Source of the DNA: a virus
Virus genome (UHGV): UHGV-0119120
Length of the DNA: 34,560 bases
Reading direction: 5' to 3' (one strand)
Shown here: in pieces, positions 1 through 34,560 of the stretch
Position numbering within the stretch: position 1 is the first letter of the stretch
How the letters are laid out: every line of letters starts with the position of its first letter
The notes under the pieces: model-generated
Database searches by the model: none
The model's input: only the letters and a program-made list of their open reading frames with translations
Told to the model about the DNA's origin: nothing
Position numbers and translations under genes: made by a program

Positions 1-318
1 GTTAAACACGACTATGTTTTGCAGGCCAAAAGCTGACGCTCCCAAACCAAGGTTTGTGGTAATCGCTGTCGCCAGCTTTGCCACCAGTCCATCAACGTCA
101 CCATCATCGAGCGCGTCCAGTTCGGCGTTCGCGATAAACTGCCCCAGTACAGCCGCCATCGTCGACGGTTGGCGCAGCGCTTTACTGACCTGTGCGCTGG
201 ATGCTTTACCCGAGGAGAATCCTTTCTTCAGTGCGGTTAGCGTCTCCCATTCCTCCTGCGAGGTAACATTTGCATTAGCATCTGTCGCAAACGCTTTAAA
301 ATCATTAGTTCCAGCCAT
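1..318 (-). CDS. tail fibre protein, N-terminal part (gene continues beyond window start)
   Basis: Minus-strand ATG at 318-316 overlaps the stop of the upstream gene (TAATG). Translation MAGTNDFKAFATDANANVTSQEEWETLTALKKGFSSGKASSAQVSKALRQ... resembles the conserved N-terminus of myophage tail fibres. Absent from the ORF track because it has no stop in the window. Confidence 0.55.
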   Translation of the reverse strand, partial: MAGTNDFKAFATDANANVTSQEEWETLTALKKGFSSGKASSAQVSKALRQPSTMAAVLGQFIANAELDALDDGDVDGLVAKLATAITTNLGLGASAFGLQNIVVFN

Positions 319-998
319 TAAAGTAATCTCCCCCATGCGCCGTCATCAAAACCGGCGATGTATTCGTTATCCATGTCAAATCCAAAGAATTTTGTTCCTT
401 CGGACGGTGTTTCGACCGAGGGTGTTTCAACGCCGCCAGCCCATACACCAGCAGCTTTAACGGTGAGATAACCCTGTTTGATAGCGGCTATCAGTTCGAG
501 TGACACATCAGAAATATCAGTCTCGGGAAAAACCCAGACCGATATCGTCATGTCCTGGTTATCGACGATCTGCATCTTCAGTCCAGAGCCTGCGGTAGCA
601 GCGTCAAGGATGGGAGGCAGAGAGTCGTTCCGACCATCCCAGTTGTTGATAGCGATTTTCGCTTTCAGAATGATGCGGTACGTCTCATCACTCAGCGTCG
701 TATAGCCAGAATCAGGATCATATGGCCCTTGCCAGATGCCCTGGTCATATCCGAGCCCGTCAGTGTCCCAGCTGAAATAAACGCCGCTAATTGTCTGGCT
801 GACTATACGACTACGCCCAATCCACAGGCCGAGGATATCGAGTTGCACGCCAACCGCCGTATCGATATCGAAGGCTGTTACAAGCCCTGACATAGTGCTG
901 GACACATCAATCAGCGGGCGGGTGCTCAGATCTATATGGTCAAAAAAGAGTGGCTTGGTAGCATGGTAGTTAGTGATCAGTTCGGTGTATTTGCTCAT
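318..998 (-). CDS. DUF2612-like baseplate/tail protein (Mu gp48-like position)
   Basis: ORF 318..1034; likely start MSKYTELITNY at 998, giving an ATGA overlap with the upstream gene stop at 995. Sits between the J-like protein and the tail fibre. Confidence 0.55.
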   Translation of the reverse strand: MSKYTELITNYHATKPLFFDHIDLSTRPLIDVSSTMSGLVTAFDIDTAVGVQLDILGLWIGRSRIVSQTISGVYFSWDTDGLGYDQGIWQGPYDPDSGYTTLSDETYRIILKAKIAINNWDGRNDSLPPILDAATAGSGLKMQIVDNQDMTISVWVFPETDISDVSLELIAAIKQGYLTVKAAGVWAGGVETPSVETPSEGTKFFGFDMDNEYIAGFDDGAWGRLL

Positions 999-2194
999 GA
1001 GGTCACCGTGATAGTGACGTGACTCGCAACGCATGACGCAGATTCGTCATAAGCAATATCGATATTTCCGCTTGCGACTGAGTCAGAGGATTTGCCGATG
1101 AGCAGCTCCTGAATGTCGTAATAGCGAGCACTGCCTCCGCTTACCACGCCAAGGTTTGCCGGGGAATAAATACGGCTCAGCAGCACGTCGTCGCCAATTG
1201 TCAGGCCATTAATATAATCGGCAACAGCCTGTTTGATCTGCTCGCCGATTTGAGAGGTATACCCGGTAAAAACTTTCAGGGTAATGGCTACGAAAATCGG
1301 TACGTCGGTCGAGCGCGAAAAGTTAATGACGTGGGGATTACCGTAAGTATCTGGCACCGTGACAGAAGTTTTCCCGTAAGTTGCTGTTCCCTGCCCTTTA
1401 TTGCCCCTGATAGTCTGGGCGATTTCTGTCACATCACCGCCGTCAACAATCGCAGAAATGGAATGAGGCGGCAGCCCGTTGCTATCTGTCGAGCCAGTGT
1501 CATTCTCGTACAGTTTGTGACGTGTCACGCCATTAACATTAGCAATAGCACCGTCGACACCTTCAAACGGTGTGATCGATGGTAGCGCGACGCTTTGCCC
1601 CTGCCGAATGCGCAGCTCTGCGTCGGTTTCGGCTGGTGAACCGACAGTAGCCGCAACTGGATTGGTTACCGACACCCAACCTCGGGTCGGGGTGTTGATA
1701 GTGGTAATAGTCCCGGCCAGCGCCGCAACCGAACCGCTATTCGCACATGTGGCCGTCACCAGCACAGTACCATCAACGCCGATCGCCACACTCGCTGGAA
1801 AATTCCAGATAATGCCGTTTTTATCCCGTGCGGAGCCATTCGTGATAGTCGTGCCTGCCGTACCGGTTAACAGAAGGTCAGCAGTAGAGTTTGTCGCTAC
1901 TTTTCGCGTGATCCCGTTAATTTTCACATTGTTGCTAAGCGCTGCGGCCTGCGCTGTCGTCGGTGAAAAAGAGTTGTAGATCTCGATAGCGGTATTGTTA
2001 GCGTCATGCACCGCAAGAGCCACCAGCGCGACCATTTGCCCATCTTTGCTGTCTGGTTCGAGGTAGGCATCACTACCGTAAATCTGCCTGAAATAGCTGG
2101 TCAGTGTATCAAGGATTGTCTGGTAATCAGGCGCACTAATCCCCTGGGCGGTTACCGTTGCCGATAGCCCCAGCGTGTCGAGGTTCAAAGCCAT
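995..2194 (-). CDS. baseplate J-like protein (Mu gp47 / P2 gpJ family)
   Basis: 399 aa ORF, translationally coupled to neighbours; size and position after the spike and wedge genes are typical of Baseplate_J proteins. Confidence 0.65.
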   Translation of the reverse strand: MALNLDTLGLSATVTAQGISAPDYQTILDTLTSYFRQIYGSDAYLEPDSKDGQMVALVALAVHDANNTAIEIYNSFSPTTAQAAALSNNVKINGITRKVATNSTADLLLTGTAGTTITNGSARDKNGIIWNFPASVAIGVDGTVLVTATCANSGSVAALAGTITTINTPTRGWVSVTNPVAATVGSPAETDAELRIRQGQSVALPSITPFEGVDGAIANVNGVTRHKLYENDTGSTDSNGLPPHSISAIVDGGDVTEIAQTIRGNKGQGTATYGKTSVTVPDTYGNPHVINFSRSTDVPIFVAITLKVFTGYTSQIGEQIKQAVADYINGLTIGDDVLLSRIYSPANLGVVSGGSARYYDIQELLIGKSSDSVASGNIDIAYDESASCVASHVTITVTS

Positions 2195-2548
2195 TTATGC
2201 CTCGCTTGTTACAGTCGTCTGGCCGTAGATTGTGTCAATGGAGGAAGTGAAGGTGACGCGACGGCTGGTGCCGTCATAATTGGTATCGAAGGAAAGAATC
2301 GACAGAACGCCCGGTGTATCCTGTATGCGTTCGCGTATGGCCAGGATGTAGACGTCAGAACGCTGCTTACCCAGCACTGACTGGACATACGGCGTGCCTT
2401 CCGTCAGATCGAGAAACCACTGACCGCGCCACAGCTCGAAACGGGTTTTTACGGCCTGGGCGACACATTCCGGACTGTCGATAAGGAAAGTATCGTCACC
2501 CTGGCCGAAAGTGTAATCGCCTTCAGTATCTTCGCGACGGTATCGCAT
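2195..2548 (-). CDS. small baseplate wedge protein (Mu gp46 / gpW-like)
   Basis: 117 aa ORF directly between the spike and the J-like gene; start overlaps the spike stop. Confidence 0.5.
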   Translation of the reverse strand: MRYRREDTEGDYTFGQGDDTFLIDSPECVAQAVKTRFELWRGQWFLDLTEGTPYVQSVLGKQRSDVYILAIRERIQDTPGVLSILSFDTNYDGTSRRVTFTSSIDTIYGQTTVTSEA

Positions 2549-3288
2549 TATTGCGGCCCTCCGGTAGTTCCCCCGCCAGTCTGTACTCCGCCATGTTTAT
2601 GCGTGGCGACACTGATACCAGAAGCTGTTACGTCATTCGTTACCGTCACCGGCCCAAGCATCGTCGCAGTACCGCCGCTTTCTCCCATTCCCTGAGACAG
2701 GTTACCGTTAATCGTTACGTTGCCGTTCAGCGTGATAGTCGGGGATGTGATTGTCGTTCCACCCTCAGCCGTAGCCGTGAGCTGGCCCGGTGTTTGAACG
2801 GTGATGTTATGTCCTGCGGCAACCTCTACGAACGCCGCACCATCATCGGTTCTCAGCTGCGCGGCGCTGGTACTGATACCGCTGATTTTCTGTGCTTGCG
2901 ACTGCGGGCCAACGATGGCGAACGCATCAGATAAGTCATGCTGGCGCGGGTCGACTGTCTCCTGAACGCCGCCGCTCTGCCACCAGAAATCGATGCAACG
3001 GTCGGCAAAGAGCAGCAGGCACTCGTCGCCTTCTTTTACCGGAAAGGTCAGCGTGCAACCGCCGCCGCGCGGGAAGATAACCGGCACATCCACCAGCGGT
3101 TTTAATTCGGTGGAGTCGTCGCCAACAATACCGCGAAGCGCCACCTCTACTGTGCAAGTAACAGCGTCAGGATCGAACGACTGAATGATGCCTGGAATCG
3201 CTACGCGCATCTGGGTAGACACCGAATCGGCAATGGCCTGCGCAGTCTGCTGCTCACCGCCGATCTGTGATTGAGTTGGAATTGGCAT
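2548..3288 (-). CDS. baseplate spike / central puncturing protein (Mu gp45 / P2 gpV-like)
   Basis: 246 aa; Gly/Thr-rich C-terminus (TTITSPTITLNGNVTINGNL...GGVQTGGGTTGG) typical of spike beta-structure; located downstream of the hub gene. Confidence 0.6.
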   Translation of the reverse strand: MPIPTQSQIGGEQQTAQAIADSVSTQMRVAIPGIIQSFDPDAVTCTVEVALRGIVGDDSTELKPLVDVPVIFPRGGGCTLTFPVKEGDECLLLFADRCIDFWWQSGGVQETVDPRQHDLSDAFAIVGPQSQAQKISGISTSAAQLRTDDGAAFVEVAAGHNITVQTPGQLTATAEGGTTITSPTITLNGNVTINGNLSQGMGESGGTATMLGPVTVTNDVTASGISVATHKHGGVQTGGGTTGGPQ

Positions 3289-3297
3289 AAAAACCCC

Positions 3298-3325
3298 ATA
3301 AAAAAAACCCGCTCGGAGGCGGGTT
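3298..3325 (-). terminator. rho-independent terminator after the moron cassette
   Basis: Minus-strand hairpin AACCCGC-CTCCGA-GCGGGTT followed by a run of 8-9 T, 38 nt downstream of the stop at 3363. Confidence 0.6.
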
Positions 3326-3362
3326 AGTGATCAAAGAATGGATTGAAGCAATTGGCTGTTAG

Positions 3363-3572
3363 TTAGCCACTCAACATTCGTTTGACGGCATCAAGGATTG
3401 CAGGAAGCGCAGGTATTAATTGAGCAAAAATAACCGCACCGACAACCCACATAATGATACTGTTCTTGGCGTTGCTGACGTCTTCTTTTGTGGCGTAATT
3501 TGATTTCATGACAGCCAAGTCTGTCTTGATAGACTGGACGTCTTTTTCAAGCTCCCTTACTCGCTGTTGCAT
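3363..3572 (-). CDS. small coiled-coil protein with C-terminal transmembrane helix (XhlA/holin-like architecture)
   Basis: Likely start MQQRVRELEKDV preceded by AGGAG with 8-nt spacer (the ORF-track start at 3665 is probably upstream of the true start). C-terminal hydrophobic segment IIMWVVGAVIFAQLIPALPAIL. Locally AT-rich. Confidence 0.45.
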   Translation of the reverse strand: MQQRVRELEKDVQSIKTDLAVMKSNYATKEDVSNAKNSIIMWVVGAVIFAQLIPALPAILDAVKRMLSG

Positions 3573-3645
3573 GTCATCGTCTCCTGTTGGTGGTTCGCCA
3601 CCCTCTCTTTTTCTGAGCGGCGGGAATCTCCCCATCGTTACGTTA

Positions 3646-4002
3646 TCAGTCTGCCTTTGAGCCACCGTCTCCCTCCTGATCTTCTATCCATTTAAGCACA
3701 GGGTAAACAGCGAAACTATGCACAAATCCGCAGTTGTTACATGGTAGCCTGTACTCATAATTATAAAGGGAGTGCGGAGGTCCACCGCCATCAACTTTCG
3801 AATAATTTAAAAAAGCCTGATGCCCAATAGGAGCCATAAGAGGAACACCAATGTCGTCACTGCCGCACACCTTACATGTTAAACCTTCAATTCCTCTTTC
3901 CACGAGAAAGCTGGAAAACTTATCCATCGTTACAACGGATAACATTTTCATTAATTCATTATCGAGATCTCTCTCTATTTGCTTTCTTGTTTCTTTGTCC
4001 AT
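3646..4002 (-). CDS. Cys-rich protein with two CxxC pairs (possible zinc ribbon), unknown function
   Basis: 118 aa ORF containing CKVCG and CNNCG about 40 residues apart; AT-rich; a TACAAT -10-like element lies upstream. Start codon uncertain. Confidence 0.4.
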   Translation of the reverse strand: MDKETRKQIERDLDNELMKMLSVVTMDKFSSFLVERGIEGLTCKVCGSDDIGVPLMAPIGHQAFLNYSKVDGGGPPHSLYNYEYRLPCNNCGFVHSFAVYPVLKWIEDQEGDGGSKAD

Positions 4003-4083
4003 GCGCCGAGCTCTATTGATGTTTCCCGCATTGTAACAGTGAAGAAAATCGAAATGGCACTGGTTTTTTGATCATGCGAAGAA

Positions 4084-4425
4084 TCACTTAACCTTCACGC
4101 AGTCGTATGTTGCATACTGACGTGGTGCATCCATATTTGCTTGCAGCCACTGAGCATTCAGGATTGCTTTACCATTACGGCCAATAAACTCCATTCCCAC
4201 CCATCGCCCAGGTTGATTTGTCGCTAAGCGCCATTCAATTTTGACGTTATTATAATCACCGTCATTTTTAAGAAATGTCACTTTTTGCGATTCAGGTTTA
4301 GCTCCGTTTACGCGAGCGAAACCATCATCAGCCCAATGGATTTTGAAATCACCACACTGAGAATCAGCAATAGCCTGGAAAGAAAATAATGCTGCAATGG
4401 TAAAAATTACGAGTTTCACGTCCCG
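4084..4425 (-). CDS. secreted/periplasmic protein with Sec signal peptide, unknown function
   Basis: GTG start preceded by GAGGT; N-terminus (V)KLVIFTIAALFSFQAIA|DSQ is a typical signal peptide with AxA cleavage site; two Cys in the mature part; AT-rich. The RBS overlaps the stop of the hub gene. Confidence 0.5.
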   Translation of the reverse strand, partial: RDVKLVIFTIAALFSFQAIADSQCGDFKIHWADDGFARVNGAKPESQKVTFLKNDGDYNNVKIEWRLATNQPGRWVGMEFIGRNGKAILNAQWLQANMDAPRQYATYDCVKVK

Positions 4426-4429
4426 TACC

Positions 4430-5494
4430 TCAGTAGTTTGTTTTTTGCATAGCACCAGCATTAACCAAATCACGACTGCCACGCGCAAAACACATCAAAT
4501 CCATGTACCACGCCTGACCTCTGGTGTCGCCAGTATAGTCGATAGCTTTGACGATATAAACGCCATCCGTCGCAATGCTGGCAGCCTGTGACGTCGTGCC
4601 GGTCAGCACACGGTTGCCGTTCTCTTCTGTTTCGGTGATACGCCCGGGCGACTGTGCTATTTCGCTATTGCCGAGCGTGGCGCGGTACACCGAAGCCTGA
4701 TCGAGCTGGATAAGACCATTAATACGGATGTTTGGGTTTATCAGGCACCGCACGTTTACTCCGCCGCCCATCGTTTGTTGCGGCATACCGATCAGGCCAG
4801 TATCGGCATTCAACACAATGGCTTCGTGAATATATTTATCCTCCGGCACCATCTGGACCTGACCATCCACCAGCTGCCATGTCGCTTTGCACTGCGCAGC
4901 AATATTATCCATCACGTTACGGGTGGATGAATAAATCGCACGGCCACGAGGAAACACGGTATCAGGAAAGTCACCGGTAATGCCCTGCGTCACGCCGAAC
5001 GCGTTGAAATCCTGCATAGTCGCCCGGTGCAGGTCCGCAACGGTATAACCAGCGGCAAGCGTGGTGATGGTAGTCGCGTAGAGGAACGCTTCGTGGTTAC
5101 TGATGGCCTGAATCAGCACCCAGGAATCGGTGATGTTGTCCTTCCCGGTGACGGTGAAGCGAATATCACCGTCAAATATCAGGCCGTAGTTCTGACCGTT
5201 CACCTGCCCTACCTGGTCTGGTGAAATCTCCCGGGCGACACCAACCTGGCTCGCATCAACATCCGGCGCAATACCGTCATACCCGGCAATGATGCGAATT
5301 TTTGCAAACTCCTGCCCCAGTATCTTGTTCGTGGTATCGGTCGAAAGGTTGTAAATTTTCACGTTTGCCACGCGCGGCCAGCGTGTATCTGCCCACTCGA
5401 TCTGGAACGTGACTTTAAAGTCAGACAGGGAAATACCCTGCCCGTTCTGGTCCAACAGCTGCAACTCAAAATGGCGCATCCAGTTAAGAGACAT
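4430..5494 (-). CDS. baseplate hub protein (Mu gp44 / P2 gpD-like)
   Basis: 354 aa ORF between the tape measure-proximal tail genes and the spike, in the position of the myophage hub. Confidence 0.5.
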   Translation of the reverse strand: MSLNWMRHFELQLLDQNGQGISLSDFKVTFQIEWADTRWPRVANVKIYNLSTDTTNKILGQEFAKIRIIAGYDGIAPDVDASQVGVAREISPDQVGQVNGQNYGLIFDGDIRFTVTGKDNITDSWVLIQAISNHEAFLYATTITTLAAGYTVADLHRATMQDFNAFGVTQGITGDFPDTVFPRGRAIYSSTRNVMDNIAAQCKATWQLVDGQVQMVPEDKYIHEAIVLNADTGLIGMPQQTMGGGVNVRCLINPNIRINGLIQLDQASVYRATLGNSEIAQSPGRITETEENGNRVLTGTTSQAASIATDGVYIVKAIDYTGDTRGQAWYMDLMCFARGSRDLVNAGAMQKTNY

Positions 5495-5496
5495 TT

Positions 5497-5802
5497 CTAC
5501 TCCTGTACGAAAATGAGGTGGCTGTATGTGCCGAGGTTGGTTTTGGTTGGCTCGTCCGGTGCGCCCACATCGCAGCCTACGAGCAGCGCCCCGTTAATAC
5601 CTAGTTGAGGATATTGCTCAAGAAGATTTACACCGGTTACCAGCGGCACACCAGAAAGAAGCGGTTCGCCACTGCTATCTTGTACATCCAGAATCCAGCC
5701 AGCAGAATCACGCCAAATGACTCTCAGCGTGTATGTTGTCTCTGCTAACTGAATGCGAAATAGCTGGTTATCCGGCGATAAAGGGATTTCAGTTACATTC
5801 AT
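5497..5802 (-). CDS. small tail/baseplate protein
   Basis: 101 aa ORF, tightly packed between the 208 aa tail protein and the hub gene. Confidence 0.4.
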   Translation of the reverse strand: MNVTEIPLSPDNQLFRIQLAETTYTLRVIWRDSAGWILDVQDSSGEPLLSGVPLVTGVNLLEQYPQLGINGALLVGCDVGAPDEPTKTNLGTYSHLIFVQE

Positions 5803-6425
5803 TGGATACCTATAGAGTTGCCAAGACTGGTTCCTTTTAGCCCATCAAACCACCCCGTTGACTTAATTACCGATTCATTTACCGGGGTGGTGGATTTAGT
5901 CCCGGAATTCTGCACCGCAGATGTACTAACACCATCCTGCATATCGGATTTATCAGCAACAGTGACATTTTTTGTCTGCGTTATGATGACCTCACGCAGG
6001 GTAAGCGTGCAGTTCAGCACGTTCTCGCTGGTTTTATCGGTAGTCACCTCAATGGCACGCACCAGCATATTGGTGTACACCCTCTTTCCGGTCACCACAT
6101 CGAACGGCACGCGCTCAAGCTGCATATCCAGCAGCTTTTGGTATGTCTCCTTAGGGCTAAGCCCAGCGCTAAGACCGATTGAAGATGTATCAATGAAGTC
6201 CAGCAACGAACCGCCACCAGCGAAGCCGCATTCCATTGTGACTTCGCTGGGACGCTTATACGCATGATCGGCGATGAAACCCGAGGCACTATTCGTTGTT
6301 GGCTTCTCCACCGGGTGCTCAGTAATTTCGAGCGCATCAGAATGCTTTTCGGAGACGACCACGCTGGGAATTAATATGCCAATTCGCCGGGATTGCTGGC
6401 GAAAAATCGCTGATAAAATATCCAT
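5799..6425 (-). CDS. tail protein downstream of tape measure (putative distal tail/baseplate component)
   Basis: 208 aa ORF; its start overlaps the tape measure stop. Confidence 0.4.
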   Translation of the reverse strand: MDILSAIFRQQSRRIGILIPSVVVSEKHSDALEITEHPVEKPTTNSASGFIADHAYKRPSEVTMECGFAGGGSLLDFIDTSSIGLSAGLSPKETYQKLLDMQLERVPFDVVTGKRVYTNMLVRAIEVTTDKTSENVLNCTLTLREVIITQTKNVTVADKSDMQDGVSTSAVQNSGTKSTTPVNESVIKSTGWFDGLKGTSLGNSIGIQ

Positions 6426-8440
6426 TATCTCGGTCCTGCGGGGAGTTGCTGGGTTAACTGTGAATTCACGCCCTTTTGACGGTCAACAGTCAAACGGGCA
6501 GCTTCGCGAGGATCGGAAACGCCGTGGATGTTAATATTCGTTTCCTGCTGAATCACCGGGGCGCTGGTGGGCATGTTGCTCATTACTTTCGGAATGTAGT
6601 TACGCGTTTCCTGCGGCATTAACCCCATGCCATAGCGCTTAACATTCCCGATCCCCCAGTTATATGATGCCAGTGCTTTGCTAAGGTCTCCGCCGTTCTG
6701 CCGCAACAGCTGGCTGAGGTACTTAGCTGCGGCCTGAGCTGACTTTTGCGGGTCGAATACATCGTTTCCGCGAAGGCCCATGTCGCGCGCCGTACCATCC
6801 ATAAACTGAAACAGACCTTTAGCGCCAGCGCCTGAAACGGCGAACTGATTACCGCCAGATTCCGTTATGGCCACACTGCGCAATAACCCCTCCGGAAGCC
6901 GGTAGAGCTGTTCCAGGTTGGTAAGCATCGGCTGCATCCATCCCAGCAGTTCAGAGCCTGCTTTGGTTGGCTGTGGCCGCTTAACTGACTGGCCGAGCTG
7001 TTCAGGCTCATCATCACCGAACCAGCCGCGCACCGTTCGGCCCACGCTGCGAGGATCGAATCCCCAGTGCTCTTTAATCCAGTCGGCGGTACCGTTGGCG
7101 CTGTCTGTTACCATCGGCATCGCTGACGGATTTTCGCTGCCCTGATTTAGCAGCTGTTTGCCTATACTAGCGGCCTGCGCCCAGTTGCCATCTTTTATGG
7201 CATTCAGCAAATCAGCGATCATGTTCAGCATCTTGCCGAACTCACCCATTTGCGAAATGAAGTTGCTAAAATCCCACTTTAGGGACCATGACTTGGGGTC
7301 AATACCGAGCAACTTAGCCAGCGCTTTTGTCAGGTCCGTAACAGTCTTTTTCAGGTCACCAATCATTTTGACGGCCTGATCAATTTCAGTCTTCCATTTC
7401 CCCCAGTCAATCAGGCTTTTGCCACCTTCTTTCCACGTCTGGTAATCATCCAAGAGCAGACCAAGTGCAATAATAAGCGTCGTTATCATGCCCAAGGGTG
7501 ATGACATGAAAGCGGTATTTAGCAGCCGCCATGCAACCAACAGCCCACTGAACAATGCGATAAGCTGCTGCGTGGCTGGGTTCAGCTTTTTGAACCAGGC
7601 GATCACACCCTCAACAGCTTGCCCAGTTCGCCATAACACGCGGGTAATCGCGTCACCTGCCCAGAGAATTCCTTTGATGATCTTCGTGATGACCGCTTCA
7701 ATCTTCGGCCAGTTGTCGAGTATCTGCCTGCGGAAGTTATCAATACTGCCAGCAAGGCCACCAGCTAGGTTAGAGCCAATCTTGTCTTTCGCCTGTCCAA
7801 GCGTCATCGTCAGATTACGCATGGAGGTCATGAAAATATTGGACTGTTTAGCCGCTGACTCAGCATTAAAACCAATACGCTTTGCCGTCAACGCGTACTC
7901 AGAACTGAGCTGCCCCATCCCTCTGCGCATCGCCATCAGCGTGTTTTCATCGATGCCAAGCATCTGCGCGTATTGTTTCGCGCGGTAATACGGCATGTTG
8001 TTGAGCTTTTGCCCAACGCCAGTAAAGATGGCCGCAGTATCACGCATCTTTCCGCTGGCATCGCGGGTCTGTACGCCCAGACGGTTCAGGAACCCTTCCG
8101 CCCCCGGATTGCTACGCATGAAACCAGCCAACCCTTCAAGAGAGGACATGGCCGACTCGGCGCTGGCACCGGTTTGCGATGCGGCATAGCCCAGCGCTTT
8201 GATGCCCTGGACGCTGGCCCCCGTCCGCTGGGATGCCCAGTAAATTTTATCCAGACCATTCGCGATCTGGGTGGTAAATCCGACAATGCTAAGCGCTGAG
8301 CCTTTCACCACCGCGCCGACCTTCAGAACGTTCGCGGTAACGCCTTTCAGCACGGCTTCAAACTTATTAGCGCCAGCCTGATCGATATCGAATCCCAGCG
8401 AAACAAGGAAATCTTTAATCGTATCTGCGTTACCGCTCAT
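6425..8440 (-). CDS. tail tape measure protein with C-terminal lytic transglycosylase (SLT) domain
   Basis: 671 aa; central hydrophobic/helical segments; C-terminal LPEGLLRSVAITESGGNQFAVSGAGAKGLFQFM...ASYNWGIGNV matches the SLT catalytic signature (ES...GLMQ-type, AYN motif). Confidence 0.8.
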   Translation of the reverse strand: MSGNADTIKDFLVSLGFDIDQAGANKFEAVLKGVTANVLKVGAVVKGSALSIVGFTTQIANGLDKIYWASQRTGASVQGIKALGYAASQTGASAESAMSSLEGLAGFMRSNPGAEGFLNRLGVQTRDASGKMRDTAAIFTGVGQKLNNMPYYRAKQYAQMLGIDENTLMAMRRGMGQLSSEYALTAKRIGFNAESAAKQSNIFMTSMRNLTMTLGQAKDKIGSNLAGGLAGSIDNFRRQILDNWPKIEAVITKIIKGILWAGDAITRVLWRTGQAVEGVIAWFKKLNPATQQLIALFSGLLVAWRLLNTAFMSSPLGMITTLIIALGLLLDDYQTWKEGGKSLIDWGKWKTEIDQAVKMIGDLKKTVTDLTKALAKLLGIDPKSWSLKWDFSNFISQMGEFGKMLNMIADLLNAIKDGNWAQAASIGKQLLNQGSENPSAMPMVTDSANGTADWIKEHWGFDPRSVGRTVRGWFGDDEPEQLGQSVKRPQPTKAGSELLGWMQPMLTNLEQLYRLPEGLLRSVAITESGGNQFAVSGAGAKGLFQFMDGTARDMGLRGNDVFDPQKSAQAAAKYLSQLLRQNGGDLSKALASYNWGIGNVKRYGMGLMPQETRNYIPKVMSNMPTSAPVIQQETNINIHGVSDPREAARLTVDRQKGVNSQLTQQLPAGPR

Positions 8441-8675
8441 TGGCCGCTCTCCATTTATCTACCCGGGCGTCGTTATCCTCGCGCATGTCGAGGTAGTCAT
8501 TGAGAAGCGCGATACGGCAGAGGTCTACCGCACCGCTGTTAAGGTCTTTCTGGTCAATATGGAAGGCAAGCGCCGGACGAAGAATAAAGTCTTCACCGCC
8601 CGGCAGGCTGTTGAAGGTTATTCCGCTGGCGGGGTGGGCGTCTCGCTGGTAGGGAGTCCTTGCAAAAAATTTCCC
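8430..8675 (-). CDS. -1 frameshift extension of the tail assembly chaperone (lambda G/GT-like)
   Basis: Slippery run GGGAAATTTTTTG (minus strand, plus coordinates 8663-8675) near the chaperone C-terminus. The -1 frame is open for about 60 codons (...FNSLPGGEDFILRPALAFHIDQKDL...VDKWRAANER) and ends at a TAA overlapping the tape measure ATG. Confidence 0.5.
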   Translation of the reverse strand, partial: GKFFARTPYQRDAHPASGITFNSLPGGEDFILRPALAFHIDQKDLNSGAVDLCRIALLNDYLDMREDNDARVDKWRAANER

Positions 8676-9043
8676 AGCGAGTCGGCGACCACCCGCGCCA
8701 CCAGTTGCAGCATGGTAAGCAGGTCGATATCGTCAAACGCCATTTCGCCATGCTGGCAGACCGGCACCCAGCCTTTCATGTGCTCGCGTGAAACAACGGA
8801 AAGACAGGGGAACAGGATAGCGTCCACGTCGCCATCACTCAGATCGGACACAGCATTGGCAATCTTTGGCAGGATGGTAGCCATCGCGCCTTCGGTGTCT
8901 TTGCTGCTGATCTTCTCCTGAACGCTCCGGAAGTCCGAAACCATCCCGGCCAGAACCGGCAACAGCTTGCGGGACACCTTCAGCTGTTCGAAAACGCTGA
9001 GCTTTGCGGTGCGATATTTCACGCCTTTAATTTCGAATTCCAT
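8618..9043 (-). CDS. tail assembly chaperone
   Basis: 141 aa acidic protein between the tube and tape measure genes, with a frameshift site at its 3' end. Confidence 0.6.
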   Translation of the reverse strand: MEFEIKGVKYRTAKLSVFEQLKVSRKLLPVLAGMVSDFRSVQEKISSKDTEGAMATILPKIANAVSDLSDGDVDAILFPCLSVVSREHMKGWVPVCQHGEMAFDDIDLLTMLQLVARVVADSLGNFLQGLPTSETPTPPAE

Positions 9044-9046
9044 GCG

Positions 9047-9487
9047 TTAAAACTCCCCGAGAAGCTGGTCAATCTTGCCGCAGTCGAATACCCAGGCGAC
9101 GGTTCCGCCCTCTTTAGCGTTATTGAAATCAGGCTGTTTCTGGAATGCACACGAACGCGCAGTAGAAATATCACCCGATGCCGTGTTGCGAATGACGATC
9201 ACGTTATTGCCCCAGGTGGCAGAGGACTGGCTTTGCGCGTTATACGCCAGAGACAGCTTTTTATTCACCGGGGAGGTTTTGAGTAGCGTCACCGTAATGG
9301 TGCCTGACTTATCGGCGTGCAGGCTGTGCATCACCTCGCCATCGGCACCGATGGTCATGGTGTTTTTGTTGCCGCCCATGGTCTGGGTGATACCTTCCTC
9401 AGAGTTCGCAGAACCCTGACCAAGATCGATAACGCCGGTCGGCCCGGTGAGCGACGCGGTTACATCGAGAAAAGAATAAGTTGCCAT
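9047..9487 (-). CDS. tail tube protein
   Basis: 146 aa ORF immediately downstream of the sheath gene, canonical position and size. Confidence 0.6.
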   Translation of the reverse strand: MATYSFLDVTASLTGPTGVIDLGQGSANSEEGITQTMGGNKNTMTIGADGEVMHSLHADKSGTITVTLLKTSPVNKKLSLAYNAQSQSSATWGNNVIVIRNTASGDISTARSCAFQKQPDFNNAKEGGTVAWVFDCGKIDQLLGEF

Positions 9488-9497
9488 TTATCGCTCC

Positions 9498-10658
9498 TTA
9501 GCGAACCACGTTGATCTGCACATCGGCATAATGAACTGCGCCAGCCTGCTTACAGGCCACCTGGATTAACGGTGCTTTGCGCGCTTCGCGGTCGGCCTGC
9601 GCCTGTTCGGACAGCGGTTGCGCATACACGTAATAGCCTTTGGTCAGCGTATCGCCGGAATTCAGCTGTCCGATAGGGCCACCATTCCACACGCCAGCCG
9701 CTACCAGACCGTTCGTGACGGACTGATCCATGGACTGTTCAACGTTGGAAAGCAGACGGGTCACACCGGCATCAGTCTGCGGAATTTTGGTGGTGCTGGT
9801 GTAAAGCAGGTTATAGAGGTTGGTCTGAACGTAGTTCTGCAACCAGTCGAGCCCGTGGCGCTCGTCGAAGAAGTCACCGTTCGCCATGACACCCTGTTGC
9901 AGGATCGCCGTGTCGTTGGCGTAGTACACGAACACGTTCGCATTCTTCGCATCCACAGCCGCCGCCTGTCCTACCGTCAGCGTTTCGTAGGTTACGCTCG
10001 GTTCCTGTTTGAATTTCAGGGTAATGGTGGTATTGCTGCCGTTGAAATTGACAGTAAACGCGCGACCGAAAGCTGAAACCGCCGCATAAGGGCTGCTGGT
10101 GGAATATTGAATAAAGGTACGGGAATACTTACCGGCCTTTAATTTAGACGCAACATCGGTCGTCGAAGTCGTGCTGATGATCTCAGCGTCGGCTGACGTT
10201 ACCCCGAAAATGCGGCTCAGGCTGGACGCTTCGATGAGTTTAGCAACCTCAATCACGTCGTCAGCATCAAGCACATCATCGCCATCAGCAACATCATCAG
10301 CGACAACCAGCCCATACCAGTTGGTATACTGCAGGCAGGCATTAACAGCTTGCACGATGGTTTCCACGCTTCCACCTTCGGAAGAGGTCAGCGTCTTCGC
10401 CCAGCGGCCAACATAAACCTGCGTCGGCTTCGGTGACTGGCTGAAGAAAACCTGCGCTGCTTTATATTCCGGGCTGTCGACACCGAAGTCTTCGCCAATG
10501 TCCTCAACGGAAGCATATAGGCGAGTACGTTCTGTCACCGGAATGACAGTGGAAGAGCCAAGGATTAGCAATGCGCCGAAGTTACGACCAGTAGCCGCTT
10601 TCGGCGAGATGATCACATCAACGTTTACAACGTTGGATACAGGTAAGCCCTGCGTCAT
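9498..10658 (-). CDS. tail sheath protein
   Basis: 386 aa ORF upstream of the tube, canonical contractile-tail order. Confidence 0.65.
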
Positions 10659-10661
10659 AGT

Positions 10662-11267
10662 TTATTCTCCAAAAAAGGTGACTGGCGCTTCCACCAGCGA
10701 TTTAATGCCGTACTCGCGCACGACCTTCCGGCGCAGGCGCACCGTCATGTCGTAGCGGCGAACCCATTGCTGGTTGATAAGTTCGGGGAAAGGGGTCAGA
10801 CCGGTATAGTCGCCCAGAGACAAACCAAGCGCGTTCAGCTCAGCATTGTTTTGCGGGACAGATATGCCATCGCGAAAACGGGACGCATAAGACATACCAG
10901 CCGGGCCATAGAACGACGCCATGCACTCGAACGTTTCATGCCGCCAGAGCTGAGCGCCCTCGTCGGTCTGATTGGTGAATGCAGGACTGTTATCAATGGG
11001 CCACCCGGTAACGCCGAACGCACACCAGTTCGTTTCAACTGACGGTAGTGATGGCTGTTCTTTCTGCCAGCGCGGGCGAACCATCCCCGCAGGCAAGCCG
11101 GAAACATTGCGCATCCATCGGCTTAGCAGCCTGTCGAGCGCTTCGTCATAATCAGGATCGCCGCTGGTGGGTGTCAGCCAGCCGCGCTCTGTGCTGGTGT
11201 TATTGCTCAACGGGAGTTCCCCCATCAAACGGCAGTAATTCGCAATGTGCCTGGACAAAGCCAGCAC
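10662..11267 (-). CDS. virion protein (tail completion/terminator candidate)
   Basis: 201 aa ORF between neck genes and sheath; start codon uncertain (overlaps the upstream ORF). Confidence 0.4.
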   Translation of the reverse strand: MLALSRHIANYCRLMGELPLSNNTSTERGWLTPTSGDPDYDEALDRLLSRWMRNVSGLPAGMVRPRWQKEQPSLPSVETNWCAFGVTGWPIDNSPAFTNQTDEGAQLWRHETFECMASFYGPAGMSYASRFRDGISVPQNNAELNALGLSLGDYTGLTPFPELINQQWVRRYDMTVRLRRKVVREYGIKSLVEAPVTFFGE

Positions 11268-11589
11268 CGTAAGCCGTGTACGGGTCGACGAATGTCACAC
11301 GATAATCACGGTTCTGGTACGTCACGATATCGGCATCACGGCCAGTCTGCCCCTGCGTCAGCCGCTCAGTTGTCACGATGAGAATCGCGCCACTGATAAC
11401 CTGGCCGGACTGCATACGTCGGTTTTCGAGAGAGCGGTCAACGGTAACAACTCCGGCAAACTGCGTTTTAACTTCGCTGTCGCTGCCGATCCCGTCCTCG
11501 TCCACCGTTTGCGCGCGACGCGTTACCCACAGGTTGAAGTCGCAAAAATCGGGGTCAAAAAGTACGTCCGTCACATCAAGATTCGGCAT
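11200..11589 (-). CDS. virion protein (head-tail joining candidate)
   Basis: 129 aa ORF in the neck module. Confidence 0.4.
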   Translation of the reverse strand: MPNLDVTDVLFDPDFCDFNLWVTRRAQTVDEDGIGSDSEVKTQFAGVVTVDRSLENRRMQSGQVISGAILIVTTERLTQGQTGRDADIVTYQNRDYRVTFVDPYTAYGAGFVQAHCELLPFDGGTPVEQ

Positions 11590-12130
11590 CTTTATCCCTC
11601 ACAACATGGGTAATGGCTCTGCGATATTGCCCGGTGTCAATTAGCGGTTTCACCAGGTCGGTTCCGGGAGACTCGCCAGCAGCGCGCCGCGCAAGTTCCG
11701 CTTTTGCCCCTTTGCGGCCACGGCGTGCACGGGCTTCAACGGTGCTATCAGCAAGCGGTGTAAAGCCGGTAATGGTCATGTAACTCCTGACGCCATTCGC
11801 GGCCAGCGTTCCGGCGCGGTTAAGCGCTCTTTCTGCACCCGCCGCATTTCCATCAAGCGCAGCCTGCGCCGCTGCTTTGAGCTGCGGCACCGTCTGTTCC
11901 TCTACGGATTTAACGCCGGGGATCAGGTGCGGGCGTGGGGGTATGTTTTGCGCTGGTGAGCCGTATTCGTTGACGTAACCGATCCCGGCATTACCAAACG
12001 GAACATCCTCACGCTCGCTGTCTTCTTCCGGGATGCCGACCAGCACATCTTTTTTGGTTAACGACCTGAGCGCATCCAGAATGGCCTTAGCGTTATCCAC
12101 CCTCGTTGTTACACCGCTTTTGAAACTCAT
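11576..12130 (-). CDS. neck / virion morphogenesis protein
   Basis: 184 aa ORF; start overlaps the stop of the upstream DUF4054-like gene. Confidence 0.45.
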
Positions 12131-12534
12131 AGCTGGCGACCGCCTGCACCGAACATCGTGATCAGCTGATAAAATTCAGCGCCATATCGGGTGTTATTCC
12201 AGAAGCCTGCGTCAGGGTTTAGCGTCGCGCTGGTGTCATAGCTGACGCTTACCTTGTCAACGGACTTGGAGGACTGAACACCATTGGTTGAGCCGCCCGG
12301 GCCGCCGACGAGCATTGCCCGGCTATCTGCCGCCCAGAGCGTCATGTAGTGAGCCACGAACAACTCGACAAAGTACGGAAACAACTCTTTGCCGGTGACG
12401 TTTTCGCTCAGCAGCACATCAGCCAGATTCAGACGAAACTGGATTTGTGCTTCGGGATATTTGGCAGGGTCAGCAAACTGTGGAAAGTCGCGCCGAAAAT
12501 CACTTACTGTTGGCAGGCTTTGATTCTTTGGCAT
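12127..12534 (-). CDS. head completion protein (DUF4054-like)
   Basis: ORF 12127..12633; likely start [13 protein letters not shown] at 12534, downstream of the preceding gene. Confidence 0.45.
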
Positions 12535-12889
12535 CTTTCGCCCCATTACCGCCAGTCTGGGCGGCAGCAATCTGCGCTTGCAGGCTGTCGTTCTGCTCTT
12601 GCAGCTTGAGCAGCGCTTCTCGCAGATCGGCAATCAACTGATCTTTATCGATAATCTGCTTATCTTTGTCGGCAATCTGAGCTTGCAGGCTGTCGATAAT
12701 GGGTTGCAGATCATCGGTGTCGCTAATCACGCTTTCGGAAAGCTCGGAGTGCGCCTGGGTGAACCAGTGCGACGCGACCTCTTCCGGTACGTTATGCCGT
12801 CCCCGGCCAAACTCCCTTTTTGACTGATCGCCGAGCGTCAGCGTAAACGGGGTGTGAACATGGATGGTAACCAGCTTTTCTTTCGCCAT
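12500..12889 (-). CDS. coiled-coil virion protein (possible head decoration/scaffold-associated)
   Basis: 129 aa ORF with a Gln/Asp/Leu-rich heptad-like C-terminus, immediately after the capsid gene. Confidence 0.4.
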
Positions 12890-12930
12890 TTTCAGTTCCC
12901 TTCTGGCCCCTTTCGGGGCCGTTCTGGTTA

Positions 12931-13872
12931 TCAGATACCGTCCACGTAGGACAGGGTTTCTTTGTACACTGGCTCAACCGCACCGAGCTTGCCGTAGTAG
13001 GTCGCAATCTGATACAGACCGCGATACTGGACAGGAACGCTCTGCAACGGCACCAGCGGATAGCGCACGTATTTCTTGTCGTTGGTGTAGGCGATCATAC
13101 GGTCTTTACCGCCAACCCCACGCCCTTTCAGCCATTTGACCGCTTTGATTTCAAGCGGAACGCCGTTCTGGTGGAAAGCGATAGTGTTCACAGCCAGATA
13201 GGTCAGCAGTGACTGGTTACCCGCTTCGGAAACCTTACGGCTCGCCAGCAGTGAATACTGCTCTGGCGGAATGCGCAGATCAGAAGGCACGATGGAATAA
13301 CCGGATGCTGCCCAGGCATTAGACAGAATGCTGTTCACGCTATCGAGGATCTCGTCGTTGGTTGAGTTCGCCCAGGTCTTCGGCGCATTGTTCAGCGTCA
13401 CACCGACAAGGTTTGCCAGCCCTTTCAGGCCGAGCGCATCATCGCCGATGTAAACCTGCTCGTCGTTATCCATCTGCCATTTGAGCTGCATCCCGTCGTA
13501 CTTCTGGGTATCAATCGGGCGACCTACCTGCTGAGCTGCTGCCAGCTCTACAACGGTCCAGCCCAGTTCCATACCCCAGAGGTTCAGTGGATTGCCGTCT
13601 TTGCTGATATCCACGTTCACGCCAGCAATAGCGGTGGAGTCTTTGCCTACCCAGTTTTTACCATTCGGATTTGCGCCAGTACCAGCAGCGCCAAAACTGG
13701 TGTTAGTCCAGCTGGAAATGTCATCTGCGATAGAAACGTCTTCACGCAGCTGAATATCGCGGGTCCAGGTGTAACCCACCAGCGGCAGGTTCAGCGTCTG
13801 GTCGAGTCGCTCCAGCTCCCCGATGAGAAAGGCACCAGAGCTATCAACGGTTGCCTGATCAAAAGTAATCAT
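12931..13872 (-). CDS. major capsid protein (DUF2184-like, HK97 fold family)
   Basis: 313 aa ORF in the canonical position after the small head protein; sequence character matches myophage major capsid proteins. Confidence 0.65.
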   Translation of the reverse strand: MITFDQATVDSSGAFLIGELERLDQTLNLPLVGYTWTRDIQLREDVSIADDISSWTNTSFGAAGTGANPNGKNWVGKDSTAIAGVNVDISKDGNPLNLWGMELGWTVVELAAAQQVGRPIDTQKYDGMQLKWQMDNDEQVYIGDDALGLKGLANLVGVTLNNAPKTWANSTNDEILDSVNSILSNAWAASGYSIVPSDLRIPPEQYSLLASRKVSEAGNQSLLTYLAVNTIAFHQNGVPLEIKAVKWLKGRGVGGKDRMIAYTNDKKYVRYPLVPLQSVPVQYRGLYQIATYYGKLGAVEPVYKETLSYVDGI

Positions 13873-13883
13873 TCGTCTGTTCC

Positions 13884-14366
13884 TTAAATCTTCCAGGAGA
13901 TTTCTGCATTGCCGTTAGCGTCACCGGCCCCTGTGAATTCGGCGTTGGTCAGCGCCACGTTTTTGCCACTGACGGACGTGGACATGAAGCCGCCCAGCGG
14001 CACTTTGATGGATTCATCAGTGGAGACGACAACGTATACCGGGTCGCCTTTTTTGATGGTGCTGGCATCAAAATCAGAACCGAGATTAACGGTCATGTAG
14101 CCACGCTTCATGGCGTCACCCGGGAAGTTCTTATCCGTCCCCACCTGGCGAACCATGTCTGGCTGCGATGTGGTCGGATACGGACGAACGTAGATCCCCT
14201 TCACCTTGTCGGCGGTGTCACCGTCCGCCAGCGGCACGAAAAAGCCGTCAGCGTCATATTTGCCAGCCAGACCATAGGCAGCGAAGGCGTTAGCGGATTT
14301 AAGGATCACCGGTTCGACGGTTAAGTCCTGCGGGCGAGAGATAGCCCCGGCAATGCCAACAGGCAT
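13884..14366 (-). CDS. head structural protein (DUF2190-like)
   Basis: 160 aa ORF immediately upstream of the capsid gene; first morphogenesis gene after the island. Confidence 0.5.
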   Translation of the reverse strand: MPVGIAGAISRPQDLTVEPVILKSANAFAAYGLAGKYDADGFFVPLADGDTADKVKGIYVRPYPTTSQPDMVRQVGTDKNFPGDAMKRGYMTVNLGSDFDASTIKKGDPVYVVVSTDESIKVPLGGFMSTSVSGKNVALTNAEFTGAGDANGNAEISWKI

Positions 14367-14507
14367 CCGGTACAGGAATGCAAGGCTATTATTTAATCAC
14401 CTGAAATATAAGGATTTATTTGCAGTCTGATTTTGCGTGTAGTCCAAAAACTGCTCTGTGATGTATGGCGCTGAATGGGGTAAGTTACTCAATACCAGAT
14501 GTGACAT

Positions 14508-14756
14508 TTAGCGGCACATCATCCGGTAGCGCTCACCTGACGTTCTGGGATCCTCGAATTTTGATTCTAACTGGTGTACTGGCGGAGAATAGCAACCGCT
14601 GGAAACCATATTGGCGATATCTGCCGGGCTGCGGGGGTCGTCATACAGCATAATTAACGCTTCTGCGATTTCTTTGGTGCTAGCCTCCACGCTTAAAGGT
14701 TTAGTCTTAGCCATGACTTTCTCCAGTGCGATGATGCGTTTTATCCGTTCATTCAT
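14508..14756 (-). CDS. hypothetical small protein
   Basis: 82 aa ORF; its ATG overlaps the stop of the DUF5681-like gene (ATGAATGA). Confidence 0.35.
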   Translation of the reverse strand: MNERIKRIIALEKVMAKTKPLSVEASTKEIAEALIMLYDDPRSPADIANMVSSGCYSPPVHQLESKFEDPRTSGERYRMMCR

Positions 14757-15183
14757 TATGTTCTCCTTCCAGACGGGCTATGCGTTCTTCTAGCTCAGTT
14801 ATTTCAATGACTTTCATCATGCTGGCTAGCCCATCAAGTATAACCTTACCTTGATCTGCTGATAACGTCCCAGCGGCTATAGCTTTCATCACCGAACGGG
14901 CCAGCGACTGTGGGTCTGAGTCATCGAGATCAAAGGGCGTTGGAGGCAATATTGGTTTGCTTGGCGGGACAATGCGATCGAGGATGATTCTGCACGCTGC
15001 CATATCGCCTTTTCTGGCTTTTTTTAGAATGGCATCCGCTGCATCCTCCGCCCCCTCCGCCAGAAGGTTACGCAATTCAGTAGCTGTTTTTGGTCTACCT
15101 CCGGGATTCCCGCTATTCCCCTTAGCAAACTGGCCGCGCTTATTCCGTGTTACCTGTTTTTGCCTGTTCTCAGGTGCTGCCAT
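14749..15183 (-). CDS. DUF5681-like phage protein
   Basis: 144 aa; N-terminal KRGQFAKGNSGNPGGRPK motif characteristic of DUF5681; coiled-coil C-terminus. Confidence 0.5.
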   Translation of the reverse strand: MAAPENRQKQVTRNKRGQFAKGNSGNPGGRPKTATELRNLLAEGAEDAADAILKKARKGDMAACRIILDRIVPPSKPILPPTPFDLDDSDPQSLARSVMKAIAAGTLSADQGKVILDGLASMMKVIEITELEERIARLEGEHNE

Positions 15184-15228
15184 TATTAATCACCTTCAAT
15201 AAGTTACAGATCCTCTCATGGGTAGCTA

Positions 15229-15801
15229 TCACTCTCTCTCCAGATCCTCAAGAGAGCAGCAAATATGCTGTGTTGAAACAAAATAGCTCAGCATGCTGCT
15301 TACCTTGTTTGACGCGACGTAATTATAATGCTCGACCATCTTTGCTAACGCGATAATCTCCCACCAGTAATGCTTAACTAGCTTTAGCGAAATTAAATAA
15401 GCCCGGCTATAGAGCTTGTCGCAATCATCTCCTGTTGCGCCTTGGTTCCTGTATTGCTCAAGCACTTTCCGAATATCGCTGGCGTCTCCTTTCCCTCCAT
15501 TTTCCAGTAGTTTTTCAGGTGGTTCGCCTGAGTAAAGGTGTTGTGCCATTACGCCAGAAAAAGAGACGACCATCTGCGCCAGTTCATCTTTTCTGACGGG
15601 GAGATGTGAGCATACCGCCCGGCAATTATCGACCTCTTTGCCGTTAGCCAGTCGAGCAATACGAAACTCATCAGCAATAGATATCTCAATTTGCCTAGCA
15701 CCCGTAAACCACGCAGCCATCGCGTGACCGGCTTCATGGATCGCGATATTTCTGTCCCACATAGGGCTTTTGCTGAATTCAACAATTACGCCATCACTCA
15801 C
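15229..15801 (-). CDS. standalone zinc-metalloprotease domain protein, FtsH (peptidase M41)-like, no AAA+ module
   Basis: 190 aa; AIHEAGHAMAAW matches the FtsH catalytic HEAGHA zinc-binding motif; downstream KDELAQMVVSFSGVMAQHLYSG and GDASDIRKV parallel the FtsH SRQKLESQISTLYGGRLAEEIIYG and ASNDIKVAT segments. No Walker motifs. Confidence 0.5.
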   Translation of the reverse strand: MSDGVIVEFSKSPMWDRNIAIHEAGHAMAAWFTGARQIEISIADEFRIARLANGKEVDNCRAVCSHLPVRKDELAQMVVSFSGVMAQHLYSGEPPEKLLENGGKGDASDIRKVLEQYRNQGATGDDCDKLYSRAYLISLKLVKHYWWEIIALAKMVEHYNYVASNKVSSMLSYFVSTQHICCSLEDLERE

Positions 15802-15863
15802 GCTGCTTACTCTCCGTTAGATCTGTCATTTAGTTAAATTTAACTGCGTTGGGGGAGTCTCCA

Positions 15864-16040
15864 TCACACACTCCCTTCAACGGCCATTGATTCCAGCGCC
15901 TTAGCCACCAGCCCACGTGCAATTTGGTGGATAGACGGCGCTACGCCAATATCGGAGCGCTGGCGTTCGCGCTCCTGGATCTTGCAGATTGCGGCGAACT
16001 GGTCGCCAGAGAGTAATACCGGCTTAACGTTTGGCTTTTT
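15864..16040 (-). CDS. hypothetical small basic protein (possible DNA-binding)
   Basis: Likely start MKKPNVKPVLLSGDQ inside the 95 aa track ORF; overlaps the stop of the upstream 64 aa ORF. Confidence 0.3.
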   Translation of the reverse strand, partial: KKPNVKPVLLSGDQFAAICKIQERERQRSDIGVAPSIHQIARGLVAKALESMAVEGSV

Positions 16041-16218
16041 CATCCTGTTCACTCCAGAACTTTGCATTCGCTTCGTTGACTTTTTCCAGATTGCGGCATT
16101 CGTTGTTGAAGTTGTTACGCATCCGCAATTGCTCGGCCTGTTCACGGCCAAAGAGTTTACGCCCGGCGCTTTGCGGGTTTCCTGCTGCTAATTTTGGGTC
16201 ATAAATAGCCATGCTCAT
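16024..16218 (-). CDS. hypothetical small protein
   Basis: 64 aa ORF packed between the 187 aa gene and the next small ORF. Confidence 0.3.
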   Translation of the reverse strand: MSMAIYDPKLAAGNPQSAGRKLFGREQAEQLRMRNNFNNECRNLEKVNEANAKFWSEQDEKAKR

Positions 16219-16224
16219 TGCTCC

Positions 16225-16788
16225 TTACTTCGTGCGATGCCAGAAACTGGCGTTGTCGGTGTTAATGCTGCGAATGGCGTCGCCTGTGGAGAGAATCTTC
16301 GGTGAAACGTTGTTAACTCGCATGTAGTCGCCAACCTGCTCCAGAACGTCGATAGCCTGATCAAGCTGAATCTCTGATAGCGGGGTCGGATGTACCGCAC
16401 TGAATGCCTCAGCGGGTGCGTAACGCAGCACATCAAGCGCAACAAGGCGAGGATCGGTATCAGGAAGGGCATTGTCATACTTTGGCGCTACAGCGCGTAC
16501 CAGGCGCATAAATTCAGCGTCCATTGACGTTGGCGCGGTGGAGGTCGTGGAAGCGCCGCTGCCACTGCGAGTAATCATGTCACTATCGCGGGTGTACATC
16601 CGACGCAGGCGGTCGCCAGTTGCAATGCGTGTTGCACGTTCCTGCTTAAGCGTCGTTGCAAGATTCGCAATGACGAGAGCCACAGGAAGCGAGCAGGTCA
16701 GCCTTTCGAACGTATCATCGGAGTAAGTCACCTCGACGGTACCACCAGCGTTATCACTTTCCAGATTAACATTGGTTATCTGTTTCAT
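16225..16788 (-). CDS. hypothetical protein, first gene of the island accessory module
   Basis: 187 aa ORF with AAGG RBS; preceded by a palindromic operator-like region. Confidence 0.45.
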   Translation of the reverse strand: MKQITNVNLESDNAGGTVEVTYSDDTFERLTCSLPVALVIANLATTLKQERATRIATGDRLRRMYTRDSDMITRSGSGASTTSTAPTSMDAEFMRLVRAVAPKYDNALPDTDPRLVALDVLRYAPAEAFSAVHPTPLSEIQLDQAIDVLEQVGDYMRVNNVSPKILSTGDAIRSINTDNASFWHRTK

Positions 16789-16823
16789 TGTTCATAACCT
16801 TTTGCGTTGTTTAAATTCTAATC

Positions 16824-16840
16824 ATTGCATAAATTGCAAT
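16824..16840. promoter_or_regulatory. perfect 17-bp palindrome ATTGCATAAATTGCAAT (candidate operator)
   Basis: Read directly; lies about 40-60 bp upstream of the 187 aa gene start, with a related half-site ATCATTGCG at 16851-16859. Confidence 0.35.
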
Positions 16841-16938
16841 GTTAGTAAATATCATTGCGTATATTGAAATGATAAATCGACGTGATACTATGACGGTGAT
16901 CCACCATTGTGTGATTGCATAAACATGGTTAACAAAAG

Positions 16939-16973
16939 CCCTCGCCTCTCCAGCGCGGGCTTTTTCTTTTCCG
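16939..16973. terminator. hairpin with flanking T/A runs (candidate bidirectional terminator between origin and accessory operon)
   Basis: AGCCCTCGC-CTCTCCA-GCGCGGGCT stem-loop (8/9 bp) followed by TTTTTCTTTT on the plus strand and preceded by AAAA. Confidence 0.4.
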
Positions 16974-17072
16974 CTCCGCAAAGTTGCCGTTTCCGCATAC
17001 TGTCGCTTAGGCGATGCCCCTCCAAATTCGTAATTACTCTCCGAAAAAAACTCTATAGATAAACAAAAACAT

Positions 17073-17365
17073 GTTGGTTCAGTTGGTTCAGTTGGTTCAA
17101 TTTGTAAAGATTGTTGTTTTATAAGGATTATTTCTTTCGGAGTGAACCAACAAAGCCCCATTTTGAACCAACAAACGCTATTTTCGTGTTGGTTCAGTGG
17201 GAAAGATTTACAGGCCAGCCAGAAAAGGGCGTTGGTTCAATAGCGGCATTTGTTGGTTCAAAATGGGGCTTTGTTGGTTCGGTGTTGGTTCACTTACAAG
17301 CATGTAAATGCATTAAATACATACACTTATATTAATTAAATAGTTACTGAACCAACTGAACCAAC
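17073..17365. repeat. iteron array, putative origin of replication
   Basis: At least 11 copies of GTTGGTTCA / TGAACCAAC, including three tandem copies at 17073-17099. A 29-bp perfect inverted repeat GAACCAACAAAGCCCCATTTTGAACCAAC sits at 17145-17173 and 17252-17280, with an AT-rich stretch at about 17300-17345. Directly downstream of the primase-helicase stop. Confidence 0.6.
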
Positions 17366-17390
17366 AAAAAAACATCTCGTATGTGTGTTT

Positions 17391-20171
17391 TTATTCTTCA
17401 CCCTCTATCTCGTCGGGTCGTAGCTGGAGCACATAAACGTTTATCTGGCGTCCATCAATTCGCGGGGATTTACGCTGATACCCCCTTCCGCTGGCTGGCG
17501 GTTTCAGCACCCCAGCCCCGGCCAGCACACGGGCAAACTGTTTCGCGTTGAATCCCTTCGCAATCTCACCTTCGAATGCTGCCGGGAACGTGTAGAACAC
17601 TATCGGATCAGCATCATGCGCCCCTTTCTGACGGTACCCGGCCAAATCCCGAATCGGCATGTCAGCCGGGTCATAAGGGTAAGGTGCAAATCGGCTCAGT
17701 CCGTATGCATTAAGAAACGCCTCTGCCTGCTCGATGATCTGCTTATGCTCACGGTTCCCCGTGCCAAACTCTTTCACCCAGGCGTTAAAGCCATGCTGGA
17801 TGGCGTCCCGGCTTTCCTGCTCCCCCCAGCCAGTGACAGGCATCCCCAGCACCAGCGCCGCCTCCAGAATAGCGAACCGCTCGCCTACACGATGAACCTG
17901 TTCGCCATAATCAGCAGGGATAAGACTACGCCAGCGCTCCTGCGCCGCTTTGACAGCTTGTTTTGCCTCCTGCTGGTGGCCTGCAAGCCATTTAATCCAT
18001 TCACGGCCTGCGGCTCCGTGGTTCGTCTGGTAAGCCTCTTTGAGTGCGTCGGCGTGTTGCTTCCCGTTCTGGTACTCATGGTGCGTTACTGATTTCTCCA
18101 TCGGTAAATTAAGCAATCGCACCAGTTGCCCGGCCTTAACTTTCAGCCCACCAGCAGAAAGAAACGTCTCAATGTCCATTTCCCCGGTACTGATCGCCAC
18201 GGTGCGCCAGCGCTTTAACTCACGGTTGCCGCCCTCCTTGGCCCCCTGTAGCTTTCCGGCACCGTTAAACAGCGTGTAAGCAGACGTAGCAACGTCTTTG
18301 GCGCTACTGCCCTGCCCCACTTCATCCAGCGGTAACAGGCTGTCGTTATGCGCTTCCGCTTCGTTGGCGATACCCAGCGCTGTACCGTACCAGGTAAGGC
18401 GCAAGGCATCCGGTTCACCGTATAAACTGCTGGCAATGTTGGCGGTGGTTGTCTTCCCTGCGCTGGACTGCTCGAAAAGATGCACGCCGAACCCGTCAGC
18501 GCCAACAAGCCCGATCAGCGGCGCAGAAAGCGCAGCAGCAACACCCAGCATCATTGACGGGTTTCCCAGCGCAAGACGCGCCACCGAATCACGCCAGCTT
18601 TCCGGCGTTCCACTGACGGTATAGCCACCAGCCGCCGCACTCCGACCACTGAATAACAGCGGTATCTCTGGCTCACCAATAACATCACCATCCGGCATGA
18701 TGTACGCCCCGTTGTGCCAGCCTGTGGTGTGGCTGATCTGCCATTCCTTGCCGCTACCAGTTCGCTGCAGCCAGTCGGCCAGAATTGCCCGCAACGATGG
18801 TTTGGTTGTCACACTGACACCGCCGTTTTTCAGCGTGCGCCATCCCTCACGGTCGCCAATGTCCTCCCATGGAAGCGCACGGGTAACTTGCCCCCGGTTG
18901 CCGGGGACGTCCCAACGCAGGATCAGAAAGCGCTGTCTGGCGTTATCACTCCCCGCACCAGCAATCTCCAGCGGAGAGCATAGCCACGCCTCGGTATTGA
19001 TAATTTCTCCTGTGTCTTTGTCCACTTTCGGGGTGATCCAGTGAATGCCATCCGCACGGCTCTCTACTCGCGGTTTCAGATCGTCGTCGATACCAAGTTT
19101 TTTCTTGCCGCCGTCGATAGCTGTCAGTGTCGCACCCACTTTCTTACCCTCCGGTTGATACATTGAGTCGTTAAATGCTGCTGTGGCCGCTTCGAGGCCG
19201 TATTGCTGGTGGTAGTCGTTCCAGTCCGCTTTATAGTCCACTGGTGGCATGGAAACCCAGCCAGAAACGGCTTTCGCGGCTTTCTCTGCGGCCTCCTTGC
19301 CAGTGTTAACTTTCACTCCTTTAATTCCGTCACTTTCGCCCATCTGGTCGTTATCTGCGGCAATGATGATTTGTGCCTGTGGGTACTTCCGGCGCATCAC
19401 TTCGGCAACGGGTAGCAGGTTGCCCGCGTCAATTGCTGCCACTGCCAGCGCGTCCGGGCGCATCAGGTGAACTGAAAGGGCCGTCGCCAGCCCCTCGGCA
19501 ATTAAAACGCTCTGCGGCGATTCTGGCGCGTTTACGGCATGATATGCCCCGCGCTTTGCTGAACCTGTCAGGAGTCGCTTCTCTCCCTGCGGTGTAATGG
19601 TTTGCGCTGCTGCCACTGCGCCGGATTCGTCCACCAGCTCCAGCAATAACGAACCATCAGGCATAACCGGATAGTTAAACCCGGTCAGCCCTTTTGATTG
19701 CAGGTAATCAGATTCGCCCTGTGTGGCACTCTGGCGCATTCCGGCATACAGACGGGCAAACGTAGCCCTTCGCTGCTCTGCGTCCCCTGCTGCCTGTTTC
19801 TGGCGCTCCTGCTCACGCTGCTGGCGGTCAGCTTCCAGTTGCTCCCTTCTATGGCTCGCTGCCACCGGGTCGGATTGCGCTGCCAGGTAATCAATACCCA
19901 GCACGTCAGCGGCAAGCTGTGCCGCCTCCGTAGTGTCGCAGTTGTTAACCCGCTTGATTAAATCCAGCCCGTCACCAGCGCCACACTGGTTGCAGATAAA
20001 GCTACCGCGCCCGTTGTCGTCGAATCTGAAACGGTCTTTTCCACCACATGCAGGGCATGGAGAATGGCGGCGCGATGAATCAGGCACGTCGATAGACAAC
20101 CCAGCCAGCACATAAGGCCAGCGCCCTGCTGCGGCGCTGGTCACTTCGCGGATAAGGTCGATATTACGCAT
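17391..20171 (-). CDS. primase-helicase (zinc ribbon + Toprim primase + P-loop NTPase)
   Basis: Likely start MRNIDLI with AGGAGG RBS. N-terminal CPACGGKDRFRF...CNQCG zinc ribbon; Toprim-like acidic motifs (LIAEGLATA, IIIAADNDQMGE); Walker A-like SSAGKTT. Confidence 0.8.
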   Translation of the reverse strand: MRNIDLIREVTSAAAGRWPYVLAGLSIDVPDSSRRHSPCPACGGKDRFRFDDNGRGSFICNQCGAGDGLDLIKRVNNCDTTEAAQLAADVLGIDYLAAQSDPVAASHRREQLEADRQQREQERQKQAAGDAEQRRATFARLYAGMRQSATQGESDYLQSKGLTGFNYPVMPDGSLLLELVDESGAVAAAQTITPQGEKRLLTGSAKRGAYHAVNAPESPQSVLIAEGLATALSVHLMRPDALAVAAIDAGNLLPVAEVMRRKYPQAQIIIAADNDQMGESDGIKGVKVNTGKEAAEKAAKAVSGWVSMPPVDYKADWNDYHQQYGLEAATAAFNDSMYQPEGKKVGATLTAIDGGKKKLGIDDDLKPRVESRADGIHWITPKVDKDTGEIINTEAWLCSPLEIAGAGSDNARQRFLILRWDVPGNRGQVTRALPWEDIGDREGWRTLKNGGVSVTTKPSLRAILADWLQRTGSGKEWQISHTTGWHNGAYIMPDGDVIGEPEIPLLFSGRSAAAGGYTVSGTPESWRDSVARLALGNPSMMLGVAAALSAPLIGLVGADGFGVHLFEQSSAGKTTTANIASSLYGEPDALRLTWYGTALGIANEAEAHNDSLLPLDEVGQGSSAKDVATSAYTLFNGAGKLQGAKEGGNRELKRWRTVAISTGEMDIETFLSAGGLKVKAGQLVRLLNLPMEKSVTHHEYQNGKQHADALKEAYQTNHGAAGREWIKWLAGHQQEAKQAVKAAQERWRSLIPADYGEQVHRVGERFAILEAALVLGMPVTGWGEQESRDAIQHGFNAWVKEFGTGNREHKQIIEQAEAFLNAYGLSRFAPYPYDPADMPIRDLAGYRQKGAHDADPIVFYTFPAAFEGEIAKGFNAKQFARVLAGAGVLKPPASGRGYQRKSPRIDGRQINVYVLQLRPDEIEGEE

Positions 20172-20505
20172 GGTTGCCTCCTGCCACGGTCGCGCCCATA
20201 TCATTAATCATGCTTTGCCATATCTCGCGCCCGACGTCAGTCAATCCGTCCTTAGTGACGCAACGATCAAGAAGCTCGATCCCCACGGTTTCCCACTGCG
20301 GGTAGAACACTTTCATGGCTGCCAGTGTGTAGCTATCGATCAGGCTGCGAACGCCTTTTACTCCATTGACGATTTCCACACGGACGGCGAGGCCGTCCGC
20401 ATCAACCATGAAATAGTCCCCGCCGCTGGTGGCGGTAATGTGGTTATACAGTGCCGACGCATACTTATTCGCCAGCGCATTCAGTCGGAAATTTTTAGTA
20501 ATCAT
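20164..20505 (-). CDS. hypothetical protein (replication operon)
   Basis: 113 aa ORF; stop overlaps the primase start (ATGCGTAA). Confidence 0.4.
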   Translation of the reverse strand: MITKNFRLNALANKYASALYNHITATSGGDYFMVDADGLAVRVEIVNGVKGVRSLIDSYTLAAMKVFYPQWETVGIELLDRCVTKDGLTDVGREIWQSMINDMGATVAGGNHA

Positions 20506-20514
20506 GTCGCCCCC

Positions 20515-21141
20515 TCAGTGCGCCAGCGGCATTTCAGGCCAGCCGTTTTCATCCAGTTCAGCTATAAAGCTGTTGTGAAGTTCAGCAAGCGTTTCACGCC
20601 CGAACGGGGTCAGCTCGCCGCGCTCCGTGTCGATCATGGCCTGATAAAAAACAATGGCGTTCGCTGTTCCCTGCTCAACGCCGTAGCGCTCAATCATTGC
20701 GCCCTCGATGTTGTTCGCCATCGCCAGCCGTTCAGCAAACGGGTAAACCACCATGCCCGCATTACCATTGGAGTAAATCGCCACCTGCGATGATGTGCCG
20801 TCAGCCTCAGTAACCGTGGTGGTGCCGTTCTCGCGCTTCATCTCAGAAACGAACGTCGCAGCAATCAGCCAGCGCCACATAGTGACGTTATGCTGCGCGG
20901 TGAAGTCGAACCAGCCACGCTCCCCGCCGTCAGCCACTGCCAAATGCAGGGCAAATCCTTCATCGGTCTTATTGTCATACTCACCCGCATCCAGACGTAC
21001 TACGACTTTTTCGTAGTTGATAAGAGCAACATGCTCATACATTCCGGCATCATTGCGGGTCATGATATTGACGCCGTGCGGTGTGGCTTCGGCGTGGAAC
21101 AGGTCGGGATTTCCCGGTTTAATGGTCAGTATATTGCTCAT
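20515..21141 (-). CDS. hypothetical protein (replication operon)
   Basis: 208 aa ORF, tightly packed in the operon. Confidence 0.45.
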   Translation of the reverse strand: MSNILTIKPGNPDLFHAEATPHGVNIMTRNDAGMYEHVALINYEKVVVRLDAGEYDNKTDEGFALHLAVADGGERGWFDFTAQHNVTMWRWLIAATFVSEMKRENGTTTVTEADGTSSQVAIYSNGNAGMVVYPFAERLAMANNIEGAMIERYGVEQGTANAIVFYQAMIDTERGELTPFGRETLAELHNSFIAELDENGWPEMPLAH

Positions 21142-21359
21142 GCTTTGCCCTCCCGATATTCACGCATTACATGGTCAGCTAGCTTGCTTTCAGCCTCGCT
21201 CATTGCTTCGGGCACACCGTGTAACAGCGTCAGAATGGAACCTATAAGGCGTGGTAAATCGGGATCTGTTTTATTGGTGGTGCTCTCCAGCCACATGGAC
21301 AAAACAGCCTGTGCCTGTTCAATCTGGCAGGCAGCATCAATCAGTTGTAACTGGCTCAT
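21138..21359 (-). CDS. hypothetical small protein
   Basis: 73 aa ORF with 4-nt overlaps to neighbours. Confidence 0.35.
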   Translation of the reverse strand: MSQLQLIDAACQIEQAQAVLSMWLESTTNKTDPDLPRLIGSILTLLHGVPEAMSEAESKLADHVMREYREGKA

Positions 21360-21619
21360 GCGCTGCCCTCCGCATCAATTCTGGCTATATCGACAATCGT
21401 CAGGACTTTACTAAGCCAGCAATACGCGATGGCTGCTTGCTCAACTTCGAGGAGTGGTAATAAATCGGTCATAACGTGAGCCAGCCCATTGCGGGCGCGG
21501 GTCATGCGTTCTGCGGTACGCTCTGCCAGCGTGAAAGAGTCAGGGTACGGCTGTTCGCGGGATAGCATCGCCTCGGCCTCAAGATCTGCAGGATGGCGAT
21601 AGATGGTATGAATGTTCAC
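21356..21619 (-). CDS. hypothetical small protein
   Basis: 87 aa ORF with GTG start, overlapping neighbours. Confidence 0.35.
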   Translation of the reverse strand: MNIHTIYRHPADLEAEAMLSREQPYPDSFTLAERTAERMTRARNGLAHVMTDLLPLLEVEQAAIAYCWLSKVLTIVDIARIDAEGSA

Positions 21620-21795
21620 GCTGCCACCTCCTGAATACGAGTAATACGAACGTGCTTATAACCGCCTTTATTCGCCAGTAGTTGCGCAGTCGATTTAGCT
21701 GTTTCTGGACTGGTGCTAGTCATGGTGTAGTGAATGCCGACGGTGTTACCGCGCTTGTTAACAGCGTATCCGTCGATCTGGAAGGTTTTACGCAT
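21616..21795 (-). CDS. hypothetical small protein (59 aa, below ORF-track cutoff)
   Basis: ATG overlaps the stop of the recombinase gene (AATGCGTAA); translation MRKTFQIDGYAVNKRGNTVGIHYTMTSTSPETAKSTAQLLANKGGYKHVRITRIQEVAA. Confidence 0.3.
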   Translation of the reverse strand: MRKTFQIDGYAVNKRGNTVGIHYTMTSTSPETAKSTAQLLANKGGYKHVRITRIQEVAA

Positions 21796-22666
21796 TTCCG
21801 ACCTCCATTGCTAAACGGGACTGGATAGCTGCCGCTTTACTGCCTAATTGCAGGTAAGTACGAGTTATCGCAGGGTTGCTATGACCCAGCATTTCAGAGG
21901 CCACTAATAGGCCCTGTTCGCCACCTGCGGACATGAGGTTAAAGGCGGCTATTTTGCGGCTTGAGTAGGCGCTCAGGCGCAATTTAGCGTTAATGAAACG
22001 GGTAAACCACGCCATGACGCCATGAAGTTTGCGCCAGATGGTTTGGCGAGTAACGCTACCTTCCAGACGTTGACAACGGTTACTTTCGATTTGAGAGCGG
22101 GAAAATACCAGGTCGTCCTCCACCAGATTCCGATCCTGACGGTCACGCAGCCGCTTGATAATGCCGGGGGGTAACTGTTTGGTGTCGTGCTTGACGTCAG
22201 CCTTAGCCACCAGCCCGAACACAATCGCCTGTTCTTCGTCGTTCATATCGGCGGCCAGTTCATCACAGCCGATACTATCCCACTTCATGTAGGCGATATG
22301 GTCAGCGGCGAGCCGCGCGGCGTCCTTGCGCTGCTGGCGCACAATTTCAATACCTTTGCGGGTTGCCCGCGCTTCTGCGGCTTTGGTCTGTTTGGAAACG
22401 ATAATTGTCGCCTGTCCAGTTTCCCAATTGATGCAGGAATAGCGCAGGTTGCAAACGTCGCTGGTACGCCAGCCGGTTACGGTCGCAATATCCCACCAGA
22501 GCAACACCCAATCGGGCTGTGTCTGCTGGATGCGCTCGCGTAGCTTGCGCTGCTCGTCACGGTCATAGACAGGGGTCATGGTGCGACTGCCCTTTGTGCT
22601 CGCCGCTTTAACGACATTGCCGCGCAGCTCGCGGGCTTTGGCTGTCAGAGTCTGGAGGTTAAACAT
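21788..22666 (-). CDS. tyrosine recombinase / integrase-like protein (second recombinase)
   Basis: Likely start MFNLQTL at 22666; C-terminal LGHSNPAITRTYLQ resembles the His...Tyr catalytic end of tyrosine recombinases; candidate box I Arg in TGWRTSDV. Confidence 0.55.
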   Translation of the reverse strand: MFNLQTLTAKARELRGNVVKAASTKGSRTMTPVYDRDEQRKLRERIQQTQPDWVLLWWDIATVTGWRTSDVCNLRYSCINWETGQATIIVSKQTKAAEARATRKGIEIVRQQRKDAARLAADHIAYMKWDSIGCDELAADMNDEEQAIVFGLVAKADVKHDTKQLPPGIIKRLRDRQDRNLVEDDLVFSRSQIESNRCQRLEGSVTRQTIWRKLHGVMAWFTRFINAKLRLSAYSSRKIAAFNLMSAGGEQGLLVASEMLGHSNPAITRTYLQLGSKAAAIQSRLAMEVGNA

Positions 22667-22847
22667 GACGCACCTCCGGCACTGGCAGACGTGCGGCCAG
22701 AGACAAAATAAAGTGCGGCGCAAGGATGCGGCGGGCTTCGCGTTCGGTCGCAGCCTCAACGGACAGACGGCAAGGTTTGGCTTTTTTATCGTGGCGATTC
22801 AGCGCGAGAAAGCGCCAGGTGAATTTTGAGTGTGCGGATCTAGCCAT
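22659..22847 (-). CDS. small protein upstream of the recombinase (possibly Icd-like)
   Basis: 62 aa ORF; stop overlaps the recombinase ATG (CATGTTTAA); ends ...FILSLAARLPVPE. Family assignment is from memory only. Confidence 0.3.
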   Translation of the reverse strand: MARSAHSKFTWRFLALNRHDKKAKPCRLSVEAATEREARRILAPHFILSLAARLPVPEVRHV

Positions 22848-23167
22848 TTTTAGCGGCTCCTAGAACATATTGAAGGAGTCTCGCCAGATGCTGCTAAACA
22901 TGGGTGGCGAGACGTGACGGGGTTAGCAGACTGGCGTTCTAGGAAACCAGCAGGCGTTAAGCCTCCCCACCACGCCCCGCCATAAATCGGGGGTATGGTT
23001 GGTTTTCGGGCGTAAAAATACCGCTATACGGAAATCAGCGGCTACCCGCTAGAACGTTCAGGCTGCTAAACCCGGCACCCGTTTTGTGAGGTGCGAAATA
23101 ATCATAACCACACTACCCCGTTAAGCGCAAGGGAAATATCCCCTGCGCCCACAATGCAAACTTGTTA

Positions 23168-24238
23168 TTAGTACCCGCGAGAAGCGTAAACTCGTGCCAT
23201 GCCAGCCCAATGAGAGAAAAGAATTTCCCACTTAATTGGGTTGTAGGTAATACTTCCATCGACTGCGGCAGCATTCCATGCCCGATCAGAAATAGAGCTA
23301 TCTTTAGCAGTTTTCCCCCATTCAACAATATCCCTTGCTAAAGCCTGTACACATGCTCGACTGACTACCTTTTCGTCAACGTACGCCCCAACATCAGAGC
23401 ATGACTCCATACTCATGTTCAGGCTATTTTTAAGGGACTCCAGCCCGGCCACTGACATAAAGCGACGACCATTAGCGTATGCAACACCGTCATTCCTGAT
23501 AGTGAACTTAACAGTGTGGAATGCGTCAACAATCATCCGCTGCTCTGGCGTCGGGTTCTGCCATAGCACAAGGTTAATCTCTCTCTCAGAAGCTATTGAT
23601 TCTGCTTTCTCACGCTTAACTCGTGCATCCCGTTCTGCCTGGTATTGTTTTTGATTTTCATCATGAGCCTTTTGGTAACTAGAGGCTAATGCGTCTCTGT
23701 TTTTGGCAAATGCTGCAATGCTATTTTTGAAATCGCTTCTGCTAACCTTGTTTAACCCCATACTCCAGCGGTCATTTTCGTAATCATCATAAATGGCATC
23801 AACTTTTGCCGGATTACTCAGCACAGTCGCCAGATTAACCGGAATTTTAGCCATCTCGTCACTGATTCTCGCTACATGTTCGAAAGTCGATATAGAGCCA
23901 ACTTCATGACTCCCATACTCATGATAAGCGGCATAAAAAATTGGAATAGATTGAGGTTTTTCGTTCACTGACTTAATGATGCTTTTTTCATCACATGACT
24001 GTTCACCCCATTTGAAAACACTTTTCCCACCATTTTTGTATGTGTTGCAATCATCAATACCCAAACGAACCAGCGCATCCCATCCGGGCCGTTTCTTGTA
24101 ATCCTCGCTCTTGACAACATGCATTGTGGTTAGGGCTTTCGCAGGATCTAACTTGCCAGCGGTACAAGACACGATAGGAAAGGCCAGAGAAGCGCAGGCT
24201 GCTATCCTGAAAAGGCTCGTCAATCTTTCTTTTTTCAT
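23168..24238 (-). CDS. lipoprotein, unknown function (island cargo)
   Basis: 356 aa; N-terminal MKKERLTSLFRIAACASLAFPIVSC has a lipobox (IVSC); central Lys/Glu-rich coiled-coil segment; gene is visibly more AT-rich than its flanks. Confidence 0.55.
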   Translation of the reverse strand: MKKERLTSLFRIAACASLAFPIVSCTAGKLDPAKALTTMHVVKSEDYKKRPGWDALVRLGIDDCNTYKNGGKSVFKWGEQSCDEKSIIKSVNEKPQSIPIFYAAYHEYGSHEVGSISTFEHVARISDEMAKIPVNLATVLSNPAKVDAIYDDYENDRWSMGLNKVSRSDFKNSIAAFAKNRDALASSYQKAHDENQKQYQAERDARVKREKAESIASEREINLVLWQNPTPEQRMIVDAFHTVKFTIRNDGVAYANGRRFMSVAGLESLKNSLNMSMESCSDVGAYVDEKVVSRACVQALARDIVEWGKTAKDSSISDRAWNAAAVDGSITYNPIKWEILFSHWAGMARVYASRGY

Positions 24239-24402
24239 CGTCCTAATGCTCTTTCAAACCAAGAATGTAGGACATAGTAAATTGTGGTTAATGGCAAGTC
24301 GATATAAAGGCCGGGTTATTGGCTTCGGTGCCAATATCATTTCTCCGAAATTTCATAACGCCTGTAATCGCTCGTTTCCCCATCTTGGGGACATTTCAAA
24401 AC

Positions 24403-24523
24403 TGCGAATCAAAGTGCGAATGGAACTGCGAATTCGCAAAGAGAGAGCGCCGCTCAAAGCAGGCCGGATAAGGCTTCGCGGACATATTGCGAATGCGAAT
24501 CCACCAGAAACGAAACGCGAATC
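24403..24523. repeat. cluster of TGCGAAT heptamer repeats (candidate operator array)
   Basis: TGCGAAT at 24403, 24415 and 24427 (12-bp phasing), the third within the palindrome TGCGAATTCGCA; further copies at 24488, 24495 (GCGAAT) and 24517 (CGCGAAT). Lies 165-285 bp upstream of the lipoprotein gene. Confidence 0.4.
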
Positions 24524-25079
24524 ACCCATAAACAAAACCGATACGCAGGGAGCGTACTGCCCGTATTCAATCGGCCGAAAAGTCAGCCGATTAAAATCAT
24601 GCCCGGCTATCCCCTGAAATTTCAGGAGATCGAGAGCCACCAGCAGAGAACCGTTCATGCCATCGGTAACTTGCAGCCCGAAGCTCAAATCTGAGCGTTG
24701 ACCGCCAGCCAGAAGAAACCATTTTAAATCCCGCGCCTTCTCTTTGGATGAACAGGGTTACTCCCCGTAATGCTGTGAACTGCCACGATGATTCGGGGTT
24801 GTGTTGCGCTGGCCTTTGAGTCCCGCACAAACACTGACCCACAAAATTTTTGTAGGTGACTGGCCCTCTTGATGAGGTGCTGTTTTGCGTAACCCTTAAT
24901 GAGTTGTGCAAAGGCTCAACCCTTTAAAAGGGTTGCCTAACCACCGGCGATAGTAATAACCGCCAACCTATGAACACTATGAACACCTTTGAGCATTTTT
25001 CTATAAACATTCCACTACTGCCCTATTTGATGCCTTTCTCTGGCTGGCCTGTGTAAGTTACCGTTGCTGGGAACTGACA

Positions 25080-25115
25080 ATAAAAAAGGCTTGCCCCTCT
25101 CAGGTAACAAGCCTT
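25080..25115 (-). terminator. rho-independent terminator downstream of the AlpA-like gene
   Basis: Minus-strand hairpin AAGGCTTG-(14 nt)-CAAGCCTT followed by TTTTTT, about 20 nt after the stop at 25133. Confidence 0.5.
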
Positions 25116-25132
25116 GTCTATCGCTCTGGATC

Positions 25133-25345
25133 TCACTCACTACAGATTCCGCGCTTTTGGCTCTGTCTTCCGATCCACGCCTCCACCTCATCGCGATACC
25201 AGCAATTGCGGCCGCCAACTTTGAAGGGCATCGGAAAGCCGTTCCCCTCATCCTTCAGAAATTCATAGAACGCAGAATCAGAACGGTAGCGTAGACGGGC
25301 TTTAACTTCGACTTTGAGCAAAATATCACTGTTAGATATGGACAT
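25133..25345 (-). CDS. alpA: AlpA-family transcriptional regulator / excisionase-like protein
   Basis: 70 aa; ...GFPMPFKVGGRNCWYRDEVEAWI matches the AlpA helix-turn-helix pattern; GAGG RBS and two TATAAT-like elements upstream. Confidence 0.6.
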   Translation of the reverse strand: MSISNSDILLKVEVKARLRYRSDSAFYEFLKDEGNGFPMPFKVGGRNCWYRDEVEAWIGRQSQKRGICSE

Positions 25346-25400
25346 AAAAACCTCATTATATATTCGATATAATTATATATGATTTGAATAAAAAAAACGC
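25346..25400 (-). promoter_or_regulatory. AT-rich candidate promoter for the AlpA-like gene
   Basis: Minus strand shows TATAAT-like hexamers within 40 nt upstream of the start codon, between the integrase terminator and the gene. Confidence 0.3.
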
Positions 25401-25420
25401 ATTCCGGTTAGCTTTGGGCA

Positions 25421-25446
25421 TAAAAAAAGCTGGCTTAAAGCCAGCT
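25421..25446 (-). terminator. rho-independent terminator downstream of the P4-type integrase
   Basis: Perfect inverted repeat AGCTGGCTT-A-AAGCCAGCT followed on the minus strand by a run of 7 T. Confidence 0.55.
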
Positions 25447-25487
25447 ATACCCGTTTGAAATCATGATTATCCAGAAATGGATGTGCC

Positions 25488-26717
25488 TTACACAACCAGC
25501 CTCAAGCCCTTATCGCCGCTGGTCTCCAGTATTTCGCCACACTCTGCGGCCTCGATAAAGTCCCCCCACCATTGCATTAAAACCCGGCGTTTTTCCAGAT
25601 AGTCGCTACGGTTATAAACATTTCGAATCGCATCGGCGCTTTTGTGAGCGAGTGCAGCCTCAATCACATCAGGGTTGAACCCCTCGTCATTTAAAACTGT
25701 AGATGCCAACGCCCTGAACCCATGAGGAACAATCAGCCCTTTAAACGACGTTTTGTGTATCCCGGCCTGAGTCGCACAGCGTGAGATCGGCTTATTTTCT
25801 TTTCGCCATGAGGGGAAAACATAATCGCAGCGCTTCCACTTTTCGGCCTCTTTAAGCACGTTTATAGCCTGGCTCGATAATGGGACTACGTGGGGGCGCT
25901 TTCCTTTCATCCGGCTTGCAGGGATTTGCCAGATTGAGTTATCAAAATCAATCTCATTCCAGAGAGCGCCGCCAGCCTCCGAAGGCCGGACCATCGTAAT
26001 GATCTGAAATAATAATGCCAGCTTTGATGGCTCCCATAAGCTCAACTCGTTCCATGCGCTTAAAAATTCGGGCAACCGCTCTTTCTGTAAAGTCGCTCTT
26101 GGCTCGTTTTTTTCAGCCGGGAATGCTTTACCAATTTTCGATAGCGGGTTGTGCTCAATAACCCCAATGTTTACCGCATAATCCATTATGGCGTTGATGG
26201 TAATAACCATTTTCGTAAGCGTTGATGGCCTTTCCCTGAAAGGTTTAAAAGCCTGAATAGTATCGGCTGCGTTTATTTTATGTACCGTGGTATGCCTAAA
26301 AATCGTGGAAAGATGCTTCAACGTCACATTGTGCGATTCAAGCGTGTTGCTTCTCGCACCTTCTTTAATCTTGATTTTTAGCCATTCATCGGCAACGGCC
26401 TGAAATGACTGCGCGTACATTTTACGCTGTTCATTCCTGGCATCTTTTTTGACTTCGTTCGGATCTATCCCTCGCGCTACCATACGGCGCAGTTTCGAAC
26501 GTTCCTCCCTCGCTTCGGACAAAGTAAACTCCGGGTATCGTCCAATAGTATAGGTTTGTCTCTTCTTCGTTACCGGGTGTACATACCGAAAACGCCATGA
26601 CTTACCGCCCCGGCTTGTGATGTAAAGCAACAAACCGAAACCATCGTGCAAACTGAAATCCTTGCCCTGTGCCTTCGCGCTTTTCACTTCGACGCTAGTT
26701 AGTGGCCTAACAATCAT
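25488..26717 (-). CDS. int: P4-type tyrosine integrase
   Basis: 409 aa; N-terminal ...LHDGFGLLLYITSRGGKSWRFRY is the typical arm-binding (DUF4102-like) signature of P4-family integrases. Confidence 0.75.
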   Translation of the reverse strand: MIVRPLTSVEVKSAKAQGKDFSLHDGFGLLLYITSRGGKSWRFRYVHPVTKKRQTYTIGRYPEFTLSEAREERSKLRRMVARGIDPNEVKKDARNEQRKMYAQSFQAVADEWLKIKIKEGARSNTLESHNVTLKHLSTIFRHTTVHKINAADTIQAFKPFRERPSTLTKMVITINAIMDYAVNIGVIEHNPLSKIGKAFPAEKNEPRATLQKERLPEFLSAWNELSLWEPSKLALLFQIITMVRPSEAGGALWNEIDFDNSIWQIPASRMKGKRPHVVPLSSQAINVLKEAEKWKRCDYVFPSWRKENKPISRCATQAGIHKTSFKGLIVPHGFRALASTVLNDEGFNPDVIEAALAHKSADAIRNVYNRSDYLEKRRVLMQWWGDFIEAAECGEILETSGDKGLRLVV

Positions 26718-26931
26718 TCAACACCTCTCTGGCTACCATGTAATGCAAACGGCGCATGATTCTCTTTCTAGTCCCTCATGTACCGAATCAAAGCGAAATC
26801 CGGCGAATAAATCCGCACATGTTCGGAGTGTCATTTTTATGGTTCAGGCCAGTAACGCCGTATGATTCCGAACGATAACGCACTGATTAATAGATATTAG
26901 TTGCATAAGGTACAGATATGCAGTCATTGGA

Positions 26932-28164
26932 TTATCCTTTGCGGTTAGACCAGAAGTCGGCGTTTTGTTTGTTCAGGGAAGCGATGCTGGTCATGCCCAT
27001 ATTTGGACGTTGTGCATCGCCCGTGGTGCTGCGGGTGTTTCGCCCTTTGGCAATCTCAGACACGGCGTTAAACGCCATATCGACCGATTGCTTGGGCAAT
27101 TTGCGGATATCTGCATCACCGACAACCTGGCGAACCAGTGTTTTGTCAGCGGCGGACAGCACATCACGTTTGAACGCGGTCGGTTTCACCTTACGGCTCA
27201 GATCGATACCCGGAACGATAACTTCGGCACGATAAGCAGCGTCACCGGTAATCGTGGTTTCCTCTTCGTCGTCCTCACCGTCGCCGGTAGGGTCTTTGTT
27301 ATCTTTGCCGTCAGGCTTATCGTCGTTATCGCCCGTTGCAGTACCTTCCAGCTTAGCCAGCAGGGCTTTGAGCAAGGTTTTGATATCGTCCTCGCCGTCG
27401 CCGGTTGGCTCTCCGCCCATTTCCGGCTTTTTGTCCGGCAATGGTTGCTGCGGTGAAAGGTTAATGTTGAGGTTAACGCCGCTCGGCAGATCCCCTTCGT
27501 CACCCGTTACCGCCGCTGGCGCAGAGTCCAGCAGTTCGTTCATGGTGTCAGCGTCACCCGTTTTGATGGCCGTGCGCATGCGGGTCCACCAGCTTTTCTT
27601 TTGATTTGCCATTGTGTCTCTGTCTCCAATTGCACAACGATTTCCGGCTCTGCCTTTAGGGACAAGAGCCACATGGTTTCCGGTGATATCGACCTGCTCG
27701 GCTTTTCCGGGTTCGGTCTGCTCGTACTCAGCGTCATAGCCGCACGACACTTCGCGCAGACCATCTTCGATCAGCTGAATGGCGCTTTCGTCTTTGACGA
27801 TAAGGTCAGCCAGCATCCAATCAGACTGATCACCTGTCCCGCGCCGAACGTTCTGAAGATGCCCGACCGCAAGCTCTTTCCAGTTCTCGGGGTTGACCAG
27901 CCGCACATTCCCGTTTTCATCTTCAGGATGCAGGATCGTGATGCTCATCCCTTCGAATGAGGCGAGCGTGGCCGGATGGAATACCTGCTCAGGAGAACGC
28001 GTGACGACTATTTCACCGAACTTATCGGGTTTCAGTTTTGGCAGGTCATCAGCACCATAGAGCTGCTTACCTGTTCGTCCTATCGGCACGTCTTTGCACA
28101 GCAACGAGCCGTCAGCCAGCTGATAGCGGGTTTCCCCCAGCCGGGTATTGAAAAAATATTTCAT
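26932..28164 (-). CDS. head scaffold/protease-like protein (DUF2213-like)
   Basis: 410 aa with acidic repeat region (GDGEDD...GDGEDDEEE) typical of scaffolding; follows the minor head protein gene. Confidence 0.5.
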   Translation of the reverse strand: MKYFFNTRLGETRYQLADGSLLCKDVPIGRTGKQLYGADDLPKLKPDKFGEIVVTRSPEQVFHPATLASFEGMSITILHPEDENGNVRLVNPENWKELAVGHLQNVRRGTGDQSDWMLADLIVKDESAIQLIEDGLREVSCGYDAEYEQTEPGKAEQVDITGNHVALVPKGRAGNRCAIGDRDTMANQKKSWWTRMRTAIKTGDADTMNELLDSAPAAVTGDEGDLPSGVNLNINLSPQQPLPDKKPEMGGEPTGDGEDDIKTLLKALLAKLEGTATGDNDDKPDGKDNKDPTGDGEDDEEETTITGDAAYRAEVIVPGIDLSRKVKPTAFKRDVLSAADKTLVRQVVGDADIRKLPKQSVDMAFNAVSEIAKGRNTRSTTGDAQRPNMGMTSIASLNKQNADFWSNRKG

Positions 28165-28178
28165 GGTTTACCTGCGAT

Positions 28179-28952
28179 TCAGGCGAGATAAGAATGAGGG
28201 TTGGGGAAGACGATTTCTTTGTAACAGCGGCAGTTCGGGAGCTCGCCAGCGTGACCGGTCATGCCGTCAAGCGTTGGAGGTCGGCCCCATTCGACAAACT
28301 TCCCTTCCATCTCTCGATGAGAATGCCGGACGTCGCCATCTTCGGCTGTACGCCAGATATAACCATTCGAGCCGATTGACAGCGCACGCGCCTGATCCAG
28401 TGCACCGGTTGCGCGCCCAAGCTCAGTCCGGGCGATAAGGTTCGCTCGTGAGCGTGACACGTCACCGGAAGCAGCTATCTCTTTCGCGAATGGCTCAGCG
28501 CGGCCACCAGTTACTACAGCCTCGATGGCCTTGTTCTGAATGTCATACACCCGATCGGCGGCCTCAAGAGGCAGAGATTTGATGTACTTAATTTGCTCGG
28601 CGACGATGGATTTCATCACCTGGCCTACCGGGGCGCGGTCGACCATGTTGCGTAGTTCTGCGCTGATGTTCCGACTGTGCTGACGCCACTGCTTTTCATT
28701 CTGGCGCGCAATGTCGGCGGTGAAGCTCTCAGCAACCTTAGTCGCCCAGGGGGTGATGATTTCGCTGTAGCGCTCCAGCGCATCCATTATTTCGGTGACG
28801 CTATCGTTTGAACCATCGTAGCGACCATTTACGATATCCCCGACCGCCCGCGCTATCTGCCGTAGGCTCGTTCGATATCGGATCTCCGCCTGGCGACTCT
28901 GGCGGTTTGTCGCCAAGTTCGCCGATGCCTGGCGGCGCTTCGTCTTCGGCAT
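28179..28952 (-). CDS. minor head protein (Mu F-like head morphogenesis protein)
   Basis: Position after the portal gene. The listed start overlaps the portal 3' end by about 150 nt, so the true start may be internal (for example the ATG at 28787). Confidence 0.5.
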   Translation of the reverse strand: MPKTKRRQASANLATNRQSRQAEIRYRTSLRQIARAVGDIVNGRYDGSNDSVTEIMDALERYSEIITPWATKVAESFTADIARQNEKQWRQHSRNISAELRNMVDRAPVGQVMKSIVAEQIKYIKSLPLEAADRVYDIQNKAIEAVVTGGRAEPFAKEIAASGDVSRSRANLIARTELGRATGALDQARALSIGSNGYIWRTAEDGDVRHSHREMEGKFVEWGRPPTLDGMTGHAGELPNCRCYKEIVFPNPHSYLA

Positions 28953-30270
28953 TCTCGATATCCTCGTCGGTAATGGATGCCCCGATGCCAGTGACGTCAG
29001 AGTTTTCGCGCAGGTCGGTCATCGCCGCCTTACGCGTCATCAATCCGTCGCCCAGCGCGGTGCTGATCGCGGTGGTGGTGTTTACGGCCACCGTTGAGCG
29101 GTCAACATCAGACATTTGCCATAGCGGGTTAAACTCAAACGTGAAATCGCCCGGCAGCGGCTTTCCGAGTTCCGAGCGGTGCATAATGTCCAGTATCCGG
29201 CGCATCGGCAGCCGTAAGCGGCGCTCCTGCAATGAGCTCACCCGGTCGTAATAGTTGGCGAGGTCTGCATCACCAGTAGAGAAGCCTTTCGGGGATTGAC
29301 CGAACAGGCGTACCAGCGGGATACCAACGGCACCGCTGATCTGCTCAGCAAACTGCGAAAGAATGTCATCCAGACCACTAAAGCTGTACTGGTGGGTTTC
29401 GAACTTATCCCGCGAGTCCATGAGCGTCATACCTTCATTGCTCTGGAACTGGCGGATCAGGTCGATGTTCTTCAGCAACGCTTCGAACGCCGGGCCTCCA
29501 AGCGCGATAAGCTCGCGCAACTTCTCCACGCTATAGGTACGCAGATGCGCTTTATAGACCAGCTGCGCCGCGCCGACAGTAGCGCTATCGAACGCAGTAA
29601 GCCGATCCCAGATACGCTCTACAACCGACATTCCCCATTCGTTTTCGGTCATCTTCTGCTGGAATGGCAGCGTGACGCCATCAAAGCGGATCAGGCGGCT
29701 GTGATGGATGCGCCAGGCCGGAATGCCCGTTGCGGTGGTCACCACGTCGTAAAACTCAGGCTTGCCGAGGTCCGGCCCCATCTCTTTAATGCGGCGTGTC
29801 AGCACCGGGTTAATCATCCAGCGGTCGAGCGGGAGAATGCCCTTAAACTTGCCCTCGCCAATGGTTTCGAGTCGCAGCGGGGTCATTGGTGCTTGCCCCT
29901 CGATCATGATGAAGCCGACCGCGCCGCCGTAGAGGCGCGACCATTTCAGCACGTCGTTCAGCGCATCCCAGATCTGCAACTCATCCAGTTGCGCTTCGAG
30001 GGTGCCACGGTCTTTGGCGTCAATCTCCGAAGTGATGCGAATGCCCTTTCGGGTCATATCGTCCGGGATAGCGTCGACCGCTTCACCGATAACCCACGAA
30101 CCGCGATATGACCATTCCACCAGCATGCGGTTGCGGCTGGTGAAGTTCGCCCGGTAGGTCGATGCTGAATGCTGGTTAGGCGTCTGCATCCCAACGCGGG
30201 CGACGAAGTTCTCGTAGCCGTCAGCGGTGGCCTGTGCAGTTCTCCGCAGGGCTTGTTTGTTTCGTGCCAT
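28801..30270 (-). CDS. portal protein
   Basis: 489 aa ORF immediately downstream of the large terminase (start overlaps its stop), canonical order and size. Confidence 0.65.
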   Translation of the reverse strand: MARNKQALRRTAQATADGYENFVARVGMQTPNQHSASTYRANFTSRNRMLVEWSYRGSWVIGEAVDAIPDDMTRKGIRITSEIDAKDRGTLEAQLDELQIWDALNDVLKWSRLYGGAVGFIMIEGQAPMTPLRLETIGEGKFKGILPLDRWMINPVLTRRIKEMGPDLGKPEFYDVVTTATGIPAWRIHHSRLIRFDGVTLPFQQKMTENEWGMSVVERIWDRLTAFDSATVGAAQLVYKAHLRTYSVEKLRELIALGGPAFEALLKNIDLIRQFQSNEGMTLMDSRDKFETHQYSFSGLDDILSQFAEQISGAVGIPLVRLFGQSPKGFSTGDADLANYYDRVSSLQERRLRLPMRRILDIMHRSELGKPLPGDFTFEFNPLWQMSDVDRSTVAVNTTTAISTALGDGLMTRKAAMTDLRENSDVTGIGASITDEDIENAEDEAPPGIGELGDKPPESPGGDPISNEPTADSAGGRGYRKWSLRWFKR

Positions 30271-31892
30271 CAGGCCTGTCTCCCTAGCAGCTCCCAGATG
30301 TTCAGGGCTGAATTCATTGGCGCGTAGCTGATCATCACCGAGTCGGCAAGGTTTGGCGACCGGGTTCCATCAGGCTGTTTATCAATAACGATTTTTCCCA
30401 CACCATTAATGGAATAGGTCGGCTGCGAAAGCTCGATGATGAGTTTATCTTTGAGTGCCATGCTACTGCTGATTGAGATGATTTCGTCCGGGTTGTAATC
30501 CATACCTTCAACCACGGCGCGCCAGGTATTCTGAAAAAGTTTACGTAACCGCCACCAGCTCTGGGCTTTGGCGTTAGCGAAGAAGTCCTTGTTCAGGCGG
30601 GCGGCCTGTCCGTTGTCCCCGCGAACAGCTTCGTCGTCCGGATCAAATACCGCGCCACTACCTCGAAACGGTGTGGCGAGTATTGACGGTCGGCGCGCAG
30701 CGTTACGCAGTTCGTTGATAGCGCGTGCATCGCCGCGAACGCCAGCGCCCAACCCGTCCTCGTCAAAGCGAAACTCTTCGAGGTTGTCCTGTTCGCAAAA
30801 ACCGAAGACCTTCTCGACGGACTGATAAATGTCGCTGCCCACACCAGACCATTCCCGCACATTTTCCAGGAGGAAGCCATGACGGGTGGAAAAGGCATTT
30901 TTGTCCCTGCCTTCATCAGCGACATCCATCGCGCCAAGTCGTTTGCCTGTTGGCTGGATACCCAGTTTGATATGTGCATCAACGGCAGCCTGTACCCATT
31001 CGGATGGAATCAGGACGCCTTCCGCTGATGCGCTGTAGTTCAGATCAAGTTCCTGTGCCACCACCACCGGATTATCGATTTTCTCGCATTCCCTGCGATA
31101 CCACTCTTCATCCTTGCGAGGATCATCCCGCCAGTGGAATGTGAATACCGGTATCTTCCCGCCATGACGCTTCTGAGCGAACGGGTTAGCCATGCCGTTA
31201 ACTGAACTCAGGTCGATACGGCAACGCGTCGTTTGTGACAACGCCGCATCAATCAGCAGAGGACGCTGAAGGAATGCAGCCTCATCAACCAGATAAAGCG
31301 TGGTACGGTCACCACGACCAATATTATCGCCAGCCTCGCCTTTGATAACGGCACCAGTTTCAGGAAACTCAACACGCATATATGGCGCGTGCTTCTTCTC
31401 GCTCCACGAACCGCGAAACTCTACAGGTAGCGTTTCCACGAACTTGCGTGCCTTCCAGAACAATGCTTTCGGGTCACCAGTGCTGTCGACGTATTCCTCT
31501 TTACGGGAGCCGAAACCGATAACCATTTCTTTGTTGAAGAGACAAAGCGAGCAGGCCAGTCCGATCGCGGTCCAACTGAGCCCCATTTCACGGGATTTTT
31601 CGGTAATACCATTCTCCCGATTGCCCCAGCGTTCCATAATCCAGTGGATCCACTCCTCCTGCTTAGGGAAGAGTAAAAACGGAATGGTCACCGGCAGGCC
31701 ATAATCAATATTACGCGGGTCCGTTGTCATGCCCCAGTCGATGATGAACTGAGCCGGGTTGGTTCGGTAAAACTGTTTTAGTGCTGGCAATATTTCAGGG
31801 TTCTGGCGAATGCGCTGTAAGCGTTCCATCCGCCATTCAAAAACCATCTGGTAATCAGGATGTTTAAAATCGAAGGGAAATGGTAACGGCAT
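30270..31892 (-). CDS. terL: terminase large subunit
   Basis: 540 aa; Walker B-like LYLVDEAAF; follows the small terminase gene with a 2-nt gap. Confidence 0.75.
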
Positions 31893-31894
31893 AC

Positions 31895-32446
31895 TTAGCC
31901 CATCATTTTTTTATACGCTTCTGCAGCCTGCTCCGGCGTTAAGTTGGTAATTTCTGTTCTGACTGGTCCTCCGTCAGCACCAGTCACTTCATTTTTGACA
32001 TTGTCTTTAAACGCCTGAACAGAAACATGACGCCCGAGCAACTCAAGGTTTTTAACCTTATCAGGCCATTTGATTTTCTTCAGAAGTGCGGCGCTATCTG
32101 CGGATACTATCTCCACGACATCCATTCCTGATAGCGTTGTGCGCCATACCTTAGGCCAGTCTTTAATGGGCTTTAGCTCACCGTTTTGCAGGAGAATGTC
32201 GAGCACATCCATCTGGTCGATTTCAATAAGGCGATTAAGTACATATTCTGCATTAATACCAACAAGATCATTGCGTTGCGCTTTCAGTTCGGCGATTCTG
32301 AATTGTATGTCAGGTTTTGACAGGTTTTCGGATGCGGTACGGTTAGCTGTCTTTGCGCTGTACCCCGCCCGAATAGCCGCTTGTGTGGCGTTTAAATCGA
32401 TGAGGTACTCGCGACAGAACATCTCTTGTTTGTCGGTGAGTGCCAT
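31895..32446 (-). CDS. terS: terminase small subunit
   Basis: 183 aa; N-terminal [34 protein letters not shown]... matches the Terminase_2-type HTH N-terminus. Confidence 0.7.
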
Positions 32447-32470
32447 AGTTTTCTCTAGAGGATTTCTTTA

Positions 32471-32707
32471 ATGAACTCAAAGCAAATTTTTTACCGAAAT
32501 ACAGGTCATGATAATGAAACTTATATATTCCTGGACAAATTGGACAATGGCTCCTACCAAGTCAGGGCTGGTCATTCGTCACCTGTGAGCCATTTTGAAT
32601 GGGAGGGTGATGAAACCATTCAGACAGTGGAAGAGTTTCTAGGTTCTAACCCATCATATACTGAACGTGTTCATCAACTAATTTCTGAGTTTGAAGCAGA
32701 ATCGTAA
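32471..32707 (+). CDS. hypothetical small protein on the opposite strand (moron candidate)
   Basis: 78 aa plus-strand ORF with AGAGGA RBS 9 nt upstream of ATG; AT-rich; the only convincing plus-strand gene in the window. Confidence 0.35.
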   Translation: MNSKQIFYRNTGHDNETYIFLDKLDNGSYQVRAGHSSPVSHFEWEGDETIQTVEEFLGSNPSYTERVHQLISEFEAES

Positions 32708-33129
32708 TCACCACCCAAGCGACTCAACTGATATCTAGTTCATCATTACTAGGACTAAAAGTAGATTCCTGACATTGAGGGACCTCTTTATCCGCTTGTG
32801 GGGATATCAGTTAAGTTATCCCGTGTAGGGTATAAGCCATTGTCGAGACCACTCATTGAATGGTCTCTGCAATAACCGATGTCTTTCCATCAGTCCGCCA
32901 CCACAAAGAATCTTTTTTGCCATAAGGCTGGAGGTTCATCTTTCAGTGGCTGCCAGTGTTATTTCCCCACTTACTGGCTTGGGTTGTTTCGCTGTACTGC
33001 CGTTAACTGGTGGCGCACAGATTTAGTTAAATCCGTTCTCGCATGATCCAGCTTTTACATACCTGGATTGTGAGGGATGTAAATCACGGTTTCATTATCA
33101 AGCCCACCAGTAGATGGGCTTTGGAATGG

Positions 33130-33648
33130 TCACTTTGGCAGTCCGGGGATCGATATTTGCGCCTGCTGCTCAAGCCTTTCGATTCTTGCTATGAGTTGCG
33201 GTTTTTTGATCCTGCCCCAGCGGTTCAGCAAGCGTCCTGACATACTGGCAACATCCTTTTCCTTCATGAACTCCAGCATTAACTCGTTGTGCTCTCTTTG
33301 GTATGAGTGAGCCAACTCCATCAGCCTGTCACGCATCCAATTAAATGCTTTGATAAACGCCTCTTTGATGGCGGCAGCTTTTTTGCCGGTAAACGACATG
33401 ATGATGTACATCGCGCCGTCTTTGGAAATTTCATATTCAACATACTGATTACCCTTGTGTTCATAGGTAACCCGCGAAAAGTTGCTGGTTAGAAATTCAT
33501 CCGAACAGTCTAGCTTTTCGATTTTCTGAATGATGTGGTGATGCTGCTTGTCGAAGTAAGCTGCTACCTTGCGGGAGGTTGTGATCACGCGATCACCAGA
33601 AACAACCACCATGTCCCGGAAATCTAGATTAGCCAATTGATGATTCAT
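33130..33648 (-). CDS. Rha-family phage regulatory protein
   Basis: Likely start MNHQLANLDFRDMVVVSGDRVITTSRKVAAYFDKQHHHIIQKI..., typical of the Rha N-terminal domain. Confidence 0.55.
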   Translation of the reverse strand: MNHQLANLDFRDMVVVSGDRVITTSRKVAAYFDKQHHHIIQKIEKLDCSDEFLTSNFSRVTYEHKGNQYVEYEISKDGAMYIIMSFTGKKAAAIKEAFIKAFNWMRDRLMELAHSYQREHNELMLEFMKEKDVASMSGRLLNRWGRIKKPQLIARIERLEQQAQISIPGLPK

Positions 33649-33846
33649 AGCGTCTTTACCTTTTAGAAAGTGAGCCTGTCTCACAGAAAAGCCGCCCGAG
33701 AGAGGTCGCCACCTATAACGGCATTTCTCAGGCTCGCTTACTGAAAGGCTCTCGTTAATATGCGCGTGAGATGCGCGTTTACTGCGGACATAAAAAAGCC
33801 CCGCATCGCGAGGCTCATTAAATGGACTTTGTGATTTGCAAAAAAA

Positions 33847-34308
33847 TTATTTCAGGCACTGAGTCCTGATGTACTCCTGCAGGTAGTTAACCTGCGCGGT
33901 TATCTTGTCGATTCCACTTCGGAGACGGTAATAATTGAGTTCAGCATCTGCTGTAAGTCCTGGGCTTTCTCCATCGCCCATGCTGCTGGCTCCGGTCGTT
34001 GACTTTGCACAGGTGGCGGCGACTTGCAGGCGCTTACGACCAGCAGAAACATCAGCACGGAGACTTTCGATAGTCGCGTTAGCATCAGCAAGCTCCTTTG
34101 TATATCTGGCATCGAGTTCTGCTACGTCACGTTGACGCTTCTGCATATCAGAGATCGTCGCCATAGCCGAATCTAATGCCATAGCGTTTTCGTCGCGCTG
34201 TTTTTTGTATTCAATGGCTTTATTGTGGTAATGATTAGCTGACCAGACGAGAGAACCGAATAAAGTCAGGAGAAAAGCAGAAATAACCAGCTTATAGCGA
34301 AGTTTCAT
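33847..34308 (-). CDS. Rz: Rz i-spanin
   Basis: Likely start MKLRYKLVISAFLLTLFGSLVWSANHYH...; the NHY..NAI.YK.QRD...TDMQ.RQRDVA.LDA.YTKELADA pattern follows lambda Rz as recalled. Confidence 0.7.
   Translation of the reverse strand: MKLRYKLVISAFLLTLFGSLVWSANHYHNKAIEYKKQRDENAMALDSAMATISDMQKRQRDVAELDARYTKELADANATIESLRADVSAGRKRLQVAATCAKSTTGASSMGDGESPGLTADAELNYYRLRSGIDKITAQVNYLQEYIRTQCLK
33900..34085 (-). CDS. Rz1: Rz1 o-spanin lipoprotein, embedded in Rz in another frame
   Basis: MLTRLSKVSVLMFLLVVSAC lipoprotein signal followed by Pro-rich KSPPPVQSQRPEPAAWAM..., entirely inside Rz. Confidence 0.6.
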   Translation of the reverse strand: MLTRLSKVSVLMFLLVVSACKSPPPVQSQRPEPAAWAMEKAQDLQQMLNSIITVSEVESTR

Positions 34309-34560
34309 TAACCACCCCGCCAGCTTCTTTGAATTTGGCAATCAGACTATCGATCTTGTGTTCATACTGACCGTAGCCAGCACCGGGCAATGAAGCCCAA
34401 ATATTGCTGCAACGGTCGATTGCTTGACGAATATTGCCACGGTCAATCATCGGTAAAGCGCCACGCTCCTTAATCTGCTGCAGTGCCACCGCATCCTGGC
34501 TTTTTGGAGAGAAGTCTTTCAGGCCAAGCTGCTTGCGGTAGGCATCCCACCAACGGGAAA
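34292..34560 (-). CDS. R: endolysin, lambda R-like lytic transglycosylase, 3' part (5' end beyond window)
   Basis: In-window translation ...SRWWDAYRKQLGLKDFSPKSQDAVALQQIKERGALPMIDRGNIRQAIDRCSNIWASLPGAGYGQYEHKIDSLIAKFKEAGG... is near-identical to the C-terminus of lambda R as recalled. Confidence 0.8.
   Translation of the reverse strand, partial: SRWWDAYRKQLGLKDFSPKSQDAVALQQIKERGALPMIDRGNIRQAIDRCSNIWASLPGAGYGQYEHKIDSLIAKFKEAGGVVNETSL

Follow-up and report, generated by a model that had tools for sequence, protein, structure and literature searches.

A terS-derived non-coding block as a candidate packaging site in a prophage-borne satellite island

The stretch of DNA analysed here (the window, 34.5 kb) is a prophage that carries a PICI/P4-like satellite between two of its head genes. 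Within this satellite, a non-coding block (block B) contains DNA derived from a small-terminase gene (terS), namely from the part that encodes the linker, and the best reading of the block, which we consider somewhat probable, is that of a captured pac site, i.e., a TerS recognition site. The surrounding region (positions 24239-25132) is best explained as an accessory 'hot-spot' of the satellite, with alpA on one side and the leftward operon on the other. The single unit of about 900 bp described in an earlier note was not borne out, as the region consists of four pieces (A to D) with separate histories (Table 1).

Table 1. Coordinates (window positions) of the satellite island, its main genes and the elements of the region 24239-25132
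Feature	Position	Strand	Description
att cores of the island	14369-14382 and 26909-26922		
Satellite island	14383-26902		integrative, 12.5 kb, inserted between phage head genes; empty site from island-free phages L261 and L273
Replication origin (ori) of the island	17060-17370		exact TTGGTTCA iterons (11) with a stretch of 21% GC; immediately downstream of the primase gene
TOPRIM/DUF927 primase gene	17391-20204		
C4 RNA	22900-22987		75 bits; sole Rfam match across the window
Lipoprotein gene	23168-24238	minus	
Part A	24239-24380		non-coding 5' flank of the lipoprotein gene; hairpin at 24317-24336
Part B (block B)	24381-24656		non-coding block common to all related islands; terS-derived core; proposed pac element
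terS-homologous segment of B	24398-24609	+	linker-coding region, about codons 45-110, phrog_370-type; frame-breaking indels
Repeat cluster 1	24403-24438	+	TGCGAAT at 24403, 24415 and 24427; inverted copy at 24432-24438
Repeat cluster 2	24488-24522	+	TGCGAATGCGAAT (24488-24500), then CACCAGAAACGAAACG, then degenerate CGCGAAT (24516-24522)
Hairpin TTCAATCGGCCGA / TCAGCCGATTAAA	24566-24595		inverted repeat I8
Hairpin/palindrome ATCCCCTGAAATTTCAGGAGAT	24609-24630		contains CCTGAAATTTCAGG; right edge of the terS-derived segment
Part C	24657-25072		variable cassette, non-coding in the window; inverted repeats CATCGGTAACTTGCA (24661-24675) and TGTAAGTTACCGTTG (25052-25066), = I3
Conserved element inside C	24746-24935	+	split by a 73-bp insert (24785-24857); ends in palindrome CAACCCTTTAAAAGGGTTG (24917-24935)
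Part D	25073-25132	minus	3' flank of alpA; terminator-like hairpin AAGGCTTG...CAAGCCTT with a minus-strand T-run behind it; inverted repeat I6 (25080-25121)
alpA gene	25133-25345	minus	weak Pfam AlpA match
int gene	25488-26717		
Small terminase gene of the window phage	31895-32446		Terminase_2 type

Annotation of the island via sister loci yielded int, alpA, a C4 RNA, an icd-like gene, a second tyrosine recombinase, a primase and an ori. Judged by these genes, the island is of the PICI/P4-like type, having an integrase, an AlpA-type regulator, a primase with adjacent ori, a size within about 10-15 kb and no full virion gene set. Its DUF5681 protein has homologues without informative names. The 40-bp GC minimum of the ori is 15%, and the same primase/ori arrangement is present in the island of locus L004. 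A reading of B as integrase arm-type sites was set aside; the block is no closer than 0.8 kb to the int gene, and both att cores are over 2 kb away. Since the ori and att sites have been identified, a packaging site is the cis-element that is still missing.

Similarity of block B to terS was detected in both nucleotide and translated comparisons. The Smith-Waterman score of B against the terS gene of the E. coli ABWA45 prophage (L001) was 59, as compared with 19.9 +/- 2.3 for shuffled sequences, and the right half of B gave z-scores of 9.4, 5.5 and 4.9 against the terS genes of GZ7, RothD and L001, respectively. A tblastn comparison of B with TerS revealed a frameshifted terS remnant, with collinear matches that switch among three frames and contain stops. 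Block B matches the TGCGAAT array located inside type-I terS genes, and CACCAGAAACGAAACGCG in repeat cluster 2 is identical to the terS sequence encoding SPETKR. The phrog_370 terS genes, which include those of Klebsiella phages RothD and GZ7 and the Stx-phage 'DNA packaging protein', have in common with B the same repeat array, the CACCAGAAACGAAAC box and the AAACCGATACGC...CCCGG element in the same order, so that the nucleotide homology to the phrog_370 linker includes its type-specific repeats. At the level of these alignments, homology of B to terS is established. An intact phrog_370 terS comprises an N-terminal HTH, the linker and a C-terminal oligomerisation/TerL-binding domain; in B, codons from about 45 to 110 alone are recognisable, whereas the HTH domain and the C-terminal two-thirds are missing and the remainder is frameshifted, making B a fragment rather than a member gene. 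A 282-bp deletion in L001 (about 24610-24889) starts at position 24610 and leaves the terS-derived segment intact. The decayed gene that the earlier note had offered as one possibility is thus found in the core of B, a frameshifted non-coding derivative of the small-terminase linker.

The earlier statement that the region contains no convincing ORF holds, as the ORFs of 104-168 aa on both strands are interrupted in homologues by stops and 1-nt indels. Variable sites in B are distributed over the codon phases as 28/15/22 (p=0.14), i.e., without codon periodicity, and the frame of B contains stops in L003, L004 and L022 as well as 1-nt indels. Three protein-coding readings were discarded, namely the ORF at 24111-24617 on the + strand, that at 24353-24688 on the minus strand, which carries a hypothetical-protein annotation in EC2001, and the frame of B that resembles TerS. 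They are ruled out by stops and indels, by the absence of a start codon and by third positions that show no bias. The resemblance of 'ATGGCAA' and 'ISPK' also suggested that the start codon and HTH region of terS might persist at 24291-24398, an idea that was dropped; part A has no significant similarity to the 5' end of terS (z <= 1.5).

The TGCGAAT repeats that had been placed at 12-bp spacing were confirmed in cluster 1, as were the further copies at 24488 and 24494 and the degenerate copy at 24516 in cluster 2. The third copy of cluster 1 is part of the palindrome TGCGAATTCGCA (24427-24438). Six exact copies are located inside 98 bp; because the count in the whole window (13 in 34.5 kb, both strands) barely exceeds the chance expectation (mean 7.4), the signal lies in their clustering. 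The palindromes noticed previously are also present, CCTGAAATTTCAGG at 24613-24626, one base off the earlier 24612-24625, and AACCCTTTAAAAGGGTT at 24918-24934, where the full palindrome extends over 24917-24935. Perfect palindromes with arms of at least 6 were observed four times in the 894 bp versus 0.49 expected, and those with arms of at least 7 twice versus 0.11 expected, a number that was reached in 0.8% of first-order Markov simulations.

Homologues of block B with about 86-92% identity were found in E. coli, Citrobacter youngae, Apirhabdus and six IMG/VR contigs, and a search of the plasmid collection for B produced no match. Scanning the viral and metagenome collections with a pattern of three TGCGAAT-N5 units retrieved mostly unrelated 12-nt tandem repeats, the true homologues being six viral loci. 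The block is located between the lipoprotein gene or icd and alpA in most loci, and in L004 and L022 the same ~270 bp adjoins the ori, which is the behaviour of a portable module. Since a related island in E. coli G5 is devoid of B, the block is not essential to the island family. The divergence of B (~10%) is lower than that of most neighbouring genes at 4-fold sites (17-45%), although int diverged by just 6% at such sites in some pairs and the constraint estimate is confounded by mosaic recombination. Variable alignment columns are rarer in the motifs (2 of 39) than in other positions of B (64 of 234; Fisher p=0.002; seven homologues), with zero variable motif columns in repeat cluster 1; as judged from these columns, the repeats are under extra constraint relative to the rest of B. 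These data bear on the alternative that B is an inert relic, the remains of a terS once carried by the island or a recombination partner, which has no present function and persists through recent divergence. We regard this scenario as unlikely: it agrees with B being clearly a broken gene fragment in neighbouring DNA full of deletions and lost cassettes, with the existence of a related island that lacks B, and with a neutral rate that is uncertain owing to mosaicism, but it explains neither the significantly stronger conservation of the repeats nor the maintenance of the same block at two genomic positions with unrelated flanks.

Among the terS family, the DNA between the N-terminal HTH and the oligomerisation domain contains four to seven copies of a 7-8 bp motif. 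The nine sampled terS genes display the HTH-repeat pairs I with TGCGAAT, II with GTACGCA, III with TGCGCAA and IV with CGATCATGA. The unit TGCGAAT-N5-TGCGAATTCGCA occurs twice in the type-I terS of L001 and of RothD. GATC-containing repeats were observed in the sampled Stx2-type terS. In the recombinant phage Chronis, the HTH and the repeat stay together and the downstream sequence switches type. A detectable TerS match is present in 45 of the 46 IMG/VR loci with TGCGAAT arrays, and all 45 have a type-I N-terminus in common, combined with differing C-terminal domains and TerL partners. In the sequences sampled, repeat type is coupled to HTH type, and this coupling could partly reflect co-inheritance of adjacent DNA. 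On the basis of the coupling we propose the linker repeats of the phrog_370 family as its pac sites.

Type-I terS genes are present in eight of 5426 E. coli genomes. In two of the four E. coli genomes carrying B (ABWA45 and ET791), one prophage contains both B and a type-I terS some 8 kb away, and the IMG/VR contig 3300045988_113726 likewise combines both in one prophage. The island region of this contig has ~98.6% identity with the window over 24206-30296, a value that rises to 99.9% over 24239-25132. Sister islands thus co-reside with type-I terS phages in these three cases. The Terminase_2-type TerS of the window phage is unrelated and has no sequence in common with the island, and no type-I HTH coding sequence was found across the entire window; B of the window is therefore without a visible cognate partner, a point in favour of an inert relic. 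The same mismatch between B and TerS was observed in ECONIH5 and EC2001. A point against a relic comes from two other satellites, L293 and L315, whose non-coding arrays share homology with the linker of type-II terS (z=30-33), L293 having the same ori iteron type as the island of the window. HTH and C-terminal parts are absent from these arrays as well, and on this homology they are an independent parallel fossil of a different terS type. The repeat-bearing linker alone, never the HTH or C-terminal part, has thus survived at least twice and from different terS types.

On the best explanation, the core of B is what remains, without coding capacity, of the terS linker of a helper phage. If B serves as a pac site, a type-I helper TerS would bind the repeats on replicated satellite DNA, and the bound TerS would recruit the large terminase, whereupon headful packaging of the satellite would start. 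The satellite would then keep its copy of the terS linker for packaging by the helper, which amounts to pac-site mimicry. Both the binding of TerS to the repeats and the initiation of packaging at B are deductions from the comparisons above. The operator array proposed in the earlier note is compatible with this scheme in that the repeats resemble an array of protein-binding sites maintained by selection; the protein that binds them, though, would probably be a helper TerS and not a transcription factor. An array with a role other than packaging, either a decoy that titrates helper TerS off the phage pac or an operator for a regulator of the island or phage, seems rather improbable to us. The repeats are indeed phased, partly palindromic and selectively conserved, and interference with helper packaging is common among satellites (PMC11417361; PMC6739421). 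A decoy, however, would need the same TerS binding and is compatible with a pac role. Further points against this alternative are that 24100-25500 contains no sigma-70-like promoter and that the neighbour of B is not constant, being the lipoprotein gene, icd or ori depending on the locus.

The structured ncRNA locus that had also been considered found no support; only two local hairpins display pairing-compatible changes. The covariance-model scan (Rfam 15) of 24150-25250 gave no match at the gathering threshold, the best being Qrr with 20.6 bits against a threshold of 50, and the best sub-threshold E-value was 0.53. In hairpin 24566-24595, one pair differs on both sides between homologues (+ strand, C..A versus G..C; minus strand, U.G versus G-C); a 32-nt match of this hairpin (24565-24596) to a Jerseyvirus DNA-binding-protein gene was judged uninformative. 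Hairpin 24609-24630 is kept as CCTGAGATTTCAGG in all full-length homologues and is lost through the L001 deletion. A regulatory RNA transcribed from the minus strand, e.g., an antisense RNA to the helper terS mRNA or a structured leader, would fit the observations that these two hairpins keep pairing on that strand only (U.G versus G-C and U.G versus U-A), that the consensus fold is more stable there (-77.7 versus -55.9 kcal/mol on the plus strand), and that a terminator-like hairpin with a T-run is present at 24557-24541 of the minus strand. We consider such an RNA very unlikely, given the lack of an Rfam match and of a promoter-like site, a whole-block fold of unremarkable stability (z-scores of -1.5 and -0.6), and a single two-sided change in 87 predicted pairs (five sequences). 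Moreover, the 24557-24541 'terminator' appears to be inherited from the terS coding sequence, as the surrounding sequence aligns to GZ7 terS.

The short direct and inverted repeats of B, and its position next to the ori in L004 and L022, could also suggest a secondary replication element, either an iteron-bearing ori or a site resembling P4 crr. This is hardly credible for an island whose canonical ori, directly after the primase gene, comprises 11 TTGGTTCA iterons together with a stretch of 15-21% GC, and B as a replication origin was rejected once the real ori with these iterons had been found beside the primase in the window and in L004. The motif of B differs from the ori iterons, and B has 51% GC with a 40-bp minimum of 40% and no AT-rich stretch. 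The P4 crr has iterons in common with the P4 ori, whereas the ori iterons of the island are not present in B.

Outside block B, the region is best explained as structural debris of a cargo site, comprising the flank of the lipoprotein gene, an emptied cassette bounded by inverted repeats and the alpA terminator. Part A is found only in loci that also have the lipoprotein gene (the window, L001, L002, L007 and L032), and its position is occupied by other sequence in L003, L005 and L059 and in L004 and L022. The site of part C is occupied by a 792-bp TumE/HVO_A0114 toxin-antitoxin pair in L002, L005, L059, L047 and ET791 and is empty in L003. In the window, the 416 bp of part C contain no conserved ORF, those present being at most 36 aa long or unconserved, and the inverted repeats do not enclose an intact toxin-antitoxin ORF pair. 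The conserved element inside part C is located after a small RHH/HicB-like gene in other icd-primase islands, and its palindrome CAACCCTTTAAAAGGGTTG is maintained in L237 via three two-sided changes (CCCTCTTaAAGAGGG versus AACCCTTTaAAAGGGTT). Part C of the window has no remnant of the RHH/HicB-like gene; the 3' flank element alone survives. The best explanation is that a toxin-antitoxin or antitoxin-like gene formerly present in the cassette has been lost. Exactly at 25073, the sequence again becomes homologous to that of all sister islands.

Taken more broadly, these observations lead us to a tentative proposal that enterobacterial PICI-like satellites may gain packaging specificity by capturing the linker DNA of terS only, as a portable non-coding pac module, and may have done so at least twice (TGCGAAT here and GTACGCA in L293/L315), with the pac sites of phrog_370 phages being the HTH-type-specific 7-8 bp repeats within the gene. 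As part of the same proposal, and with the same reserve, the prophage that houses a satellite in its head operon would in several cases also carry the terS which this satellite mimics. If correct, the proposal locates the pac sites of a widespread terS family found in Stx-type, Klebsiella and E. coli prophages. A correspondence between repeat type and TerS HTH type would then predict which phages mobilise which islands in E. coli, Klebsiella and their relatives, and the same rule would predict where lateral and generalised transduction start in a large group of clinically relevant prophages, including Stx-type ones. Should B work as a pac mimic, it would illustrate a simple route to headful packaging, namely keeping ~200 bp of a helper terS and losing the rest; should it be a mere relic, the region would be an ordinary decayed cargo site in a satellite.

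Among known satellites, the PICIs and P4 have the same architecture as the island (int, alpA and a primase with adjacent iteron ori) and the same need for recognition by a helper terminase. SaPIs carry their own terS. E. coli PICIs use a helper-type cos site plus Rpp (PMC6739421). The signal proposed for the island is instead pac-like, not cos-like, and the island contains no Rpp, intact terS or capsid-size genes. Some of its relatives instead have a DUF2280 TerS-like gene, which may give packaging specificity by another route.

The closest parallel is provided by the PLE satellites of Vibrio cholerae, which possess a non-coding mimic of the helper pac site adjoining the ori (Boyd and Seed 2024, PMC11417361). 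This mimic resembles the helper sequence over 89 bp with 71% identity and a 14-bp identical core, is conserved among the satellites, and its deletion abolishes or reduces transduction (PMC11417361). Both the PLE mimic and B, in the role proposed for it, are non-coding satellite DNA resembling a phage packaging site, and B likewise adjoins the ori in L004 and L022. Compared with the 89 bp at 71% identity in PLE, B is homologous over about 120-210 bp with identical 7-bp repeats. The PLE mimic copies pac DNA from between the genes of a lytic phage with no known TerS, whereas the source of B lies inside a terS gene. In further contrast to PLE, B is a recognisable pseudogene piece in a temperate satellite inside a prophage. 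PLE also needs Gpi, GpsA and GpsB, of which no equivalents were identified in the island.

A recognition sequence for the small terminase that is embedded in the small-terminase gene itself is a feature of phages P1 and P22, and the phrog_370 repeats would follow the same arrangement if, as HTH-repeat coupling suggests, they act as pac. In P1, pac is located in pacA and has repeated hexamers. In P22, pac lies within terS, gene 3 (PMC11260489).

The window is a prophage in which tail and head genes (1-14366) and the genes for DUF2213, portal, large terminase (TerL) and small terminase (TerS; 26932-32446) are interrupted by a 12.5 kb integrative island (14383-26902). An empty site, CCGGTACAGATATGCAGTC, is seen in two island-free relatives (L261 and L273; L numbers denote loci compared with the window). 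The island lies within the head-gene cluster, directly after the DUF2213 gene, with an identical insertion site in Escherichia coli ABWA45, ECONIH5, EC2001 and ET791, and the late operon should be interrupted until excision. Its gene order is a PICI/P4-like phage satellite layout (see table). The C4 antisense RNA upstream of the Icd-like gene constitutes a P1/P4-type immunity module within the satellite, and the TTGGTTCA origin type is common to the window, L004, L022 and L293.

Features of the satellite island, its borders and the gene-poor interval (window coordinates unless a locus is named)
Feature	Position	Strand	Remarks
att core GGTACAGGAATGCA	14369-14382		3 nt upstream of Gp24-like head gene start (gene 13884-14366)
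att core GGTACAGATATGCA	26909-26922		
82-aa ORF	14508-14756		island left end
DUF5681 protein	14749-15183		island left end
ori	17060-17370		11 exact TTGGTTCA iterons, both orientations; 15-21% GC stretch; immediately downstream of primase gene
TOPRIM/DUF927 primase	17391-20204		
Second tyrosine recombinase	21788-22759		in island
C4 antisense RNA	22900-22987	minus	Rfam RF01695, 75 bits
Icd-like gene			in island
Lipoprotein gene	23168-24238		
Part A	24239-24380		found only in loci with lipoprotein gene
Part B	24381-24656		in every locus compared, ~86-92% identity
Part C	24657-25072		variable; bounded by 15-nt inverted repeat (24661-24675, 25052-25066)
Part D	25073-25132		alpA terminator
AlpA-like gene	25133-25345		
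P4-type integrase	25488-26717		
(G/A)TAAGTTAC motif	14480-14488, 15199-15207, 25053-25061; 24666-24674	minus (24666-24674)	also at L002 and L285 cassette ends
DUF2280 TerS-like protein	L285 3869-4342; L291 6358-6831		left end in ET791, G5

Comparison with sister islands from four E. coli genomes, Citrobacter youngae, Apirhabdus apintestini and six IMG/VR contigs divides the gene-poor 894 bp into four parts, A to D. Part B is located elsewhere in L004 and L022, between the ori and a 187-aa gene with unrelated flanks. The site of part C is occupied by a 792-bp TumE/HVO_A0114 toxin-antitoxin pair in L002, L005, L059, L047 and ET791 and is empty in EC2001, while ABWA45 has a 282-bp deletion (~24610-24889 missing). 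In the window, C contains no conserved ORF; its middle (24746-24935) matches sequence lying 3' of a small RHH/HicB-like gene in other icd-primase islands, where the palindrome at 24917-24935 is kept via three two-sided changes, and the gene itself is absent from C. Junctions between island modules (both ends of C, the left-end cassette and, in ET791, the neighbourhood of the DUF2280 gene) carry the motif (G/A)TAAGTTAC, frequently with AGATC after it; allowing up to one mismatch, 10 matches were counted vs 3.6 expected. The second tyrosine recombinase could use this motif as a recombination site; intermediates of inversion or exchange were not observed. The alpA allele of the window shows 82% divergence from L002, L003 and L005 at 28 fourfold sites, whereas the adjoining int is only 6-17% diverged, which points to allele replacement at the alpA position.

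A 36-nt BLAST match provided the entry to the ABWA45 prophage (L001), where the gene at 19062-19817, upstream of a PBSX-type TerL, encodes a phrog_370 'terminase small subunit' (E=1.7e-75). Like B, this terS contains a TGCGAAT/TGCGAATTCGCA array together with the box CACCAGAAACGAAACG. The local alignment of B with L001 terS scores 59 (shuffles, 19.9 +/- 2.3), and for the right half of B the matches to terS genes reach z=9.4 (GZ7), 5.5 (RothD) and 4.9 (L001). Translated B retains the collinear terS elements ANxSANxxANSQ, PETKR, KPIR and PP..PGN in three alternating frames, stops included, and terS likeness left of 24398 is not significant (z <= 1.5). The segment 24398-24609 thus represents approximately codons 45-110 of terS, the linker between the helix-turn-helix (HTH) and core domains, with nothing else of the gene left. 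B is very probably a non-coding derivative of this linker.

Variable sites of B are distributed over the three codon phases as 28/15/22 (p=0.14). The TerS-like frame was rejected as a gene, since it lacks a start codon in the window and is interrupted by a stop in both L004 and L022, and other long ORFs over B are broken in several homologues. The absence of a convincing ORF, proposed in the earlier note, thus holds on both strands, where ORFs of 104-168 aa fail comparison with homologues. The same note had offered an operator array, a structured RNA or a decayed gene as explanations, and the last agrees with the terS fossil. A minus-strand RNA is suggested by just two G.U-compatible hairpin changes and lacks an Rfam match, a promoter-like site and unusual fold stability. 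The hairpin ATTCAATCGGCCGAAAAGTCAGCCGATTAAAA (24565-24596) has a 30/32 nt match in a 'putative DNA-binding protein' gene in 91 phage records (predominantly Salmonella phages of the Jerseyvirus type), and a second, similar hairpin is found in L004 at ~7365-7390.

The previously described TGCGAAT series is indeed present at 24403, 24415 and 24427 with 12-bp spacing, its third copy building the palindrome TGCGAATTCGCA (24427-24438). Additional copies start at 24488 and 24494, and CGCGAAT at 24516 has one mismatch; 98 bp hold 6 of the 13 copies in the window. The palindrome CCTGAAATTTCAGG is real and lies at 24613-24626, one base off the reported 24612-24625; the second palindrome of the interval occupies 24917-24935. 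Perfect palindromes are enriched in the 894 bp, with four having arms of at least 6 (0.49 expected) and two having arms of at least 7 (0.11 expected; 0.8% of simulations reach two).

In the nine terS genes sampled, each type of N-terminal HTH is coupled to its own repeat motif in the linker DNA. Type I (signature ...GISPKEWCEAQGLNYSTAKRYIK) is accompanied by 5-6 copies of TGCGAAT in L001 and RothD; type II (...LSLRDIGDKYGVTEGAIRKRAKKFDW) by seven copies of GTACGCA in GZ7, PDP110P2, Mulock and Chronis; type III by TGCGCAA in GER2; and type IV by CGATCATGA in the Stx2 phage and PhiR5_2. Chronis combines a type-II HTH and type-II repeats with RothD-like sequence downstream, so HTH and repeats move as a unit through recombination. 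Among 46 IMG/VR loci chosen by the TGCGAAT array alone, 45 possess a type-I N-terminus, with varying C-terminal domains and TerL partners; the remaining one, L240, has no detectable TerS match. Such co-inheritance of a DNA-binding domain with a specific array in its own gene is expected of a pac site, and thus the linker repeats probably serve as the site that TerS recognises. In P22, pac lies within terS (PMC11260489), a location resembling that of the pac we infer in the repeat array; we found no published pac mapping for the phrog_370-type terS family.

Several observations suggest that B is maintained. Across seven homologues, variation affects 2 of the 39 columns within TGCGAAT motifs vs 64 of 234 elsewhere in B (Fisher p=0.002). 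Lineages differ by ~10% in B and mostly by 17-45% at fourfold degenerate sites of neighbouring genes, a comparison blurred by mosaicism (int differs by just 6% in some pairs). The ABWA45 deletion stops exactly at the border of the terS-derived segment, and B has the same boundaries at either of its two genomic locations. Searching for type-II arrays gave 85 loci, nearly all in intact type-II terS genes, with two exceptions: L293, which shares the TTGGTTCA ori type and a C-type hairpin element with the window, and the G5-like L315, with its array beside a DUF2280 gene. Their non-coding GTACGCA arrays show homology to the linker of type-II terS (z=33 and z=30, respectively), have no start codons, contain stops in the flanks and lack the HTH and C-terminal parts. 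Linker-only retention therefore arose at least twice with different specificities, which fits poorly with the idea of a purely inert relic. TGCGCAA-type (type-III-like) motif clusters follow the GTACGCA arrays in L293 (~7350-7600) and L315 (~5000-5270), so a single satellite region may combine recognition repeats of different TerS types.

The full-length 5' region of type-I terS is present in 8 of 5426 complete E. coli genomes and B in four, two of which, ABWA45 and ET791, have both, with terS ~8 kb from B within the island-hosting prophage. Type-I terS is also present on IMG/VR contig 3300045988_113726, whose island region matches the window at ~98.6% identity over 24206-30296 and at 99.9% over the 894 bp. 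Against a link between satellite and helper, the phage of the window encodes no type-I HTH and shares no sequence with the island; a Terminase_2 TerS (31895-32446) and a different TerL have been swapped in. ECONIH5 and EC2001 are likewise mismatched, having B without type-I TerS. Through the portal gene the phage of the window is ~95-99% identical to ABWA45-type phages (L001/L245), and at ~30296-30359, a clean mosaic junction, a 540-aa TerL and the Terminase_2 TerS replace the PBSX-type TerL and type-I TerS. The related tRNA-Thr island of E. coli G5 lacks B and has a DUF2280 TerS-like gene instead. A second variable hot-spot occupies the left end of the island. Over its last 39 aa, the DUF2280 protein of ET791 shares 59% identity with the C-terminal tail of the Terminase_2 TerS of the window, suggesting that the satellite encodes a chimeric small terminase that docks to TerL.

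Known biology accounts for most of the interval, a satellite accessory region in which a terS fossil is joined by a decayed cassette and a terminator. What goes beyond this is the well-supported proposal that the fossil may serve as a portable pac module matched to the TerS HTH type, which we favour slightly; B is less probably an inert relic, a decoy or operator, a minus-strand RNA or, least of all, a secondary origin. Upon induction, the island would excise and replicate from its own ori, and type-I TerS from the host prophage, a co-resident or an infecting phage would bind the TGCGAAT array in B. The bound TerS would recruit TerL, and headful packaging of island concatemers would begin nearby. 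Among documented cases, the PLE satellite comes closest: an 89-bp non-coding sequence adjoining its ori mimics the ICP1 pac and is required for transduction (PMC11417361).

What the first reader, a model, noticed from the sequence alone, without database searches (positions are those of the whole stretch)
26909..26922. Candidate att core: imperfect 14-bp direct repeat at both island edges
On the minus strand TGCATATCTGTACC (plus 26909-26922) lies 10 nt after the DUF2213 stop, and TGCATTCCTGTACC (plus 14369-14382) lies 3 nt before the head gene start. That is 12/14 identity, and both copies sit exactly at the phage-proximal edges of the two junction regions, where a crossover core would be expected. 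Found by eye only; the match is short and imperfect.
Basis: seen in the sequence. Interest (0 to 1): 0.45.

Follow-up and report, generated by a model that had tools for sequence, protein, structure and literature searches.

The report
Attachment site of a phage-embedded satellite
The 14-base imperfect repeat is the real attachment-site core of a 12.5-kb phage satellite inserted into the head "cement" gene of a SEN34-like prophage; its integrase lineage is not the one published for such helper-embedded satellites.

Summary
On its own it is close to chance. Comparison settles the question.

- Uninterrupted SEN34-like prophages carry one copy, TGCATATCTGTACC, as codons 2-7 of the cement (gp24-like) gene.
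- Homology to the window ends exactly at the 3' edge of copy 1 and resumes at the 5' edge of copy 2.
- All 13 loci carrying this integrase share the same left junction.
- Two metagenome contigs carry the joined island ends (attP) with a single copy, TGCATTCCTGTACC.
- The AT/TC difference places strand exchange in the 7-bp CTGTACC. In attP this is centred between inverted TTGCAT/ATGCAA.

The island is 12,540 bp. It encodes an arm-type tyrosine integrase, an AlpA-like protein, a P4-type C4 immunity RNA, an Icd-like protein and a primase. It is co-oriented with the phage late operon and separates the cement gene from its start codon and ribosome-binding site.

This layout is known as a helper-embedded PICI (Tommasini et al. 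2023). The integrase here is only 21% identical to that clade's founder. The target site, the non-lambdoid helper and the arm motif (GGACTA at -73/+138) also differ. All nine sampled relatives (41-63% identity) also sit in phage late-gene regions.

The parts
26909..26922 (-). attL core (B-O-P'): TGCATATCTGTACC, identical to attB. Likely overlap CTGTACC = 26915..26909.
   Evidence: Homology to the empty site ends at 26909. The same junction is present in 13 loci.
14369..14382 (-). attR core (P-O-B'): TGCATTCCTGTACC, identical to attP. Likely overlap CTGTACC = 14375..14369.
   Evidence: Homology to the empty site resumes at 14382. Same sequence in L002-L005. The attP junctions carry this TC version.
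14378..14383 (-). Candidate core-type integrase site C: TTGCAT, 2 nt upstream of the overlap.
   Evidence: Perfect inverted repeat with ATGCAA, 11 nt apart and centred on CTGTACC, in the natural attP.
26901..26906 (-). Candidate core-type integrase site C': ATGCAA, 2 nt downstream of the overlap.
   Evidence: ATGCAA also starts the P' arm of the island carrying the 50%-identical integrase P0037.
26718..26908 (-). P' arm of attP, from the core to the int ATG. Contains GGACTA at 26774..26769 (+138) and GAATCAT-type repeats.
   Evidence: No promoter-like or terminator-like site on this strand.
14383..14520 (-). P arm of attP, about 140 bp conserved among island variants with different cargo. Contains GGACTA at 14445..14440 (-73).
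25488..26717 (-). Island integrase, 409 aa: Arm-DNA-bind_3 + Phage_int_M + Phage_integrase domains.
   Evidence: Found in only 4 of 5,426 E. coli genomes, always at this site.
25428..25446 (-). Terminator-like hairpin with a T-run, directly after int.
   Evidence: Consensus scan only.
25133..25345 (-). AlpA-like small protein (70 aa), candidate excisionase/regulator.
   Evidence: Weak Pfam Phage_AlpA hit, E=0.0065. The aligned gene in L003/L005 is annotated as AlpA family.
22900..23094 (-). P4-type immunity RNA region: C4 antisense RNA (22900..22987) and an isrK/seqA-like element (23014..23094).
   Evidence: Rfam: C4 scores 75 bits against a gathering score of 45; isrK scores 44.6 bits, below its gathering score of 50.
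22659..22847 (-). Icd-like cell-division inhibitor ORF (62 aa).
   Evidence: Position equivalent to the PGAP-annotated Icd-like gene of L002, which is 98% identical. No Pfam hit.
21788..22759 (-). Second, internal tyrosine-recombinase-like ORF.
   Evidence: Conserved in related islands.
17391..20204 (-). Primase (Zn-ribbon + Toprim + DUF927), P4 alpha-like replication protein.
14508..17161 (-). Variable late/cargo zone, including a DUF5681 protein (14749..15183) and ORFs of unknown function.
   Evidence: This zone differs between island variants.
26844..26927 (-). Severed 5' end of the cement gene: its ATG and 6 codons fused to island DNA (MTAYLYLMQLISINQCVIVRNHTALLA*).
13884..14366 (-). Body of the cement (gp24-like) gene, readable only from Met-8 (160 aa against 167 aa in empty sites). 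No start codon or Shine-Dalgarno upstream.
26932..28164 (-). Phage DUF2213 (Pa193_gp24) head gene. In empty sites its stop lies 4 nt before the cement gene start.

Best explanation
The two copies are the attL and attR cores left by conservative site-specific integration of a 12,540-bp phage satellite (PICI/P4-like). The target is codons 2-7 of the cement (gp24-like, Pfam Phage_cement) gene of a Brunovirus (SEN34/Omnitron-like) prophage.

Shown here:
- attB is TGCATATCTGTACC.
- attP is TGCATTCCTGTACC.
- attL keeps the attB dinucleotide (AT) and attR keeps the attP dinucleotide (TC).

Inferred from sequence:
- The island's arm-type tyrosine integrase, encoded 190 bp inside attL, exchanges strands within the 7-bp identity CTGTACC.
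- It binds core sites TTGCAT and ATGCAA, which flank that segment symmetrically in attP.
- It binds arm sites containing GGACTA at -73 and +138, the same geometry as P4 attP.

Consequences of integration:
- It is co-oriented with the helper's late operon.
- It separates the cement gene from its start codon, its Shine-Dalgarno sequence and its upstream neighbour.
- It places int directly downstream of DUF2213 with no intervening terminator.

Inferred by analogy with published helper-embedded PICIs: helper late transcription reads into int and alpA, the island excises and restores a wild-type cement gene, and the 12.5-kb circle replicates from its own primase and is packaged by helper proteins.
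For: Empty site and breakpoints:
- One core copy in the uninterrupted junction, with breakpoints exactly at the repeat edges.

Occupied sites:
- Identical attL in the window, 4 E. coli genomes, Apirhabdus apintestini and 7 IMG/VR contigs.
- Identical attR in all 5 loci where it could be read.
- These islands and flanking phages differ by up to about 17% and in gene content, so they are not clonal copies.

attP and attB:
- attP junctions with a single TC core in two independent datasets.
- No empty site in 86 full-length E. coli matches carries the TC version.

Integrase and attP structure:
- Integrase domains are intact, and the gene occurs only at this site.
- attP dyad TTGCAT-N11-ATGCAA is centred on CTGTACC.
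- GGACTA lies at -73/+138 in this attP and upstream of int in 10 of 10 clade members; 0 of 2000 shuffles reproduce this.
- The P-arm copy is also found in a second member, at -86/+144.
- P4's annotated arm repeats lie at about -75/+133.

Effect on the helper:
- Cement gene decapitated.
- No terminator between DUF2213 and int.

Satellite gene set. Published precedent for the lifestyle: PMC10111431.
Against: - Nothing here is experimental. Cleavage positions, arm-site binding and read-through transcription are inferred.
- The repeat by itself is near chance level.
- One of the two attP contigs (OGVK01015064.1, L075) shares only about -54..+93 of attP. It lacks both GGACTA arms and any nearby integrase, so it may be a chimera or another element.
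- The other attP contig ends 48 bp past the core. It cannot distinguish a free circle from a tandem array.
- No capsid-size-redirecting or packaging gene was recognised in the island. Its DUF5681 protein is unrelated to the helper's small terminase. Helper dependence is therefore by analogy.
- A terminator-like hairpin after int could block rather than pass late transcription.
Confidence: 0.87

Rival explanations
1. The core is a genuine historical att site, but the island is now a fixed, immobile passenger inherited vertically with the prophage.
For: Only 4 of about 90 closely matching E. coli prophage sites are occupied. All occupied sites show the same AT/TC arrangement, as one ancient event would give. 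Some related elements sit in truncated prophages, for example L102.
Against: attP junctions exist in two datasets. The integrase ORF is intact in all copies, at 94.6-99.9% DNA identity. Islands with very different cargo share the same ends. The flanking phage is 98.8% identical to phages with empty sites.
Confidence: 0.08
2. The 12/14 repeat is a chance match, and the island was acquired by illegitimate or homologous recombination with boundaries elsewhere.
For: Weak statistics for the repeat alone. Longer chance repeats lie nearby.
Against: The breakpoints against empty sites coincide with the repeat edges to the base. The same holds in 13 loci. attP carries exactly one copy.
Confidence: 0.01
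3. The repeat is a target-site duplication made by a transposase.
For: Direct repeats do flank the element.
Against: No transposase or terminal inverted repeats at the ends. The copies differ in a fixed attB/attP pattern. A joined-ends form with one copy exists. A tyrosine integrase lies next to the end. All insertions are at one site.
Confidence: 0.01
4. The element integrates as described but is phage cargo (a defence or moron island that rides inside the phage genome), not a satellite that parasitises it.
For: No recognisable capsid, size-redirection or terminase gene in this variant. The cargo zone is variable.
Against: None of 50,697 phage records contains the island. Composite size of about 53 kb, against 40.7-41.9 kb for SEN34 and Omnitron, should exceed head capacity. 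It has its own primase, P4-type immunity RNA and AlpA-like gene. Other variants carry captured late genes such as DUF2280 and baseplate genes. It disrupts a helper structural gene.
Confidence: 0.1

Closest known systems
Helper-embedded PICIs (HE-PICI, founder Eco567.11capE; Tommasini, Mageeney & Williams 2023, PMC10111431)
   Same: - A satellite about 11-16 kb long sits inside a late gene of its presumed helper prophage and is co-oriented with it.
- The att identity block is short (7-12 bp), and attP carries no replacement sequence, so the late gene stays broken until excision.
- The gene order is int, AlpA, immunity RNA (C4/isrK), DUF4222-type small genes, primase, variable late zone.
- attP has a motif about 80 bp upstream and about 135 bp downstream of its centre.
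   Different: - The integrase is only 21% identical (68.6 bits) to 11capE Int, against the paper's 400-bit inclusion cut-off.
- On a rough NJ tree it is closer to tmRNA-type and P4 integrases than to 11capE.
- The target (Phage_cement codons 2-7) is not among the 14 published sites and is absent from the held supplement text (one file stored cut).
- The helper is a non-lambdoid Brunovirus.
- The arm motif is GGACTA, not the doubled TGTATTGC.
Satellite phage P4 (NC_001609)
   Same: - Arm-type (Arm-DNA-bind_3) integrase at the element's end, next to attP.
- attP geometry with arm repeats at about -75/+133.
- C4/CI-type immunity RNA, an alpha-like primase, and a size about 30% of the helper's.
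   Different: - The integrase is 31% identical.
- P4 integrates into a tRNA-Leu gene and restores it; this element breaks a phage gene.
- No sid, psu, delta or epsilon homologues were recognised.
- The arm motif differs (GGGGGCA in P4).
Classical Gram-negative PICIs (e.g. EcCICFT073)
   Same: An int, alpA, primase, late-zone layout and presumed dependence on a helper prophage.
   Different: They sit at chromosomal sites and interact with helpers in trans; this one is embedded in the helper.
Regulated gene integrity elements (e.g. B. subtilis skin, Listeria phi10403S in comK; reviewed in PMC7192596)
   Same: An integrative element splits a gene, and precise excision restores it.
   Different: Here the interrupted gene belongs to another mobile element, and the regulation would serve the satellite rather than the cell.

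Membership tests
Tyrosine-integrase att site (attL/attR core) | Exactly one copy in the unoccupied target, with homology breakpoints at the repeat | tested here: met
   AR_0119, SEN34 and Omnitron have one copy; the breakpoints fall at 26909 and 14382.
Tyrosine-integrase att site (attL/attR core) | Joined element ends (attP) carry one copy | tested here: met
   IMG/VR 3300045988_113726 and OGVK01015064.1. The latter is only partly matching.
Tyrosine-integrase att site (attL/attR core) | Integrase gene with an intact catalytic domain adjacent to one end | tested here: met
   the Phage_integrase domain spans residues 210-373, with RPSEA, HGFRA and YNRSDY motifs seen in the alignment.
Tyrosine-integrase att site (attL/attR core) | 6-8 bp overlap identical in attP and attB, flanked by inverted core-type sites | tested here: met
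   The AT/TC partition puts the crossover in CTGTACC. TTGCAT-N11-ATGCAA is centred on it. The actual cleavage points are not testable here.
P4-family attP architecture | Arm-type repeats on both sides of the core, about 75 bp on the far side and about 135 bp on the int side | tested here: met
   GGACTA at -73/+138, against P4's annotated arm repeats at about -75/+133. Binding was not tested.
HE-PICI (Tommasini et al. 2023) | [quoted passage not shown] | tested here: met
HE-PICI (Tommasini et al. 2023) | PICI zones: integration (int, AlpA), Bro/immunity RNA, replication (primase), late | tested here: met
   No Bro-N domain was detected in this variant. The AlpA hit is weak.
HE-PICI (Tommasini et al. 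2023) | Integrase belongs to the 11capE clade (at least 400 bits to 11capE Int) | tested here: not met
   68.6 bits, 21% identity. All clade relatives score at most 96 bits.
HE-PICI (Tommasini et al. 2023) | Doubled tgTGTATTGCa motif at -81 and +132 of attP | tested here: not met
   Only single 7/8 matches in reverse orientation, at -97 and +166.
HE-PICI (Tommasini et al. 2023) | One of the 14 mapped sites in cognates of lambda late genes | tested here: not met
   The core, its reverse complement, the accessions, DUF2213 and Phage_cement are all absent from the paper's held text and supplements; one supplement file was stored cut.
P4-like satellite (core set int, alpA, alpha, epsilon, delta, sid, psu) | Presence of sid, psu, delta and epsilon | tested here: inconclusive
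   No such hits among the 14 island ORFs scanned with Pfam and/or PHROGs. Small ORFs were not all scanned.
Functional phage satellite | Helper-dependent induction, packaging and transfer | not testable with these tools
   Needs induction and transduction experiments.

The most novel reading that the evidence does not exclude
This integrase represents a second, so far undescribed clade of arm-type tyrosine integrases with a tropism for prophage late genes.

- The eight closest sampled members, this one included, share at least 45% identity with each other; two further relatives (P0055, P0085) sit at 39-45%.
- Identity to the published HE-PICI clade is 21-26%.
- On a rough tree the clade is nearer to tmRNA-type CP4-57-like and P4 integrases than to that clade.
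- All nine sampled relatives plus this one sit co-oriented in phage late regions, at seven or more different targets. Targets include cement, major capsid, baseplate, gpA terminase, the TerS/TerL junction, portal, and lambdoid head-tail genes.
- The phages include lambdoid and SEN34-like myovirus-type phages.
- The clade shares its own arm motif, GGACTA.

Helper-embedding would then have arisen at least twice and would not be restricted to lambdoid helpers.
Probability: 0.6. Interest if true: 0.65.

Novelty: new variant of a known kind. Interest (0 to 1): 0.55.

Why it matters
It gives a base-precise att site for a satellite that lives inside its helper's head-gene operon. That makes the system directly testable: PCR primers for attP and attB, and strains ABWA45, EC2001, ET791 and ECONIH5.

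More broadly, helper-embedding was thought to belong to one integrase clade acting on lambdoid phages. A second, distantly related clade doing the same in lambdoid and SEN34-like phages would argue that selection for cis-coupling to helper late expression drives the tropism, rather than a peculiarity of one integrase lineage.

There is also a practical point. Such nested elements inflate prophage calls and break structural genes, so prophage and satellite annotators misread them.

Tried and rejected
- **Repeat statistics alone.** These were not decisive.
- **Vestige of the DUF2213 3' end in the island's right end.** I considered this because TTTTGGACTACACGCAAA resembles TTCTGGTCTAACCGCAAA. The score is at the null mean, and the shared part is explained by the GGACTA arm motif.
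- **The published HE-PICI doubled motif TGTATTGC.** Absent from this attP.
- **Island DUF5681 protein as a small-terminase mimic.** No similarity to the helper TerS.
- **Origin of the second attP contig (L075).** Its flanks match nothing in E. coli complete genomes, and its ORFs are uninformative.
- **Right end of the related island in Enterobacter (L104).** No downstream homology to the empty site, so the right end could not be mapped. Its left breakpoint, at GCGCCTGATTA about 22 codons into a baseplate gene, was mapped against this window.
- **Related island in Raoultella (L102).** The prophage downstream of the island is missing.
- **Island in other collections.** No match in plasmids or in 50,697 phage records.

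Full report
**Observation**

On the minus strand TGCATATCTGTACC lies at 26922..26909 and TGCATTCCTGTACC at 14382..14369, 12/14 identical. Copy 1 starts 9 nt after the TAA of the 410-aa DUF2213 gene (26932..28164). Copy 2 ends 2 nt before the ATG of a 160-aa ORF (13884..14366).

As a bare repeat it is weak:
- 0.19 matches with up to 2 mismatches are expected per window, and a third, unrelated one exists at 10855..10868.
- It is the top ungapped alignment between the two junction regions (16/20 when extended to TGCATnnCTGTACCnnATGC), but 38 of 500 shuffles do as well.
- In wider flanks there are chance exact repeats up to 13 bp.

**What settles it**

A megablast of 12900..28200 found many SEN34-like prophages and phages in which the two flanks are contiguous. 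Examples are E. coli AR_0119 at 98.8%, Citrobacter phage Omnitron at 97% and Salmonella phage SEN34 (Brunovirus) at 90%. Four E. coli genomes have an island at the same place.

In the empty site the DUF2213 stop is followed by TCCA and then ATGAC-TGCATATCTGTACC-GGATGCC. This is the start of a 167-aa "structural cement protein Gp24" (MTAYLYRMPVG...). Alignment A1 shows that identity with the window's left junction runs through the last base of copy 1 and then stops. Identity with the right junction starts at the first base of copy 2.

The same attL (...ccaatgac TGCATATCTGTACC ttatgcaac...) is present in the window and in 12 other loci:
- four E. coli genomes: ABWA45, ET791, ECONIH5 and EC2001;
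- Apirhabdus apintestini CA-0114;
- seven IMG/VR contigs.

The same attR (...aatagcct TGCATTCCTGTACC ggatgcc...) is present in all five loci long enough to show it. These composites are not clonal. Integrase DNA identity is 94.6-99.9%. Islands are 83-98% identical in the shared parts, with different cargo. Flanking phages are 90-98% identical.

**The excised form**

A pattern spanning the predicted joined ends (AATAGCCTTGCATNNCTGTACCTTATGCAACTAAT) hit one IMG/VR contig and one metagenome contig.

IMGVR_UViG_3300045988_113726 reads phage, attL, about 12.5 kb of island, TGCATTCCTGTACC, then the first 48 bp of the island again, and there the contig ends. The attL and attR cores share at most 7 contiguous bases. 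An assembler therefore cannot have made this join without reads that span it. It reflects either a circle or a tandem.

OGVK01015064.1 carries the same central attP (about -54..+93), but its flanks differ and it lacks the arm motifs. I treat it as supporting but unexplained.

**Where strands cross**

- attB has AT and attP has TC at core positions 6-7.
- attL always has AT and attR always has TC.
- None of 86 full-length empty E. coli sites carries the TC form.

Exchange must therefore lie to the right of position 7 and to the left of the diverging dinucleotide after the core. That is the 7-bp CTGTACC, the usual length of a tyrosine-recombinase overlap (established knowledge; also stated in PMC10111431).

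Independently, attP has a perfect inverted repeat, TTGCAT/ATGCAA, 11 nt apart and centred exactly on CTGTACC. Outer dyads TAATAG/CTATTA and TGATTAA/TTAATCA surround it. attB keeps an imperfect version (cTGCAT...ATGCct). I read TTGCAT and ATGCAA as the core-type integrase sites. This is an inference.

**The recombinase and the arms**

A 409-aa integrase is encoded 190 bp inside attL (25488..26717). It has Arm-DNA-bind_3, Phage_int_M and Phage_integrase domains.

Its gene occurs in 4 of 5,426 complete E. coli genomes, each time at this site. It is absent from 72,556 plasmids, and the island is absent from 50,697 phage records.

The hexamer GGACTA lies on the int strand 21-57 bp upstream of the start codon in this element and in nine relatives. 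The per-region chance is 3-8%, and 0 of 2000 shuffles reproduce all ten. In this attP it lies at -73 (14445..14440) and +138 (26774..26769), co-oriented. In the E. coli island carrying integrase P0037 it lies at about -86 and +144.

Two comparisons give the same layout with different words:
- P4's annotated arm repeats (GGGGGCA-type) lie at about -75 and +133 of its core.
- The published HE-PICI motif lies at -81 and +132 (PMC10111431).

GAATCAT-like words are also enriched in the P' arms, 9 observed against 1.1 expected. Binding is not shown.

**The island**

It is 12,540 bp (26922 minus 14382), and all credible genes are on the strand of the phage late genes. In order from attL:
- int;
- a terminator-like hairpin (25446..25428);
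- an AlpA-like 70-aa ORF (weak Pfam hit, but annotated AlpA in L003 and L005);
- a 356-aa protein of unknown function;
- an isrK/seqA-like element and a C4 antisense RNA (75 bits), which is P4-type RNA immunity;
- an Icd-like ORF;
- an internal recombinase-like ORF;
- small ORFs;
- a Zn-ribbon/Toprim/DUF927 primase;
- a variable zone ending with a DUF5681 protein.

In other variants the variable zone holds DUF2280, an M41-like peptidase, an IS5, or captured baseplate genes.

The phage around it has the following genes:

| Function | Pfam family |
|---|---|
| Small terminase (TerS) | Terminase_2 |
| Portal | Phage_portal_3 |
| Head morphogenesis | Mu_F |
| Head protein | DUF2213 |
| Cement | Phage_cement |
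| Major capsid | Major_capside (DUF2184) |

Myovirus-type tail genes follow.

**Effect on the helper**

The cement gene's ATG, its Shine-Dalgarno sequence (AAAGGA, inside the end of DUF2213) and six codons stay at attL. There they are fused to a 27-codon island ORF. At attR the cement frame is closed by a TGA five codons upstream of the core and has no start before Met-8. Pfam aligns the 160-aa remnant from profile position 8-9.

No terminator-like or promoter-like site lies on the late-gene strand between DUF2213 and int. Read-through from the helper late operon into int is therefore plausible, but it is inferred.

Because the AT stays on the B side, precise excision would regenerate the wild-type gene. 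The composite (about 53 kb against 40.7-41.9 kb for SEN34 and Omnitron) should be too large for one head. The island is about 30% of helper size, as with P4 and P2. Both points are inference.

**Target range**

The core encodes part of the conserved N-terminus (YLYRMPVG). Three versions of the target were seen:

| Phage or prophage | Core sequence |
|---|---|
| SEN34, Omnitron and about 86 E. coli prophages | TGCATATCTGTACC |
| E. coli 2003-3014 and phage 606R2, the two sequenced examples from the 249 E. coli genomes at 80-90% identity | TGTATTTCTGTACC (overlap intact, left site changed) |
| Hafnia phage yong1 | AGCATATCTATACC |

All four occupied E. coli sites are of the first type. This gives roughly p = 0.005 by my hypergeometric estimate. 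The estimate assumes the whole 80-90% band carries the second core, and I checked this in only two sequences.

**Comparison with what is known**

[quoted passage not shown] They mapped 491 elements at 14 sites in cognates of lambda late genes. They showed excision of the founder 11capE after composite replication. They noted short identity blocks without replacement sequence, C4/isrK RNAs and a clade-specific doubled motif.

The present element has the same lifestyle and layout but fails three of that family's defining features:
- Its integrase is 21% identical (68.6 bits) to 11capE Int, against their 400-bit cut-off.
- The TGTATTGC motif is absent.
- The site and helper type are not among theirs. 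The core, its reverse complement, the accessions, DUF2213 and Phage_cement give no hit in the paper's held text or supplements; one supplement file was stored cut.

Full-text searches of the held library found no later primary report on helper-embedded satellites.

**A wider pattern**

A search of 5.8 billion proteins found relatives at 63%, 56%, 50-51%, 47%, 44% and 41% identity. All nine that I looked up lie directly downstream of, and co-oriented with, phage late genes:

| Integrase | Identity | Upstream phage gene |
|---|---|---|
| P0003 | 63% | Baseplate gene of a SEN34-like tail module; breakpoint about 22 codons into the gene homologous to window 995..2194 |
| P0007 | 56% | 153-aa stump of Major_capside |
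| P0010 | 56% | Region after TerS |
| P0042 | 47% | Region after TerS |
| P0033, P0043 | 50% | 333-335-aa stumps of lambda-type gpA terminase |
| P0037 | 51% | Lambdoid head-tail region |
| P0055 | 44% | Portal gene |
| P0085 | 41% | DUF6651/Mu_F region |

Each island has the int, 67-88-aa ORF, DUF4222, primase layout.

All of these integrases score at most 96 bits against 11capE Int. On a rough neighbour-joining tree the group is nearer to tmRNA-associated and P4 integrases than to 11capE. This suggests a second integrase clade with the same tropism. The tree is crude and the sampling is small, so I give this claim about 0.6.

**Verdict**

The element is a new variant of a known kind of system.

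Noticed in passing
L082-L104 (relatives of the integrase at window 25488..26717): All nine sampled integrases at 41-63% identity sit co-oriented in phage late regions. Targets include baseplate, major capsid, gpA terminase, the TerS/TerL junction, portal, lambdoid head-tail genes, and DUF6651. All score at most 96 bits against the published HE-PICI founder integrase. This may be a second late-gene-targeting clade.
   Followed up: partly
window 14440..14445 and 26769..26774 (minus strand); L082-L099 upstream of int: GGACTA, sometimes doubled 12 bp apart, lies 21-57 bp upstream of int in 10 of 10 clade members and at -73/+138 of this attP. It is a candidate arm-type site with P4-like geometry.
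   Followed up: partly
L075 (OGVK01015064.1) 590..750: A metagenome contig carries the central 150 bp of attP with the TC core. Its flanks are unrelated, it has no GGACTA arms and no integrase within 390 bp, and the flanks match nothing in E. coli complete genomes. It could be a chimera or a different element sharing the core module.
   Followed up: partly
window 22900..23094 (minus strand): C4 antisense RNA (75 bits) next to an isrK/seqA-like element (44.6 bits, below gathering). This is P4-type RNA immunity inside the island.
   Followed up: no
window 21788..22759 (minus strand): An internal second tyrosine-recombinase-like ORF next to the Icd-like gene. A 290-295-aa counterpart is present in relatives (L082, L083, L097, L099). 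Its role is unknown.
   Followed up: no
window 25428..25446 (minus strand): A strong terminator-like hairpin (8 bp, T7 tail) immediately after int. In the integrated state it would sit in the middle of the helper's late operon.
   Followed up: no
L076 and L078 (E. coli 2003-3014, phage vB_EcoM-606R2): A target variant, TGTATTTCTGTACC, with the overlap intact and the left site changed. It was seen in both sequences read from the group of 249 E. coli genomes at 80-90% identity, and no genome in that group has the island.
   Followed up: partly
window 14508..17161 versus L002-L005: The island's late/cargo zone is mosaic. This window has DUF5681 plus unknown ORFs. Other variants have DUF2280, an M41-like peptidase, an IS5 insertion, a TumE-like toxin-antitoxin pair near alpA, or five captured baseplate/spike genes (EC2001).
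   Followed up: no
L102 (Raoultella FTLF01000008.1) 16800..21230: A related island in a major-capsid stump is followed by bacterial genes (YcgJ, acetyltransferase, GntR). The helper is truncated downstream, so this is an apparently stranded embedded satellite.
   Followed up: no
window 27125..27137 and 14143..14155 (plus strand): An exact 13-bp direct repeat, ACCTGGCGAACCA, inside DUF2213 and the cement gene. It is longer than the true core and is a chance match, since both copies are collinear with the empty site.
   Followed up: yes
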